64,000 nucleotides of DNA from the NCBI GenBank assembly GCA_048320885.1, contig JBLWFJ010000001.1, positions 1,349,642-1,413,641 on the forward strand. The letters run 5' to 3'. Both the position numbers and the translations under genes were made by a program. Source of the stretch: Nannocystaceae bacterium ST9 (GTDB lineage: Bacteria > Myxococcota_A > Polyangia > Nannocystales > Nannocystaceae). The notes below the pieces were generated by a model. That model made no database searches. It saw only the letters and a list, made by a program, of their open reading frames with translations, and was not told the origin of the DNA. Of this stretch, positions 1 through 64,000 are shown piece after piece. The number at the start of each line of letters is the position of its first letter. The first letter of the stretch is position 1.

Positions 1-382
1 TCAGCTCGGTGACGTCGAGGTTGATGACGTAGTTCTCGTACATCCGCCGGGCCTTCTTGAGGTGCTCGACGTCGTTCGAGAGGTCGTACCAGCGCGTGTA
101 GGCCTGGCCGAGATCGAAGAGCAGCGCGGGCTCCTGCGAGAGCTGGTAGGCGCGCTCGAAGTGGCCGATCGCCTGCTCGTAGTTGCCGAGCGCGTAGGCG
201 TCGCTGGCCAGCCGATACTCGGCCTTGGCCGCCTCGAGATCGATCTCGGCTTCGCCCTCGCCTTCCGCGGCACCGCCCCCACTCGCGGGCGCCTGCTCGA
301 TCGCCCAAGGGCTGAGCGCGCGCGCGTCGAAGGGGGCCATCGACAGGGCGAGGATCGTCACCGCGGCGATCAGTTGGCGCAC
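1..382 (-). CDS. TPR repeat protein with N-terminal signal peptide; 3' end runs off the window
   Basis: Minus-strand frame not listed in the track (its 3' end leaves the window). GTG at complement 380-382, then VRQLIAAVTILALSMAPF (signal-like), then TPR-like helices (AYALGNYEQAIGHFERAYQLSQEPALLFDLGQAYTRWYDL...). The plus ORF 62..448 is its antisense. Confidence 0.6.
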   Translation of the reverse strand, partial: MRQLIAAVTILALSMAPFDARALSPWAIEQAPASGGGAAEGEGEAEIDLEAAKAEYRLASDAYALGNYEQAIGHFERAYQLSQEPALLFDLGQAYTRWYDLSNDVEHLKKARRMYENYVINLDVTEL

Positions 383-1344
383 GTGAACCAACCCTCGGGC
401 GTCATCCCACAGCCGTTCGTGCAGCCGCTGATCACGACCTTGCCCTGAAAGCAGAGGTGCAGCTCGTTGCCGAAGCAGCCCAGTTGCTCGCCGACGCAGT
501 CGGGAGCCGCGATCGGCTGACAGGCGCAGGCCGCATCCCCGATCCCGCCGCAAGCGTCGACCGGCGCCCCGACGCCCAGGCAGATGTCGCCACAGACCGA
601 GGGGAAGAGGTCGGTCGACTCGAGCTGCATCTGATCGTTGCAGAGCAGCGGGATGCCGGCGTCTTCGGGCTCGGGCGCGCCCGAACAGTAGAAGCCGAAC
701 AGCACCTCGCAGTCGTCGCCGGGCTTGGGTCCAGGCGGATCGCCGGAGGTGTCGGTGGTCTCGCTCGTGTCGGTCGTGTCGGTCGAGGTGTCGAGCGTGT
801 CGCTCGACGACGAGTCCATCGTGTCGCTCGACGACGTGTCGACGTCGTCGCTCGACGTGTCGAGCGTGTCGCTCGACGACGAGTCCAGCGTGGTCTCGAC
901 CGACTCGCCCGACTCGGTGCCCTCGCCGATCAGCTCGGCGCAGTCGGCCGCGAGCTCGCCGAGCACCAAGACCTCGCCGGCATCGGGCACGCCGACCTCG
1001 TCGTAGACCGCGATCGCGTCGGCCTCGGCGATCGGCCCCGCGGCTGGCTCGACGAACCACCCGACCCGAAAGCGGGCTCGCTCGACGTCGCCATGCTTGC
1101 GATAGCCGACCGTCGCGTAGCCGTCGGCGAAGGTGCTGGCCGCGATGTCGTCGAAGGGCACTTCGAAGGTCTCGACCACCGTGCCCTCGCCGTCGTAGCC
1201 GGTGATCTCGACGGTGACCGACTGCGGCTCGATGCCCGCGAACTCGCAGGGGTAGAGTCGGAGCTCGACGAGTTCTTCGGCCCGGCAGCCTGGGAGGGCG
1301 CCAGGCAGCGCGAGCGCGAGCAGTAGGGCCCTGAACCGGCTCAT
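370..1344 (-). CDS. Secreted lipoprotein with S/D/T-rich repeat linker and Cys-rich C-terminal domain
   Basis: Internal Met of ORF 370..1560: MSRFRALLLALALPGALPGC (lipobox), SSSDTLDTSSDD... low-complexity repeats, about 20 Cys in the last ~110 aa. The ATG overlaps the upstream gene's stop as ATGA (1341-1344). Confidence 0.65.
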   Translation of the reverse strand: MSRFRALLLALALPGALPGCRAEELVELRLYPCEFAGIEPQSVTVEITGYDGEGTVVETFEVPFDDIAASTFADGYATVGYRKHGDVERARFRVGWFVEPAAGPIAEADAIAVYDEVGVPDAGEVLVLGELAADCAELIGEGTESGESVETTLDSSSSDTLDTSSDDVDTSSSDTMDSSSSDTLDTSTDTTDTSETTDTSGDPPGPKPGDDCEVLFGFYCSGAPEPEDAGIPLLCNDQMQLESTDLFPSVCGDICLGVGAPVDACGGIGDAACACQPIAAPDCVGEQLGCFGNELHLCFQGKVVISGCTNGCGMTPEGWFTCAN

Positions 1345-2632
1345 CGCGAGTCTCGAAGCGAGCGCAACTCTACCAGGCCCGGGCCGAACTCGACACGGAC
1401 CAGGTGGGGGTGCGCCCAGCCGAGCTCGATCGTCCGGGCCTTCGACCCGCTGAACACCTCGATCAACCAACGGCACCAGCCGGGGTGCGGAGCGTCGTTC
1501 CCCGAGCGCGCGGGCTCGAAGCGCACCCACATCCAAGGCAGCTTGTGACGTAGGCTCCACTGCTTGGCGAACTCCCGCATCTGCCGGGCCACCGCGCGCT
1601 GGTTGACGTCGCTGAGGTAGGCCGTGACGTAGGTGTTGTAGGCGATCACCGGGGCGACCGGGTGATCGGGCAGCGCCGATTGGAGGAAGTCGACGAGCTC
1701 GTCGGGCAGCTCCATCGTGCGCAGCTCGGCTGGGACCAGGCTGCGCTCGCGCACGTGGCGGCGATGGACCTCGATGCCCTCGCGCATCCGCTCGAGCCGA
1801 CGTCGCTGATCGCCCCAGACACAGGCTTCGAGGGTGACCTCGGCGTCCGGCTTGCCGAGATCGATCGGGTTGATGTCACCGCCGACCCGCCGCAGCACCT
1901 CGGGTCCGGCTCGCTCGGCCTCGCCGAATTCCTCGAGCGCCGGCTGGGGCCCGCTGCACGGGATCAAGAAGGGCTCGCGCTGACCGCCCTTGCGCGGGTC
2001 GAAGCCACGCCCGAGCCGCAGTCGCGCGCTGCGGCTCCACGCGAGTTCGAACGCACGCTGCTCGGCGTAGAGATTGAGCCCCGCCGCGCATCCGAGCTCG
2101 ACGAGGTACACGGCCTCCGCCCCAACGCACACGGCCGGCAACAACCAAGCGATCCCCCGCGAGGTCTCGTTGCTCTGCACCCGCCAGGTCTTGGCCCGCT
2201 GGAAGAGCTCGTCGCCGAGCCGCTCGGCGGCCCGCAAGAGTCGACCCGCGAACTCGGCATCGAAGGGATCGCGCGCGTCCGGCCCGTCGCCCTCCGGCAC
2301 GGTCGTGTAGTAGGGCCGCAGCTCGACCACGCGCGGGTCGTTTTGCAGCACGTACCAGTGCAGGCAGGCGTGGAGGCGCAAGGTCGGCTCGAGATCGTTG
2401 ATCCACGCGCCTTCGAGGCTGGGGTCGCCGACTTCGAGCAGATCGACCACGCGCTCGGCCGCACGCTGGACCGCCTCGGGGTTGCCGAGCTCGCGCCCTC
2501 GTGCGTCGGGATCGCTCAACCAGCCGACGACCTGCTCGAGCAGAGCGGCGGTCAACGGCGAATAGCCTCGCACGAACAACGCTTGGAGGCGAAGGCTCGA
2601 GCAGTGTCGGTCCCATGCCGGGTCGCGCGGCA
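1341..2632 (-). CDS. DUF2332-like conserved hypothetical protein
   Basis: ORF 1341..2858, start assigned at MPRDPAW (ATG complement 2630-2632). Motifs LVELGCAAGLNLY, GGDINPIDLGKPDAEVTLEACVWGD and LGWAHPH resemble the DUF2332 family as I recall it. The stop overlaps the downstream start (ATGA). Confidence 0.6.
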
Positions 2633-2794
2633 TGTCGTCCCTGTACCACCAATGTCCCGCATTCCCAACTGCCGCGTCGTCCACGTGACCGACGACCACT
2701 GGTCTTTTCTGCACCGTGAATGCGATTCGAATAGCGCCTGACCCGCGGACGATGGCTTGCGGGGTGAGGGGAGTTCTGAAACCATCCCCCGACC

Positions 2795-3967
2795 GTGAAG
2801 GGCCGGTTGCGACCTGTCGACTATCTGGGCTGGGCGCTGACCGTCCCTGCCCAGGCACGTTTCGACCTCACGGGCAGCGGTGTCCCGGACACCTGCGGAC
2901 CGGGGTCGCTGGTCGGCCGCGAAGGGGTCGGCGAGGACGAGCCGCCCGGGTTGCCCGGTCCGGACTGGGCCCCCGATCTCGCGCTCGCCGATCTCTGCCG
3001 CCGCGATCATCGACCCGAGCTCCACGCCGACTTCCTGCGGGTGGTGGCCGCCCGCTACGGCGTCGCGCCGGAGTGCGTGGTCCCGACGCTGGGCGCCAGC
3101 CAAGCCATCCCGCACGTGCTCTTCGCCCTCGCCCGCCCTGGCGATCACGTGATCGTCGAGCGCCCGACCTACGAACCGCTGCACCGCGTCCCGGAAATGT
3201 TGGGGCTCTCGGTGTCGAGGCTCGAGCGAAAGATCGAGGAGGGTTGGAGTCCGCTCCCCGATCGACTCGCTCGCCTGCTCACGCCCAAGACCCGGGCCGT
3301 GATCCTGACCAACCTCCACAACCCCACGGGCGTCGCCATGCGGACCGAGACCCTGGTCGCGATTGGCGAGATGGCCGCGCGAGTCGGAGCCGCGGTGCTG
3401 GTCGACGAGGTCTACCTCGACTTCGCGTTCGACTCGTCGGGCGAGACCCAGCCCTGGCGACCCGCGGCGGTCGCGATCGACAACGGCGTGAGCTGGTCGT
3501 CGACCACCAAGTGCTTCGGGTTCTCGGCCTTGCGCGCCGGCTGGGTCGTCACCCGCGACCTCGAGCTCGCTCAGGCCCTGCGTGCGTCCGCGCTCTATTT
3601 TCATGTCGACACTCCCCTGGCCTCGCTCGCCTTGGCCACGCGTGTGATGCGACACGCACCCGAGTTGGCGGCCCGCGCCAACCGATCGATCGAGCGTGTG
3701 AGAACGGTCGTCGATCGCTGGATCGCGAGCGAGCCCCGTGTGACCTGGATCCCACCCTCCGCGGGCCAGACCGGCCTCGTCCGCCTGCCCGATCTCATGC
3801 AGGACCTCGTGTTCGCCCAGCACCTGCGCGAGCGCTACGACACCCAAGTCGTCCCCGGCGCAATGTTCGAAGCCCCCGGCGCCGTCCGGCTGAGCTTCAA
3901 CCTCCCGCTCGAGGTGCTCGAGCAAGCGCTCGCAAATTTCTCCGCCGCGCTGGATGACTTGGCATGA
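2795..3967 (+). CDS. PLP-dependent aminotransferase (class I/II fold)
   Basis: 390 aa. Contains SSTTKCFG (PLP-lysine motif), TNLHNPTG and a conserved fold pattern. Divergent from the DUF2332 gene. Confidence 0.8.
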   Translation: MKGRLRPVDYLGWALTVPAQARFDLTGSGVPDTCGPGSLVGREGVGEDEPPGLPGPDWAPDLALADLCRRDHRPELHADFLRVVAARYGVAPECVVPTLGASQAIPHVLFALARPGDHVIVERPTYEPLHRVPEMLGLSVSRLERKIEEGWSPLPDRLARLLTPKTRAVILTNLHNPTGVAMRTETLVAIGEMAARVGAAVLVDEVYLDFAFDSSGETQPWRPAAVAIDNGVSWSSTTKCFGFSALRAGWVVTRDLELAQALRASALYFHVDTPLASLALATRVMRHAPELAARANRSIERVRTVVDRWIASEPRVTWIPPSAGQTGLVRLPDLMQDLVFAQHLRERYDTQVVPGAMFEAPGAVRLSFNLPLEVLEQALANFSAALDDLA

Positions 3968-3976
3968 GCTCCAATA

Positions 3977-4026
3977 GGGAGGCCGCGCCGCGCGGCCTCC
4001 CCCTCAGCTCGCTCCGCGAGCTGAGG
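3977..4026 (+). terminator. Two adjacent perfect GC hairpins just after the aminotransferase stop
   Basis: gggaggccgcg-ccg-cgcggcctccc (11-bp stem, 3977-4001) then cctcagctcg-ctccg-cgagctgagg (10-bp stem, 4002-4026). They sit at the left edge of the large inverted-repeat element. Confidence 0.45.
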
Positions 4027-4462
4027 AACCCCCTCCATGCGACCCTGCCTACGTGGGGCATTGCGTGGTTCCCCTGCTCGGGCCGTCTCGCCCTCGCGGG
4101 GAATGGACAACGGGTTCGGCTTCGCCTCCCCTCGCTCCCTGCTTCGGCGAGATCCCTTCGCCGAAGCAGAACCAACCTGCGCCGAAGCAGAACCAACCTG
4201 CGCCGAAGCAGAACCAAACTGCGCCGAAGCAGAACCAGCCTGCGCCGAAGCAGAACCAAACTGCGCCGAAGCAGAACCAAACTGCGCCGAAGCAGAACCA
4301 AACTGCGCCGAAGCAAACGACCCTCCGCCGAAGCGAGCAAGGGGAGCGAAGCGAACCCGCTGTCCATTCCCCGCGAGGGCGAGACGGCCCGAGCAGGGGA
4401 ACCACGCAATACCCCAAGTAGGCAGAGCCGCGTGGAGGGGGTTCCTCGAGCGAAGCTCGAGG
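3996..4462. repeat. Nested palindromic element: ~150-bp imperfect inverted-repeat arms flanking 8 x 21-bp tandem repeats
   Basis: Left arm ~3996-4150 and right arm ~4300-4462 are near-identical reverse complements; the core gcgtggttcccctgctcgggccgtctcgccctcgcggggaatggaca is perfect. The six-frame ORFs on both strands mirror each other here (MGYCVVPLLGPSRPRGEWT / MGHCVVPLLGPSRPRGEWT). Confidence 0.8.
4152..4320. repeat. 21-bp tandem repeat x8 (cgccgaagcagaaccaa[a/c]ctg)
   Basis: Direct reading of the sequence. The unit reads as the 7-aa PKQNQ[PT]A or AEAEP[TN]C in different frames. It lies in the loop of the inverted-repeat element. Confidence 0.85.
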
Positions 4463-4495
4463 GGGAGGCCGGCGGACGGCCTCCCTATTTCAGCC

Positions 4496-5239
4496 TCAGA
4501 ACCGCCACTCGACGATCAGCGGCAAGATCTGGATCGGCAGCGAGAACGCCGGATCCTTGTCGATCCCCTGGTTCGGCGGATGGTTGCGGTGGATCATCAG
4601 GCTCGGCCGAAATTCGACGTCGAGGCCGATCGCAAGCTCGCGCAGCAGGAAGAGCCGCAGGCCGACGCCGGCTTGGAAGCCGAGGGTCCAGCTGAGCTCG
4701 CGGCTCTGCTCGCGGGTGCCGTAGAGGTTCGGGTACTTCCAGAATCCGCCGGCCAGGCCGCCGCGGAAGATCGGGACCAGGAAGGGCGCCTTCTCGATGT
4801 AGAGCTTGTAGGTGTAGCCCAGCCAGACGTCGGCGCCGGCGACCGTGCCGGCGTCGCAGGTGCCGGTCTGGTTGTCCATGCCACACGAGGGCATGCGGAA
4901 GTCCTTGTACCCACCGCGATCGAAGAGCCCGGCGACGCCGATGTGAACCCAGTGCGCGCGGTGGATCTGGCGGTCGTACTGGATCCCGATCCGACCGCGC
5001 GGGACGTAGCCGACGATCCCGACCTGAACGGGCGCGAGCAGCGAGATCGCGTTGCCTCCGTACACGAAGTCCGGCAGCTTGAACCCGGTGTCCTGGCTCG
5101 AGGGGTTGGGCTTGCTGGCCCCGCTCGTCGGCGGCCCGGCGAGCGCCTCCGGGGCGAGCGCGAGCAGGATCATCGCGACGAGCAGAGGAAGGATCCGCTG
5201 GGCACGGGCTCGAAGTGGACGGGGGAGCGGACGTGACAT
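4496..5239 (-). CDS. Outer-membrane beta-barrel protein (hypothetical)
   Basis: 247 aa. Signal peptide MSRPLPRPLRARAQRILPLLVAMILLALAPEALA, alternating amphipathic beta-strand pattern, C-terminal ...IVEWRF (terminal aromatic). Confidence 0.65.
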   Translation of the reverse strand: MSRPLPRPLRARAQRILPLLVAMILLALAPEALAGPPTSGASKPNPSSQDTGFKLPDFVYGGNAISLLAPVQVGIVGYVPRGRIGIQYDRQIHRAHWVHIGVAGLFDRGGYKDFRMPSCGMDNQTGTCDAGTVAGADVWLGYTYKLYIEKAPFLVPIFRGGLAGGFWKYPNLYGTREQSRELSWTLGFQAGVGLRLFLLRELAIGLDVEFRPSLMIHRNHPPNQGIDKDPAFSLPIQILPLIVEWRF

Positions 5240-5283
5240 CGGACGCGACCGAATAAACCACGGGCTGCTATGCTTGGCCAGCC

Positions 5284-5913
5284 GTGTACCCCCTGTTCCT
5301 GCTCGCCGTGCTCACGGTGCTCACGCTCGGACTGGCCCAGCGCCTCGGCCTGCTGGGCGACACGACCCTGATGATCGGGGCCTCGCTGCTCGGCGGCGTG
5401 ACCTTCCTTTCCGTTCACCCCGACCTCGACTGGATCGGCGAAGAACCGCAAGATCAGACCTGCGGACTCGAAGGCGAAGACGAGCTGGCGATCCGGGTCG
5501 AGCGAATTTCGGTCGATGACGCGCAGGCATTGCTGGGCGACGAGACCGTGACCTTCGTCGACGCTCGCAGCGGCGACGACTACGTGGCGGCGCACATCCC
5601 CGGCGCCGTGAGCCTGCCGGCCAGCGACGCGGCCGGGATCCTCGAGATCCAGTCGGTGCCGATCCTGCCCGAGGGGCAGGTCATCACCTACTGCAACGGT
5701 GGCGCCTGCGAGCAGTCCGAGTACCTCGGCGTGCTGCTGCGCGACCGCGAGGTCTGCAAGCAGGTCATGGTGCTCGAGGGCGGCTGGGCGGCGTGGGTCG
5801 AGGCCGCGGCGCCGACGGTCAGCGGCGAGGGCCAAGATGGATCGATCTCGGTCGACGTCGCGAACCCGAGCCCGAGCGAGCCCTGCGAGCCGAGCGAGGC
5901 GGTGCGCGGATGA
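5284..5913 (+). CDS. Rhodanese-domain sulfurtransferase with N-terminal membrane anchor
   Basis: Active-site loop YCNGGACEQS, plus FVDARSGDDYVAAHIPGA; hydrophobic N-terminus. The stop overlaps the next start (ATGA 5910-5913). Confidence 0.7.
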   Translation: MYPLFLLAVLTVLTLGLAQRLGLLGDTTLMIGASLLGGVTFLSVHPDLDWIGEEPQDQTCGLEGEDELAIRVERISVDDAQALLGDETVTFVDARSGDDYVAAHIPGAVSLPASDAAGILEIQSVPILPEGQVITYCNGGACEQSEYLGVLLRDREVCKQVMVLEGGWAAWVEAAAPTVSGEGQDGSISVDVANPSPSEPCEPSEAVRG

Positions 5914-6374
5914 CCACGCTCGACACGACCTCGAAGGATCCCGAGTGGATGCGCGCGGCCGGCTGGATCGGTCGCTTGGTCGCGGGCGGCGTGTTCGTGT
6001 ACGCGGGCGGGCTCAAGCTGCTCGACCCGGCCGCGTTCGCGCAGGACATCGGCAACTATCAGGCCTTCCCCTGGTGGACCTGGAACCTCGCCGCCGCGGT
6101 CGTGCCGATCGCCGAGATCCTCGCCGGGCTCGCCCTGATCAGCGGCATCAAGCGGCGCGCCGGCGCGATCGTGCTCGGCTCGCTGACGGTCGCGTTCCTC
6201 GGCTTGATCGCCTCGGTGATCGTCCGCGGCATCGACTTGAACTGCGGCTGCTTCGGCGACGCGGCCGAGGCCAGCGCCGTCGGCTGGCCGCTCTTCTTCC
6301 GCGATCTCGCGCTGCTGGTCGCGATCGTCGCGGCCTACCTGCCGGCCGAGGCTCGCTCTTCGACCACGCCCTGA
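5910..6374 (+). CDS. DoxX/MauE-family membrane protein
   Basis: MTTLDTTSKDPEWMRAAGWIGRLVAGGVFVYAGGLKLLDP..., DLNCGCFG motif, 4 predicted TM helices. Translationally coupled to the rhodanese gene. Confidence 0.7.
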   Translation: MTTLDTTSKDPEWMRAAGWIGRLVAGGVFVYAGGLKLLDPAAFAQDIGNYQAFPWWTWNLAAAVVPIAEILAGLALISGIKRRAGAIVLGSLTVAFLGLIASVIVRGIDLNCGCFGDAAEASAVGWPLFFRDLALLVAIVAAYLPAEARSSTTP

Positions 6375-7354
6375 GCGTCCTCGGCCAGCGCCGCCGACTC
6401 GACCCGCGCAGCCGACTCAGACGCCGGCTCGGCCACCGGAGGGGGCCGGCCGATCAGGCTCCGCGCACGCGACCCGAGATCCCGCGCGAGCTTGGTCAGC
6501 GCGGCATAGTCGGAGTCCGACAAGAGCAGCATCTCCGCGCCGATCATGATCACCGCGAAGCTGTTGAGCCCCATGAACGAGAAGATCCCGAGGTGGAAGG
6601 AGATCGCACAGATCACCGCCACCCGACGCGGCCACGGCTTGCCGAAGAAGTAGACCCAGGGGAACGCGAGTTGGAGCATCAGCGGGGCCCAGGTCATCAG
6701 GCCGAGCAGGTAGCGGTTGTTCCAGATCAGCGCCCCGAACCCGGTCATGCCGAAGTCCTCCGAGGCGAGCACGTAGTAGAACGCCGTGCCGTTCTGCCAG
6801 TACTTGCCCGGCACCTTGGCGATGCCGGCGGTGAAGTACATGATCGAGATCTGGATCGCGCAGGCCAAGAGCGCGGCGTTGTGCAGCGTGATCCGAGTCC
6901 GCGACATCGGCTTGCCCTGGGCCGGCGAGTTCCACAGGTCGGCGAAGATCGCGAAGATCATGATGATCTCGGCCAGGTTGTCGCCGCCGTCCCAGAGCGC
7001 CGGACAGCGTGCATGCAGGCTGTGGACGACCCACCAGGCCAAGAGCGTTCCGACGTGGCCGCCCAAGCCGACGGTCCACAGGCCGAGCACGACCAGACCG
7101 GCGAGGTACCCGAACCACTGCCAGGCGTTGCTCCCGGACAGCGCCATGTACGAGTAGTGGATCCGGCCGAAGCTGGCGGCGAAGCCATCGTAGGGAAAGA
7201 TCGACCCCGGGCCCATCAACAGGTCGAACTGGCCGATGAGCATCGTCAACTGCAAGAGCAGCGCGGTGCCGACGATGACGCGGAACAGCACCGCGCCCCG
7301 GAGTTGGCGAGGCTCCTCGCTGAAGGAGTCCAAGACACGCGTGATTTCATTCAT
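6335..7354 (-). CDS. HTTM-domain (vitamin K-dependent gamma-carboxylase-like) integral membrane protein
   Basis: 339 aa, multi-TM, LRGAVLFRVIVGTALL... typical HTTM N-terminus. The start ATG overlaps the upstream stop (ATGAATGA at 7347-7354). Confidence 0.65.
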   Translation of the reverse strand: MNEITRVLDSFSEEPRQLRGAVLFRVIVGTALLLQLTMLIGQFDLLMGPGSIFPYDGFAASFGRIHYSYMALSGSNAWQWFGYLAGLVVLGLWTVGLGGHVGTLLAWWVVHSLHARCPALWDGGDNLAEIIMIFAIFADLWNSPAQGKPMSRTRITLHNAALLACAIQISIMYFTAGIAKVPGKYWQNGTAFYYVLASEDFGMTGFGALIWNNRYLLGLMTWAPLMLQLAFPWVYFFGKPWPRRVAVICAISFHLGIFSFMGLNSFAVIMIGAEMLLLSDSDYAALTKLARDLGSRARSLIGRPPPVAEPASESAARVESAALAEDAQGVVEERASAGR

Positions 7355-8165
7355 GGAAGTCGACCTCGGTCGGAGTCGGCGACGCGATCGGACCCGCTGG
7401 TTCCGTCAGCCCGGCTGCTTTCTGTTCGAAGTAGAGATCGAGGTACTCGCGGGCGCGGACATCGAGATCCTCGATCTCGGCGGGCCGCAGCCACGGCACG
7501 CTGACCGCGGTCGGCTCCTCGACGTGGTCGGGATCGTTGCGGTACGAATAGGGCGTGATCTTGCGGGTGACGATCCGGTAGCGGATGCGATCGACCTCGC
7601 CGACGCCATCCTGCCGACAGTAGTGCCAGATCAGGTGGTAGGCCGTGCGGCTCGAGGCGATGTTCTCGGCGACCTTGTGGGCGATCAGATCGTTGATCGC
7701 GTCGCGCTGCTCGGGCGGGGCCTCGTCGAGGCTGGCGATCAACTGATCGAGCAGGACGTCTTGACCGCCCAAGGTCGCGAGCACCGCGGCTTGCTCGATC
7801 CGGCGCAGGCGACCGGCGGGCCCGAAGCGGCGCCCCGCGTGGCTCTCGAGCAGCTCGTCGCCGCGGCTCAGCCACTCGGTCTCGACGCCGTCGCGATCGC
7901 ACTGGTAGTCGAGCCGGCGATCGAGCAGCGGCGGATCGGGGGCGAACAGAGTCCAGCGCTGACGGAAGAGCGGCTCGAGGTACGCGAGCGCCTCGTTGCG
8001 CCAGTGCAGACCGACGACGCTGACCGAGTTGAGATAGACGGCCGTGATCGTGAAGTGCACGGTCAAGACCGCCAAGCAGGCGACCGTCAGCGCTCGCGTG
8101 CGCCACGAGGGGGCCGCGAGCTGGGGTGGATTCGACGCGACTCGGGGATCGGGTTGGCTCGACAT
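7347..8165 (-). CDS. DUF5819-like protein (frequent HTTM partner)
   Basis: 272 aa with an N-terminal TM (LTVACLAVLTVHFTITAVYL). Sits immediately upstream of, and coupled with, the HTTM gene. Confidence 0.55.
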   Translation of the reverse strand: MSSQPDPRVASNPPQLAAPSWRTRALTVACLAVLTVHFTITAVYLNSVSVVGLHWRNEALAYLEPLFRQRWTLFAPDPPLLDRRLDYQCDRDGVETEWLSRGDELLESHAGRRFGPAGRLRRIEQAAVLATLGGQDVLLDQLIASLDEAPPEQRDAINDLIAHKVAENIASSRTAYHLIWHYCRQDGVGEVDRIRYRIVTRKITPYSYRNDPDHVEEPTAVSVPWLRPAEIEDLDVRAREYLDLYFEQKAAGLTEPAGPIASPTPTEVDFHE

Positions 8166-8175
8166 GACTCTCGGC

Positions 8176-10797
8176 TCAGAGCTGGACGTCGCCGAGGTCG
8201 ACGACCTCGGCAGCGCCTCGTTCGACGGCGACGGTGGTCGCGAGCTCCTGCGCGTTCTCGCCGGTCCCGACGAAGTGCAGCAGGAGTGGGCCAGGAGGCA
8301 GGCCCGTGATTCGGAACGCTCCCTGGTCGTCGGTGCGGTTGACCTGGGTGGTGAACGACTCGATCGCCGCGCGACTGAAGGTGTCGCACGCGTCGCGGGT
8401 CGGCAGCGCGAACACCTGGTAGCCGGCCAGCGGCTCGCCGTCGGGAGCGAGCGCGCGACCTTCCGCGCTCAGCCAGCCATCGCCCTCGACGCTGACCGTC
8501 GCGCTCGCGCCGGTCACTTCGGTCTCGACGCTGCCGTAGCTCTTCTCGCCACAGAACACGACCCGGTACTTGCCCGCGAGCAAGCCCGTGACCACGGTGG
8601 AGCCGGAGTCCGAGGCGGTCCGCTCGATCCGGGTCTTGCCGAGGATCACGACCTTCCCACGCTCGCCGGGATGCTGAACGGTCAGCTCGCTCTCGGGTGG
8701 CACGATCAACGCGTTCGGGCCTTCGACCCGCAGCGTGGCGTCGAGCGCCGCGGTCGAGTAGCCGGCGCGGTGGAAACGAACCGCCAGCGCCCCCTCGTCG
8801 GTCCACGCGATCAGCTCGAAGCGGCCCTCGGAGTCGGACACGGCCTGCAGCGAACGGTCCTGGTCGGCGAACACGACGGCACCTTCGACCGCGCCGCCGT
8901 CCTCGTCCTCGACCCGACCTCGGAAGGTCTCTTGCTTCGAGGTGACCGCGAGATCGAGGCGCTCGTCGGCCCCCTCGGCGAGCTCGAGCTTGGTCGGACC
9001 TTCAAAGCCGACCGTGCCACGCGAGTGACGAAGGACCAGCGCGTAGCTGCCCGGCTCGAGCCCCTGCGCCGCGAACTGCCCGTCGTCGCCGACGTCGATC
9101 TCGTAGAGCGGCGAGCCGGCGGCCCGGGTCCCGTCGATTCGCTGCGGCTCCCCGGTCGGCGAGAGCACCAGCTGCAGGCCCGACGCGGCGCCGAGGTTGC
9201 TGACCACCCCGCTCACCCGCGCCGCCGGAGCGAGCACGAGCTCGACCTCGCCGCCCTGGCGAGCGATCTCGGCGTCGATCTCCAGCTCCGCGCGCCCGTG
9301 CGCCACGTGCTCGGCGACCAACACGACCTCGCCGAGCGAGAGCGGACCCATGCTGAACTTGCCCTCGGCGTTGGTCTGGGTGGTGCGAAACGCGTTCATC
9401 ATCGCGAAGCCCATGGTCCCGAACTCGAGCTTGGCGAGGTCCATGCGTGCACGGATCTCGATGCCCTGGATCGGCGGGCTGACCCGGCCCGCGATCATGT
9501 AGCCACGCTCGACCTCGAGATCGAGGAACTCGTCTTGCTCGGCGACGTTGATCACCCCGCCCAGCAAGTTGCCCGCGTACTCCTTGTGGGCGACGATCGT
9601 GTGGTAGCGGCCCTTGGGGACCGAGCCGCAGTCGAACTGGCCCTGCGCGTCGCTCTCGTCGCAGACCAGGATGGAGGTGTCGCCCTTGAGAGTGACGAGC
9701 GCGCCGGCGACCGGCACGTCCCCTCCACGCTCGCGGACCTTGCCGTAGACGGGCGTGCCGCTCACGAGCGTGAGCTCGACGCCCTCGAGCTGCTCGTAGA
9801 GCTCGACCGAGATCTCGACGGGCGCCTCGGTCGAGGCCGTGGCCGAGATGGCATGAACCGCCCACGAACCAAACCCGACGTTCTCGAGCCGAAACGAGCC
9901 GTCGGGGCCGGAGACGCCGTCCGCTCGCGCGGCGTGATTGACCACCGAGCCGCCGGCCTCGAGCAGACGGACCAGTCGAATCTCGGCCCCGGCGACGCCC
10001 GGCCCCGAGGGGCCGAGCACGACCCGCCCGCTCACGGTGGTCCCGGGGCTGAGCACCAGCGCGACGTCGACCCGATCGCGCTGGCGGGTGTCGGCCCCCG
10101 TCGAACTGCTCGAATAGCCCGGGAACGCGCTGCGGACCACATAGCGGCCTGGAGAGACCTGGATCGAGAATGCGCCCCGCTCGTCGGTGTCGACCCGAAA
10201 TACCGGCTGTTCGAAGCCGAATCCGTTGACGGTGCCTTCGGGGATCACGTCGACGTCGGCCCCGTCGAGCGGCCCGCCGAACACGTCGGCGACCGTCCCT
10301 TCGATCGTGGTCGCGGGGCCGCTCGGAAGCGTGATTTCGTAGACGTGGTCCTCGCAGCGACGAGGCGCGGCGATCGATTGACTGAACGCGAGCGAGCCGG
10401 GGATCACCACCGCGAGCGCGATCGGCCCACCGGGGACCCGCGGAACCTGCCAATTGCCCTCGGGATCGACCTTGGCGACCTGGACGGGATGGGCGGTGCC
10501 CGGTTTGGCCAGCGAGACGGTGACGGTCCCACCCACCGCGGCGGGGTCATGGCCGAGGATTCGCCCACACAGGGTGAGTCGTTGATTGTCTCGCGACGAT
10601 TCCGGTCGCGCCGGCCGGTCGGCCGAATCACGCGAGCGCGTATTGCCCCCTTCGCCCTCGTCGCGTTCGGCCTCGCGCGACTCACTCGATTCCCGATTGT
10701 CCCGATTGTTCTGGCCCAGCCACCAAACACCGATGATTGCCGCGATCGCGGCAACGACGAGGAGAATCCGTGACGTTCGAGCTTCGGGCTTGGACAT
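8176..10797 (-). CDS. Large membrane-anchored protein with ~8 carboxypeptidase-regulatory-like (CarboxypepD_reg / transthyretin-like) repeats
   Basis: ORF 8176..10866, start assigned at MSKPEARTSRILLVVAAIAAIIGVWW (TM anchor, ATG complement 10795-10797). Recurrent G-R/K-V...DA.G.F.l..l.pG.Y modules. Confidence 0.7.
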   Translation of the reverse strand: MSKPEARTSRILLVVAAIAAIIGVWWLGQNNRDNRESSESREAERDEGEGGNTRSRDSADRPARPESSRDNQRLTLCGRILGHDPAAVGGTVTVSLAKPGTAHPVQVAKVDPEGNWQVPRVPGGPIALAVVIPGSLAFSQSIAAPRRCEDHVYEITLPSGPATTIEGTVADVFGGPLDGADVDVIPEGTVNGFGFEQPVFRVDTDERGAFSIQVSPGRYVVRSAFPGYSSSSTGADTRQRDRVDVALVLSPGTTVSGRVVLGPSGPGVAGAEIRLVRLLEAGGSVVNHAARADGVSGPDGSFRLENVGFGSWAVHAISATASTEAPVEISVELYEQLEGVELTLVSGTPVYGKVRERGGDVPVAGALVTLKGDTSILVCDESDAQGQFDCGSVPKGRYHTIVAHKEYAGNLLGGVINVAEQDEFLDLEVERGYMIAGRVSPPIQGIEIRARMDLAKLEFGTMGFAMMNAFRTTQTNAEGKFSMGPLSLGEVVLVAEHVAHGRAELEIDAEIARQGGEVELVLAPAARVSGVVSNLGAASGLQLVLSPTGEPQRIDGTRAAGSPLYEIDVGDDGQFAAQGLEPGSYALVLRHSRGTVGFEGPTKLELAEGADERLDLAVTSKQETFRGRVEDEDGGAVEGAVVFADQDRSLQAVSDSEGRFELIAWTDEGALAVRFHRAGYSTAALDATLRVEGPNALIVPPESELTVQHPGERGKVVILGKTRIERTASDSGSTVVTGLLAGKYRVVFCGEKSYGSVETEVTGASATVSVEGDGWLSAEGRALAPDGEPLAGYQVFALPTRDACDTFSRAAIESFTTQVNRTDDQGAFRITGLPPGPLLLHFVGTGENAQELATTVAVERGAAEVVDLGDVQL

Positions 10798-10888
10798 GAA
10801 TCTCTCGCGCGATCGCGATCCGACATGACGGAAGCACCTCGGTCGGGCGCCCATCGGGGCACCCAACCGAGGCTACGGGGACACCAGA

Positions 10889-11191
10889 CTAGTCGAGCAG
10901 GTAGTCGGCGTTGGCGTCCGCGAGCGTGTTCATCTGCTGCTGCGACGAGCCGGCGAGCCACTTGCCGACTTCCTTGCCGAGGTCGTACAACTTGTCCGCG
11001 GTCCAGGCGTAGGCCGCGAGAGCACCACCGACGAGCGCGACGGTGACGGTCGGATCGGCGACCATCGCCTCCGATTCGATGACCTCGTTCTGAGCGGTGG
11101 CGGTCGGCGTCCAGGCCAGACTCGAGATTGCGGTCGCACCAACCAAGGTGGCGACGAGCGTGAGCTTGATTCGGGTGTTGTAGGTCTTCAT
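10889..11191 (-). CDS. Small secreted protein, paralog 1 (100 aa)
   Basis: Internal Met of ORF 10889..11548: MKTYNTRIKLTLVATLVGATAISSLAWTPTATAQ (Sec signal, AxA site), acidic segment, Gly/Ala-rich helix. Starts 8 nt after the paralog 2 stop. Confidence 0.55.
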   Translation of the reverse strand: MKTYNTRIKLTLVATLVGATAISSLAWTPTATAQNEVIESEAMVADPTVTVALVGGALAAYAWTADKLYDLGKEVGKWLAGSSQQQMNTLADANADYLLD

Positions 11192-11199
11192 GGCGTTGA

Positions 11200-11490
11200 T
11201 CAGTTGAGCGCGTACTCGAAGGCGAGCGGGTCGAAGTCCGCCAACTGCTCCGCGGGTTGCGGCTTGTTCTTGCACTCCATGTAGCCCTGAGCGATTCCCA
11301 GCAGAAACGCCCCGGCCAGGCCTGCAACAGCCACGACGGCGATCGCCGGAAGAACCGCGAGCGCCTCGGAGTTGGTCTCCTCGACGTCCTGTTCGATCGC
11401 AGCTTGCGCTTCGTGTTCGGTGGTGAGCGAAAGGGTCGCGGTGACGAGCGTCAAGGCCACGACCGCAGAAGTAATCTTGCGGTTTTTCAT
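11200..11490 (-). CDS. Small secreted/membrane protein, paralog 2 (96 aa)
   Basis: MKNRKITSAVVALTLVTATLSLTTEHEAQA signal, acidic AIEQDVEETNSEA, TM helix with GxxxG/A motifs. Upstream SD GAGGGAG. Confidence 0.55.
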   Translation of the reverse strand: MKNRKITSAVVALTLVTATLSLTTEHEAQAAIEQDVEETNSEALAVLPAIAVVAVAGLAGAFLLGIAQGYMECKNKPQPAEQLADFDPLAFEYALN

Positions 11491-11699
11491 CGATCTCCCT
11501 CTTCGGAGGTCCCCAGACACCCCGATCGCCGTCGACAATATAGACCACTCGGTTTCACTTCAAGACAATTTTTCATTGCCATCGAAGTGCCATCCGAGGG
11601 TATGGCTGGTCTCTCGACCAAATCGCCGGTGCCCATGCCTGCATTGCTACTGGCCCAAAGTACGCGATTCGCCGAGTCGCATGTTCGCGGAATGGTCGG

Positions 11700-11790
11700 T
11701 CGAATGTCGGTCGAATGTCGGTCGATTGGTCGGTCGATTGGTCGTTCGAACATCACGGTTCGAACATCACGATTCGACTCTCACCTGACG
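11700..11790. repeat. Three consecutive short tandem duplications in the AT-richer acyl-CoA dehydrogenase upstream region
   Basis: ggtcgaatgtc x2, ggtcgattggtc x2, gttcgaacatcacg x2, read directly. Candidate operator or regulatory sites. Confidence 0.6.
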
Positions 11791-12023
11791 CGACTATTAC
11801 GAAAGACTATTGTGACACTCCATCGATGTGTCTCGCTCGCTATCGCTCGGCACCACCCTCGACGAGTGGGCCGCGAGGCCGTTCAGGCTCATGTCCTCGA
11901 TTCTGGCCTCCCGTTCAGCGCACGAGACGCTAGGCCCTCCAGCCACCGCGCAAGGGACGCGAATCCCCGAGGTCGTGTCCGGGCCGACCCCTGCGACGGC
12001 TCGCGCGGTCCAACCCGCCCCTC

Positions 12024-13232
12024 ATGGTATCGATGCCCGCCATGTCCACCGACGCCCGGACCTACCTGCTCGGCATCGACCACCTGCTGACCGACGAAGA
12101 GCGGCTGACCTGGAAGTCGGCCCACGAGTTCTGCCAGAGCCGGATCCAGCCGGTCATCGAGCAGCACTACGAGGCCGGGACCTTCCCGCGCGAGCTGATC
12201 CCCGAGTTCGCCGAGATGGGCTTTTTGGGCTGCTCGATCGAGGGTTACGGGTGCGCGGGCATGAACCCGGTCGCGTACGGGACAATCATGATCGAGCTCG
12301 AGCGGGTCGACTCCGGCATCCGCTCGTTCTGCTCGGTCCAGACCGCGCTCGCGATGTACCCGATCTTCGCCTACGGCAGCGAAGACCAGCGCCAGCGCTG
12401 GCTGCCGCGGATGGCCGCCGGCGAGCTGATCGGCTGCTTCGGGCTGACCGAGCCCAACTCCGGCTCCGACCCCGGCTCGATGCGGACCCACGCCAAGCAG
12501 CTCGAGCCCGGCGGCGACTTCGTGCTCAACGGCCAGAAGATGTGGATCACCAACAGCCCGATCGCCGACCTCGCGATCGTGTGGGCCAAGACGCTCGAGT
12601 ACGGCAGCAGCACGCCGGTGATCCGCGGGTTCGTGGTCGAGCGCGGCATGCCGGGCTTCTTCACGCCCGAGACCCACGGCAAGCTCAGCCTGCGCGCGTC
12701 GATCACCGGCGAGATCGTGCTCGACGAGGTTCGGGTCCCGGTCGCCAACCTGCTGCCCAACGTGTCGGGCCTCAAGGGTCCGCTCGGCTGCCTGACCCAA
12801 GCCCGCTACGGGATCGGCTGGGGAGGCGTCGGCGCGGCGATGGACGTGTACGAGCGAGCCCGCCGCTACACGCTCGAGCGCACGCAGTTCGATCGCCCGA
12901 TCGCCGGCTTCCAGCTGACCCAGCAGAAGCTGGTCGAGATGCACGACGAGATCGTCAAGGGCCTGCTGCTCGCCTACCACTGCGGCCGGGTCAAGCAGGC
13001 CGGCAAGCTCGACCCCGTGCAGGTCAGCATGCTCAAGCGCGAGAACGTTCGAATGGCCCGCGAGGCCGCCCAGACCGCGCGGACCATGCTCGGCGGCAAC
13101 GGGATCATGGGCGAGTTCCACATCATGCGGCACCTGTGCAACCTCGAGACGGTCTACACCTACGAGGGCACGCACGAGATCCACACGCTCTCGATCGGCC
13201 GGGCGCTCACCGGCCTGTCGGCGTTCTCGTGA
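12024..13232 (+). CDS. Acyl-CoA dehydrogenase (glutaryl-CoA dehydrogenase-like)
   Basis: 402 aa with the ACAD fold pattern. The real start may be a few codons in (MSTDARTY). Confidence 0.85.
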   Translation: MVSMPAMSTDARTYLLGIDHLLTDEERLTWKSAHEFCQSRIQPVIEQHYEAGTFPRELIPEFAEMGFLGCSIEGYGCAGMNPVAYGTIMIELERVDSGIRSFCSVQTALAMYPIFAYGSEDQRQRWLPRMAAGELIGCFGLTEPNSGSDPGSMRTHAKQLEPGGDFVLNGQKMWITNSPIADLAIVWAKTLEYGSSTPVIRGFVVERGMPGFFTPETHGKLSLRASITGEIVLDEVRVPVANLLPNVSGLKGPLGCLTQARYGIGWGGVGAAMDVYERARRYTLERTQFDRPIAGFQLTQQKLVEMHDEIVKGLLLAYHCGRVKQAGKLDPVQVSMLKRENVRMAREAAQTARTMLGGNGIMGEFHIMRHLCNLETVYTYEGTHEIHTLSIGRALTGLSAFS

Positions 13233-14068
13233 TCCCGCGGGTCCGCGTGCTGCCCGATCGCGGCACGCTGCTGGTCTCGACCGACCTGCACGGCAAGCGC
13301 GACAGCTTCGAGCGGCTGCGCGAGCGCTTCTTCGACCTGCGCGGGCGGCATGGCCCGTCCGAGACCCACTGGGCGCTGCTCGGCGATCTCGTGCACGGGC
13401 CCAGCCCGGAGGCGCGCGCCCGCAGCCCGCTCTACGACTACGAAGACGAGAGCCCGGCGCTGATCGACGCCGTGTTCGAGCTGCGCGAGCGCTTCCCCGA
13501 GCACGTCCACTTCGTGCTCGGCAACCATGATCATGGCCACGTCGGCGGACCGCACACCCGCAAGTTCCACGCCGACGAAGTGCTCGCGCTCGAGGCCCGG
13601 CTGACGCCCGAGCAGCGTCGCCGCGCCGAGCAGCTGTTCGGCCAGGCCCTGCTCGCGATCGCGACCCCGAGCGGCCTGCTGCTGACCCACGGATCGCCGG
13701 GCGAGGCCCTGCACTCGCTCGCCGATCTCGACGCGCTCGCGCTGGTCGACGAGCCCGACCCGCGCAAGCGCGAGCTGCTGCGCAGCATCCTCGGCGACTA
13801 CGGCCAGCGCGGCGAGGTCACGGCCCGCGTGCTCGCGAGCGTCTCGCGACCCGGGCTCGCGCTGCATCTGGTCGTGCACGGTCACGATCGCGACGAGTCG
13901 GGCTTGTTCGTCGAGGGCGGCAACCAGATCTGCCCGGTGATCTTCGGGGCCCGCCGCGAGCTCGAGCGCTGCCTGGTGCTCGATCTCGCCACACGACATC
14001 GCTGCGCGGCCGAGCTCCGCGAGGGCGTCGAGATCGTCCGCGTGCACGAGTCGCCCGCCGGCTGGTGA
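13228..14068 (+). CDS. Calcineurin-like metallophosphoesterase
   Basis: LLGDLVHGP and GNHDHG motifs. GTG start overlaps the acyl-CoA dehydrogenase stop (GTGA). Only the 3' part of the listed ORF 11828..14068 is coding. Confidence 0.7.
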
Positions 14069-14187
14069 CGACGCAAATGTCCGAGTGGCGCCGTTCGTGC
14101 GGCTATCGCCGCGAGAACGGCCGTTCGCACCATGGCAGAGATGTCGCGGGAAGGGCGGGCGCGGGTCTGGGACACTGGGCCTCTACC

Positions 14188-15930
14188 ATGACGCTGCGCA
14201 GCCTTCGTCCCCTCGCCTGCTTGCCGCTCGTCGCCGCGCTGGCCCTCGCGTTCGCGCCGACACCCGCCGAAGCCTGCGGCGGGACCTTCTGCGACGGCGC
14301 GCTCGGGCCCAACGTGATGCCCGTCGATCAGACCGGCGAGAACATACTGTTTTGGATCGATCACTCGGGCACGGAGCCACACACCGAGGCGCACATTCAG
14401 ATCCAGTACGAGGGCGACGCCGAGAACTTCGCCTGGATCATCCCGGTCCAGCAGGTCCCCGAGGTCTTGGTCGGCAACCAGGCGCTCTTCGACAACCTGC
14501 TCGCCGCGACCGTCCCGACCTTCACGATCACCACCAACTTCCAGTCGTGCCCGGACAGCGGGCCCTCGGTCGGCCTCTGTGCGTTCGGCAATGACGCGGC
14601 GCTCGCCGGCGACGACGAGGCCGGCGGCAGCTTCTCGTCCGGTGGCGACGAGGCCGGCGACGGGACCGGCGGGCCCGAGATCCTCGATCGCGGGTTCGCG
14701 GGCGCCTTCGAGTACGTCGTGCTGACCGGCGACTCCGTCCAGGAGATCGTCGACTGGCTCGACATGGCCGGCTACGCCCAGGACGACGACGCACCTCCGA
14801 TCCTGCAGGAGTACCTCGACGACGACTTCGTGTTCGTCGCCGTCAAGCTGCGCGGCGGCGTCGACGTCGACGAGATCCATCCGCTCGCGATCCGCTACCC
14901 CGGCGTCGAGCCCTGCATCCCGATCAAGCTGACCCGGATCGCCGCCGTCGACGACATGGCCATCCGCGCGTTCTTCCTCGGCGAGTCGCGGGCCGCCCCG
15001 ATGAACTGGCCGCACATCGTCGTCAACCCGGTCCGGCTCGACTGGGTCGCCAACCCGGCCGTCAACTACCTCGAGATCGTCTCGCTCGCGCTCGACGAAG
15101 CCGGCGGGCGGGCCTTCCTCACCGAGTACGCGGGCACCGACGCGATCGTCTCGACCAACGGGGTCGACAGCCCGGCCTGGGACCCGACCGCGTTCGAGGC
15201 GATCGAGCCGGTCGACGTCGTCGACGAGCTGATCCAGCAGGGCCTCGGGGCGACCTGCGACGATTTTGCCGGCACCTGCGTGTTCCCGCATCCGCAGGTC
15301 GAGCCGCTGCTCGCCAAGTACCTGCCCGCGCCGGCCAACCTGAACCCCTACGAGTTCTGGGGCGACCTGCACGCCTACGAGGGCCTGATCGACCTCGCCG
15401 CCTGGTCGGGCACCGGCTTCGCCACCGACTTCGCCGAGCGAATCTCGACCCCGGGCCAGCACGCGATCGAGATGCTCGAGAGCGCCAGCTACCTGACCCG
15501 CTTGATGACCCTGCTCTCGCCGCACGAGATGATCGAGGACCCGACCTTCCACGAGACCGACTCGCTGCCGCCGGTCGACAACTCGACGAGCGCGACCCGG
15601 ACGATCGCTTGCGAGGGCAACGACTGGATCGACCTCGCCGACGGCCGGCAGATCGCGCTGACCGACGTCGCCAACTACCCCGACATCGAGGGCATGCCGG
15701 CCGTCGAGATCATCGAGCAGATCCCGGCCATGGGTCCGCCGCAGGTCTCCACCGACAACCGTTCGAAGATCGACGAGCTGCTCGCCGAGTGGAACCACGG
15801 TCAGCTCGAGGGGCCCGCGCCCTGGAACTGCTCGGTCGTCGGCCTGCAGGCCGAGGCCCTGCTGACCATGCTCTCGCTCTTCGGCTTGGCCTGGTTGCAT
15901 CGCGGCCGCCGTCGCCGGATCTCCGCTTAG
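14188..15930 (+). CDS. DUF2330-domain secreted protein, copy 1, with MYXO-CTERM-like tail
   Basis: Internal Met MTLRSLRPLACLPLVAALALAFAPTPAEACGG (signal + ACGG). C-terminus NCSVVGLQAEALLTMLSLFGLAWLHRGRRRR, i.e. Cys motif, TM helix, Arg cluster. Confidence 0.7.
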   Translation: MTLRSLRPLACLPLVAALALAFAPTPAEACGGTFCDGALGPNVMPVDQTGENILFWIDHSGTEPHTEAHIQIQYEGDAENFAWIIPVQQVPEVLVGNQALFDNLLAATVPTFTITTNFQSCPDSGPSVGLCAFGNDAALAGDDEAGGSFSSGGDEAGDGTGGPEILDRGFAGAFEYVVLTGDSVQEIVDWLDMAGYAQDDDAPPILQEYLDDDFVFVAVKLRGGVDVDEIHPLAIRYPGVEPCIPIKLTRIAAVDDMAIRAFFLGESRAAPMNWPHIVVNPVRLDWVANPAVNYLEIVSLALDEAGGRAFLTEYAGTDAIVSTNGVDSPAWDPTAFEAIEPVDVVDELIQQGLGATCDDFAGTCVFPHPQVEPLLAKYLPAPANLNPYEFWGDLHAYEGLIDLAAWSGTGFATDFAERISTPGQHAIEMLESASYLTRLMTLLSPHEMIEDPTFHETDSLPPVDNSTSATRTIACEGNDWIDLADGRQIALTDVANYPDIEGMPAVEIIEQIPAMGPPQVSTDNRSKIDELLAEWNHGQLEGPAPWNCSVVGLQAEALLTMLSLFGLAWLHRGRRRRISA

Positions 15931-15969
15931 TTTTTGATCGATCACCACTGCCCAAGGCACGGCCCTGCC

Positions 15970-17682
15970 ATGCGACCCCTACTCACGATCTCTTCGTTAT
16001 CGACCCTCGCGCTCGGCCTCGGCCTCGCGCTCGCGCCCACGCCCGCCGACGCCTGCGGCGGGACCTTCTGCGACGGCGGCGGACCGACGGTGATGCCCGT
16101 CGATCAGACCGGCGAGAACATCCTGTTTTGGATCGATCACTCGGGCACGGAGCCGCACACCGAGGCGCACATTCAGATCCAGTACGAGGGCGAGGCGCAG
16201 GACTTCGCGTGGATCATCCCGGTCCAGCAGGTCCCCGAGGTCCTGGTCGGCAACCAGGCGCTCTTCGACAACCTGCTCGCCGCGACCGTCCCGACCTTCA
16301 CGATCACCACCACCAGCCAGACCTGCGACGACGGCTCGGTCGGGCTGTGTGCCGCGCGGGCCGAGGACAGCCAGTTCGCCGACGACGAGGCCGGTGACAT
16401 TGGCGGCGACGAAGGCGACACCGGCGACGGGACCGGCGGGCCCGAGATCCTCGATCGTGGGTTCGCGGGCGCCTTCGAGTACGTCGTGCTGACCGGCGAC
16501 TCCGTCCAGGAGATCGTCGACTGGCTCGACATGGCCGGCTACGCCCAGGACGACGACGCACCCCCGATCCTGCAAGAGTACCTCGACGACGACTTCGTGT
16601 TCGTCGCCGTCAAGCTGCGCGGCGGCGTCGACGTCGACGAGATCCATCCGCTCGCGATCCGCTACCCCGGCGTCGAGCCCTGCATCCCGATCAAGCTGAC
16701 CCGGATCGCCGCCGTCGACGACATGGCCATCCGCGCGTTCTTCCTCGGCGAGTCGCGGGCCGCCCCGATGAACTGGCCGCACGTGGTGCTCAACCCGGTC
16801 GCGTTCGATTGGGTCAACACCGCCAGCAACTACCTCGAGGTCGCCTCGCTGGCGATCGACGAGGCCGGCGGGCGAGCCTTCCTCACCGAGTACGCCGGCA
16901 TCGACGACATCGTCTCGACCAGCGGGGTCGACAGCCCGGCTTGGAACCCGAGCGCGTTCGAGGCGATCGAGCCGGTCGACGTCGTCGACGAGCTGACCAG
17001 CCAAGGCCTGGGCCTGACCTGCGACCCGTTCTCGAACGTGTGCAGCTTCGGCCACCCGCAGGTCGAGCCGCTGCTCGCCAAGTACCTGCCGGCCCCCGAT
17101 GGCGTGGACCCCTACGAATTCTGGGGCTCGCTCGCGTCCTACGAGGGCCTGATCGACCTCGCCGCCTGGTCGGGCACCGGCTTCGCCACCGACTTCGCCG
17201 AGCGGATCTCGACCCCGGGTCAGCACGCGATCGAGATGCTCGAGAGCGCCTCCTACCTGACCCGCCTGATGACCCTGCTCTCCCCGCACGAGATGATCGA
17301 GGACCCGACCTTCCACGAGACCGACTCGCTGCCCACGCTCGGCAACCAGTTCTCGGCCACGCGGACGATCGCCTGCGAGACCAACGACTGGGTCGACCTG
17401 CCCGACGAGCGCCAGGTCGCGCTGACCAACGGCAGCCTCTACCCCAGCATCGAGGGCATGCCCTTCGCCGAACGGATCGAGCAGATCCCGGCCATGGGCC
17501 CTGCCCAGATCACCACCGACAACCGCGCGACGATCGACGACCTGCTCGCCGACTGGAACGCCGGCAAGCTCTCGGGGCCCGAGCCCGGCTGCGCCGTCAC
17601 CCGCCTGCGGGCCGAGGCGCTGCTGACCATGCTCGCGCTGTTCGGGATCGCCGGGGCGACCCGCCGTCGGCGTCGGGGATGA
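15970..17682 (+). CDS. DUF2330-domain secreted protein, copy 2 (tandem paralog), with MYXO-CTERM-like tail
   Basis: MRPLLTISSLSTLALGLGLALAPTPADACGG...; C-terminus GCAVTRLRAEALLTMLALFGIAGATRRRRRG. Long blocks are nucleotide-identical to copy 1. Confidence 0.7.
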   Translation: MRPLLTISSLSTLALGLGLALAPTPADACGGTFCDGGGPTVMPVDQTGENILFWIDHSGTEPHTEAHIQIQYEGEAQDFAWIIPVQQVPEVLVGNQALFDNLLAATVPTFTITTTSQTCDDGSVGLCAARAEDSQFADDEAGDIGGDEGDTGDGTGGPEILDRGFAGAFEYVVLTGDSVQEIVDWLDMAGYAQDDDAPPILQEYLDDDFVFVAVKLRGGVDVDEIHPLAIRYPGVEPCIPIKLTRIAAVDDMAIRAFFLGESRAAPMNWPHVVLNPVAFDWVNTASNYLEVASLAIDEAGGRAFLTEYAGIDDIVSTSGVDSPAWNPSAFEAIEPVDVVDELTSQGLGLTCDPFSNVCSFGHPQVEPLLAKYLPAPDGVDPYEFWGSLASYEGLIDLAAWSGTGFATDFAERISTPGQHAIEMLESASYLTRLMTLLSPHEMIEDPTFHETDSLPTLGNQFSATRTIACETNDWVDLPDERQVALTNGSLYPSIEGMPFAERIEQIPAMGPAQITTDNRATIDDLLADWNAGKLSGPEPGCAVTRLRAEALLTMLALFGIAGATRRRRRG

Positions 17683-17689
17683 GCCGAGG

Positions 17690-17716
17690 GCTCTCCGCGG
17701 CGAGCCGCGGAGAGAG
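17690..17716 (+). terminator. GC hairpin after the DUF2330 copy 2
   Basis: ctctccgcgg-cgag-ccgcggagag, a perfect 10-bp stem 8 nt after the stop. No clear U-tract follows. Confidence 0.35.
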
Positions 17717-17815
17717 CGGCGTTCGCTATCCGTCGCCAGCGCCGTGTGAACGGGCTCTCGCACCTTCGCCGACGCCACTCCCGGACCGCCTCCAACTCCG
17801 ATAGCATCGTGCCGC

Positions 17816-18355
17816 ATGGTCCATCCGGTCCAGAGCGTGGTCGAGTCGCTCTACGCCGCCGGGCGCTGCCCACGGCTGCACGTCAACGCGACGTGCGAGG
17901 GCGTCGTGTGTCCCGACTTCATCCGCGAGCAGTGGCAGGAGCGTCTGATCATCGATCTCGACGCCACCTACCCGCTCGACCTCTCGTTCACCGACGAAGG
18001 CATCGGAGCCGACCTCTCGTTCGGCGGCTACGTGACCCGCTGCGCCTTCCCCTGGAAGGCGATCTACGTGGTCGCCGATCGTGCCACCGGCCGCGGGATC
18101 GTGCTCGACCAGAACATGCCCGAGTCGGTCCGCCGCAGCCGTCACCAGCCCGTGACCGGCCCGCTCCCGCCCGGCGCCGAGCTGCGGCCCGCGCCCGCGC
18201 CCGAGCCCGACATTCGTCCGGCTCGCGTGAAGCCGGCCCAGCCGATCGCCAAGCCCAGCGCCGTCCCGCAGAGCTCCGCGTCGAGCGGCTCCGGGCACGA
18301 AGGCGAGGCTCAGCGCCGCCGGGCCGCGTTCAAAGTCATCGACGGCGGAGGCTGA
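17816..18355 (+). CDS. Putative ClpXP adaptor SspB-like protein
   Basis: RLIIDLDATYPLDLSFTDEGIGADLSFGGYVTRCAFPWKAIYVVADRATGRGIVL fits the SspB core pattern (...N..P.A...LEL....V.F.ARF.G......VP..A.LAIYA.ENG.G), with a disordered Pro/Ala tail. Confidence 0.45.
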   Translation: MVHPVQSVVESLYAAGRCPRLHVNATCEGVVCPDFIREQWQERLIIDLDATYPLDLSFTDEGIGADLSFGGYVTRCAFPWKAIYVVADRATGRGIVLDQNMPESVRRSRHQPVTGPLPPGAELRPAPAPEPDIRPARVKPAQPIAKPSAVPQSSASSGSGHEGEAQRRRAAFKVIDGGG

Positions 18356-18358
18356 CGC

Positions 18359-18661
18359 GTGTCCTCGGGCAAGATCGCCGGGCTGATCGTGTCGGGGATC
18401 GCCGTGGCGATCTTCGTGTTTTGGTGGGTGATGGTCCGGGCTCCCAGCCCGCAGGCGATCTGCAAGCACAAGATCCAGCTCGTGCTGAACGAGGTGCCGC
18501 AAGATCAGCAGGTCGGGGCCGACGCGCTGATCATGCAGCTCGAGCTGCGCTGCGTCGAGGCGGCCGAGAAGAAGATCCAGTTTCGCGGCAAGCTCGTGTA
18601 CGCCGAGTATGCCCGCTGCGTCGCGGCGGCCCAGACCCTCGGCGAGGCCGAGCGCTGCTGA
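18359..18661 (+). CDS. Small membrane protein (hypothetical)
   Basis: GTG start 4 nt after the SspB-like stop. One TM (IAGLIVSGIAVAIFVFWWVMV) and a coiled C-terminus. Confidence 0.4.
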   Translation: MSSGKIAGLIVSGIAVAIFVFWWVMVRAPSPQAICKHKIQLVLNEVPQDQQVGADALIMQLELRCVEAAEKKIQFRGKLVYAEYARCVAAAQTLGEAERC

Positions 18662-18676
18662 GGCATCCTCTCCCGC

Positions 18677-19444
18677 GTGCCCTTCGCCCCTGCCCTGCTC
18701 GCCGCGACGCTCGCGGTGGTGTTCCTCGCCGCGCTGGTCCGCACGACCTGGGGCTTCGGTGACGCGGTCGTGGCGATCCCGCTGCTGAGCTTGCTGGTCA
18801 GCATGCAGGTCGCCTCGCCGATGCTGGTGATGGTCAGCATCGTGCTCTCGCTGCTGCTCTTGCGCCGAGGCATGAGCCTGCTCGACTTCGGCGTGATCGC
18901 CCGGCTCCTGCTCGGAGCGCTGGCCGGCATCCCGCTCGGGCTGCTCGTGCTGACCGACCTGCCCGAGTCGCTCGCGCGCAAGGGCCTGGGCGGCGTGCTG
19001 CTCGGGTTCGCGATCTGGTCGCTGATCCGCGCTCGCCGAGCGAAGCCCGCGCTCGCGCGCGAGCCCACGCCACCGCTCGCGCTGGCCAAGGCGCTCCCGC
19101 TCGACCTCGGGTTCGGCGTGCTGGTCGGCGCATGCAGTGCGGCCTTCGACATCTCCGGCCCGGTCTTGCTGATCCACGCGACCGCCCGGCGATGGACGCC
19201 CGAGCAGCTGCGCATGAACTTGCAGGCCGTGTTCCTGCCGCTCGGGTTGCTGACGATGACCGGCCACGCGCTCTCGGGCCTGTGGACGCGCGACGTGCTC
19301 CTGCTCGCGGCCTGGTGCCTGCCGGTGGTGATGCTCGCGCGAGTGTTCGGCGAGCGGCTGCGGGTCCGACTCGAAGGCCAGCGCGGGGTGGTCGTGCTCT
19401 ACCTGCTGATCTTCGCGCTCGGCGTGCTGATGCTCGCGGTCTGA
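18677..19444 (+). CDS. TSUP-family (TauE/SafE) anion exporter
   Basis: 255 aa, about 8 TM helices with the internal two-fold repeat typical of TauE/SafE. Confidence 0.75.
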   Translation: MPFAPALLAATLAVVFLAALVRTTWGFGDAVVAIPLLSLLVSMQVASPMLVMVSIVLSLLLLRRGMSLLDFGVIARLLLGALAGIPLGLLVLTDLPESLARKGLGGVLLGFAIWSLIRARRAKPALAREPTPPLALAKALPLDLGFGVLVGACSAAFDISGPVLLIHATARRWTPEQLRMNLQAVFLPLGLLTMTGHALSGLWTRDVLLLAAWCLPVVMLARVFGERLRVRLEGQRGVVVLYLLIFALGVLMLAV

Positions 19445-19545
19445 GCGGATCTTTATGCGTTCTTGATCCCCGCCGGCCCGCTTCCGCATGCCGGCCCGAC
19501 ACCGCGCCGCCCAGGCCCGACTACGCTGCGCGCCGGAGACCCTGG

Positions 19546-19688
19546 CCATGCCCGAACTCGAAGTCGTGCTCGAGCGCCTCGTCGGCGTGATCGTGCTCGT
19601 GATGCTCGTGACGCTCGCCCTGCTCGCGACCGTGTCGATCGTCTGGACCCTGGCCAGCGACGATCACGAGCAAGACCGGCTCGGGTGA
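19546..19688 (+). CDS. Possible 47-aa single-TM peptide upstream of the KdpD-type kinase
   Basis: Internal Met MPELEVVLERLVGVIVLVMLVTLALLATVSIVWTLASDDHEQDRLG, with GGAGA 8 nt upstream. Confidence 0.25.
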
Positions 19689-19704
19689 GCGAAGATGGTC
19701 GCGG

Positions 19705-20821
19705 CATGCCGACGCGCACCCCCGCTCGCGTTCCGCTCGTGCTCGAGTTCGTGCTCGCGTTGGTGGTCGTCGCCGCGGTCAGCCTGGTCGCGCTGCTGCT
19801 CGAGCCCTTCCTCGCGCAGACCGACCACGTGATGCTCTACCTGCTCGGGGTGATCGCGGTCGCGTTCCGAGCCCGGCGTGGCCCGGCCTTGCTCGCCGCG
19901 GTCGCGAGCGTGGCGGCCTTCGACTTCCTGTTCGTCGAGCCGCGCTTCACCTTCGCGATCAGCGACACCCGCTACCTGCTGACCTTCGCGGTCATGGCGA
20001 CGATCGGCGTGGTCGTGGTCTCGCTGGTCGCCGAGGTCCGCAAGCAGGAGCGCGTCGCGTTCGAGCGCGAGGTCGCGGTTCAGGGCGAGCGGCTGCGCTC
20101 GGCCTTGCTGGCCTCGGTCTCGCACGATCTTCGCACGCCGCTCGGGGCGATCCTCGGGGCCGTGACCACGCTCGAGCAAGATCGCGAGAAGCTCGATCCC
20201 GGCGTGCAGACCAGCTTGCTGGCCAGCATCCACGACCAGACCGAGCACCTCAACCGACTGCTGCGCAACCTGCTGGAGATGACCCGGCTCGAGGGCGGCG
20301 CGGTCGTGCTCGCGCGCGAGCTGGCGGCGATCGAGGAGCCGATCGGCACGGTGCTGGCCTCGCTGACCCACCGGATCGGCGATCGGCGGATCGAGGTCGA
20401 GCTCGACGCGGTCGAGGGGCCGCTCTTCGCGACCTTCGATCCGATCGCGGTCGAGCTCGTGCTCAGCAACCTGATCGAGAACGCGCTGCGCTACGGCGGC
20501 GATCCGATCGAGATTCGAGCGGCGCGCGAGGGCGATGCGATCGCCGTGCGCGTGCTCGACCGTGGGCCCGGGCTCGATGAACACACGCTCGCCCACGCGT
20601 TCGAGAAGTTTCAGCGCGGGCTGGTCGGCGAGCGCAAGGGCGGCCCGGGCTCGGGCGGCGCCGGGCTCGGGCTGGCGATCGTCCGCAGCCTGGTCGAGGC
20701 CAGCGGCGGGCGCGTGTGGGCCCGCAACCGCGACGACGGACGGGGAGCCGAATTCGGGTTCACGCTCCCGCGCGCCGAGCTGCCGATCTTGCCCGAGGGG
20801 CTCCCGGAGGACTCGCCATGA
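19705..20821 (+). CDS. kdpD: Sensor histidine kinase carrying only the KdpD-type C-terminal half (4-TM DUF4118-like region + HisKA + HATPase), no KdpD-N/Usp domains
   Basis: MPTRTPARVPLVLEFVLALVVVAAVSLVALLLEPFLAQTDHVMLYLLGVIAVAF... (KdpD membrane domain), then SHDLRTPL H-box and N/G boxes. The stop overlaps kdpE (ATGA). Confidence 0.75.
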
Positions 20822-21519
20822 CCGAGCTGCGCCCGACCATCCTGGTCGTCGAAGACGAGCCGCAGATGCGCCGCTTCCTGCGGGCGCTGATCGGCAGCCA
20901 CGGCTACGCGCTGGTCGAGGCCGAGACCGGCCGCGAGGCGCTCGCGCTGGCGGCCAGCCATCGCCCCGATCTGATCGTGCTCGACCTCGGCCTGCCCGAC
21001 GTCGACGGGCTCGAGCTGGTCGGCAACCTGCGCGGCTGGACGCAGACGCCGATCATCGTGGTCTCGGCGCGCGGGCAAGAGCAAGACAAGGTCCGCGCGC
21101 TCGATCTCGGCGCCGACGACTACCTGACCAAGCCGTTCGGATCGCACGAGCTGCTCGCCCGGATCCGCGTGGCCCTGCGCCACGCCGCCCACGTCGGCGA
21201 GCAGGACGGCCCGGTGTTTCGCTCGCACGGCCTGATGGTCGACCTCGCGGCCCGCCGAGTCGCGCGCGGCGACGACGAGGTCCACCTGACCCCGCTCGAG
21301 TACAAGCTGCTGACCACGATGATCGAGCACGCCGGCAAGGTGCTCACGCATCGCCAGCTGCTCGAGCGCGTGTGGGGGCCCGCGCACGCCGACGACACCC
21401 AATACCTGCGCGTCTACATGGCCCAGCTGCGCCGCAAGATCGAGGCCGATCCGGCCCGGCCGCGGCTGCTCAAGACCGAGACCGGCGTCGGCTATCGGCT
21501 CGAGGTCGACGAGGGTTGA
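20818..21519 (+). CDS. kdpE: OmpR-family response regulator KdpE
   Basis: ILVVEDEPQMRRFL, DLIVLDLGLPDVDG, winged-helix C-terminus (LTPLEYKLLTTMIEHAGKVLTHRQLLERVWG). Confidence 0.85.
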   Translation: MTELRPTILVVEDEPQMRRFLRALIGSHGYALVEAETGREALALAASHRPDLIVLDLGLPDVDGLELVGNLRGWTQTPIIVVSARGQEQDKVRALDLGADDYLTKPFGSHELLARIRVALRHAAHVGEQDGPVFRSHGLMVDLAARRVARGDDEVHLTPLEYKLLTTMIEHAGKVLTHRQLLERVWGPAHADDTQYLRVYMAQLRRKIEADPARPRLLKTETGVGYRLEVDEG

Positions 21520-21649
21520 GGCTTGCAACTCGCACGATCGCGATCACTGGGGCTCGCGATTCGCAGGGCCTCGCGAACCCGCATCGGCGCGAGACCCAGA
21601 CCCAGCCAGCCGAGCCGCGCTGGCACGAGCGATGCACGGCGAGCGGGGC

Positions 21650-21754
21650 ATGCAGATCCTCGTGTTTCTCGCCATCGGCTGGGTCGCCTACGCGGCTTGC
21701 CTGGCCATCCTGCCCGCGATCGATCGCGTCGTTCATGAAGGAGTCGGGCGATGA
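21650..21754 (+). CDS. 34-aa hydrophobic sORF overlapping the kdpF start (ATGA)
   Basis: MQILVFLAIGWVAYAACLAILPAIDRVVHEGVGR, with a weak GGGG SD. Possible leader or accessory peptide; not in the ORF track. Confidence 0.25.
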   Translation: MQILVFLAIGWVAYAACLAILPAIDRVVHEGVGR

Positions 21755-21831
21755 CCTGGATCTCCGCCGTGTGTGCCGGGCTGGCGTTCGGCTACCTGCT
21801 CTTCGCGATCTTGCGGCCCGAACGATTCTGA
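21751..21831 (+). CDS. kdpF: K+-transporting ATPase subunit F (26 aa)
   Basis: MTWISAVCAGLAFGYLLFAILRPERF matches the KdpF consensus (...GYLVYALL.PE.F). Not in the ORF track. Confidence 0.7.
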   Translation: MTWISAVCAGLAFGYLLFAILRPERF

Positions 21832-21844
21832 ACCGGAGACCACC

Positions 21845-23515
21845 GTGCACGACCTCGTCTACGCCTTCGCGCTGCTCGCCGCAGCGCTCGCGCTGTCCTG
21901 GCCGCTCGGGCGAGCCATGGCCGCCATCGCCCAACCTCCACGCAGCCAGCCCGACCGGCTCGATCGCGCGATCGTCCGGGTGCTCGGACCGGCCGCGATC
22001 GCCGAGCAGACCTGGAAGAGCTACGCGCTCGCGCTGCTCGGGTTCAACGCGCTGATGTTCACGATCACCTACGCGATCTTGATCTTGCAGGGCTCGCTGC
22101 CGCTCAACCCGGCCGGCAAACCCGGGCTCGAGCCCTCGCTGGCGTTCAACACCGCGATGTCGTTCGCGACCAACACCAACTTGCAGCACTACTCCGGCGA
22201 GGTCGCGCTGTCCTACTTCTCGCAGCTGTTCGGGCTGACCTGGCTGCAGTTCGTGTCGGCCGCGACCGGCATCGCGGCGTTGGCCGCCATCGCGCGAATG
22301 CTCGGTCCGAGCGGCGCCGTCGGCAACTATGCCCGCGATCTGATCCGCTTCACCCTGCTGATCCTGCTGCCGCTCGCGCTGGTCGTCGGCGCCACGCTGA
22401 TCGTCGCCGGCACACCGATGACCTTCGCCGGGCCGGTCGAGCTGACCACGCTCGAGGGCGACTCGCAGACGATCGCTCGCGGACCGGTCGCGGCGATGGT
22501 CGCGATCAAGCAGCTCGGGACCAACGGCGGCGGCTACTTCGGCCCCAACAGCACGCACCCGCTCGAGAGCCCGAGCTTCTTCACCTGCTCGCTCGAGAAC
22601 CTGTCGATCCTCGTGGTCTCGATGGCCTGCCTGTGGATGTTCGGCCGACTGATCGGGCGGATGCGCGACGCCTGGCTGCTCTTCGCGGTCATGGCCGCGC
22701 TCTTCGTGGCCATGGTGATCCCGGCCGTGCTGCTCGAGGCCCAGCCCAACCCCGGCCTCGCCGATCTGCCGATCGTCGAAGCCCGCGGCAACCTCGAGGG
22801 CAAGGAGCTGCGCTTCGGCAGCGCGGCCGGCCCGGTCTGGGCGGTGACGACGACCGCGACCAGCAACGGCTCGGTCGCGGCCATGCACGACAGCCTCAAC
22901 CCGCTGACCGGGCTGCTGCCGATGATCGGCATGTGGCTCAACGTCAGCTACGGCGGCGTCGGGGTCGGGCTGATCGGCATGCTGCTCTACGTGGTCGTCG
23001 CGGTGTTCATCGCCGGGCTGATGGTCGGGCGCACGCCCGAGTATCTCGGGCGCAAGGTCGAGGTCCGCGAGATGAAGCTGGCCGCGCTGGCCTTGCTGCT
23101 GCATCCCTTGCTGATCCTCGGTGGCACCGCATTGTTCGTGGCCACGCCCCTCGGGACCGAGACCATGTCCAACCCGGGCAGCCACGGGTTCTCGCAGGTG
23201 CTCTACGAGATGAGCTCGGCCGCGGCCAACAACGGCTCGGGCTTCGAGGGCCTGGCCGACAACACCACGCCCTGGAACCTGATCACCGGGCTGTGGATGT
23301 TCCTCGGTCGCTACCTGCCGATCGTGCTGCCGCTTTCGATCGCGGCCTCGCTCGCCCGCAAGCAACGCGTACCCGAGAGCGCCGGCACGCTGCGAACCGA
23401 CTCGCCGACCTTCGCGCTGGTCCTGCTCGGCTGCGTGGTCCTGCTCGGCGCGCTGCTCTTTCTTCCCGCCGCCGTGCTCGGCCCGATCGCCGAACACCTG
23501 GAGATGACCCGATGA
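21845..23515 (+). CDS. kdpA: Potassium-transporting ATPase subunit A
   Basis: GTG start 14 nt after kdpF ([18 protein letters not shown]...). 557 aa with KdpA selectivity-filter-like repeats. Confidence 0.85.
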
Positions 23516-25572
23516 ACGAACCCATCACGCGGCGAGCGAAGACTCGCTCGTTGGTCACGCCCGAGCTGGCCCGCGCCGCGCTGCGCGAGTCGGTGATCAT
23601 GCTCGACCCCCGACGAATGGCCCGCAACCCGGTGATGTTCGTGACCGAGGTCGGGGCCCTGCTGAGCACGATCGCGGCCGCGCTCGCGCTCGGCTCGGGC
23701 GACGCCGGCTTCCCGATCACGATCTCGATCGTGCTGTGGCTGACGGTGCTGTTCGCCAACTTCGCCGAGGCGCTGGCCGAGGCGCGCGGCAAGGCGCAGA
23801 CCCAGGCGCTGCGAGCCACTCGCACGCAGACCGAGGCTCGTCGGCGGCGCGACGACGGCACGATCGAGTCGGTCGGGTCGACCGAGCTGCGCAAGGGCGA
23901 CGTGATCGTCGTCGCGCTCGGCGAGCTGATCGCCGCCGACGGCGAGATCATCGAGGGCGTGGCCAGCATCGACGAGTCGGCGATCACCGGCGAGTCGGCG
24001 CCGGTCGTGCGCGAGGCCGGAGGTGATCGCTCGGGCGTGACCGGAGGCACCCGCGTGCTCTCGGACTCGATCGTCGTGCAGGTCACCGCCGCGCCCGGCG
24101 ACTCGTTCCTCGATCGAATGATCGCGCTGGTCGAGGGCGCGCAGCGGCAAAAGACGCCCAACGAGATCGCCCTGACCGTCACGCTCGCCGGGCTCACGCT
24201 GGCGTTCTTGCTGGTCACGGTCTCGCTGGTCCCGATGGCCGCCTACTTCGACGCGACCATCGACATCCCGACCGCGGTCTCCCTGCTGGTCTGCCTGATC
24301 CCGACCACGATCGGCGGGCTGCTGGCGGCGATCGGGCTGGCCGGCATGGATCGGGCGTTGGCCGCCAACGTGCTGGCCAAGTCGGGCAAGGCGGTCGAGC
24401 TGGCCGGCGACATCGACACGGTCCTGCTCGACAAGACCGGCACGATCACCCGCGGTAACCGGCAAGCCACGCATCTGTATGCGGCCGGGACCTTCGAGGA
24501 GCGCGAGCTGGCCGAGGCCGCCATGTTGGCCTCGCTCGCCGACACGACCCCGGAGGGCCGCTCGATCGTCGGGCTCGGCGAGGGCCTGCTCGGGCGGCGG
24601 CCGAGCGAGCCGCTCGGGGCCAAGCCGATCAGCTTCTCGGCCCAGACCCGGCTCAGCGGGATCGACCTCGCCGAGGGCACGAGCATCCGCAAGGGCTCGG
24701 TCGACGCGATCGCCAAGTGGTTGATCGAGCATGGCAGCTCGCTGCCCGACGCGGTCCGCACGATGACCGAGGCGATCGGCCGCGAGGGCGCGACCCCGCT
24801 GGTCGTCGTGAGGGCGCGACCCGGCCAGGCCGCGCACACGCTCGGCGTGGTCCAGCTGACCGACGTGCTCAAGCCCGGGATCGCGGCTCGGCTCGCCCGC
24901 CTGCGCGCGATGGGCCTGCGCGTGGTCATGGTCACCGGCGACAACCCGCTGACCGCCAAGGCGATCGCCGGCAAGGCCGGGGTCGACGACTTCATCGCCG
25001 AGGCCACGCCCGAGGACAAGCTGGCCTACATCCGCCGCGAGCAGGCCGAGGGCCGGCTGATCGCGATGATGGGCGACGGGACCAACGACGCGCCCGCGCT
25101 CGCCCAGGCCGACATCGGCGTGGCCATGAACTCGGGCACCCAGGCGGCCAAGGAGGCCGGCAACATGGTCGATCTCGACAGCGATCCGACCAAGCTGATC
25201 GAGGTGGTCGAGATCGGCAAGCAGCTGTTGATGACCCGCGGCGCGCTGACGACCTTCTCGATCGCCAACGACGTCGCCAAGTACTTCGCGATCGTGCCGG
25301 CGCTCTTCGTCGCCGCGCTGCCGCAGCTGGCCGCGCTCGACGTGATGGCCCTCGGCTCGCCGCGCAGCGCGATCTTGTCGGCGGTGCTCTTCAACGCCAT
25401 CGTGATCCCGCTGCTGGTGCCGATCGCCCTGCGGGGCGTTCGCTACCGGCCCGAGGGCGCCGACAAGCTGCTGCGCCGCAACTTGCTGATCTACGGGCTC
25501 GGCGGGGTCGCGGCGCCCTTCGTCGGGATCAAGCTCTTCGACCTCGCGCTCGCGCTGATCGGGATGCCATGA
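23512..25572 (+). CDS. kdpB: Potassium-transporting P-type ATPase subunit B
   Basis: DKTGTIT phosphorylation motif, [20 protein letters not shown]. Start overlaps the kdpA stop (ATGA). Confidence 0.9.
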
Positions 25573-26153
25573 CCAGCTTCACGTCCACGCTTCGAATCCT
25601 CTCGGGTCTCACGCTCGGCACGCTCGCGCTGGTCGGCGCCTACGCGCTGATCTTGCTCGGCGTCGGGCTCGGCCTCGCGCCGGCGGCCGCCGAGGGCTCG
25701 CTGATCCGCGGGCCCGAAGGCGAGCTCGTCGGCAGTCGCCTGGTCGGCCAGTCGTTCACCGAGCCCGGCTACCTGTGGCCGCGGCCCTCGGCGGTCGACC
25801 ACGCCGCGGACGCGGCCGGCGGCAGCAACCTCGCGGCCAGCAACCCGGCCCTGCGCGAGCGAGTGCTCGCCGACCTCGCTCGCCATGCGGCCAGCGACGA
25901 GCGACCGATCCCCGCCGATCTCGTGACCGCGTCGGGCTCGGGCCTCGACCCCGACATCACGCTGGCCGGCGCGCTCTACCAGGCCCCGCGGATCGCCGCC
26001 GCACGCCGGGTCGATCGCCACGAGATCGAAGAGCGGCTGCGCTCGCTCGCCCACACGCCCAACCCCTGGTCGCCGCCGCTGATCAACGTGCTCGAGACCA
26101 ACCTCGAGCTCGATCGCACCTTCGGCGCGCTCCCGACGAGGCCGGCGGAATGA
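25569..26153 (+). CDS. kdpC: Potassium-transporting ATPase subunit C
   Basis: 194 aa, N-terminal [12 protein letters not shown] motif. ATGA overlaps on both sides. Confidence 0.85.
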
Positions 26154-27292
26154 GCCCGACGGATCGCGCCGAGGACTTCCTCGCGCTGGTTCGTCGGGCT
26201 CGCCAAGGTCGGCTCAAGCTCTTCCTCGGGCCCGCGCCCGGCGTCGGCAAGACCTACCGGATGCTGCAAGAGGCCCAGCAACTGAGCGCGACCGGGGTCG
26301 ACGTGGTCATCGGCGTGATCGAGACCCACGGACGACCCGAGACCGCGGCGCTGATCGAGGGGCTCGAGCAGGTGCCGATGCGGCGGATCGAGTATCGCGG
26401 GGTCGGCCTCGACGAGCTCGACCTCGACGGCGTCCTCGCCCGCGCGCCCGAGATCGCGCTGATCGACGAGCTCGCGCACACCAACGCGCCCGGCAGCCGC
26501 AACCGCAAGCGTCACCAGGACGTGCTCGATCTGCTCGAGGCCGGGATCCACGTGTTCGCCACGCTCAACGTCCAACACCTCGAGAGCCTCAACGACCTGG
26601 TCTCGCGCAGGGTCGGCGTGCAGGTCCGCGAGACCGTGCCCGACGTGTTCCTGCGCCGCGCCGATCAGATCGTCAACATCGATCTGCCGGCCGAGGATCT
26701 GCTCACCCGCCTGCGCGCGGGTCGGATCTATCCGCTCGAGCGGGTCGAGCGGGCGCTCGCCAACTTCTTTCAGGCCGGCAAGCTCGAGAGCCTGCGCGAG
26801 CTGGCCTTGCGCGAGGTCGCCGAGTCGATCGAGCGGGCCCAGCAGCGCGAGCGCGAGGTCAGCGGAGAGCGTGTGGGCCGAGTCGCGCTCAGTCGGCTGA
26901 TGGTCGGGCTCTCGAGCTCGCCGAACGCCGCGGCGCTGCTGCGTCGCGCGTCGCGACTGGCCGGTCGACTCAACGCGCATTGGTTCGCGGTCCATGTCCA
27001 GACCCGACGCGACGCGCCCGATCGGATCAGCGCGACCGACCAGCGCCGCCTGTTCGAGGCCCAACAGCTGGCGGTCGACCTCGGCGCGGAGGTCCAGGAG
27101 CTCGAGAGCGACGACGTGATCGCGGCGCTGATCGACTTCGCCAGCGCGCATGGGGTCTCGGACATCGTGATCGGGGCTCCGCCGCCGACCCACCCGATCC
27201 TGGCGTGGTTCACCCGCAGCGTCGCCCGGCGAATGCTCGACCACGCCAACCGCTTCAACCTCCACGTGCTGGCCACGGAGGTCTCGCCATGA
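26150..27292 (+). CDS. kdpD: Stand-alone KdpD N-terminal sensor domain + Usp domain protein (no TM or kinase domains)
   Basis: RGRLKLFLGPAPGVGKTYRMLQEAQQLSATGVDVVIGVIETHGRPETAALIEGLE... matches KdpD-N (PF02702) closely, then a Usp-like domain. Ends 380 aa in, with ATGA overlap into the next kinase gene. Confidence 0.8.
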   Translation: MSPTDRAEDFLALVRRARQGRLKLFLGPAPGVGKTYRMLQEAQQLSATGVDVVIGVIETHGRPETAALIEGLEQVPMRRIEYRGVGLDELDLDGVLARAPEIALIDELAHTNAPGSRNRKRHQDVLDLLEAGIHVFATLNVQHLESLNDLVSRRVGVQVRETVPDVFLRRADQIVNIDLPAEDLLTRLRAGRIYPLERVERALANFFQAGKLESLRELALREVAESIERAQQREREVSGERVGRVALSRLMVGLSSSPNAAALLRRASRLAGRLNAHWFAVHVQTRRDAPDRISATDQRRLFEAQQLAVDLGAEVQELESDDVIAALIDFASAHGVSDIVIGAPPPTHPILAWFTRSVARRMLDHANRFNLHVLATEVSP

Positions 27293-29109
27293 CGCTGCGG
27301 ATCAAGCTCTTGCTCGCCCAGCTGCCCATGCTGCTGGCGACCGCGCTGACGATCGCGGTCGCGATGCTGGCCGCGCGTCGCTTGGGCGGCGAGCCGGACG
27401 CGATCATCGAGGAGAACTTTCGCAGCTTCGATGCCGCACGCGCGATGCTCACCGCGCTCGAGCGGATCGACGCCGAGCTGACCCGCGGCGCGCTGGTCGG
27501 TGAGCCGCCCGATCCCGCGAGCGTCGACGCGGCGGTGGCCGAGTTCGAGGCGCCGCTGGCGATTCAGCGGGACAACGTCACCGAGCCCGGCGAGCACGAG
27601 GCGACCGCCGAGCTGGTCGCGGCTTGGCAGCGCTACCGAGCCGAGCTGCCGCTCGAGCCCGGCGCGAGCCTCGAGGATCACCGCGCCCGCTCCGACCAGC
27701 TGCGCGATCGAATCGAGGTGATCTTCGCGATCAACCGCGCTGGCATGCGCAGCAAGGCGGACGCGGCTCGCGTCGAAGCTCGCCGCGAGACGATCGTGAT
27801 CGCGGCGACCGGACTGATCGCGCTGGCCGTCGCGCTGCCCTTCGGCGTCGTCCTGGTCCGTCGACTGCTGCGCCCGGTCAAGGTCATGGCCGCGACCGTG
27901 GCCCGGCTCGCCAGCGGCGACTTCGACGTCCGAGTTCGGCTCGAGGGTCGCGGCGACGACGAGGTCCATCGCTTGGCGCTCGCGTTCAACGAGATGGCCG
28001 AGCGGCTCGGGGCCTATCGCGCCAGCTCGCTCGGTGATCTGCTCGAGGCCAACCTGCGCATGCAGTCGGTCGTCGACAGCCTGCCCGAGGCCGTGCTGGT
28101 CTGCGACACCGCCGGGGTCGTGGTTCAGGCCAATGTTTCGGCGCATCGGCTCTTCGGTGAGCCGACCAGCCTCGCGCGCCTGCCCAGCTCGATCGCCGGC
28201 CCGGTCCGCGCGGTGTTCGATCGCGTGGTCCGAACCGAGCGGGCCAGCGAGTGGGCCGGGATCGCCGACGCGCTGGCCTTCCCGCGCGGGACCGAGGTCG
28301 TGTGGCTGGCCGTCGGCGCGACCCCGGTGCTGCGTGACCAACGGTTGGCCGCGGTCACGCTCGCGCTGCGCGACGTCAGCCAGGCCCGTCGACTCGAGGG
28401 CTTTCGCGGCGACCTGGTCTCGGCCGCCGCCCACGAGCTGCGGACCCCGCTGACCTCGCTGCACATGGCCGTGCATCTGTGCCTGGAGGAGGCCGCCGGC
28501 CCACTCGACGATCGCCAGAAGGATCTGCTGACGGCCGCGCGCTCCGACTGCGAGCGCCTGCAGTCGGTCGTCGACGAGCTCCTCGATCTCGCGCGGGCCG
28601 AGGCCGGCACGATCCGGCTCGAGCTGCGCCCGCTGGTCGTGCAGTCGGTCCTGCACGAGGCGCTCGCCCGCCACGAGCTCGACGCCGAGCGCCAGGGCGT
28701 CACGATCGTCGTGGTCACGCCCGAGGCCGGCCTGCGCGTGCTCGCCGATCGCTCGAGGCTCGCGCAGGTGTTCGACAACCTGATCACCAACGCGCTGCTG
28801 CACGCCGCGGGCGTCCGGCGGATCGAGCTGGGCGCCGAGCAGGTCGGCGAGCGAGTCCACTTCCGGGTCGACGACGACGGCCCCGGCATCCCGCTCGAGC
28901 TTCGGCCCCGCGTGTTCGACAAGTTCGTGCGCGGACCCGCGACCGAGGCCGAGGGCACCGGGCTCGGGCTCAGCATCGTTCGCGATCTCGTGCGAGCGCA
29001 TCGCGGCGAGGTCGGGGTCGACGACGCGGCGATCGGCGGCGCGCGAGTGTGGTTCGAGCTGCCGACCGCCGCGGACGGCGGACCGATCCACGACATGCTC
29101 GCGCCGTGA
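27289..29109 (+). CDS. Sensor histidine kinase (TM sensor, HAMP, PAS, HisKA, HATPase) coupled to kdpD-N
   Basis: 606 aa, N-terminal TM-flanked sensor domain, then AAAHELRTPLTSL H-box, N/G boxes. Confidence 0.8.
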   Translation: MTLRIKLLLAQLPMLLATALTIAVAMLAARRLGGEPDAIIEENFRSFDAARAMLTALERIDAELTRGALVGEPPDPASVDAAVAEFEAPLAIQRDNVTEPGEHEATAELVAAWQRYRAELPLEPGASLEDHRARSDQLRDRIEVIFAINRAGMRSKADAARVEARRETIVIAATGLIALAVALPFGVVLVRRLLRPVKVMAATVARLASGDFDVRVRLEGRGDDEVHRLALAFNEMAERLGAYRASSLGDLLEANLRMQSVVDSLPEAVLVCDTAGVVVQANVSAHRLFGEPTSLARLPSSIAGPVRAVFDRVVRTERASEWAGIADALAFPRGTEVVWLAVGATPVLRDQRLAAVTLALRDVSQARRLEGFRGDLVSAAAHELRTPLTSLHMAVHLCLEEAAGPLDDRQKDLLTAARSDCERLQSVVDELLDLARAEAGTIRLELRPLVVQSVLHEALARHELDAERQGVTIVVVTPEAGLRVLADRSRLAQVFDNLITNALLHAAGVRRIELGAEQVGERVHFRVDDDGPGIPLELRPRVFDKFVRGPATEAEGTGLGLSIVRDLVRAHRGEVGVDDAAIGGARVWFELPTAADGGPIHDMLAP

Positions 29110-29164
29110 TCGTCCGGCCACGGATCCCTTTACGGCGTGCACCTCGCTCAGTAGCCTCGCCCGC

Positions 29165-30514
29165 GTGGACGAGCTCGAGCCGCCGCTGACCAAGACCCAT
29201 CGCGCCGCGCTGGCCATCCACGCCGAAAAACGCCCGGGTCGACTGAAGCTGCGCTTGGTCGACGGGCCGAGCGGGTCGACCGACTTCGAGCTGACCAAGC
29301 CGACGATTCAGGTCGGCCGAAGCCCGATGGCCGACCTCGTGATCGACGAGCGCTCGATCAGCAAGATCCACTTCGAGCTGCGCCTGGCCGGGGGCGGCGT
29401 CGACCTGCGCGACCGCGAGAGCACCAACGGTTGCTGGCTGCAGGGTTGTCGAGTCTTCCACGCGCGCTTGCGGGTCGGCGACTCGTTCCGCGCCGGCGAC
29501 CTCCAGTTCATGATCGTCGGCGTCGACGAGGTCGACGTCGTGGTCACCTTGGCCCCGCGCTGCGGCGCGCTGCAAGGCGCGAGCGTGGTGATGCGCGAGC
29601 TGTTCGCGTCGATCGACGCGCTCTCGCTCGCGCCGCTCGACATCCTGATCCTCGGCGAGACCGGCACCGGCAAGGAGCTGACCGCCCGCACGCTTCATCA
29701 GCTCTCCGAGCGCCGATCCAAGCCCTTCGTGACCCTCGACTGCGGCGCGATCTCGGCCTCGCTCGCCGAGGGCACGCTCTTCGGGTTTCGCAAGGGCGCG
29801 TTCACGGGCGCCGACCATGATCAGCCGGGCGTGTTCGAGGAGGCCAACCGCGGGACCATCTTCCTCGACGAGATCGGCGAGCTCGTGCCCGAGCTGCAAG
29901 TCAAGCTGCTGCGAGTGCTCGAGCGACGCGAGGTCACCCGCATCGGCGAGCCGGCCAAGCCGCGAGCGCTCGACATCCGGGTCGTCGCGGCCACGCATCG
30001 CGACTTGCGGCGCGAGGTGGCCGAGGGCCGCTTCCGCGAGGATCTGTTCTATCGCTTGGCCCGCGGCCTGATCACGCTCCCACCCCTGCGCGAGCGTGGC
30101 GAGGACATCCTCATGCTCGCCGACGATTTCCTGGGCAAGCTGCGCGACGAGTTCGGCCGCGACGTCCGAATGAGCGCCGCGTGCAGGGACGCGATGCTGC
30201 GGCATCCCTGGCCCGGCAACGTCCGCGAGCTGCGGAACTGCATCGAGCAGGCCTTCCACATCAAGCGCTCGGGCGAGCTCGCGGCGAGCGACCTGCGACT
30301 CGGCACCCTGGCGTGGAAGAGCCAAGGCACGTCCGAGCTGGCCGACGCGACCAAGACCTACGCCGACGCCCACGTCGCGCTGGACAAGGTGTTCTTGGCC
30401 AAGGTGCTCGAGAGCACGAGCGGCAACCTCTCGGAGGCGGCCCGCCGACTCGGCCTCAGCCGCGACACGCTGCGAGTCAAGCTGAAGGCCGCTCGGCTCT
30501 ACCCCGACGGCTGA
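29165..30514 (+). CDS. FHA-domain sigma-54-dependent transcriptional activator
   Basis: N-terminal FHA ([26 protein letters not shown]), GETGTGKE Walker A, GAFTGA motif, C-terminal HTH. GTG start. Confidence 0.85.
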
Positions 30515-31265
30515 GGGATTCTCGTCACCTGTCGCGCCGTCATGGTTCCGGCACGATCGTGAGCCAGACATCGACCGGTTCGTGCAACACGTCGACGCGC
30601 CAGACCCCCGAGTGCTCGAAGTCCACGATCGAGTAGTCGTCGACCAGCGTGAAGAACACCGGCTGGCGAACTCGCTCATCGAGGGCCTCTTGCTCGGTCG
30701 CTGGGTTTTCGGCCAGACAGCGCTCGTACCAGATCACCAGCCCCTCGGAGCGCTCCAGCCGGTAGGTCCCGGGCTCGGGCATGTCGATCAGGAAGCTCTG
30801 ATACATGTCCGTGGAGCCGTTGGCCTCGTTCTGATTGGTCTTCTCGTAGGGCCCGAGCGTGGCCTCGTCCTCACAGTCGAACTTCGCCTCGAACACCCAG
30901 CCACCTTCCGCTCGGGCCTCGAGCAGCAGCATGTCGGCGCACTGCCGATGTTGAATCCACATCGCCGGCGACTGGCTCGCGTAGTCCGTCGCCAGCGACG
31001 CTCCATACGCGGACTCCATGGCCGACCAGACGCCCTCGTCGTAGGTCGCGGTCCGGTAGAGCGCCGCAAATTCCTCCGGGCCCAATTGCTCGGCCAGCCA
31101 ACGCGTGAAGTGGCCTGCACGAGAATAGAAGGGGCCGAAGTCGCTCGAGTGGACCTCGGAAAACTCTCGCGGATCGGACAGCGATTCGTTGATCGAAGGC
31201 TCGAAGCTGACGGCGAGGCCCTCGGCCAAGATCGAGGGGGCACCGGTTCGAATCTCGCATGCGAC
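30514..31265. repeat. Segmental direct repeat, copy A (~750 bp)
   Basis: Near-identical to 31840-32590; identity ends at ...ggttcgaatc. Confidence 0.85.
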
Positions 31266-31673
31266 TCCGTGCGCGAGCTCGTGGTATGCGGTCCATGGCG
31301 TCGCGAACACGACCCCGTCGCGGCTGGTACATGCCGCCGCATCGGGGTTGGAGCAGTAGTCTTCGATGTCTTTGATCGCGTAGACCGGCACTCGCCTCTG
31401 AACGTCGATCCCGAGTTGGTCGGCCACGTACTGCACGTGGCGCTCGTAGTCGATCACCGACCCGGCACAGAGGAAGCGGTTTGGACCGATGTGGACATCG
31501 AGGTGCTCGGTCTCGTAGCTCACCGGGAGGTCCGGCACGTCCGAGACGATCTCCTCGAAGTCCAGACAAGTGAGCGGTCCCTCGGGCTCCGGGTCATGAG
31601 TCTCGTTGCATGCCAGGCTCAGCGCTCCCGCCAGTCCAAGGCTGACACGTCGGATGCAGTGGCGTTCGAGCAT
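30540..31673 (-). CDS. Lipoprotein with HExxH motif (putative zinc metallopeptidase-like)
   Basis: Internal Met MLERHCIRRVSLGLAGALSLAC (lipobox) and AYHELAHG. The 3' ~730 bp are duplicated at 31840-32590. Confidence 0.6.
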   Translation of the reverse strand: MLERHCIRRVSLGLAGALSLACNETHDPEPEGPLTCLDFEEIVSDVPDLPVSYETEHLDVHIGPNRFLCAGSVIDYERHVQYVADQLGIDVQRRVPVYAIKDIEDYCSNPDAAACTSRDGVVFATPWTAYHELAHGVACEIRTGAPSILAEGLAVSFEPSINESLSDPREFSEVHSSDFGPFYSRAGHFTRWLAEQLGPEEFAALYRTATYDEGVWSAMESAYGASLATDYASQSPAMWIQHRQCADMLLLEARAEGGWVFEAKFDCEDEATLGPYEKTNQNEANGSTDMYQSFLIDMPEPGTYRLERSEGLVIWYERCLAENPATEQEALDERVRQPVFFTLVDDYSIVDFEHSGVWRVDVLHEPVDVWLTIVPEP

Positions 31674-31839
31674 GACCGCTCCAGTAAAGCACGCCCTTCT
31701 GGGCATCCTCCATCGCCATCCTCACGTCGAACATGCTGCGAGTCGAGCTGAAGCCCGAGGGATTCTTGGTCGGAGGCTGACGAACGACTCGTCGACCTTC
31801 GTTGTTCGGACCAGATGCGCCGCGCGAGCGCCCGAGCGG

Positions 31840-32590
31840 CGAGGGATTTCTCGTCACCTGTCGTGCCGTCATGGTTCTGGCACGATCGTGAACCAGACAT
31901 CGACCGGCGGCCCATGTTCGTGCAACACGTCGACGCGCCAGACCCCCGAGTGCTCGAAGTCCACGATCGAGTAGTCGTCGACCAGCGTGAAGAACACCGG
32001 CTGGCGAACTCGCTCATCGAGGGCCTCTTGCTCGGTCGCTGGGTTTTCGGCCAGACAGCGCTCGTACCAGATCACCAGCCCCTCGGAGCGCTCCAGCCGG
32101 TAGGTCCCGGGCTCGGGCATGTCGATCAGGAAGCTCTGATACATGTCCGTGGAGCCGTTGGCCTCGTTCTGATTGGTCTTCTCGTAGGGCCCGAGCGTGG
32201 CCTCGTCCTCACAGTCGAACTTCGCCTCGAACACCCAGCCACCCTCCGCTCGGGGTTCGAGCAGCGGCATGTCGGCGCACTGCCGATGTTGAATCCACAT
32301 CGCCGGCGATTGGCTCGCGTAGTCCGTCGCCAGCGACGCTCCGTAGGCGGACTCCATCGCCGACCAGACCCCCTCGTCGTAGGTCGCGGTCCGGTAGAGC
32401 GCCGCAAACTCCTCCGGGCCCAATTGCTCGGCCAGCCAACGCGTGAAGTGGCCTGCGCGATCGTAGTAGGGGCTGAATTCGTCCAAATGGACCTCGGAAA
32501 ACTCTCGAGGATCGGACGGCCACTCGTTGATCGAGGGCTCGAAGCTGACGGCGAGGCCCTCCGTCAAGATCGAGGGCGCCCCGGTTCGAA
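31840..32590. repeat. Segmental direct repeat, copy B (~750 bp)
   Basis: Near-identical to 30514-31265. Confidence 0.85.
31869..32590 (-). pseudogene. 5'-truncated duplicate of the HExxH lipoprotein gene (no signal peptide or HExxH)
   Basis: ORF 31869..32771 is identical to gene 30540..31673 from IRTGAPSIL onward. Upstream of the breakpoint the frame reads the antisense of another gene (S/T-rich, atypical composition). Confidence 0.45.
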
Positions 32591-33135
32591 TCGAGCCCTT
32601 CGTGCCGCAGCCCGACCAAGCCTGCGACTCGACGCCCAACATCCCGCTGGTCGACGACGAATCGAGCACGCATGGCATCGCGGCCGCGGGCGCGGTCACG
32701 ATGTTCGGGCCCAACGATGACGCGGTCACCGAGCTCTCGAACATCAGCTTCGAGGTCCGCGAGGTGTTCAAGCGCGACGGCTCGATCGACGTCCACCTCG
32801 CGGGCTTCGACGCCGACGCCGACGAGGGCGGCTACGGCTCGCTCTCGTTCCTCGATCCGCACATCCACCTCGCCGCGCCGGTCAGCGCCCCGCTCGTCGC
32901 CGACACCGTCCGCTTCCCCGCGGGCTCGCTGCGCATGGAGGTCTCCGGCGTGGTCGTCTCGAACGGCGAGGTCGCGTTTGGGGGTCAGCGCTCGTCCGGC
33001 ATCTACGTCAACACCGGCACGGCCACGCTCGCCCGCACGCCGGACGGCGGCTTCGCGTTCGTGGACGCGCCCTTCGAAGCGGGCGGCTACCTGTTCGTGC
33101 TGAACACCGAGCAAGCGAGCGCGCAGGCCGAGTGA
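32590..33135 (+). pseudogene. 5'-truncated remnant of a secreted-protein gene
   Basis: Good coding composition from ...PDQACDSTPNIPLVDDESSTHGIAAAG... to stop 33133-33135, but no start codon; the frame is interrupted by repeat copy B. Confidence 0.4.
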
Positions 33136-33140
33136 GCGAC

Positions 33141-33177
33141 CGGAGACGTCGGCGGCGAGCTGCCGCCGACGTCTCCG
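33141..33177. terminator. Strong bidirectional terminator hairpin between convergent genes
   Basis: cggagacgtcggcggc-gagct-gccgccgacgtctccg, a perfect 16-bp stem. Confidence 0.55.
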
Positions 33178-33183
33178 CATCGA

Positions 33184-34521
33184 TCACTCGCCGGACTCGA
33201 AGCGCTTGAGCCGACGCCAGAGCGTCGAAGGGTTGATCCCGAGGATCTTCGCCGCCTGCTCGCGAGTCTCGCACTCGGCCAGTACGCCGAGGATGTGGCG
33301 CTGCTCGATCGCCGCGAGCGTGGTTCGACTGCCGAGCTCGGGCCCTCGCTCGACCCGGGCGCGCACGCGCTGCGAGAGCTGCTCGGCGGCGATGGTGGGT
33401 CCGCGCGCCAGGACCAGCGCGCGCTCCATCTCGTTGCGAAGCTCGCGGACGTTGCCCGGCCAGGCGTGGCCGCGCAGGGTCGCCTCGGCCTCGTGGCTCA
33501 GGCTCGGCGTCGGTCGATTCGCTCGCATCGCCGCGCGGGCCAGGAAGTGGCGGGCGAGCTCGGGAATGTCGGCCGCTCGCTCGCGCAGCGAAGGGACCTC
33601 GACCTCGATCACGTTGAGCCGGTAGAGCAGGTCGAGGCGCATGCGACCGGCGGCGACCTCGAGGTCGACGTCGCGGTTGGTCGCCGACACGATCCGCAGG
33701 TCGGCCCGCCGCGTCCGCGCCTCGCCGACCCGCTCGAACTCGAAGTCCTGGACGAAGCGCAGCAGCTTGGCCTGCGCGCCGCTGCCGATCTCGGCGATCT
33801 CGTCGAGGAACAAGGTCCCGCCCTCGGCCTCCTCGACGCGGCCGACCTGATCGCGGACCGCCCCGGTGAACGCCCCGCGGACATGACCGAAGAGCTCGCT
33901 GGTCAGCAGCTCGTCGCCGAGCGTCGGGCAGTTGATCGTGACCAGCGGACGCTCGGCTCGCGCGCTGCCGCGGTGAAGCAGGCGAGCGAGCACGCCCTTG
34001 CCGGTCCCGCTCTCGCCTCGCAGCAGCACGGGCGCGTCGCTGCTCGCGGCTTGCCGGATCGTATCGATCGCCGCCTGCATCGCGGCCGAGTGGGTGTGCA
34101 GCAGGACCTGGTCGGGATCGCCGGCCTCGGCTCGCCCGCCGACGTCGAGGACGTCGAGCTCGACGCGCGCTCGCTCGACGACCTCGCGGACCTGCGCCGG
34201 CGTGAAGGGCTTGGCCAGGTAGTCGCGCGCGCCTCGACGGATCGCCTCGACCGCGGTCGCGATGCTCGCGTAGGCCGTGATCAGCACGGCGTAGAGCTGC
34301 GGGTGATCGTGCACGAGCGAGGCGGTCAGCGCGATCCCGTCGTCGCAGCCGAGCCGGAGATCGACGAACGCGAGATCGAAGGCCTTGCTCTGCGCGGCCG
34401 CTTGCGCCTCGGCGGCACTGGCCGCGCGATGGACCGCGCAGCCGATCGCCTCAAGGCACATCCCGAGCGTCGCGCGAATGTTGGGCTCGTCGTCGACGAC
34501 CAGCACCCGAAGCCCGCTCAT
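33184..34521 (-). CDS. Sigma-54-dependent response regulator (NtrC family)
   Basis: Receiver domain (VLVVDDEPNIR...DLAFVDLRLG), GESGTGKG, GAFTGA, C-terminal HTH. Start overlaps the ptsN stop (ATGA). Confidence 0.85.
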   Translation of the reverse strand: MSGLRVLVVDDEPNIRATLGMCLEAIGCAVHRAASAAEAQAAAQSKAFDLAFVDLRLGCDDGIALTASLVHDHPQLYAVLITAYASIATAVEAIRRGARDYLAKPFTPAQVREVVERARVELDVLDVGGRAEAGDPDQVLLHTHSAAMQAAIDTIRQAASSDAPVLLRGESGTGKGVLARLLHRGSARAERPLVTINCPTLGDELLTSELFGHVRGAFTGAVRDQVGRVEEAEGGTLFLDEIAEIGSGAQAKLLRFVQDFEFERVGEARTRRADLRIVSATNRDVDLEVAAGRMRLDLLYRLNVIEVEVPSLRERAADIPELARHFLARAAMRANRPTPSLSHEAEATLRGHAWPGNVRELRNEMERALVLARGPTIAAEQLSQRVRARVERGPELGSRTTLAAIEQRHILGVLAECETREQAAKILGINPSTLWRRLKRFESGE

Positions 34522-34997
34522 GCCTCGCCTCGCAAGATCGCGAGCACTTCGCTCGCTCGCTCGGCCGCCGAGATCCGATCGATCGTGCTCGGATCGGCGA
34601 ACCAGCGGCTCACGCTCGCCAGCGCCCGCAGGTGCTCGCTGGGCTGCATCGACGAGACCAGCGCGACGAACACTCGGACCGGCCGATCGTCGGGGGCCCC
34701 GAACGCGATCCCCTGCGCCGCGATCCCGAGCACCGCTCGCGACCCGGTGATCTCGGCCTTGGTGTGCGGCAACGCCAGTCCGCGACCGATCGCCGTCGAG
34801 CCCAACGCCTCGCGCTCGCGCAGCCCGCTCGCGAGCTTCGCCGACGACAGCCCGGTCTGCTCGGCCAGCGCGAGCGCGAGCTCGCCGAGCACCTCGTCGG
34901 CCTCGCGTGCGCGCAGCGTCACGATCGCGGATTCGCCGGAGAGCAGGTCGTCGATCGGCACGCCGGCGATATAGCCAGGGTCGGGCCGCGAGGGCAT
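34518..34997 (-). CDS. ptsN: PTS EIIA(Ntr)-type nitrogen regulatory protein, copy 1
   Basis: LREREALGSTAIGRGLALPHTK (EIIA-Ntr His motif). Confidence 0.7.
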   Translation of the reverse strand: MPSRPDPGYIAGVPIDDLLSGESAIVTLRAREADEVLGELALALAEQTGLSSAKLASGLREREALGSTAIGRGLALPHTKAEITGSRAVLGIAAQGIAFGAPDDRPVRVFVALVSSMQPSEHLRALASVSRWFADPSTIDRISAAERASEVLAILRGEA

Positions 34998-35024
34998 CAA
35001 GAAGCCATAAAGAGGCGCGGCGGT

Positions 35025-35486
35025 TCAGGCCTCGCCGCGCAGGATCGCCAGCACGCTCGCCGGCTGCCCGGCGGCGGCGACGACTCGATCGATCACGCGC
35101 GGATCGACGAAGCTCCGGCCGACCGTCGCCAGCGCCCGCAGGTGCTCGTTGGGCTGGGTCGACGAGATCAACGCGACGAACACACGCACCGGCCGATCGT
35201 CGAGCGCCGCGAACGAGATCCCCTCGGGCGCGATGCCCAGCACGCCTCGCGATCCGCTGATCTCGGCGGCCTTGGCATGCGGCAGCGCGAGCCCGTGGCC
35301 GAGCCCGGTCGAGCCCAGCGCCTCGCGCTCGCGCAGCCCGGCTTCGATCGCGATCGCCGAGAGCCCGGTCTCACGGGCGAGCGCGAGAGCCAGCTCGGCG
35401 AGCACCTCGTCGGCGCTGCGGGCCGCGAGCATCACGATCGCGGACTCCCCGGACAGGATGTCGTCGAGCGGCACGGCCGAGCTCAC
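35025..35486 (-). CDS. ptsN: PTS EIIA(Ntr)-type protein, tandem paralog copy 2
   Basis: LREREALGSTGLGHGLALPHAK. GTG start overlaps the upstream stop (GTGA 35483-35486). The remainder of the listed ORF 35025..36845 is spurious. Confidence 0.6.
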   Translation of the reverse strand: MSSAVPLDDILSGESAIVMLAARSADEVLAELALALARETGLSAIAIEAGLREREALGSTGLGHGLALPHAKAAEISGSRGVLGIAPEGISFAALDDRPVRVFVALISSTQPNEHLRALATVGRSFVDPRVIDRVVAAAGQPASVLAILRGEA

Positions 35487-36295
35487 TTCTTTTTCTTCTT
35501 CGCCTTCTTCTTCTGGAATTTCTTGGCGTGCGCGACGTTGCGGTTGGCCTTCTCGATCACCCGGCCGTCTTGCTGCATGCGCTGCGGGGCCTCGCCGACC
35601 TCTTGGATCAGCTGGCCCTCGGCGAGCTGAAGCAGCTGGAGCTGGCTGGCGTAGGCGAAGGGCGAGAGCCCGAGCGCCATCCGGCGATCGAGCTGGGTCA
35701 GCGCGACCTGGGCCCGGATCGGGATGCGGATGTTGACGACCTGGACCTCGGCGTGGCGCTCGTGACGAGGATCGGCCAGCGCCTTGTCGCCGCGGGTGAA
35801 GTGCTGCCGGCAACACGAGGGCCGGACCTCCCAGATCCGACAGCGCCCCTTGGCCTGATCGAGGAAGGGGCAGGGCAGGCCGCGCTCGGCGAACTGCTTG
35901 CGACCGAGGCCGGCGGCCTTGCTGGTCATGCGGATCTTCTCGGGATCCTTGCCGGTGTGCAGCGCCTGGATGTCCTTGAACTGCTGCTCGCCGAGCTCGC
36001 CGAGCTTCTGAGCGACCTGCGGAAAGTCCTTCCAGGTTCGGATGGTCCGGTAGATCAGCAGCGACTCGGGGCCGCTGACGCCGAAGGGCCCGGCGAAGCA
36101 GGCACCCTTGCCCTCGGGGGTCCCGGCCGCCGCAGCGTCGTCGAGCCCGAGGCTGGCGCGGACCGACTCGATGTAGCGGTCGTGCGCGGCGTGAAAGGTT
36201 TCGACCTGCTCGAAGAACCCCTTGGGCAGACGCTTGAGCTTGCTGACGTCGGCGATCCCCGGCAGCCCGGCGAGCACGTCGACCGCCTTCTGCAT
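35483..36295 (-). CDS. YkgJ-family (CxxCxxCC zinc/iron-chelating domain) protein with C-terminal poly-lysine tail
   Basis: CPFLDQAKGRCRIWEVRPSCCRQHF matches PF03692-type motifs; C-terminus KKFQKKKAKKKKK. Start assigned at MQKAVD (ATG complement 36293-36295); it could lie further upstream. Confidence 0.5.
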   Translation of the reverse strand: MQKAVDVLAGLPGIADVSKLKRLPKGFFEQVETFHAAHDRYIESVRASLGLDDAAAAGTPEGKGACFAGPFGVSGPESLLIYRTIRTWKDFPQVAQKLGELGEQQFKDIQALHTGKDPEKIRMTSKAAGLGRKQFAERGLPCPFLDQAKGRCRIWEVRPSCCRQHFTRGDKALADPRHERHAEVQVVNIRIPIRAQVALTQLDRRMALGLSPFAYASQLQLLQLAEGQLIQEVGEAPQRMQQDGRVIEKANRNVAHAKKFQKKKAKKKKK

Positions 36296-36542
36296 GGCGG
36301 CGGTGTGCGGCTGGGCGGCCTTGCGTGCGGCACGAGGGATTCGCGTGACCCGGTCGCGCGGCAGCTTGATGCGCGAACCGAACAGGGCGGCGAGGAAGTC
36401 GAGCACGGCGGCTCGGCTTGTAGCAGGCGCCCGCGAGACCCGAAAGCAGCGCGGGCGAAGTGAGCGAAGGCCCCCGCGAGCCCGGTCGGGGACGGCTTGC
36501 GTGGTGTTGATACCGCCGGCTGCGCAAGTCATCCTCGCGGCC

Positions 36543-45685: not shown

Positions 45686-47092
45686 TCAAGCCGCGCGCAC
45701 GAAGGTCCGGCTCTTTCGCCGCCGATAGCGAAGCCGGCAAGGATGCCGCGGCCCGACCAGCAGACGCGAGTAGTCCGGCTCGTAGACGTCGCCCTCGACC
45801 AGCTCGAAGTCGAAGTTGCGCAGCACGTGGCTCCACAGCGCGCGCAGCTGCAGCTGGGCGAACACGATGCCCATGCAGCGGTGCCGGCCGGCGCCGAAGG
45901 GGATGAACGCCATCGGGTTGGCCTTGTCCTCGCTGCGCGGGGCCAGGAAGCGGGTCGGGTCGAAGCGGTGCGGCTCGGGGAACACCTCGGCGATGTAGTG
46001 CGAGACCGCGGGCGACGAGAAGATCATCGAGCCATGCGGGAAGTCGTAGCCGGCGTACTCGAAGTCGTTCATCACCTTGCGCATCATGATGATGATCGGC
46101 GGGTACATGCGCAGGACCTCCTTGATCGTCGCTTCGAGCTTGGGCATCGAGCGCAGATCGTCGAGGGTCAGGTCGTCGCGGTTGCCGAGCAGCTCGGCCT
46201 GCTCGGCGCGCAGCTCGGCCGCCCACTCGGGGTGCTGGGCGAGCAGGATGCCCGTCCACGAGAAGGTCACGCCGCTGGTGTGATGGCCGGCGAACATGAT
46301 CGTCAGCAGCAGGCCGGTGATCTCGTCTTCGCTGAGCGCTCGGCCGTCCTTGTAGTGGGCCTCCATCAGCGACTGCAACATGTCGTCGCCGACGTGGCCG
46401 CGAGCGCGGCGGTCGGCGACGATGCCCTTGATCAGCTCGACCAGGCGCACGCGGGCCTGATCGCGGCGGCGAAACGCCGGGACCAGCGGCAGGTCGGGGT
46501 TCAAGAACGCCAGCACGTTCAGCCCGCCCTCCATCTCCTGATAGAGCTTGGCGAACTCGCCCGAGAGCTTCTGGCGAAACTCGTTGCCGAGCAGCGAGCG
46601 GCTCGACGTGTAGATCGTCAGCTCGTTGCCGACGTCGTACATGTCGACGATCCCCGAGTCCTGCCAGCTCCCGAAGTACTGCTCGGCCTCCTCGATGAAG
46701 CCCTGCGCGTAGGTCCGCATCCGCTGCTCGCGGAGCGCCTCGTGGAAGAAGCCCAGCTGCTCGCGCATGATCGGCGGCGGCGCGTCGTAGGCGATGCCCT
46801 TGCCGAAGATCGGCGTCATCAGCCGGTACGACTCGGCCTGGCTGACGTCCTCGTCGCTCATGCGGAAGAACTTCTCTTGCGCCTTGGGTCCCGTCATCAC
46901 GATCGCGTCGGCGCCAGGCAGCGCCATCGTGAACAGGTCGCCGTAGAAGGCTCGCCCGCGCTCGAGCAGGCGGACCGGGTTGCTGCGCATCTCGAGCGCG
47001 TGGCCGAGCAGCGGAAGCCCGCCTTCGAGCCGCGGCGGCAGCTTGGCGGCCCCCTTCGAGGGTTGGGACGGAGCGCTGAAGAGCGTGACCAT
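45686..47092 (-). CDS. cyp51: Cytochrome P450, CYP51-like (sterol 14-alpha-demethylase homolog)
   Basis: MTPIFGKG, ELTIYTSS, MFAGHHTSG, EVLRMYPPIIIMMR, IPFGAGRHRCMG and a C-terminal ...CRLRYRRR closely parallel Mycobacterium CYP51 as I recall it. Confidence 0.8.
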   Translation of the reverse strand: MVTLFSAPSQPSKGAAKLPPRLEGGLPLLGHALEMRSNPVRLLERGRAFYGDLFTMALPGADAIVMTGPKAQEKFFRMSDEDVSQAESYRLMTPIFGKGIAYDAPPPIMREQLGFFHEALREQRMRTYAQGFIEEAEQYFGSWQDSGIVDMYDVGNELTIYTSSRSLLGNEFRQKLSGEFAKLYQEMEGGLNVLAFLNPDLPLVPAFRRRDQARVRLVELIKGIVADRRARGHVGDDMLQSLMEAHYKDGRALSEDEITGLLLTIMFAGHHTSGVTFSWTGILLAQHPEWAAELRAEQAELLGNRDDLTLDDLRSMPKLEATIKEVLRMYPPIIIMMRKVMNDFEYAGYDFPHGSMIFSSPAVSHYIAEVFPEPHRFDPTRFLAPRSEDKANPMAFIPFGAGRHRCMGIVFAQLQLRALWSHVLRNFDFELVEGDVYEPDYSRLLVGPRHPCRLRYRRRKSRTFVRAA

Positions 47093-47180
47093 GGCGCGTC
47101 GACGCTACCCGCTCGCATGCTGGCTCGAAAGCCGCGCGAGCGCAGGTGTGGCCGGGATCACCGGGGGCCGCTCACGCGCA

Positions 47181-48374
47181 TCACGGCTCGTCACAGCGCG
47201 GATCGAGCACCGGGACTGGTTGCACCTGCGTGATGCTCGGGTCCAGCCCAATCACGTCTTCGCCTCCATAGCCAAGACCGCCGCTCCAACAGTATACGGA
47301 ACCCGACTCCCCCAGAGCGCACGCGGAGCCATAACCAACGCTGATCGTCACGGCCGGCTCCGGCAAGGGAATGGGATCGACCACGAGCGGATCGAGAACA
47401 TCTTCGCCCCATGGATCGAGTGGCGTCGCTACCGGAGCGCCCCCCCAGCAACGGACCGAGCCATCGGCCGCGAGTAGGCACGCAGCACCTGTCCCCACGT
47501 CGACCTGCTCGACGCCTTGGTCGAGGGCGAGCGGCGGCAACGAAGCAGGTGTTTCATCGTCACCGATGTTACCTCCACCCGCCCCTCGACCCACCAATCG
47601 CTCGTCGCCCCAACAAGTGAAAGATCCCCCTTCCAGACGAGCGCATGCCGCCAACGTTCCAACGCTGACCTCGAGCGCGGCAGTGGGCATCTCGATCAGC
47701 TTGGGCGTCGATGACTCCAAGCTGCCGGGAACCCCCAGGATTCCACATGGTTCGTCCAGCTCACATTGTGGATCCGACCCCCAACAAGCCACTTGACCAT
47801 CGTCCAACACCGCACAAGCGCTATCGAAGCCGAGCGCCACTCCGATCACCGCCCCCGGTAACACCACCGTCGAGGGCTCGTCGTCGTCGCCCAGAGGTTC
47901 GTTGGTTTCTACGCCGACGATGCTCCGGTTTCCCCAACAGCGAAGCGTGCCGTCGTCCAACACCGCGCACGCACCGGAGTGTCCGACGGCGACGCTGGCG
48001 ACCGGTCGTCCGAAGTCGAAGCCGTCGATGACGGGGTCACCCTCGTACTTCGAGAACGGCTCCAGACAGCCGAGCCTGCCCTGTGCACGGCCGCACACGT
48101 CCAGTCCAACCGATACCGAGTCGAGCTCGAGATTCAGCCACTCGGCCATCCATGCCGGTTCGTCGTCACCGATGATCTCGCCATCGAGTTGCTCGCCCCA
48201 ACAGCGGACGCGTCCGGTCGACGCGCGAGCGCAGGTCCGGAGATCGGCGACGGCCGTCTCGACCTCGACGATCTCGACGCACTCCTGCGCGGGATCGAAG
48301 TCGTCGGGCGGCACGAGAGGCTCCGGCCCACATGCGGGGCACAGGAGCACGATGAATGGCAAGCGACGTGTCAC
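47181..48374 (-). CDS. RCC1-repeat (beta-propeller) secreted protein
   Basis: Repeats of G..H.CA.LDDG.V.CWG. Assigned GTG start overlaps the upstream stop (GTGA 48371-48374). Confidence 0.6.
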   Translation of the reverse strand: MTRRLPFIVLLCPACGPEPLVPPDDFDPAQECVEIVEVETAVADLRTCARASTGRVRCWGEQLDGEIIGDDEPAWMAEWLNLELDSVSVGLDVCGRAQGRLGCLEPFSKYEGDPVIDGFDFGRPVASVAVGHSGACAVLDDGTLRCWGNRSIVGVETNEPLGDDDEPSTVVLPGAVIGVALGFDSACAVLDDGQVACWGSDPQCELDEPCGILGVPGSLESSTPKLIEMPTAALEVSVGTLAACARLEGGSFTCWGDERLVGRGAGGGNIGDDETPASLPPLALDQGVEQVDVGTGAACLLAADGSVRCWGGAPVATPLDPWGEDVLDPLVVDPIPLPEPAVTISVGYGSACALGESGSVYCWSGGLGYGGEDVIGLDPSITQVQPVPVLDPRCDEP

Positions 48375-49390
48375 TTGCACTTGTCGTCGTCGGCCACGCA
48401 GGCGAAGCGCACGTGCAGATGATCGTCGTGCTTGGGCTCGTGACGCACGATCCCGTGCTTGGCCCACTGCCCGTCGGGGTACTGAAACACGTCGACCAGC
48501 TTCTTCTTCGACCAGCCGCGCTTGCGGGCCTCGGCGTAGAGCCAGCCTTGCAGCTCGTAGTCGACGAACACCTTCTCGACCCCGCCCGGCTTGCCGGCGG
48601 TGGTCAGCAGGGCCTCGAGCAGCGCCCAGGTCGCGGCGGCGTCGAAGCTCGACTTGGTCGCGACCACGAACTCCTGCGGGTACTCGGCGGGCAGCTCGCG
48701 ATAGAAGAGCCCGAGGTCGATGTCGCGGCCCGACTGGTGCGAGGCGTGGCCCGAGAGCGCGCCGCCGTCCTCGTCGGACAGGTCGCCGATCGCCAGGCGA
48801 TGGGCCTTGGGGAAGCGCTCGTGCACGGCCGCGATCGCGTTGAGCGTGTGGTCGATCAGGTGGGCGGCGGCGTAGGTCCGCTCGACCCGTCGCCGGTAGT
48901 ACTGGCTCGAGCGCGGCAGTCGAGTCGGCTTGCGCAAGTAGCCATGATCGGGCCGGCCGATGCTCTGCCCGGCGATCGCTCGGATCGTCCGCTCACTCGA
49001 GCCCGGCAAGCGCAGCGTCTGGCCAACGCGGATCAGGCTGCCCTCGATGTCGTTGAGCTCGCGCAGCTCGTCGACGCTGGTCGCGTGGCGCTCGGCGATG
49101 CTGGCCAAGGTGTCGCCCGACTTGACCACGTACTCGCGCGAGCTCGCCCCGCCTCCGCCCTCGCAGCTCGACACGTCGAGCTCGCGCCCGACCACGAGCG
49201 GCTCGTCGGGCTCGAGCTCGTTGGCCTCGCGCAGGCTGCTGATCGAGCAGCCGTGCTCCTGCGCCAGGTCCCAGAGCGTGTCGCCCGGCTGAACCACGAC
49301 CGTGCGGCTCGCCCCCCGAGCGGGCTCGATCCCGACCGCCAGCGACAGCCAGCAGGCGCTCAGGATGCAAATCGGGCGAGACCAGCGCAT
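48371..49390 (-). CDS. LysM-LysM + M74-type penicillin-insensitive murein endopeptidase (MepA-like)
   Basis: Internal Met MRWSRPICILSACWLSLAVG signal, two LysM motifs (VVQPGDTLWDLAQEHG, YVVKSGDTLASIAERH), HASHQSGRDIDL metal motif. Confidence 0.6.
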   Translation of the reverse strand: MRWSRPICILSACWLSLAVGIEPARGASRTVVVQPGDTLWDLAQEHGCSISSLREANELEPDEPLVVGRELDVSSCEGGGGASSREYVVKSGDTLASIAERHATSVDELRELNDIEGSLIRVGQTLRLPGSSERTIRAIAGQSIGRPDHGYLRKPTRLPRSSQYYRRRVERTYAAAHLIDHTLNAIAAVHERFPKAHRLAIGDLSDEDGGALSGHASHQSGRDIDLGLFYRELPAEYPQEFVVATKSSFDAAATWALLEALLTTAGKPGGVEKVFVDYELQGWLYAEARKRGWSKKKLVDVFQYPDGQWAKHGIVRHEPKHDDHLHVRFACVADDDKCK

Positions 49391-49502
49391 CGATCTCCAC
49401 CCTCCGCCATGTCGCGCGAGCGAGCAAGTTTTCGGCGTCAGCGAGGGTCGAGTCGGCGACCTGTGGTCCAAGCCATGCCCACGCATGCTAGGTTTGGAGG
49501 GC

Positions 49503-50246
49503 ATGAGCGTGGGCACCCGGCGTCCGCGACTGCTCGACGGTCATCCGCCCGAGCTGCTGGTCTACGACGAGGACACCAACTGTCCCTACCTCGACGCCAA
49601 GATCGCCCGCCTGCCGATGCGCCTGCCGACCCGGCCGCTGACGGCCGCCGAGTTCAGCGAGCGCCTGCACGTCGGCGATCGTCGGCAGGGGCTCGTGCTC
49701 TACCGGCCCTCGTGCGCCGAGTGCAACGCCTGCGAGGCGATCCGGCTCGACATCCAGAGCTTCCAGCCGAGCAAGACCCAAAAGCGAATCTTCAAGCGTG
49801 GCGAGGCCGAGCTGCGCGTCGAGATCGGCGAGCCGCGGCTGAGCAGCGAGAAGGTCCAGCTCTACAACAAGCACAAGGTCGGCCGCGAGCTGATGGGTGA
49901 AGGCGACCCGATCGACGAATCGGGCTACGGCGCGTTCCTGGTCGACTCGTGCACCGAGAGCTTCGAGATCCGCTACCTGTTCGGCGAGCGGCTGATCGGC
50001 GTGGCGATCGTCGACCGGGGCACCGACGCGCTCTCGGCCGTGTACACCTACTTCGATCCCGAGTTCGGCCAGCTCAGCCCGGGCGTGTACTCGATCATGA
50101 AGCAGCTCGACCTGTGCCGGCAGTGGGGGCTTCGCTGGCTGTATCTCGGGCTCTACGTGCGCGACTGCTCGTCGATGGCCTACAAGGCCAAGTACTTGCC
50201 CCACGAGCGGCTGCGCGAGGGCAAGTGGGTGCTCTTCGACGAGTAG
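49503..50246 (+). CDS. bpt: Arginyl/leucyl-tRNA-protein transferase (Bpt/ATE1-like)
   Basis: CPYL...RRQG...YRPSCAECNACEAIR fits the Bpt family. SD GGAGGG before the ATG. Confidence 0.65.
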   Translation: MSVGTRRPRLLDGHPPELLVYDEDTNCPYLDAKIARLPMRLPTRPLTAAEFSERLHVGDRRQGLVLYRPSCAECNACEAIRLDIQSFQPSKTQKRIFKRGEAELRVEIGEPRLSSEKVQLYNKHKVGRELMGEGDPIDESGYGAFLVDSCTESFEIRYLFGERLIGVAIVDRGTDALSAVYTYFDPEFGQLSPGVYSIMKQLDLCRQWGLRWLYLGLYVRDCSSMAYKAKYLPHERLREGKWVLFDE

Positions 50247-50258
50247 TACACTCGGCGA

Positions 50259-52961
50259 GTGTCTGGCTTGGTCCTGCCCGACTTCGTCTTGCCCTTCTTC
50301 GCGATCGATCGTGACTCGATCGCGGTCGTCGGCGGCAAGGCGGCCAAGCTCGGCGCGATGGCTCGAGCCGGCTTCCCGGTCCCGCCCGGCTGCTGCGTGA
50401 CCACCGAGGCGTTTCGTCGCTTCATGATGATCTCGCCCGCGCTCGCCGGGCTGTTCGAGCGGCTCGCCGCGCTCGCACCCGACGACCTCCCGGCCGTCCG
50501 CGAGCTCGGCGAGGCCCTGCGCTCGCACCTGCTCGGGCTGCCGATCCCGAGCGAGGTCGAGGTCGCGATCGTCGAGGCCTGGCGCGCGCTCGGGGACTCG
50601 CACGCCTACGCGGTCCGCTCGAGCGCGACGGCCGAGGATCTGCCCGGAGCCTCGTTCGCCGGCCAGCAAGACACCTACCTCGCCGTGGTCGGCCGCGCGG
50701 CGCTGCTCGAGCGCGTGCGCGCCTGCTGGGCCTCGCTCTTCACCGATCGGGCGATCCTCTACCGCGCCCGGCAGGGCTTCGATCACCGCCGAGTCGAGCT
50801 CGCGGTGGTGATCCAGCGGATGGTCCGCCCGCAGACCTCGGGCATCCTGTTCACCGCCCACCCGATCGACGGACGCCGACACGTGCTGACGATCGACGCC
50901 GGGTTCGGGCTCGGCGAGGCGCTGGTCTCGGGCCTGGTCAACGCCGATCTCTACGAGGTCGACAAGCGCTCGGCGACGATCCTGCGCAAGACCATCGCCG
51001 ACAAGCGGCTCGCGATCGTGCCGCTCGCCGAGGGCGGCACCGAGCAGGTCGAGCTCGACGAGACCCGCCGGCACGCCCAGGTGCTCACCGACGAGCAGAT
51101 CCTCGCGCTCGCCGAGCTCGGTCGGCGGATCGAGGCCGACTTCGGCGAGCCGCAGGACATCGAGTGGTGCATCGAAGACGGCGAGCTGTGGTTGGTTCAG
51201 GCCCGGCCGATCACCACGCTCTATCCCCTGCCGGCGCATCCGCTCGACGACCAGCTGCGGCTCTACGTCTCGCTCGGTCACGTCCAGGTCATGACCGACG
51301 TCATGACCCCCTTCGCCCATGGGATCTGGAAGCGCTTCATCCCGATCGATCGCGATCCGCAGGGGCGCGCGCGAGTGCTGCACTCGGCCGGCGGTCGACT
51401 CTTCATCGACCCCAGCGACTTGCTCCGGCTGCCGCGGCCCGCCGCGTTGATGCCCGAGGTGCTCGGCCTGGTCGATCCGCGGACCGCCGAGGCGGTCCGG
51501 CAGATCGTCGCGCGGCCCGAGTTTCGAGCGGCGCCGCGGCGCGTCGGTCGAATGCGGCTCGCTCACGGGATCGCGTGGTTCGCCCAGCGGATCATCCCGC
51601 GCGTGCTGTGGCGGCTCTGGTTCACGCGCACGCTCGGCATCGCCGCTCGCACGCGCGCGCGCATGGACAGGTTGCTCGAGCAGACCCGCGCTCGCCTCGA
51701 CGACGAACGAGTCGCGCCCGATGCCGGCGCCCGCCTGCGCGAGGCGATCGCGACGGTCTCGCGGCTCTTCGTCGACATGTTCTTCCCGATCGTGCCTTCG
51801 ATCATGGCCGGGGGCTTGGCCGGCGTGCTGCTGCGCAAGCTGACCCGCGTGTCCGACGACGACCTCGCCGCGCTCAAGCGCGGGCTCGAGGGCAACGTGA
51901 CCACGCAGATGGACCTGCGGATCGGCGATCTGGCCGACCTCGCCCGCGAGTCGAGCGAGCTGGTCGCCTGGCTGCGCGCGCAGGACCACCCCACCCGCGC
52001 GGACCTGGCCGCGCGCGCCGACACTGGCCCGCTGCTGGTCGCGCTCGATCGCTTCTTGGCCGAGTACGGCATGCGCGGCGGCTCGGAGATCGACATCGGC
52101 CGACCTCGCTGGCGCGACGATCCCAGCCTGCTCTTGCAGGTGCTGCGAGGCAACGTCGCCCGCGAGCAGGCCGGGGCCCACCGCGTGCATCACCAACGCA
52201 TGACACTCGAGGGCGAGGCCGCGGCCGCGCGGGCGGTCGCGTCGGCCCGGCCCTGGGCGCGGCCGCTGGCGCGTCGACTGGTCCGGGTCTACCGCGATCT
52301 CTCGGCCCTGCGCGAGCACCCGAAGTTTCAGCTCGTCCGCGTGCTCGGGTTGATCCGCGAAGCCGCGCTGGCCTACGCCGCCGAGTTGGTCGCGGCCGGC
52401 CGACTCGAGCGCGCCGACGACATCTGGATGCTCGAGATCGACGAAGTGCTCGCGACGATCGCCGCGGATCCGAACGACGATCCACTGCCGCTCGCGACGA
52501 TCGTCGGCGAGCGCCGAGCCGCGTGGGCCCACTTCGCCCGGCTCGCGCCGCCGCGGGTGATGACCAGCGAAGGCGAGATCGTCGGCGGCGAGCAGGTCCG
52601 CACCGATCTACCCGCGGGCGCCCTGCATGGCACCGCGGCCTCGGCCGGCGTGGTCGAGGGCCTCGTCCGGGTCGTCCTCGATCCCCACCGCGAGGTCCTG
52701 CACGCCGGCGAGATCCTGGTCGCGCCCTTCACCGATCCCGGCTGGACCCCGCTCTTCATCAACGCCGCCGGACTGATCATGGAGGTCGGCGGATTGATGA
52801 CCCACGGCTCGGTCGTCGCCCGCGAGTACGGGATCCCGGCCGTGGTCTCGGTCGACGCCGCGACCACGCGCCTGCGCACCGGCCAGCGCGTGCGCCTCGA
52901 CGGCACCCGGGGAATCATCGAGGTGATCGACGACCCCGAGTCGAAGTCGACCGAGCGCTAG
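50259..52961 (+). CDS. PEP-utilizing enzyme family protein (PpsA / rifampicin-phosphotransferase-like, 900 aa)
   Basis: N-terminal PEP/pyruvate-binding ATP-grasp (GGKAAKLG), C-terminal mobile His domain (GGLMTHGSVVAREYGIPAVV). GTG start 12 nt after bpt. Confidence 0.75.
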   Translation: MSGLVLPDFVLPFFAIDRDSIAVVGGKAAKLGAMARAGFPVPPGCCVTTEAFRRFMMISPALAGLFERLAALAPDDLPAVRELGEALRSHLLGLPIPSEVEVAIVEAWRALGDSHAYAVRSSATAEDLPGASFAGQQDTYLAVVGRAALLERVRACWASLFTDRAILYRARQGFDHRRVELAVVIQRMVRPQTSGILFTAHPIDGRRHVLTIDAGFGLGEALVSGLVNADLYEVDKRSATILRKTIADKRLAIVPLAEGGTEQVELDETRRHAQVLTDEQILALAELGRRIEADFGEPQDIEWCIEDGELWLVQARPITTLYPLPAHPLDDQLRLYVSLGHVQVMTDVMTPFAHGIWKRFIPIDRDPQGRARVLHSAGGRLFIDPSDLLRLPRPAALMPEVLGLVDPRTAEAVRQIVARPEFRAAPRRVGRMRLAHGIAWFAQRIIPRVLWRLWFTRTLGIAARTRARMDRLLEQTRARLDDERVAPDAGARLREAIATVSRLFVDMFFPIVPSIMAGGLAGVLLRKLTRVSDDDLAALKRGLEGNVTTQMDLRIGDLADLARESSELVAWLRAQDHPTRADLAARADTGPLLVALDRFLAEYGMRGGSEIDIGRPRWRDDPSLLLQVLRGNVAREQAGAHRVHHQRMTLEGEAAAARAVASARPWARPLARRLVRVYRDLSALREHPKFQLVRVLGLIREAALAYAAELVAAGRLERADDIWMLEIDEVLATIAADPNDDPLPLATIVGERRAAWAHFARLAPPRVMTSEGEIVGGEQVRTDLPAGALHGTAASAGVVEGLVRVVLDPHREVLHAGEILVAPFTDPGWTPLFINAAGLIMEVGGLMTHGSVVAREYGIPAVVSVDAATTRLRTGQRVRLDGTRGIIEVIDDPESKSTER

Positions 52962-54751
52962 TCCTCGTCGGGATCTTTCGGCATCTGACTCGGACCCTTG
53001 AACACCGGCTCGGGCTCGTCCTCGGTCTCGCTGCCCTCGTCCTCGTCGTCCTCGTCCTCGTCGTCCTCCGAGCCCTGCGCGGCCTCCTTGGCCTCCTCCT
53101 CGGCCATGATCTCGGCCATGGTCTTCACCTTCTTGCCGGTCGGTCCGACGGTCGGCACCGGCGGGGCCTGGAAGGCGTCGCCGACGACGTCTTCGTCGCT
53201 GTCCTCGTCGTCGACCATCACGTGGACCTCGCGGGCCTCGGGGAAGGGCTCGTAGAAGTCCTTCTCGCGCATGACCTTGTTGACCGGACCGAGCGCGATG
53301 CTCGGTACGTAGGTGACCGCGACCAGCCCGATCAGCATCATGCCGATGAAGGGCACGACGCCGCGGGTGACCTCGCCGAGCGGCTGGCGGAACACCGACG
53401 ACGACACGAACAGGTTGATGCCGATCGGCGGGGTCAGGTAGCCGATCTCGAGGTTGACGATGAAGATGATGCCCAGGTGGATCGGGTCGATGCCGAGCTC
53501 GACCCCGATCGGGGCGAGCAGCGGCGCGATGATCAGGATCGCGCTGATCGAGTCCATCAGCGCGCCGACGATCAACAAGAAGATGTTGACGATCAGCAGG
53601 AAGGTGACCGGGGTCAGGTCCTTGTCGAGGATCCAGGCCACGACCTTCTGCGGGATCATCTCCTCGACCAAGAACGCGTTGAGGCCGAAGGCCAGCAACA
53701 TGATGATCAGGATCGTCCCCATGTTGACGACCGACTCGGTCAGGATCTTGGGGATGTCCTGCGGGCTGATGTCGCGGTGGATCAGCAGCTCGATGATCAG
53801 CGAGTAGACCACCGAGATCGCCGCGGCCTCGGTCGGCGTGAACACGCCGGTGTAGATGCCGCCGAGGATCACCGCCGGCAGGCTCAGCGACCAGATGCCG
53901 TCGCGGATCCGCTGGAGCACGACCTTGAACTCGAAGGTCTCGCGCGCGACCTTCTTGGCGTTGAAGGGCGCGAGCAGGGCGAGCAGCAGGCCGATCATCA
54001 GGCCCGGCAGCACGCCGGCCAAGAACAGCTCGGCGACGTCGATCGGCTTCGAACCCGACGCGACGATCGCGTAGACCAACATCGGGATCGAGGGCGGGAT
54101 CAAGATGCCCAGCGAGCCGCCCGCGGTGACCAGCCCGAGCGAGAAGCGGCGCTCGTAGCCGGCCTCGACCAGGCGCGGGTACATCATCGAACCGATCGCG
54201 ATCACGGTGACCGGGCTCGAGCCCGAGATCGCCGCGAAGATCACACACGCGCCGACGGCCGCGATCGCCAGGCCGCCCGGCATCCAGCCGACCAGGGCCC
54301 GCGCGACGTCGACCAGGCGGCGAGCGATGCCACCCGCGCTCATGATCGCCCCGCTCGCGACGAAGAAGGGGATCGCCAGCAAGACGTCCTTCGTCATCAT
54401 CTCGGCGCCGGTGTCCGAGAGCCGATCGAGGGTCAGGAGCCCGTCGAAGTTCTCGCTCAGGAACAAGAAGCACGAGGTCGCGATCAACCCGATGATCACG
54501 AAGAGCGGCATGCCGAGCACGACCGCGAGCGCGAGCGTGGCGAAGAGCACGGCCAGGCCGGCGCCGAGGCTGAGCACGGGGCCGTTTTGACTGATGCCGC
54601 CTTCGGCCATCGCGGTCGCGGCCAAGAGCAGCACGAACGCGAACACGCAGACGCTGCCGAACAGCGTCGCGCGCTTGCGGACTTGCGCCGAGGGGGCCGG
54701 GGCGAGCAGGCTGGGCCCACGATCGCGCTTGGACTGGTTGGAGTTGCTCAC
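52958..54751 (-). CDS. TRAP transporter large permease (DctM-type) with ~110-aa acidic C-terminal extension
   Basis: GTG start overlaps the DctQ stop (GTGA). 12+ TM core, then DEDSDEDVVGD...EDDEDEDDEDEGSETEDEPEP. The 5' part of the listed ORF 52958..55738 is spurious. Confidence 0.75.
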   Translation of the reverse strand: MSNSNQSKRDRGPSLLAPAPSAQVRKRATLFGSVCVFAFVLLLAATAMAEGGISQNGPVLSLGAGLAVLFATLALAVVLGMPLFVIIGLIATSCFLFLSENFDGLLTLDRLSDTGAEMMTKDVLLAIPFFVASGAIMSAGGIARRLVDVARALVGWMPGGLAIAAVGACVIFAAISGSSPVTVIAIGSMMYPRLVEAGYERRFSLGLVTAGGSLGILIPPSIPMLVYAIVASGSKPIDVAELFLAGVLPGLMIGLLLALLAPFNAKKVARETFEFKVVLQRIRDGIWSLSLPAVILGGIYTGVFTPTEAAAISVVYSLIIELLIHRDISPQDIPKILTESVVNMGTILIIMLLAFGLNAFLVEEMIPQKVVAWILDKDLTPVTFLLIVNIFLLIVGALMDSISAILIIAPLLAPIGVELGIDPIHLGIIFIVNLEIGYLTPPIGINLFVSSSVFRQPLGEVTRGVVPFIGMMLIGLVAVTYVPSIALGPVNKVMREKDFYEPFPEAREVHVMVDDEDSDEDVVGDAFQAPPVPTVGPTGKKVKTMAEIMAEEEAKEAAQGSEDDEDEDDEDEGSETEDEPEPVFKGPSQMPKDPDED

Positions 54752-55686
54752 GACACCACCTCCGCCTGCTCTGCCTTCTCGAGCTCGCGCAGCTCCGGCA
54801 GCGTCTCGTCGAGCTCGCCGCGGAACGCCAGCACCCCGGTACCGATGAAGCGCATCGCCATGATCACCCAGGCGACCGGGACGACCATGAAGCTGGCCCA
54901 AAACGGGATCGGCGTGGAGTCGTGCAGGGCCCCGAGGTGATTGGACAGATCCCACTCCTCGTATTTGACCACGCAGTAGCGGTAGCCGAGGTAGGCGAGC
55001 AGCAGGCAGAAGCTCGCGGTCAGGATGCCGGCGAGCAGGCCGGTGATCTTGCGCAGCTTCTCGGGCAGCGCCTTGTTGGCGGCCTCGAGCTTGAGGTGGA
55101 GGTTGTCGCGGGTCGCCATCGAGGCGCCGAGGAACGAGACCCAGAGCATCAAGACCAGCGAGAACGAGGCCGCCCACTGCAGGCCGGCCGGAAACATGCC
55201 GCAGGCGAGGTCGGTCTCGCCGGCGAGGTCGAGCTCGATGCACTCGGACTGCTCGATCGAGCCGGTCCCGAACAGCAGGATCATCAGGCCCCAGCAGCCG
55301 AGCGAGGTGACGACCGTGTAGATCAGGCACTTGACGTGCGGCAGCGGCTCGCCGTGGATCTCGGCCAGCGTGGCCCCGGGCTTGGGCGTGGGCCGGTTCC
55401 ACAAGGGTCGGCGCGAGGCGGTGCGGAAGCCCAGGTAGACCAGGATCACCAGACCGAGCGGGACGGCCCAGTCGGCGACCCCCTGCATCGACTGCCAGGT
55501 CGCATCGTCGCGCTCCGCCCCGAGCAGGGTCGAAGCGAGCTTTCCGAACAGGACGCTGTCTTCGTCGGCGTAGCTCCGATGCAGCACGGCCAAGAACATG
55601 ACCAGCGACATCACCAGGAGCGAGCTGACGACGATGAAACGCTCGACCTGGTACACCCAGCCGTTGAGCTTCTTGAGGAACTCCAC
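54748..55686 (-). CDS. TRAP transporter small permease (DctQ-type, enlarged, 312 aa)
   Basis: 4+ TM helices. Position between dctP and dctM. Confidence 0.7.
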   Translation of the reverse strand: MEFLKKLNGWVYQVERFIVVSSLLVMSLVMFLAVLHRSYADEDSVLFGKLASTLLGAERDDATWQSMQGVADWAVPLGLVILVYLGFRTASRRPLWNRPTPKPGATLAEIHGEPLPHVKCLIYTVVTSLGCWGLMILLFGTGSIEQSECIELDLAGETDLACGMFPAGLQWAASFSLVLMLWVSFLGASMATRDNLHLKLEAANKALPEKLRKITGLLAGILTASFCLLLAYLGYRYCVVKYEEWDLSNHLGALHDSTPIPFWASFMVVPVAWVIMAMRFIGTGVLAFRGELDETLPELRELEKAEQAEVVS

Positions 55687-55808
55687 CCGCGCATCCTAAC
55701 CCTGGAGCCGGCCACGCCCCAAGCCGGAAAGCAGGCACCCGACGTGCTCGACGAGCAGGTCGGGTGCGCCGAGGCCGGGAAGACCTCGCGGGTCCGCGAA
55801 CGACGGAC

Positions 55809-56834
55809 TCAGACGTGCTTGATGATGGCGTCGTAGAGCGTCGAGCCGTACTTGTCGGTGAACAGCTTGTGGGTCGGCTCGGTGGCCTTCTTGAACGCCG
55901 CGGTCTCCGAGGACGTGGACGTGTGCAGCTGGATCCCGAGCGCCGTGAAGTTGTCGAGCAGGCCCTGCTTGAGCGCGCGGACCTTCTTGCGGCCCCACTC
56001 GGACTCGACCTGGATGTCGCCGATCAGCGCGGCCTGGGTGGCGGCGTCGAGCGAGTTCCAGATGTCCTTGTTCATGACCGCGACCGCCGGCTGGTAGCTG
56101 TGCTCGGTCAGCGTGAAGTGGGTGATCGCCTGCGACCACGAGGCGGCGAAGGTGAAGAGCGGGGTGTTGTCGAACCCGTCGACCACGCCGGTCTGCAGGG
56201 CCGGAAGCACCTCGGTGACCGCGATCGGCTGGGGCGAGGCACCCAGCGCGCGCCAGGTGTTGGTGTGCACGTCGCCCTGCTGCGAGCGCATCTTCTTGCC
56301 CTTGAGGTCGGCGGTGCTCTTGACGAACCCGAAGTTGCTGCCGATCGAGCGGTAGCCGTTCTCGGCGAAGAAGAGCAGCACGAAGCCGGCCTTGTCGAGA
56401 ATCTTGATCACATCGGCCTTGATGTGATTGTCGAGGATCTCGTCGGCCTTCTTCTCGCTCGGGAACAGGTAGGGCAGCCCGAACACGGCCAGCTCGGGGA
56501 CGATGCTGGCGAGCGCTTCGAAGGTGCCGGCCCAACCAGCGATCGCGCCCTTGCGGCAGCGGCTCGCGGTCGAGTTCTCGTCACCGAGCGCGCCGCCGAG
56601 GTAGGCCTTGACGCGGACCTTGCCGCCCGTCTCGTCCTTGACCCGCTTCTTGAGCCGATCGACATGCTTCGACCAGGGCGTGTCGGGCGGGGCGACGGTC
56701 GCGAACTTGAGCGTGATCTCGGCGTCTCCGGCATGCGCTCGCGGGCGACCAATGAAAAAGGTCGACACCGCTGCCGCGGTACCGACCATGAAGTTTCGGC
56801 GATTGGTCTCGAGGGGCTTCTTGAAGTCGGTCAT
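55809..56834 (-). CDS. TRAP transporter substrate-binding protein (DctP-type) with Tat signal
   Basis: RRNFMVGTAAAVSTF twin-arginine signal; DctP fold pattern. Confidence 0.8.
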   Translation of the reverse strand: MTDFKKPLETNRRNFMVGTAAAVSTFFIGRPRAHAGDAEITLKFATVAPPDTPWSKHVDRLKKRVKDETGGKVRVKAYLGGALGDENSTASRCRKGAIAGWAGTFEALASIVPELAVFGLPYLFPSEKKADEILDNHIKADVIKILDKAGFVLLFFAENGYRSIGSNFGFVKSTADLKGKKMRSQQGDVHTNTWRALGASPQPIAVTEVLPALQTGVVDGFDNTPLFTFAASWSQAITHFTLTEHSYQPAVAVMNKDIWNSLDAATQAALIGDIQVESEWGRKKVRALKQGLLDNFTALGIQLHTSTSSETAAFKKATEPTHKLFTDKYGSTLYDAIIKHV

Positions 56835-57053
56835 GACAGCAGGCCTTCTGACGGGTGCTTCGAGGTGGTCTTCACACGTGGATCCACTTCATCTCACGTG
56901 AATGTCCGGTCGTACCGGAGGGTGCGTGGCGCAAACCAGAACCCTGGGAGAGCGCTCGATAACGTCGTTTGATGATGATTCGAGGAGCGGTGCGAGTCTG
57001 CGAAGGGCGCTGCGCACCGATTGTTCGTTCAGGCTCGGACACGGCCCGGCGGC

Positions 57054-58016
57054 TCAGAAGAGCTCGTCGTCGACCTTCTTCTTCTGCAGCTCGCGGGCCT
57101 TCACCTGCTCGGACTGCATCTCGGGGAGGATCTCCTCGGGCACGGTCGAGAGATCGGCCGCGAGGACTTCTTCGAGCAGCTTGTCGAACAGCGCCTCGTC
57201 GTCGGCCTTGGTCGCGTAGTTCTCGGCCATCAACACCTTGGTGCCGATGAAGTAGGGCGCGATCTCCAGCGACTTCTCGTAGTGCTCGCGCGACTTGTTG
57301 AGGTCGCCGCCGGCGAAGTCGGGCGCGACCGAATAGAAGGTGCCGAAGTAGCGGTGCGGGCCGCCGTGATAGAAGTTGGGATCGAGCTCGAGCAGGCGAG
57401 TCATCGTCGCCTTGATCTTGTCCTTGTTGCCGACCAGCACGGCGAAGCCCTTGACGCGGGCCCACTTGCCGAGCGCGCTCGCGTACCAGTAGGCCCCGGG
57501 CACCGCCGGCGCCCCGATCGTGACGATCGCCTCTTCGAACTTGGCCTTGTCGCGCATCTTCTCGGCGAACTCGGGCGAAGCCGCGATCACGGCCCGCTCG
57601 CCCCACCAGACCGCGCGATCCATGTAGTCGAGGTAGCCCTCTTCGTCGCCGCGCAGGAAGGCGTCCGCGTAGTAGTAGTTGGCCCGCGTGACCATGGCGA
57701 GCAGATCGATCTGATCGGCCCCGGTCGCGACTTCGGTGCAGCGGACCGAGGGCGCGCTGGTGCCCTCCTTGCAACCCGCGAGCTGCTCGAACGCGGCGAT
57801 GGCCTTCAGCGCGCCGGCCTTGTCGCCGCGGCCCTTCCAGGTCTCCATCGCGCTCTCCAGGCTGGCCGGAGCCGCCGCCGTGTCGCCACCGTCCTTGGTC
57901 GCGTCCGGGGTCTTGGTCGGCTTCTCTTCCCACGCCGACGTGCGGCCCTTGCATGCGCTCGCTCCGAGCGTGAGGGCGAGTGCCAATACCAACCGTTCGA
58001 TCGATCGCGTGCTCAT
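57054..58016 (-). CDS. TRAP T-component (TatT-like) TPR lipoprotein
   Basis: Internal Met MSTRSIERLVLALALTLGASAC lipobox; helical TPR-like body; directly upstream of dctP. Confidence 0.6.
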   Translation of the reverse strand: MSTRSIERLVLALALTLGASACKGRTSAWEEKPTKTPDATKDGGDTAAAPASLESAMETWKGRGDKAGALKAIAAFEQLAGCKEGTSAPSVRCTEVATGADQIDLLAMVTRANYYYADAFLRGDEEGYLDYMDRAVWWGERAVIAASPEFAEKMRDKAKFEEAIVTIGAPAVPGAYWYASALGKWARVKGFAVLVGNKDKIKATMTRLLELDPNFYHGGPHRYFGTFYSVAPDFAGGDLNKSREHYEKSLEIAPYFIGTKVLMAENYATKADDEALFDKLLEEVLAADLSTVPEEILPEMQSEQVKARELQKKKVDDELF

Positions 58017-58132
58017 GGGCGGTACCTGGTAGTTCGATATCCCGGTCGGTGGGTCGGGGTCAACCACGAGCAGCATGAGAGCCATCCTCTCGTCGCGGCC
58101 CGACCGCGTGAGACTCGGATATCCTGACACTC

Positions 58133-59401
58133 GTGCCCGCTCGCGAGGTCACCCGCATCCGCACCGGTTGGCTGGTCGCCTGGGCGGTCGCGGCCGCCTT
58201 CTCGGCGTACTTCTGCATGTACGCGTTCCGCAAGCCCTTCGCGGCCGGGACCTATCCGGGCGAGGTGTTCGAGATCCAGCTCAAGATCGCCTTGGTCGTC
58301 AGCCAGGTGATCGGCTACGCGCTCTCGAAGTTCATCGGCATTCGACTGGTCAGCGAGACCGCTCGCTCGCGGCGTGCGATCACGCTCCTGGGCCTGATCG
58401 CGATCGCCGAGCTGGCCCTGGTCGCGTTCGGCCTGCTGCCGCCCGCCGGCCAGGTGGTCGCGATGTTCTTCAACGGCCTGCCGCTCGGCGCCGTCTGGGG
58501 GCTGGTGTTCGGGTTCCTCGAGGGCCGCAAGACCACCGAGCTGCTCGGAGCCGGCCTCTCGACCGCCTACATCGTGGCGAGCGGCGTCGTGAAGTCGATC
58601 GGTCGCGCGCTGATCGACGCGGGCGTGCCCGAGGTCTGGATGCCGGCGCTGACCGGGGCGCTGTTCTTCCCGCCCTTCCTGCTCGCGGTCTGGGCCCTGA
58701 GTCGACTGCCGCCGCCCAGCTCCGAAGACGTCGCCGCGCGAGTCGAACGCGAGCCGATGGACGGCCCGCAGCGGCGCGCGTTCTTTCGTCGCTTCGCGCC
58801 CGGCCTGATCGCGCTCACGGCCCTGCACGTGTTCGTGACCGCCTACCGAGACTTCCGCGACAACTTCCAGGCCGAGATCTTCGCCGAGCTCGGCCAGCTC
58901 GACGCCGGCGTGTTCGCGCGCAGCGAGGGCGTGGTCGCGATCTGCGTGCTCGGCCTGCTCGCCGCGATCTTCCTGATCCGCGACAACCGACGCGCGCTGC
59001 TGATCCTGCATGGCCTGATGATCGCCGGGCTCGGCTTGATCGCCGTGTCGACCCTGATGATGCGGGCCGGCTGGATCGACGGCCTGACCTGGATGATCCT
59101 CGACGGCATCGGGCTCTACCTGGCCTACGTGCCCTACGGCAGCGTGCTCTTCGATCGCCTGATCGCCGCGACCGGCGTGGTCGGGACCTCGGTGTTCATG
59201 ATCTACGTGAGCGACGCGTTCGGCTACGTCGGCTCGATCAGCGTCACGCTGGTCAAGAATTTCTCCGACGTCGAGCTGAGCTGGCTCGACTTCTTCGTCG
59301 GGTTCTCGTGGGTGACCGTGGCGGTCGGCGTGCTCGGTTTCGTGATCAGCGGGGTCTACTTCGCCAGGATCACCCGCGATGGACCGGCAACGCCTGCGTG
59401 A
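58133..59401 (+). CDS. Integral membrane protein (12-TM, transporter-like; hypothetical)
   Basis: 422 aa, hydrophobic throughout; GTG start. Confidence 0.55.
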   Translation: MPAREVTRIRTGWLVAWAVAAAFSAYFCMYAFRKPFAAGTYPGEVFEIQLKIALVVSQVIGYALSKFIGIRLVSETARSRRAITLLGLIAIAELALVAFGLLPPAGQVVAMFFNGLPLGAVWGLVFGFLEGRKTTELLGAGLSTAYIVASGVVKSIGRALIDAGVPEVWMPALTGALFFPPFLLAVWALSRLPPPSSEDVAARVEREPMDGPQRRAFFRRFAPGLIALTALHVFVTAYRDFRDNFQAEIFAELGQLDAGVFARSEGVVAICVLGLLAAIFLIRDNRRALLILHGLMIAGLGLIAVSTLMMRAGWIDGLTWMILDGIGLYLAYVPYGSVLFDRLIAATGVVGTSVFMIYVSDAFGYVGSISVTLVKNFSDVELSWLDFFVGFSWVTVAVGVLGFVISGVYFARITRDGPATPA

Positions 59402-59455
59402 GCGCGACGCGTACCCGGCAGCTCTTGCGGGCCCACGCCGGTTGCCGAGCCCGGC

Positions 59456-59899
59456 GTGGATCCACATCGTGATGGACTCATGAAGCGCAACGAGCCCGTC
59501 AGCCACATCATGACCCGCGACCTCCAGACCGTCCACGTCGGGCAGAAGCTCAGCGAGGTCCGGCGACTGCTGGCCAACAATCCCTATCATCACGTGCCGG
59601 TCGTGAGCGGCGACAAGCTGATCGGACTGATCAGCTCGACCGACATCGTCCGGTTGAGCCTGGCGATCTTCGGCGTCGACGAGCGAGCCGTCGACGCCAT
59701 GCTCGACAGCCAGCACACGATCGAGAGCGTGATGACCCGCAACCTGACCACGATCGCCGTCAAGGACACGGTCCGGCAGGCGGCCGAGCTGCTCGCCGAG
59801 GGCAAGTATCACTCGCTGCCGGTCGTCGACGAGCAGGGCAAGCTGCTCGGCCTGGTCACCAGCACCGATGTGATCCGCTATCTGCTCGCGCAGTACTGA
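59456..59899 (+). CDS. CBS-domain pair protein
   Basis: Two CBS motifs (VSHIMTRDLQTVHVGQKL..., IESVMTRNLTTIAVKDTV...). Confidence 0.75.
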   Translation: MDPHRDGLMKRNEPVSHIMTRDLQTVHVGQKLSEVRRLLANNPYHHVPVVSGDKLIGLISSTDIVRLSLAIFGVDERAVDAMLDSQHTIESVMTRNLTTIAVKDTVRQAAELLAEGKYHSLPVVDEQGKLLGLVTSTDVIRYLLAQY

Positions 59900-60672
59900 G
59901 ACCGAGCCCGAGACCGAGACCGAGACTGGTCGATTTTCTCCCCACGGCCCGGCGACCGCTGCTTCGAGAGCGGACGCCGGGCCGAGCTGCGCTTGGAACT
60001 CACCGCCGCATCGCCACCCAGCACGCCGAAGCGATCGGGGTGGCTACCGCAATTCCCGAGCATCAATCTCCACGACGACCCCGCAGCCATCCTCGAGTTC
60101 GACAGACCTGCGGGCCGATGGCGTCGAGGCCCGCATTCATTACTTTCGTTCGCGCGCACCTTCGTGTTCGCGAGCGCCGATCTCGGCCGCACCGCACAAT
60201 GCCGATTCGTAGGTGTCGACACGACATCCATGGTTTGGGGGACGCCGAGTAGGCATCGACATGACTCCTGGCAGGTTGTCGGAGTGCGATGTACCGCCCG
60301 GAGCACCTCGAAAGGACTCTTTTGGTACCTCTCCCCATGCGCATGCCACTCACTTCCGCTTGCTACACCTGCATCGGGCTCGGTGGAGCCTCTCGCATCG
60401 TGAGTTCGCGTACACGCACGAGAAAAACGCGACGGCCAAATGGCCGGATGCCCAAAAGGCCAGTGGCATGAGTCATAGCGAAGAATCGCATTTCCGCGCC
60501 GGTCATTTTCAATACACACGGCGCGAGCGCATGCCCGTGTACGTCTGTACAAATCGCGGCAGAGTGGATTTGCGTTTTCAGCGACCCTGCAATTAACGAC
60601 GCATCGCGAATCGCATCATTGCGTGAACCCTCGGCTGCTTGCCACGACACATCCTCGTGGCAGGTTGCAATC

Positions 60673-62028
60673 ATGATCGCACGTTCGACATCGACGATGG
60701 CCTTCGCACTGCTCTTGACCGCCGGTTGTGATGGCGAGCCGATCGACGAGCTCCGCTCGTCGCAAGGCCATCACGGTGGCGGGCACGGCCATGGCGGAGG
60801 CCATGGCGGGCACGGCCACGGCCATCATCACGGCAATCACGGTCATCATCACGGCAATCACGGTCATCATCACGGCAATCATCATGGCCATCATGGCCAT
60901 CATGGCCACTGCACGCAGCTCGACATCGGCGATCTACTCGAGGGTTACGACGAATCGACCAATCCTTATACCGATCCGGCGATGTGGCTCAGCGGCCCCG
61001 ATTCGAGCGACGATTTCGTACTTTCCGTGAACTTGGATACCACGATCGTCCATCCAGACCTCTCGACCGAGGTGATTCATCCCGAGCGGCCCGAGGACCC
61101 CGACCTCGACATCTTCTTCGTCCACCCCACGGTCAACTTGAGCCCGGCGCTCGGCAACGATGATTTGTCCGATCTGGCCAACACCAAGGCGTTCGTGGCC
61201 GAGAGCGTCGCGCGCTTCTCGACGATCGGCCGGGTGATCACGCCGCTCTATCACTCGGCGACCGCCGGGGCGTTCCTGCCTGGAAATCGTGCCGTCCGCG
61301 ACGCTTACTTCGAAATCGCGTACCAGGACGTCGAGGACGCCTTCACCCACTATCTGGCCAATCACTGGAACGGGCGAAAGCTCGTGCTGATGGGGTTCTC
61401 GCAGGGCAGCATCATGACTCGAATGCTGCTCCAGCGCTTCATCGCGGGCCACCCCGACTTGATGAGCCGAGTCGTGGTGGTGATGCCGCTGAGCGGCGAT
61501 TTCCAGGTCGACTCGGTCGACTTCGTGCCGCCCTGCGAGGACGACGATCAGACCGGCTGCTACGTCACCTATCATGCGTTCGTGGACGGATTTGGGCCGA
61601 GCGACACGCCCCCGTCCACGGTCGGGGAATGGGTATGCAGCGACACGGCGGCCTGCACCCCCGTGACCGACGATGGCGTGCTCTCGATGTCCTATTTCTC
61701 GCTTCCGCAGGTCCCGGGCGCGCTGCCGGGCGACGCGCTGGCGGACATCCCGATCGAAATCGACACGCCCTTCATGGCATTCCCCGAGTTCTACGCCGCC
61801 GATTGCGTCGACGAGGGTGGCGAGTACCTCCAGGTCCAGCAAGCGGACCTCGACGACGAGCGCTGGACGCCGATCGACTACACGCACCCCTTCGCGTCGA
61901 ACGCCCCGCCCTTCGGCCTGGGATTGCACATCTTCGACTTCAGCCTGGGCATGGGTGACCTGCTCGAGCTCGTCGAGGACAAGGCCGACGAGCTCGACGA
62001 CGAATCGGCCTTCTGTGTGCTGAAGTAG
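60673..62028 (+). CDS. Lipoprotein with His/Gly-rich metal-binding repeat and DUF3089-like alpha/beta-hydrolase domain
   Basis: MIARSTSTMAFALLLTAGC lipobox; HGGGHGHGGGHGGHGHGHHHGNHGHHHGNHGHHHGNHHGHHGHHGH (24-bp tandem repeats); GFSQGS nucleophile elbow. Confidence 0.65.
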   Translation: MIARSTSTMAFALLLTAGCDGEPIDELRSSQGHHGGGHGHGGGHGGHGHGHHHGNHGHHHGNHGHHHGNHHGHHGHHGHCTQLDIGDLLEGYDESTNPYTDPAMWLSGPDSSDDFVLSVNLDTTIVHPDLSTEVIHPERPEDPDLDIFFVHPTVNLSPALGNDDLSDLANTKAFVAESVARFSTIGRVITPLYHSATAGAFLPGNRAVRDAYFEIAYQDVEDAFTHYLANHWNGRKLVLMGFSQGSIMTRMLLQRFIAGHPDLMSRVVVVMPLSGDFQVDSVDFVPPCEDDDQTGCYVTYHAFVDGFGPSDTPPSTVGEWVCSDTAACTPVTDDGVLSMSYFSLPQVPGALPGDALADIPIEIDTPFMAFPEFYAADCVDEGGEYLQVQQADLDDERWTPIDYTHPFASNAPPFGLGLHIFDFSLGMGDLLELVEDKADELDDESAFCVLK

Positions 62029-62066
62029 CGCGTGCTGAAGTAGCGCGTGCTGAAGTAGCGCCGAAG
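62018..62066. repeat. 15-bp tandem repeat x3 (gtgctgaagtagcgc) spanning the stop codon
   Basis: Direct reading: the C-terminal CVLK* is followed by two further RVLK* copies. Confidence 0.7.
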
Positions 62067-62071
62067 TCCGC

Positions 62072-63544
62072 TCAGCGCGTGCGAATGCAGCGAACCAAGA
62101 GCGCCGGGTCGGCCGCGGGCTCGACCGCCTCCCACTCGGCGGTCTGGGTGTCGACGAAGGTCTGCTCGGCCGCGCCCTCGCTGGTCCAGAAGGGGCCGGG
62201 ACCCGCGAACCACAGGTAGGTCGCGCGGATCTCCGCGAGCGAGGGCAGGCGCCAGCCGGTCTCGCCCTGCTCGGGATCCCCGGGCACGCGCAGCGCCTTG
62301 CAGAACGCCTCGGCCTCGCGGCGATCGACGGCCTCGGCCACGCCGAGGAAGAGCTCGTAGTTGCCGTCCTGGCGGAGCAAGGGCAAGCGGACGGCCGGCT
62401 TGGGCGAGCTCAGGATCGTGTCTTCGCCGGCGAGGTCCTGCGCGCAGCGAAACCCGACCAGCGAGTGCTGGGCGAGCGCCCGCGTCCGCTCGAAGCTCTC
62501 TTTGGGCAGCGTGCTGGCCAGCGTGACGCCGGCCGGGAAGTCGTAGGCGCCGCCGCGCTGACCCGCGCGGCCGCCCTTGATGACGTGGCGCTTGCCGAGC
62601 TCCCCGATCACGCAGGTCGGATCGGCGGCGCGCTCGGGCCCGCACACCAAGGTCCGCAGGTAGGTCTGCTCGGCGCGCGCGAGCGGGCCGTCGGCGGCCC
62701 GGAATTCGCCGCGCAGGTAGACCTTCAAGTTGGCCTCGGGATCGAACTCGTCGGCGACCCACTCCATCGAGTTGCCGCCGAAGCCCTTGAGCCCCCAGTA
62801 GCTGATGTCGAGCGGATCGTAGCCGACCGGGCCGATGGTCTGGCCGATCTCGTCGCGCAGCTCGTTGCCCCACGGGAACGCCCAGGCCTCGGGCCCGCGC
62901 GCGGCGAACTCCCACTCGGCCTCGCTCGGCAGGCGAGCGCCTCGCCACTCGCAGTAGTCGGCGGCCTGCGAGTGCGTCACGCAGGTCTGCGGGAAATTTT
63001 CGAGATCCTGGCGGCCGATCTCGCGATCGGGACGACCGTCGCTGCCGTCGAGGCACTTGGCCTCGCCGCACTCGCCCGCGGCCACGCACTCGGCGTAGGC
63101 GCGCCGGCTGATCTCGAACCCGTCGATCCAGAAGCTCGGCAACGCGTCCTCGCGCAGCGGCTGACCCGACCAGTGGATGTAGGGGAATTCGCGGTTGGCG
63201 TCGGCGTCGTAGCGGACCGGGATGTCGCCGCGCAGGAACGCACCGGCCGGGATCTGGACCATGCCGCCGTAGGGCAGCTTGCGGGTGTTCAACACCACGC
63301 ACGCGCCCTCGGGATCGATCCCGCGACCGCGTCCGCACTCGTCGCTCGGCTCGGCCGGCTTGGTCTCGATCTCGGTCTGCTCGCCGACGTAGGGCGAGCC
63401 GGCCGGGAACGAGTGCGGATGATCGTAGAAGGCCAGCGCGGGATCGTGGCCGCCCTCGGCTTCGCAGCCGAAGGGTACGCAGCCGAACGAGGCGATCGTG
63501 AAGAGGACCAGGGCCCGAGGGGCTCGCGGCGATTGGGTGGTCAT
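62072..63544 (-). CDS. Formylglycine-generating-enzyme (FGE-sulfatase/SUMF1) domain protein
   Basis: YCEWRGARLPSEAEWEFAARG signature; signal-like N-terminus. ATG overlaps the upstream stop (ATGA). Confidence 0.75.
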   Translation of the reverse strand: MTTQSPRAPRALVLFTIASFGCVPFGCEAEGGHDPALAFYDHPHSFPAGSPYVGEQTEIETKPAEPSDECGRGRGIDPEGACVVLNTRKLPYGGMVQIPAGAFLRGDIPVRYDADANREFPYIHWSGQPLREDALPSFWIDGFEISRRAYAECVAAGECGEAKCLDGSDGRPDREIGRQDLENFPQTCVTHSQAADYCEWRGARLPSEAEWEFAARGPEAWAFPWGNELRDEIGQTIGPVGYDPLDISYWGLKGFGGNSMEWVADEFDPEANLKVYLRGEFRAADGPLARAEQTYLRTLVCGPERAADPTCVIGELGKRHVIKGGRAGQRGGAYDFPAGVTLASTLPKESFERTRALAQHSLVGFRCAQDLAGEDTILSSPKPAVRLPLLRQDGNYELFLGVAEAVDRREAEAFCKALRVPGDPEQGETGWRLPSLAEIRATYLWFAGPGPFWTSEGAAEQTFVDTQTAEWEAVEPAADPALLVRCIRTR

Positions 63545-64000
63545 GACTCGAAGCGGCGCAGCAGCTCGGCCGAGGGCCGAGGTCCCGCGAGCGAGAAGCT
63601 GACCATGCCGACCACGTTCACGACAAGCCCGATCAGCCCGATCTCCAGCTCGAGCGGGTTGAGCGTGGCCGCGAGCGTCGGCGCGATGCGCTGAACCAGG
63701 AAGAGCGCGACGATCGTGACCAAGCCCGCGCCGAGCCCGACCTCCGCGCCAACTCGGTTGGCACGCTTCCAGTAGAGCCCGAAGAGCACGATCGGCAGGA
63801 ACTGGATCGGCACCGCGTAGGCCAGCAGCAGCAGATCGACGATCGAGGTCCCGCCCGCGGCCTCGAGCACGACGAACGCGACCAGCAGCAGCGCGACGAT
63901 CGTCACGCGGATCGCCCGAGTCTGGCCGGCGTCGTCCTGGCGCAGCGACGCGCTCGGCGTGGGCGGTCGCGGCAGCACCCGCGAGCGTCGCAGCGCGCGG
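63541..64000 (-). CDS. Sodium:solute symporter family transporter, C-terminal part (5' end beyond window)
   Basis: Frame is open to the window edge; PIQFLPIVLFGLYWKRAN is typical of the SSF C-terminal region. Confidence 0.55.
   Translation of the reverse strand, partial: RALRRSRVLPRPPTPSASLRQDDAGQTRAIRVTIVALLLVAFVVLEAAGGTSIVDLLLLAYAVPIQFLPIVLFGLYWKRANRVGAEVGLGAGLVTIVALFLVQRIAPTLAATLNPLELEIGLIGLVVNVVGMVSFSLAGPRPSAELLRRFES

Follow-up and report, generated by a model that had tools for sequence, protein, structure and literature searches.

The closest described relatives of the locus presented here come from two lines of work. In Desulfovibrio vulgaris, the sigma-54 response regulator DVU3334 controls kdpFABC (PMC3333781, PMC4641369), and KdpD is split between DVU3336, which combines the K+ sensor with a Usp domain, and the sensory-box kinase DVU3335 (PMC3333781). 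PtsN, for its part, binds both KdpD and TrkA, and the rhizobial ptsN2 gene sits inside the kdpDE cluster (PMC13104625); rhizobia already provide examples of a PtsN paralog located among kdp genes and of genomes with two PtsN copies (PMC13104625; PMC3665714). We analyzed a 64,000-nt stretch of DNA (hereafter the window) from Nannocystaceae bacterium ST9, a myxobacterium (Myxococcota), in which two tandem EIIA genes and the gene for a sigma-54 response regulator form the regulatory edge of a 16-kb Kdp potassium-uptake island. An earlier note on this DNA had described four minus-strand ORFs in succession, encoding a YkgJ-like protein, two EIIA(Ntr) paralogs, and an NtrC-family activator, and all four are indeed present.

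The island is a variable segment (19445-35486) between a TauE gene (18677-19444) and the YkgJ-like gene. Its limits emerge from blastn comparison with two close relatives (L001 and L002), in which synteny is lost at window position ~35436/35489 and regained at ~19432/18664, the intervening 16 kb being found in neither. Its cargo, identified with Pfam and NCBIfam, comprises a KdpD-C-type kinase, KdpE, kdpFABC, a KdpD-N/Usp sensor, and a HAMP-PAS kinase, to which are added the sigma-54 response regulator and both EIIA genes. We rejected the possibility that the island inserted recently and only in ST9, since the locus L113 holds it at the identical site, in what its gene order reveals to be a reduced form. 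Directly after the YkgJ stop codon, L001 displays a possible remnant of an EIIA 5' end, VVLDDIVADESAI, identified by a tblastn match that is weak evidence (14 residues, 8 identical, E = 0.02). Together with the island in L113, this possible remnant indicates, within the limits of such a weak match, that the island was lost from L001 and L002.

On the plus strand, the island opens with a KdpD-C-type kinase of DUF4118-HisKA-HATPase architecture (19706-20821; Pfam), best matched in NCBIfam by the KdpD C-terminal region, followed by an OmpR-family regulator of KdpE type (20818-21519; Pfam), for which KdpE is the best NCBIfam match (285 bits, cut-off 325). The high-affinity K+ pump follows, encoded by kdpF (21751-21831), kdpA (21845-23515), kdpB (23512-25572), and kdpC (25569-26153), and recognized by the Pfam models for KdpA (713 bits), E1-E2 ATPase, and KdpC. 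Downstream is a non-kinase K+ sensor that joins the KdpD N-terminal sensor domain to Usp (26150-27292; PF02702, 306 bits), which NCBIfam matches best to two models, NF038185 (KdpD-like non-kinase potassium sensor), where its 349 bits fall short of the 550-bit cut-off, and the N-terminal part of KdpD. The kdp operon ends with the gene for a HAMP-PAS-HisKA-HATPase kinase (27289-29109; Pfam). The statement that no histidine kinase adjoins the sigma-54 regulator thus holds for its immediate neighbors, but not for the island, which encodes this HAMP-PAS kinase as well as the KdpD-C-type kinase. As read from the start codons, 4-nt overlaps also join kdp genes within the window, and such overlaps are therefore routine in ST9.

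The two EIIA genes lie in tandem on the minus strand, EIIA_1 at 35025-35486 (153 aa, GTG start) and EIIA_2 at 34518-34997 (159 aa), and encode stand-alone, PtsN-like PTS_EIIA_2 proteins in which PF00359 spans nearly the full length (70.6 and 84.3 bits, respectively). They share 71% protein identity and 78% DNA identity. Both ORFs are intact and, as the earlier note had it, both keep the phosphorylatable histidine, here in an LPH motif, within GHGLALPHAK in EIIA_1 and GRGLALPHTK in EIIA_2; the idea that one copy is a pseudogene was rejected on these grounds and on a dN/dS of 0.47. In solved E. coli PtsN, GNGIAIPHGK is the counterpart of the EIIA_2 motif, and the LPH histidine of both ST9 proteins aligns with the PH histidine of its GIAIPHG motif, which we take to be the phospho-acceptor His73. 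An N-terminal PGYIAGV sequence common to EIIA_2, P0124, and P0126 supports the ATG at 34997 as the EIIA_2 start. The overlaps previously noted at the gene junctions exist between YkgJ and EIIA_1 (GTGA, 35483-35486) and between EIIA_2 and the regulator (ATGA, 34518-34521), but a 27-nt spacer separates the two EIIA genes.

PtsN is the best model for both EIIAs, with scores below the family cut-offs (68.3 and 66.1 bits against 138.7 for the PtsN equivalog TIGR01419, and 55 and 59 bits against 221 for NF008145), and the best solved relatives of EIIA_2 are PtsN of N. meningitidis and E. coli (E ~5e-13). It is extremely improbable that these proteins are ordinary sugar-PTS components of the fructose or mannitol type, unrelated to K+ regulation. 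Their NCBI name, 'PTS sugar transporter subunit IIA,' and sub-threshold matches to fructose and mannitol EIIA models would agree with such a role, but genes for EIIB, EIIC, HPr, and EI were found neither in the window nor in any orthologous EIIA context examined, the top-scoring model and the closest solved structures are both PtsN, and the neighborhood is consistently one of K+ genes. A search of the window and 590 kb of relatives' loci (the ST9 genome measures 6.98 Mb), by tblastn with approximate E. coli HPr and NPr queries and by a regular expression for the EI active site, detected no HPr, NPr, or EI gene.

The 445-aa protein encoded at 33184-34521 on the minus strand is an NtrC-family sigma-54 activator, as previously claimed, composed of a REC domain (PF00072), a sigma-54 AAA+ domain (PF00158, 202.6 bits) with a GAFTGA motif, and an HTH_8 domain (PF02954). 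Its receiver, as read from the sequence, is complete and canonical (DD10-11, D54, and K104), and Pfam detects no PRD, EIIA, or EIIB domain in the protein. At its stop codon, a strong stem-loop (33126-33192, minus strand; -56.4 kcal/mol, z-score -8.5 against shuffles), not followed by a T-run, is the probable transcript end, common to the regulator and to the convergent ORF at 32527-33135. Scans of 32900-36800 returned no consensus sigma-70 promoter and no intrinsic terminator, such scans being uninformative at 70% GC.

The genomic contexts of regulator orthologs point to a kinase partner. In L115-L117 (80% identity), the regulator ortholog is convergent with a HAMP-PAS kinase that follows KdpD-N, KdpC, KdpB, KdpA, and KdpF, and the same regulator-kinase-kdp cluster occurs in Enhygromyxa (L118/L119; 62% identity), where a divergent EIIA gene and TrkH-TrkA are added. 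Throughout L115-L119, the ortholog of the ST9 kinase (78% and 49% identity) therefore either converges on the regulator ortholog or lies close to it. In ST9 itself, no receiver-domain gene directly flanks the kinase gene, which lies ~4 kb from the regulator, with 4 kb of ST9-specific genes in between. On the basis of these comparisons, we propose that the HAMP-PAS kinase is the cognate kinase of the sigma-54 regulator, itself a proposed Kdp-associated enhancer-binding protein.

The earlier note had instead suggested PTS(Ntr) input to the regulator. Spelled out, such a model has an EI to NPr to EIIA relay acting on the sigma-54 regulator with no histidine kinase involved, and EIIA would either phosphorylate or stoichiometrically control the regulator's receiver or AAA+ domain. 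One part of this suggestion stands, as it is plausible that EIIA and regulator are functionally linked: the same gene order and 4-nt overlap are seen in L025 (where no K+ genes lie within 10 kb), and the two genes are divergent neighbors in L118/L119. The ATGA overlap of EIIA_2 with the regulator gene, and the lack of a kinase gene directly next to them in ST9, also favor the relay. The four-gene, kinase-independent part is not supported, YkgJ being unlinked in 24 of 24 genomes (see below) and the wider setting being potassium uptake, which had escaped the earlier note. A relay of this kind is very improbable because the receiver is complete and canonical, no PRD or EIIA/EIIB domain is present, and regulator orthologs consistently adjoin a HAMP-PAS kinase that has no receiver partner beside it, including in L115-L117, where no EIIA gene is found within 10 kb. 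To our knowledge, PRD-type domains provide the only well-established route for PTS control of sigma-54 activators.

A link between the regulator and the pump is suggested by TGGCACGAGCGATGCA (21621-21636, plus strand), a sigma-54-type -24/-12 promoter-like element 115 nt upstream of kdpF. The element has one consensus mismatch and is not significant alone, with ~0.45 such matches expected per window by chance and at least two window matches in 11 of 100 shuffles. Equivalent motifs, likewise only consensus matches, precede kdpF in L115 (TGGCATGACCGATGCA) and L118 (TGGCACACACATTGCT), and none was found upstream of kdpF in L113, where the regulator is missing and the kinase truncated. The ST9 element would leave a leader of ~3 nt before a small ORF at 21650. 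An FHA-type sigma-54 activator (29165-30514), one of the ST9-specific genes between the HAMP-PAS kinase and the regulator, could equally use it.

As for the EIIA genes, their neighborhoods in relatives are dominated by potassium functions. A KdpD-C/KdpE pair, kdpFABC, or TrkHA is encoded within ~5 kb in eight of nine independent contexts of the clade, kdp-linked EIIA genes being found, besides the ST9 island, in L113, L118/L119, L026, L109, L110, and L120. The most frequent neighbor is a KdpD-C/KdpE pair with no transporter nearby (L026, L109, L110, and L120), and in the first three of these loci the EIIA orthologs adjoin orthologs of the ST9 KdpD-C kinase and KdpE (83-94% identity). A metagenome scan with EIIA_2 recovered only distant EIIA homologs (≤47% identity), used as a background set; around 80 of these (745 kb), there was no kdpABC or KdpD-N and a single KdpE-like gene. 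Since nearly all contexts that we examined place this clade beside KdpD/KdpE, kdpFABC, or TrkHA genes, the PtsN-potassium connection, studied so far in Proteobacteria, is extended to Myxococcota by gene neighborhood evidence. The EIIAs may conceivably act post-translationally on transporters (TrkA-type gating subunits or KdpFABC) rather than on kinases, the EIIA-regulator link then reflecting co-expression only. EIIA is directly upstream of TrkH-TrkA in L028, in L119 it precedes a co-oriented TrkH gene by ~500 bp, and E. coli PtsN binds TrkA and YcgO (PMC13104625); we nevertheless consider this alternative unlikely, since the commonest neighbor is KdpD-C/KdpE without a transporter and no trk genes were found in the ST9 window.

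At the other end of the minus-strand series, the 307-aa YkgJ/CxxCxxCC-family protein (35483-36406, minus strand), a 100% match to the NCBI ST9 protein P0001, is assigned by PF03692 with 29.8 bits against a gathering threshold of 23, only profile positions 19-69 of 85 being covered. Its start had been placed at ATG 36295, which is 37 codons too short: the true start is GTG 36406, in agreement with the NCBI call and with an N terminus, MLDFLAALFG, that is conserved among homologs. Neither is the protein CxxC-rich as described, since it has five cysteines (103, 179, 189, 198, and 199), four of them invariant in the family, and no CxxC motif, and its full 307-aa sequence lacks the eponymous CxxCxxCC motif. 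The reported poly-lysine tail, KKFQKKKAKKKKK, is present but not uncommon: a K/R-rich tail ends 119 of 119 near-full-length homologs examined and is thus a family hallmark rather than a local oddity. The notion that the tail and the GTGA overlap are peculiar to ST9 was also rejected, the tail being family-wide and L002 having a similar stop context, AAGTGA, with no EIIA gene after it. The annotation points corrected here are where YkgJ and EIIA_2 begin and the assumption that the regulator is without a kinase.

Might all four genes be one functional unit, with the YkgJ-like metal/cysteine protein as a sensor or partner? The 4-nt YkgJ/EIIA_1 overlap with no terminator between the genes, the YkgJ-EIIA order in L113 and L114 (13-nt gap), and the possible remnant in L001 are consistent with this, but we find it highly improbable, because no EIIA or regulator gene occurs within 3-8 kb of YkgJ in 24 of 24 species-representative genomes, and in the Enhygromyxa assembly DATLLB01 YkgJ (L003) and the kdp/regulator/EIIA cluster (L119) are on separate contigs. 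Furthermore, YkgJ is missing from the vicinity of most EIIA orthologs, its conserved companion is a divergent lipoprotein gene instead, and 4-nt overlaps are commonplace. The four-gene order was seen in none of the 24 genome loci, the pairs YkgJ-EIIA (L113/L114) and EIIA-regulator (L025) being the only parts of it that recur. The YkgJ-like gene is probably a neighbor at the island border and not part of the K+ system.

Starting from what is directly established, namely the domain identities, the island limits, the recurring synteny, and the conserved promoter-like motif, we consider it fairly probable, on sequence grounds, that the island combines a DVU3334-like sigma-54 Kdp circuit with EIIA modulators resembling rhizobial PtsN2. 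The regulator would control the Kdp pump as its sigma-54 response regulator: the HAMP-PAS kinase, whose gene closes the kdp operon after that of the separate KdpD-N/Usp potassium sensor, would phosphorylate the regulator's receiver Asp, and the phosphorylated regulator would activate the -24/-12 promoter before kdpF. A second, classical branch would consist of the KdpD-C kinase and KdpE (19706-21519), encoded upstream of the same operon. The EIIAs would be PtsN-like modulators, which most likely bind one Kdp kinase or both through the transmitter domain, and may also bind Trk, in a manner dependent on the phosphorylation state of the conserved His, and would thereby tune K+ uptake as E. coli PtsN and rhizobial PtsN2 do. 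The YkgJ-like gene would be an unrelated, conserved neighbor, its probable co-transcription with EIIA_1 in ST9 arising only through juxtaposition. We infer the kinase-regulator pairing, the sigma-54 control of kdp, the EIIA binding partners, and an upstream EI(Ntr)/NPr relay. A more specific arrangement, in which KdpD-C/KdpE at a sigma-70 promoter and KdpD-N, the HAMP-PAS kinase, and the NtrC-type regulator at the sigma-54 promoter are parallel branches on one kdp operon, with one EIIA modulator per kinase, is distinctly unlikely; if true, it would integrate the metabolic PEP/PTS state into both branches. EIIA_2, which is translationally coupled to the regulator, might also act on the sigma-54 activator itself.

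How does this locus compare with known systems? The ST9 segments 21751-29109 and 33184-34521 hold the DVU3334-type gene content, and the same cluster is found in L115-L119. With DVU3334-DVU3339 they have in common kdpFABC, a KdpD-N/Usp sensor that is not a kinase, a PAS kinase, and an NtrC-type response regulator with GAFTGA (PMC3333781, PMC4641369), DVU3334 and the ST9 regulator being likened by gene content and domains. For the sigma-54 promoter upstream of kdpF in Desulfovibrio, ST9 has a candidate counterpart in its consensus match. In contrast to the Desulfovibrio cluster, the ST9 regulator is on the opposite strand 4 kb away, and a classical KdpD-C/KdpE pair and attached EIIA genes are present. 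Like rhizobial PtsN2, the ST9 EIIAs are stand-alone EIIA(Ntr)-type paralogs with a conserved His, beside kdp regulatory genes and in more than one copy per genome (PMC13104625, PMC9239096, PMC3665714); unlike it, they belong to a myxobacterium with a split KdpD, are in tandem with one copy translationally coupled to a sigma-54 response regulator, score under the PtsN equivalog cut-off, and have a putative KdpD interaction. The nearest analogues of the PTS-input idea are the LevR/MtlR-type PTS-controlled sigma-54 activators with PRD and EIIA/EIIB domains. The ST9 regulator carries a receiver but lacks PRD and EII domains, so their mechanism is not directly transferable. E. coli PtsN, which regulates KdpD, TrkA, and YcgO, has in common with the ST9 EIIAs the fold, the His motif, and the theme of K+ homeostasis, but identity is ~30%, the ST9 proteins score below the family cut-off, and the E. 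coli gene lies in the rpoN operon and not with kdp or trk. The ST9 locus thus reveals no new kind of mechanism and is not a new system; it joins known parts in a new way and offers one compact locus for dissecting a classical KdpD/KdpE branch alongside a sigma-54 branch of Desulfovibrio type and the two EIIA paralogs.

This region is most aptly read as the regulatory margin of a Kdp island in which two known designs come together. When the window, which has a GC content of ~70%, was compared by blastn with loci L001 and L002 of the closest relatives, collinearity extended from ~43525 down to ~35436/35489 and resumed at ~19432/18664, which delimits a 16-kb block (~19445-35486) between the YkgJ and TauE genes in ST9. 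This block is missing in L001 and L002, and a reduced form occupies the same site in L113, a locus of a metagenomic relative. The whole K+-uptake module shows presence/absence polymorphism at the TauE-YkgJ site. In L113 and its companion L114, the YkgJ protein is 86% identical to that of ST9 and the flanks are the same; YkgJ is followed, at a distance of 13 nt, by a single gene for a stand-alone PtsN-like protein (EIIA), which converges on the gene for a truncated HAMP-PAS protein, itself located behind KdpD-N, KdpC, KdpB, KdpA, KdpF, KdpE, a KdpD-C kinase and TauE. Since the island is at the same site there, it is an old module that has been variably retained. L001 may even keep ~14 codons of the EIIA 5' end right after YkgJ, in a weak match (E = 0.02). 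Outside the island, two tandem DUF2330 paralogs (14065-15930 and 15934-17682, + strand) gave cross-matching blastn hits with L002.

The synteny, the domain content of the island as annotated using Pfam and NCBIfam, and the conservation of a promoter-like motif could be established directly; the cargo of the island consists of kdp genes, three regulators, two kinases and two EIIA genes. Past the TauE gene at the border (18677-19444) lies a DUF4118-HisKA-HATPase kinase best matching the C-terminal part of KdpD (KdpD-C, 19706-20821), followed by a KdpE-like regulator (20818-21519; 285 bits versus a cut-off of 325), a small ORF and kdpF (21650-21831), and kdpA, kdpB and kdpC (21845-26153). The next protein (KdpD-N/Usp, 26150-27292) has as its best NCBIfam matches the KdpD-like non-kinase potassium sensor, below the cut-off of that model, and the N-terminal part of KdpD. 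It precedes a HAMP-PAS-HisKA-HATPase kinase (27289-29109), which has no receiver-domain partner beside it. Directly 3' of this kinase, an FHA-type sigma-54 activator with no receiver domain (29165-30514, + strand) occurs in ST9 but in none of the other kdp clusters compared (L113, L115 and L118). The segment 30540-32771 holds a 388-aa gene with no Pfam hit (30540-31706) and a recent 5'-truncated tandem copy of its 3' portion (30508-30877 versus 31837-32215, with 100% identity over 300 nt and 89% identity over another 71 nt); the second copy (31869 to ~32590) overlaps a convergent ORF (32527-33135).

The earlier note had proposed a four-gene operon, consisting of a YkgJ-like gene, two ptsN genes and a sigma-54 regulator, with PTS(Ntr) input in place of a kinase. 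NCBI names 99-100% matches for all four products, in agreement with Nannocystaceae bacterium ST9 as the source. The proposal holds up only in part. The ORFs and overlaps are real, but the gene order is not conserved and the island contains two kinases. Among 24 YkgJ loci from relatives, sampled at one genome per species and with 46-90% identity, none (0/24) has an EIIA or regulator gene in its flanks; the YkgJ-like gene stays instead with a divergently transcribed lipoprotein-like neighbor, with which it is always paired. As for the overlaps, GTGA joins YkgJ to EIIA_1 and ATGA joins EIIA_2 to the regulator, but the two EIIA genes are separated by a 27-nt gap. Overlaps of 4 nt are routine in this window, occurring also at kdpD-C/kdpE, kdpA/B, kdpB/C, kdpC/kdpD-N and kdpD-N/kinase.

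The YkgJ-like gene itself (35483-36406, - strand; PF03692, 29.8 bits) had to be redrawn. The ATG at 36295 previously taken as its start is internal; the true start is a GTG at 36406, giving a protein of 307 aa, and homologs measure ~305-310 aa with a common MLDFLAALFG N terminus. While described as CxxC-rich, the protein has no CxxC motif and displays four invariant Cys instead; across homologs P0001-P0120, His150 is invariant, His202 is nearly so, and there is no CxxCxxCC motif. Its lysine tail, noted earlier as uncommon, is not so within the family, since a K/R-rich C-terminal tail is found in all 119 near-full-length homologs checked (119/119; median of 67% K/R over the last 15 residues). 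Judging by the source names seen, this family appears largely confined to Nannocystaceae-type Myxococcota.

The two EIIA proteins of ST9, EIIA_1 (35025-35486, - strand; PF00359, 70.6 bits) and EIIA_2 (34518-34997, - strand; PF00359, 84.3 bits), are intact as claimed. Their LPH histidine aligns with the PH of GIAIPHG in the solved E. coli PtsN, which we take to be the phospho-acceptor His73. Neither copy is a pseudogene, as both keep this histidine and their dN/dS is 0.47; they share 71% protein and 78% DNA identity. Although they score 68 and 66 bits with the PtsN equivalog model, far under the 138.7 cut-off, PtsN is the best model and best solved relative for both. The copies are sisters in a neighbor-joining tree, and the tandem state appears specific to the ST9 lineage. 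The NCBI model of EIIA_2, 147 aa from a GTG at 34961, is probably truncated at the N terminus: an ATG at 34997, which would give 159 aa, is supported because the upstream PGYIAGV is conserved in orthologs P0124 and P0126. Genes for EI(Ntr) or NPr were found neither in the 64-kb window nor in 590 kb of relatives' loci. A 900-aa protein (50259-52961, + strand) with PPDK_N and PEP-utilizers mobile His domains was discarded as PTS enzyme I, since EI-type domains are absent; it presumably resembles PEP-synthase or rifampicin-phosphotransferase-like enzymes.

The genomic contexts of EIIA orthologs (58-74% identical to EIIA_2 for the others compared) link them to potassium, as K+ uptake genes or a KdpDE-type pair lie within ~5 kb in eight of nine independent contexts. 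In L026/27, L109, L110-112 and L120, EIIA is convergent with a KdpE/KdpD-C pair (81-94% and 83-90% identical to that of ST9), and in L028 TrkH-TrkA is directly downstream. The order in Enhygromyxa (L118/L119) is TrkHA, EIIA, a divergent regulator ortholog and then a full kdp cluster. In L025 the gene after EIIA, overlapping it by GTGA, is a regulator ortholog, and K+ genes are absent within 10 kb. This ortholog (10441-11793) is out of frame after approximately residue 283, which reflects either pseudogenization or a mistake in the assembly. Around distant EIIA homologs (80 loci, 745 kb), kdpABC or KdpD-N was found in none and a KdpE-like gene in one.

The NtrC-type regulator (33184-34521, - strand) exhibits REC, Sigma54_activat, AAA_lid and HTH_8 domains in Pfam. 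The absence of an adjacent histidine kinase, noted earlier, overlooked the two kinases of the same island, of which the HAMP-PAS kinase has no receiver partner next to it. In L115-L117, regulator orthologs (80% identity) are convergent with a HAMP-PAS kinase (78% identical) that comes after KdpD-N, KdpC, KdpB, KdpA and KdpF, with no EIIA within 10 kb. At the regulator stop codon in ST9, a very stable hairpin (33126-33192, - strand; -56.4 kcal/mol, z-score -8.5, 16-bp perfect core) sits between two convergent genes, with no T-run after it.

Scanning with the sigma-54 pattern TGGCAC-N5-TTGCA revealed a promoter-like match, TGGCACGAGCGATGCA, in the KdpE-kdpF intergenic region (21621-21636; ~0.45 matches expected by chance per window). 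The equivalent position carries TGGCATGACCGATGCA in L115 and TGGCACACACATTGCT in L118, two lineages in which the regulator is present and the kinase is full-length. In L113 (10448-11701 and 17245-17410) the -24/-12 motif upstream of kdpF is missing, as are the regulator and the HisKA/HATPase half of the HAMP-PAS protein, as though the entire sigma-54 branch had been lost in concert. About 100 nt upstream of the motif, ST9, L115 and L118 share a TTGCAA-N-T-N-GCA element (TTGCAACTCGCA in ST9, ~21522-21533), a candidate enhancer site. The FHA-type activator could compete for this putative promoter. The small ORF (21650-21754, + strand), whose ATGA overlaps the kdpF start, encodes a conserved hydrophobic 34-aa product, MQILVFLAIGWVAYAACLAILPAIDRVVHEGVGR, with homologs 5' of kdpF in L113, L115 and L118, and may represent an undescribed Kdp-associated small membrane peptide.

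In the kinase-regulator pairing, EIIA binding and phosphorylation that we infer, the HAMP-PAS kinase, probably together with the KdpD-N/Usp sensor, would phosphorylate the NtrC-type regulator, which would in turn activate a putative sigma-54 promoter ahead of kdpF. A second branch would consist of the KdpD-C/KdpE pair, and the EIIA paralogs would modulate the kinases, and possibly Trk too, depending on whether their histidine is phosphorylated. In D. vulgaris, kdpFABC is under the sigma-54 response regulator DVU3334 and KdpD comes as two separate proteins, DVU3336 (K+ sensor and Usp) and DVU3335 (sensory-box kinase) (PMC3333781; PMC4641369), an architecture that is the same as in ST9 (21751-29109 and 33184-34521). 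PtsN binds KdpD in E. coli, P. putida and rhizobia, and also TrkA in E. coli, while in rhizobia a second ptsN sits inside the kdpDE cluster (PMC13104625; PMC9239096; PMC3665714), a pattern that the EIIA genes of ST9 fit.

Follow-up and report, generated by a model that had tools for sequence, protein, structure and literature searches.

A sterol 14-alpha-demethylase (CYP51) orthologue of Nannocystaceae bacterium ST9 and its gene neighbours

Does the cytochrome P450 gene that stands in a same-strand string with genes for a murein endopeptidase and an RCC1-repeat protein in Nannocystaceae bacterium ST9 encode a true sterol 14-alpha-demethylase (CYP51), and do its neighbours share in that function? 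In the window analyzed here (a stretch of DNA of 64 kb), positions 45686-49390 are filled by three minus-strand genes. These encode a LysM-LysM-Peptidase_M74 protein (339 aa, 48371..49390; MFV8750067.1), which is a MepA-like penicillin-insensitive murein endopeptidase, an RCC1-repeat (beta-propeller) putative lipoprotein (397 aa, 47181..48374; Pfam RCC1_2), and a soluble, unfused P450 of 468 aa, the product of cyp51 (45686..47092; Pfam p450, E 1.6e-68; MFV8750065.1). The ORFs and Pfam domains confirm the three same-strand genes and the coordinates that an earlier note on this DNA had given them, and the junctions are as it described: the M74 stop codon overlaps the GTG start of the RCC1 gene as GTGA (48371-48374), and 88 bp (47093..47180) lie between the RCC1 stop and the ATG of the P450. 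An exact look-up paired the P450 with MFV8750065.1 and the M74 protein with MFV8750067.1 of ST9, each without a single difference, and MFV8750066.1 is contained within the RCC1 ORF; the NCBI names agree with the M74 and RCC1 domain assignments, and the proteins of the locus as a whole correspond to MFV8750064-67. A literature search found no publication on Nannocystaceae ST9.

Assignment of the P450 to CYP51

The ranking of scores, the sequence identity, the signature motifs and the clade placement together lead us to conclude that the P450, as judged from its sequence, is a true CYP51 rather than a generic P450, as the earlier note had proposed. In a phmmer search of the PDB, bacterial, protist, animal and fungal CYP51s or their close relatives take the top 56 places (216-404 bits, full-length matches), one of them (9wat) being named merely 'Cytochrome P450', and the best clearly non-CYP51 matches, CYP170A1 (3dbg) and CYP120 (2ve3), score only about 140 bits. 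Over about 440 aligned residues each, the protein is 44.2% identical to the CYP51 of M. capsulatus, 42.3% to the eukaryotic CYP51 6q2c and 42.5% to M. tuberculosis CYP51B1, all three values lying above the 40% identity that delimits a family in P450 nomenclature. Solved CYP51 structures are matched at 1e-120, and the fold can therefore be regarded as settled.

The motifs that distinguish CYP51s are likewise present. The B'-helix motif SYRLMTPIFGKGIAYD is found in the protein, and the B' helix/B'C loop signature (Y..[FLI]..P.FG.[GN]V.[YF]D), described as sterol-contacting (PMC7947880), takes the form S-Y89-R-L91-M-T-P-I-F96-G-K-G-I-A-Y102-D, aligning with Y79/I81/F92 of the M. capsulatus enzyme and Y76/F78/F83/F89 of that of M. 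tuberculosis. Helix I carries AGHHTS (F-A-G-H270-H271-T272-S), which corresponds to H259-H260-T261 in the M. capsulatus enzyme and to H259-T260 in that of M. tuberculosis and holds the -H-T-(S/T)- triad of CYP51-specific proton delivery (PMC7947880). Both the heme-thiolate motif FGAGRHRC406MG (F..G...C.G) and the K-helix EVLR (E..R) were found, so that the marker and catalytic residues comprise Y89, L91, Y102, H271-T272 and C406. Two of these, L91 and Y102, match the 'L/Y' markers that Table 1 of PMC7947880 gives for E. salina, N. exedens and P. pacifica. The gene has a GC3 of 0.94 and is conserved under purifying selection (dN/dS 0.11-0.19).

The closest match in a scan of genome contigs, among which ST9 is not represented, is a Nannocystaceae MAG sequence that is 93% identical, and the protein is 78% identical to the CYP51 of E. 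salina and 76% to that of Pseudenhygromyxa. Comparison with CYP51 sequences, which the earlier note had suggested as a check, places it within the Nannocystaceae CYP51 clade in a neighbor-joining tree made up of CYP51s, with no outgroup from another P450 family; a non-CYP51 P450 for rooting was sought across all the loci retrieved and none was found. The enzyme is a known one in a known clade, that of the sterol-making marine myxobacteria (Nannocystaceae).

Sterol background and probable role

The earlier note had called bacterial sterol synthesis rare and mostly confined to Myxococcota, methanotrophs and a few others. In this lineage CYP51 is not rare: every member of the Nannocystaceae that has been cultured and sequenced is reported to possess a lanosterol-type Osc together with proteins for C-14 and C-4 demethylation, vertically inherited (bioRxiv 10.1101/2024.11.01.621555). 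E. salina produces cholesterol, with C-14 demethylation preceding that at C-4, from sterol genes dispersed in its genome (PMC10202945). A CYP51 without pathway neighbours is therefore to be expected. About 48 called genes were scanned with Pfam (some short or uncalled ORFs lie outside the scan), and together with the Pfam tables of syntenic relatives this detected no squalene epoxidase, oxidosqualene cyclase or ferredoxin in the 64-kb window, in agreement with the earlier note; the genes found there belong to Kdp, TRAP transporter, two-component, PTS-EIIA and PEP-synthase-like types or are hypothetical. That the pathway and the redox partner are located elsewhere, as the note had also supposed, fits the published picture of Nannocystaceae.

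We consider it very probable that the locus as a whole is explained by a CYP51 orthologue belonging to a scattered sterol pathway, with unrelated neighbours and an RCC1 gene inserted in the ST9 lineage. The enzyme would be a soluble class-I P450 whose electrons come from a ferredoxin and a ferredoxin reductase encoded separately from it. Its reaction would be a three-step oxidation of the 14-alpha-methyl group on lanosterol-type sterols, to the alcohol, to the aldehyde, and finally by release of formate with formation of a new 14,15 double bond. We infer this substrate and redox partner; orthology, together with the 14-demethylated intermediates of E. salina (PMC10202945), suggests the three-step removal, and the family-level literature suggests that the rest of the pathway is present in ST9. 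CYP51 would then supply one step of a pathway that, in Nannocystaceae, is encoded at scattered places in the genome.

A CYP51-family protein could instead have been recruited to a non-sterol substrate, a role raised for bacteria that do not produce sterols, e.g., mycobacteria (PMC7947880), and the 64-kb window does hold no sterol gene or ferredoxin. We regard such recruitment as very unlikely here, as the protein falls inside a clade in which every cultured member has Osc and is a sterol producer, its substrate-contact and proton-relay signatures are intact, with the L/Y markers also seen in E. salina, Nannocystis and Plesiocystis, which produce sterols, the gene is under strong purifying selection, and dispersed pathway genes are normal in E. 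salina.

MFV8750065.1, which NCBI labels just 'cytochrome P450', can safely be renamed sterol 14-alpha-demethylase (CYP51), and ST9 joins those Nannocystaceae for which production of 14-demethylated sterols is predicted. The L/Y markers and the lanosterol-type Osc of the family predict an animal- or fungal-like order of demethylation, C-14 before C-4, as in E. salina. Beyond annotation the significance is slight.

The RCC1 insertion and the gene order

The upstream gene of the string encodes a protein with an N-terminal signal peptide, two LysM domains above the Pfam cut-offs and a Peptidase_M74 domain (PF03411; 61.8 bits against a gathering cut-off of 25, profile positions 1-193 of 240). Its best NCBIfam match is the MepA model at 60 bits, far short of the 272-bit equivalog cut-off, and we therefore treat it as a member of the family rather than as a strict MepA equivalog. 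Ten related contigs, whose P450s are at least 88% identical, carry an orthologue of 339-341 aa upstream of cyp51, and in all of these CYP51 follows M74 directly, without RCC1.

The RCC1 ORF is an exact indel of 1,194 bp with GTGA at both ends. By blastn and junction alignment, window positions 47179-48372 have no counterpart in four related loci (L001, L004, L005 and L006), where the flanks abut, and the gene is missing from six further contigs (L019-L024) as well. Its GC3 of 0.69-0.71 stands against 0.91-0.94 in the neighbours, its codon usage is atypical, and the ORF is not called by the codon model. RCC1_2 repeats are clearly present (PF13540; 86.2 bits against a cut-off of 22), whereas the whole-domain RCC1 model PF25390 stays below its cut-off (87 versus 150 bits). 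Repeated ..AC..L.DG...CWG.. units, an N-terminal signal and an 'xxCGP' lipobox are common to the protein and its homologues P0122 and P0123; this conservation of signal and lipobox points to the GTG at 48374 as the start, in preference to the one annotated by NCBI, which lies 20 codons further downstream. A homologue search returned just two relatives above 50% identity, and the closest homologue is found at another locus, with unrelated neighbours, in a sister MAG whose cyp51 locus has no RCC1; there it overlaps a low-GC3 upstream gene, start on stop, as TGATG.

Among the contigs compared, the alignments indicate that RCC1 is an insertion in the ST9 lineage only, and we suggest that it would have entered ORF-exactly, directly after the stop codon of M74 and ahead of the old spacer that had separated M74 from cyp51. 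That the gene arrived as a bare ORF cassette, with neither flanking DNA nor a promoter, is a further claim to which we give little credence; if true, it could represent an undescribed spread of envelope beta-propeller genes via stop-codon insertion, borrowing the translational coupling of a host gene. The alternative to such an arrival is microhomology-mediated deletion in the other lineages, which would call for several independent losses on the present tree, in which the close-in branching is barely resolved.

The 88-bp spacer is the retained ancestral M74-cyp51 spacer. Across nine loci its alignment contains the conserved blocks GGTGATC..G.CCACAG and TTTCGA-N17-TAGCGT, the latter some 10 nt ahead of the ATG; conserved hexamer-like blocks are separated by variable sequence, and they possibly constitute a promoter of cyp51's own. 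RNA structure in the spacer is not significant (z -0.54) and covariation is only weak, and a terminator hairpin considered for it was therefore dropped. A scan of 45200-49800 for sigma-70 promoters and intrinsic terminators returned no sites, although its E. coli-type consensus is uninformative for a myxobacterium of 69% GC, and an Rfam search of 43000-50000 at a permissive threshold gave a single chance-level match. The transcription units of the locus are likewise putative.

Could M74, the RCC1 lipoprotein and CYP51 nevertheless form a functional operon, coupling sterol synthesis to the remodelling of the cell wall or to functions of the envelope? The three genes share a strand, a GTGA overlap and an 88-bp gap, with no terminator predicted between them, and the adjacency of M74 and cyp51 is kept in about ten related contigs. 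These relatives, however, share 84-90% DNA identity, so that common gene order is expected from descent alone, and conservation of order beyond shared descent was not found: the M74-CYP51 adjacency is limited to one shallow clade, at about 80% protein identity the neighbours of cyp51 are BtpA and patatin, and in E. salina, Pseudenhygromyxa, L007 and more distant loci the neighbours differ and no M74 adjoins. RCC1, for its part, is seen in ST9 only, its insertion left intact the cyp51 spacer with the promoter-like blocks, and its homologue in the sister MAG adjoins unrelated genes. We therefore hold a functional operon to be highly improbable. The arrangement that the earlier note had called an unusual combination is not conserved, with RCC1 missing from the ten related contigs and M74-CYP51 confined to the shallow clade; judged by synteny, the string is not a functional unit and the neighbours of CYP51 are incidental. 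The LysM-M74 and RCC1 proteins would be unrelated envelope proteins, M74 being an ancestral neighbour within the shallow clade, and in Nannocystaceae the gene neighbourhood is unusable for finding sterol or redox partners.

A further idea, that the P450 tailors two 17-aa peptides encoded just downstream in a RiPP system like those of the biarylitides or cittilin, drew on two tandem small ORFs on the same strand, starting 13 nt past the P450 stop, and on a weak NCBIfam match to the RiPP P450 ApyO (149 bits against a cut-off of 525), but it was rejected as having a negligible chance of being right, since the P450 is a conserved CYP51 orthologue, the peptides have no Tyr, Trp, His or Phe for P450 cross-linking, and the small ORFs are missing downstream of cyp51 in all relatives and lie about 6 kb away beside a glycosylase gene in one contig (L019).

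Strain-specific gene content is concentrated on both sides of cyp51, a hot spot with RCC1 at one flank and, at the opposite flank, DUF6734 plus small ORFs, RHS toxins or hypothetical genes; a literature search found no publication on DUF6734.

Comparison with known systems

Among the neighbours, the ST9 endopeptidase shares the Peptidase M74 domain with E. coli MepA but adds two LysM domains and scores far below the MepA equivalog cut-off, and the RCC1 protein shares its domain with bacterial RCC1_2/ATS1-like beta-propeller proteins, the ST9 version being a small lipoprotein. Members of the same enzyme family (41-45% identity) at three of the loci compared (L012, L013 and L015) have an SE + OSC reading frame immediately after cyp51, and cyp51-SE-OSC clusters are also found in Calothrix and S. 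amylolyticus according to the literature, whereas no other sterol gene accompanies cyp51 in the 64 kb of the ST9 window.

M. tuberculosis CYP51B1 (1e9x, 1x8v; 370 bits, 42.5%) has Y76, F83, H259, T260 and C394 aligned with identical ST9 residues but differs in its markers, F/F against L/Y in ST9; M. tuberculosis is not a sterol producer, and a putative operon there joins cyp51 to a ferredoxin (PMC7947880). The best solved-structure match is the CYP51fx of M. capsulatus (6mcw, 6mi0, 7jj1; PMC7947880), at 404 bits and 44% identity over the full length with His260-Thr261 conserved. That enzyme, however, is 551 aa long and carries a C-terminal ferredoxin domain, whereas the 468-aa ST9 protein has none fused or nearby, and the M. 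capsulatus markers are I81/F92 in place of L91/Y102.

The closest likeness is to the CYP51 of E. salina: the 78% identity extends over the full length, both proteins are unfused and soluble at 467-468 aa, and both have the L/Y markers and FGAGRHRCMG. The immediate neighbours differ, with the order BtpA, cyp51, patatin in E. salina against M74, (RCC1), cyp51 in ST9, but in both organisms cyp51 stands alone, away from other sterol genes (in ST9, within 64 kb).

Identity of the P450

On its sequence, the P450 at 45686-47092 (minus strand, 468 aa; NCBI MFV8750065, 'cytochrome P450') is a CYP51, and the earlier note's reading of it as such, and not as a generic P450, is supported by PDB ranking, identity, signature regions and tree. 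In a search of every PDB chain, CYP51s or close relatives take the first 56 places among distinct sequences, and all of these align along their full length: the M. capsulatus enzyme leads with 404 bits, followed by an obtusifoliol demethylase of amoebozoan or plant type (373 bits), M. tuberculosis CYP51 (370 bits), human CYP51 (about 314 bits), and trypanosomatid and fungal CYP51s (216-260 bits). The best-scoring other families, CYP170A1 and CYP120, stop at 140 bits. A P450 family is defined by a 40% identity rule, and identity to three reference CYP51s is above this value (44.2%, 42.3% and 42.5%). The best NCBIfam matches (albaflavenone and pentalenene P450s) carry no weight, because NCBIfam has no CYP51 model and the scores fall far under the cut-offs. 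The protein carries the two regions that Lamb et al. (PMC7947880) describe as CYP51 signatures, the B'-helix/B'C-loop motif S-Y89-R-L91-M-T-P-I-F-G-K-G-I-A-Y102-D and the helix-I triad A-G-H-H271-T272-S, as well as the heme ligand motif FGAGRHRC406MG. At the two 'phylum-marker' positions, numbered I81 and F92 after the M. capsulatus enzyme, it has L and Y, the animal/fungal-type pair that the same authors list for Enhygromyxa salina, Nannocystis exedens and Plesiocystis pacifica (PMC7947880).

The closest named homologues are from E. salina (78%; 'Lanosterol 14-alpha demethylase' in UniRef) and Pseudenhygromyxa sp. (76%), and dozens of metagenomic relatives carry the JGI label sterol 14-demethylase. 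The phylogeny that the earlier note proposed, here a neighbor-joining tree, places the protein inside an Enhygromyxa/Pseudenhygromyxa/Nannocystaceae CYP51 clade, clustered with three uncultured relatives (91-93% identity) and separate from gammaproteobacterial, actinobacterial and eukaryotic references. The dN/dS of 0.11-0.19 against five close relatives and the GC3 of 0.94 indicate that cyp51 is native and under purifying selection. That this CYP51, like that of mycobacteria, was recruited for something other than sterols is made unlikely by the Nannocystaceae clade, the marker residues and this selection; ST9 cyp51 is an already known enzyme, universal in its clade.

The RCC1 insertion and the gene order around cyp51

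Three minus-strand ORFs were correctly recognized in the earlier note, with Pfam agreeing on all three assignments and the junction sequence confirming the GTGA and short gap. A LysM-LysM-Peptidase_M74 gene (48371-49390; MFV8750067, penicillin-insensitive murein endopeptidase) is followed by an RCC1-repeat ORF (GTG start at 48374, ending at 47181; MFV8750066, RCC1 domain protein) and cyp51; by exact look-up, MFV8750064-MFV8750067 are four consecutive proteins of Nannocystaceae bacterium ST9. With codon usage learned from the window, a gene model starts the M74 gene at 49390, as in the earlier note, giving 339 aa, the length of its orthologues. Its stop codon overlaps the RCC1 start in the GTGA at 48371-48374; between the RCC1 stop and the P450 ATG lie 88 bp.

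The combination had been called unusual, but it reflects a strain-specific insertion beside an incidental neighbour. We compared ten independent related contigs (L001, L004, L005, L006 and L019-L024; P450s at least 88% identical to that of the window or to one another), and all ten have the order arginyltransferase (opposite strand), LysM-M74, cyp51, with an M74-to-cyp51 gap of 85-119 bp; none has an RCC1 gene. In blastn, window 47179-48372 (1,194 bp, the RCC1 ORF to the base) lacks a counterpart in the related loci, whose flanks abut there. The aligned junction in relatives reads ...AAGTGCAAGTGA|CCCGCGTGAGCG..., and the ST9 ORF sits directly 3' of the junction GTGA and closes with its own GTGA. 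Since ST9 nests among relatives without RCC1, in a tree whose close-in branching is barely resolved, one gain in its lineage is more parsimonious than several losses.

M74-cyp51 adjacency is kept in relatives at 84-90% DNA identity; where P450 identity drops to about 80% (in E. salina, Pseudenhygromyxa and the related locus L007), BtpA and patatin take the place of M74 as neighbours, so the adjacency is limited to a shallow clade, where shared order carries no functional information. Reading the same-strand genes as a functional M74-RCC1-cyp51 operon thus fails the synteny test, with RCC1 in 0/10 related contigs and M74 adjacent only in that clade. In the Enhygromyxa-like loci L002, L003 and L007 (around 9000-12400 and 1700-5000), a divergent BtpA-family gene flanks cyp51, and in L002 and L007 a patatin-like phospholipase gene, a lipid-related neighbour, lies directly 3' on the same strand.

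The 88-bp spacer is the old M74-cyp51 spacer, intact after the insertion. Two blocks are kept across nine loci, GGTGATC..G.CCACAG and TTTCGA-N17-TAGCGT; the second, in which the stretch between the hexamers varies, stops about 10 nt short of the cyp51 ATG. They are possibly a promoter of cyp51's own, which would give a near-leaderless transcript. No significant RNA fold was seen in the spacer. Consensus scans gave no promoter and no terminator, a result compatible with co-transcription of cyp51 with the upstream genes.

The RCC1 ORF has a GC3 of 0.69-0.71 vs 0.91-0.94 in its neighbours and is not called by the window-trained model. Only two relatives of its protein exceed 50% identity, and the closer one is from a MAG whose cyp51 locus lacks RCC1, the homologue lying at an unrelated locus. 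This closest homologue (53% identical) is found in contigs L016 (1162-3962) and L017 (226-3800) with a large upstream gene, of hemolysin-type Ca-binding in L017; the pair forms a low-GC3 island (0.60-0.71) next to a native gene of GC3 0.92. The two genes overlap start to stop as TGATG, as RCC1 and M74 in ST9 do through GTGA; the island and overlap suggest that genes of the RCC1 lineage are part of a pool that moves horizontally. With the GTG at 48374 as its start, the ST9 protein shares an N-terminal signal peptide and 'xxCGP' lipobox with the homologues P0122 and P0123, and is for this reason probably a lipoprotein. NCBI MFV8750066.1 (377 aa) leaves out the 20-residue signal and lipobox segment MTRRLPFIVLLCPACGPEPL (window 48314-48374). 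As this segment is conserved in both homologues, the GTG overlapping the M74 stop is the better start, the NCBI start being about 20 codons short.

The 3' flank and other features of the window

The 3' flank of cyp51 (43526-45685) is hypervariable among close relatives. In ST9 it holds a 277-aa hypothetical gene, a DUF6734 gene (MFV8750064) and small ORFs; elsewhere there is a hypothetical gene of 214-221 aa on the other strand (L004, L005, L021, L023), nothing before an MBL-fold gene (L020, L022), an RHS/YD-repeat toxin locus (L019), two hypothetical genes (L001) or dapB/dapA (L006). With the RCC1 indel, this makes cyp51 a conserved island between two variable sites; the ORF-exact, GTGA-bounded indel and the hypervariable flanks are the only, mildly unusual, features left.

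The small ORFs are two tandem 17-codon frames (45462-45672, minus strand) with the same N-terminus, MKTKTKIKAGSGLPTGQ and MKTKTKVKAGGLNVSGL; they begin 13 nt after the cyp51 stop and form a 157-bp tandem duplication. Their GC3 is 16/17, a strong Shine-Dalgarno sequence precedes the second, and behind each lies a GC-rich inverted repeat. Both are absent from the NCBI annotation and have no Rfam match. A third family member, MKTKTRVKAGVNRSGFD, also tandem, adjoins an HhH-GPD glycosylase gene in L019 (about 10-120, minus strand). The reading of the P450 as a RiPP-tailoring enzyme for these two ORFs is rejected, since it is a conserved CYP51, no aromatic residues occur in the peptides, and their family lies elsewhere in L019 and is absent 3' of cyp51 in other relatives.

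The window also encodes two tandem DUF2330 paralogues (14221-17682; 569 and 570 aa) and, at 21845-29109, a kdpABC operon after which KdpD comes in two pieces, a sensor/Usp part of 380 aa and a separate HAMP-PAS histidine kinase of 606 aa. A further gene, PEP-synthase/rifampicin-phosphotransferase-like (50268-52961), scores 953 bits against the PEP synthase subfamily cut-off of 945 without reaching the Rph cut-off.

Sterol pathway context and known systems

E. salina produces cholesterol and accumulates 4,4-dimethylcholesta-8,24-dienol, which shows that C-14 demethylation precedes that at C-4. According to a later survey, all cultured, sequenced Nannocystaceae have a lanosterol-type oxidosqualene cyclase, not co-localised with squalene monooxygenase, and vertically inherited C-14 and C-4 demethylation proteins (bioRxiv 10.1101/2024.11.01.621555), so in a genome of this family a cyp51 standing by itself is expected. 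As the earlier note had stated for squalene epoxidase, oxidosqualene cyclase and ferredoxin, Pfam scans of about 48 window genes found none of these, nor any ERG-type enzyme or Rieske/SdmA-like protein.

ST9 differs here from three distant loci in chromosome-level MAGs, one of Gammaproteobacteria and two of Paracoccaceae, where a squalene-epoxidase and oxidosqualene-cyclase frame comes right after cyp51 (L012:11122-14748, L013:11281-14787 and L015:11260-14766). In these ORFs FAD_binding_3 and squalene epoxidase domains precede SQHop_cyclase_N/C with a DCTAE motif in one unbroken frame about 1,170-1,200 codons long. This is apparently a natural fusion of squalene monooxygenase and oxidosqualene cyclase, of a kind not described in the literature searched. 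M. capsulatus CYP51fx is itself a ferredoxin-fused protein of 551 aa, whereas the ST9 CYP51 is unfused, at 468 aa.
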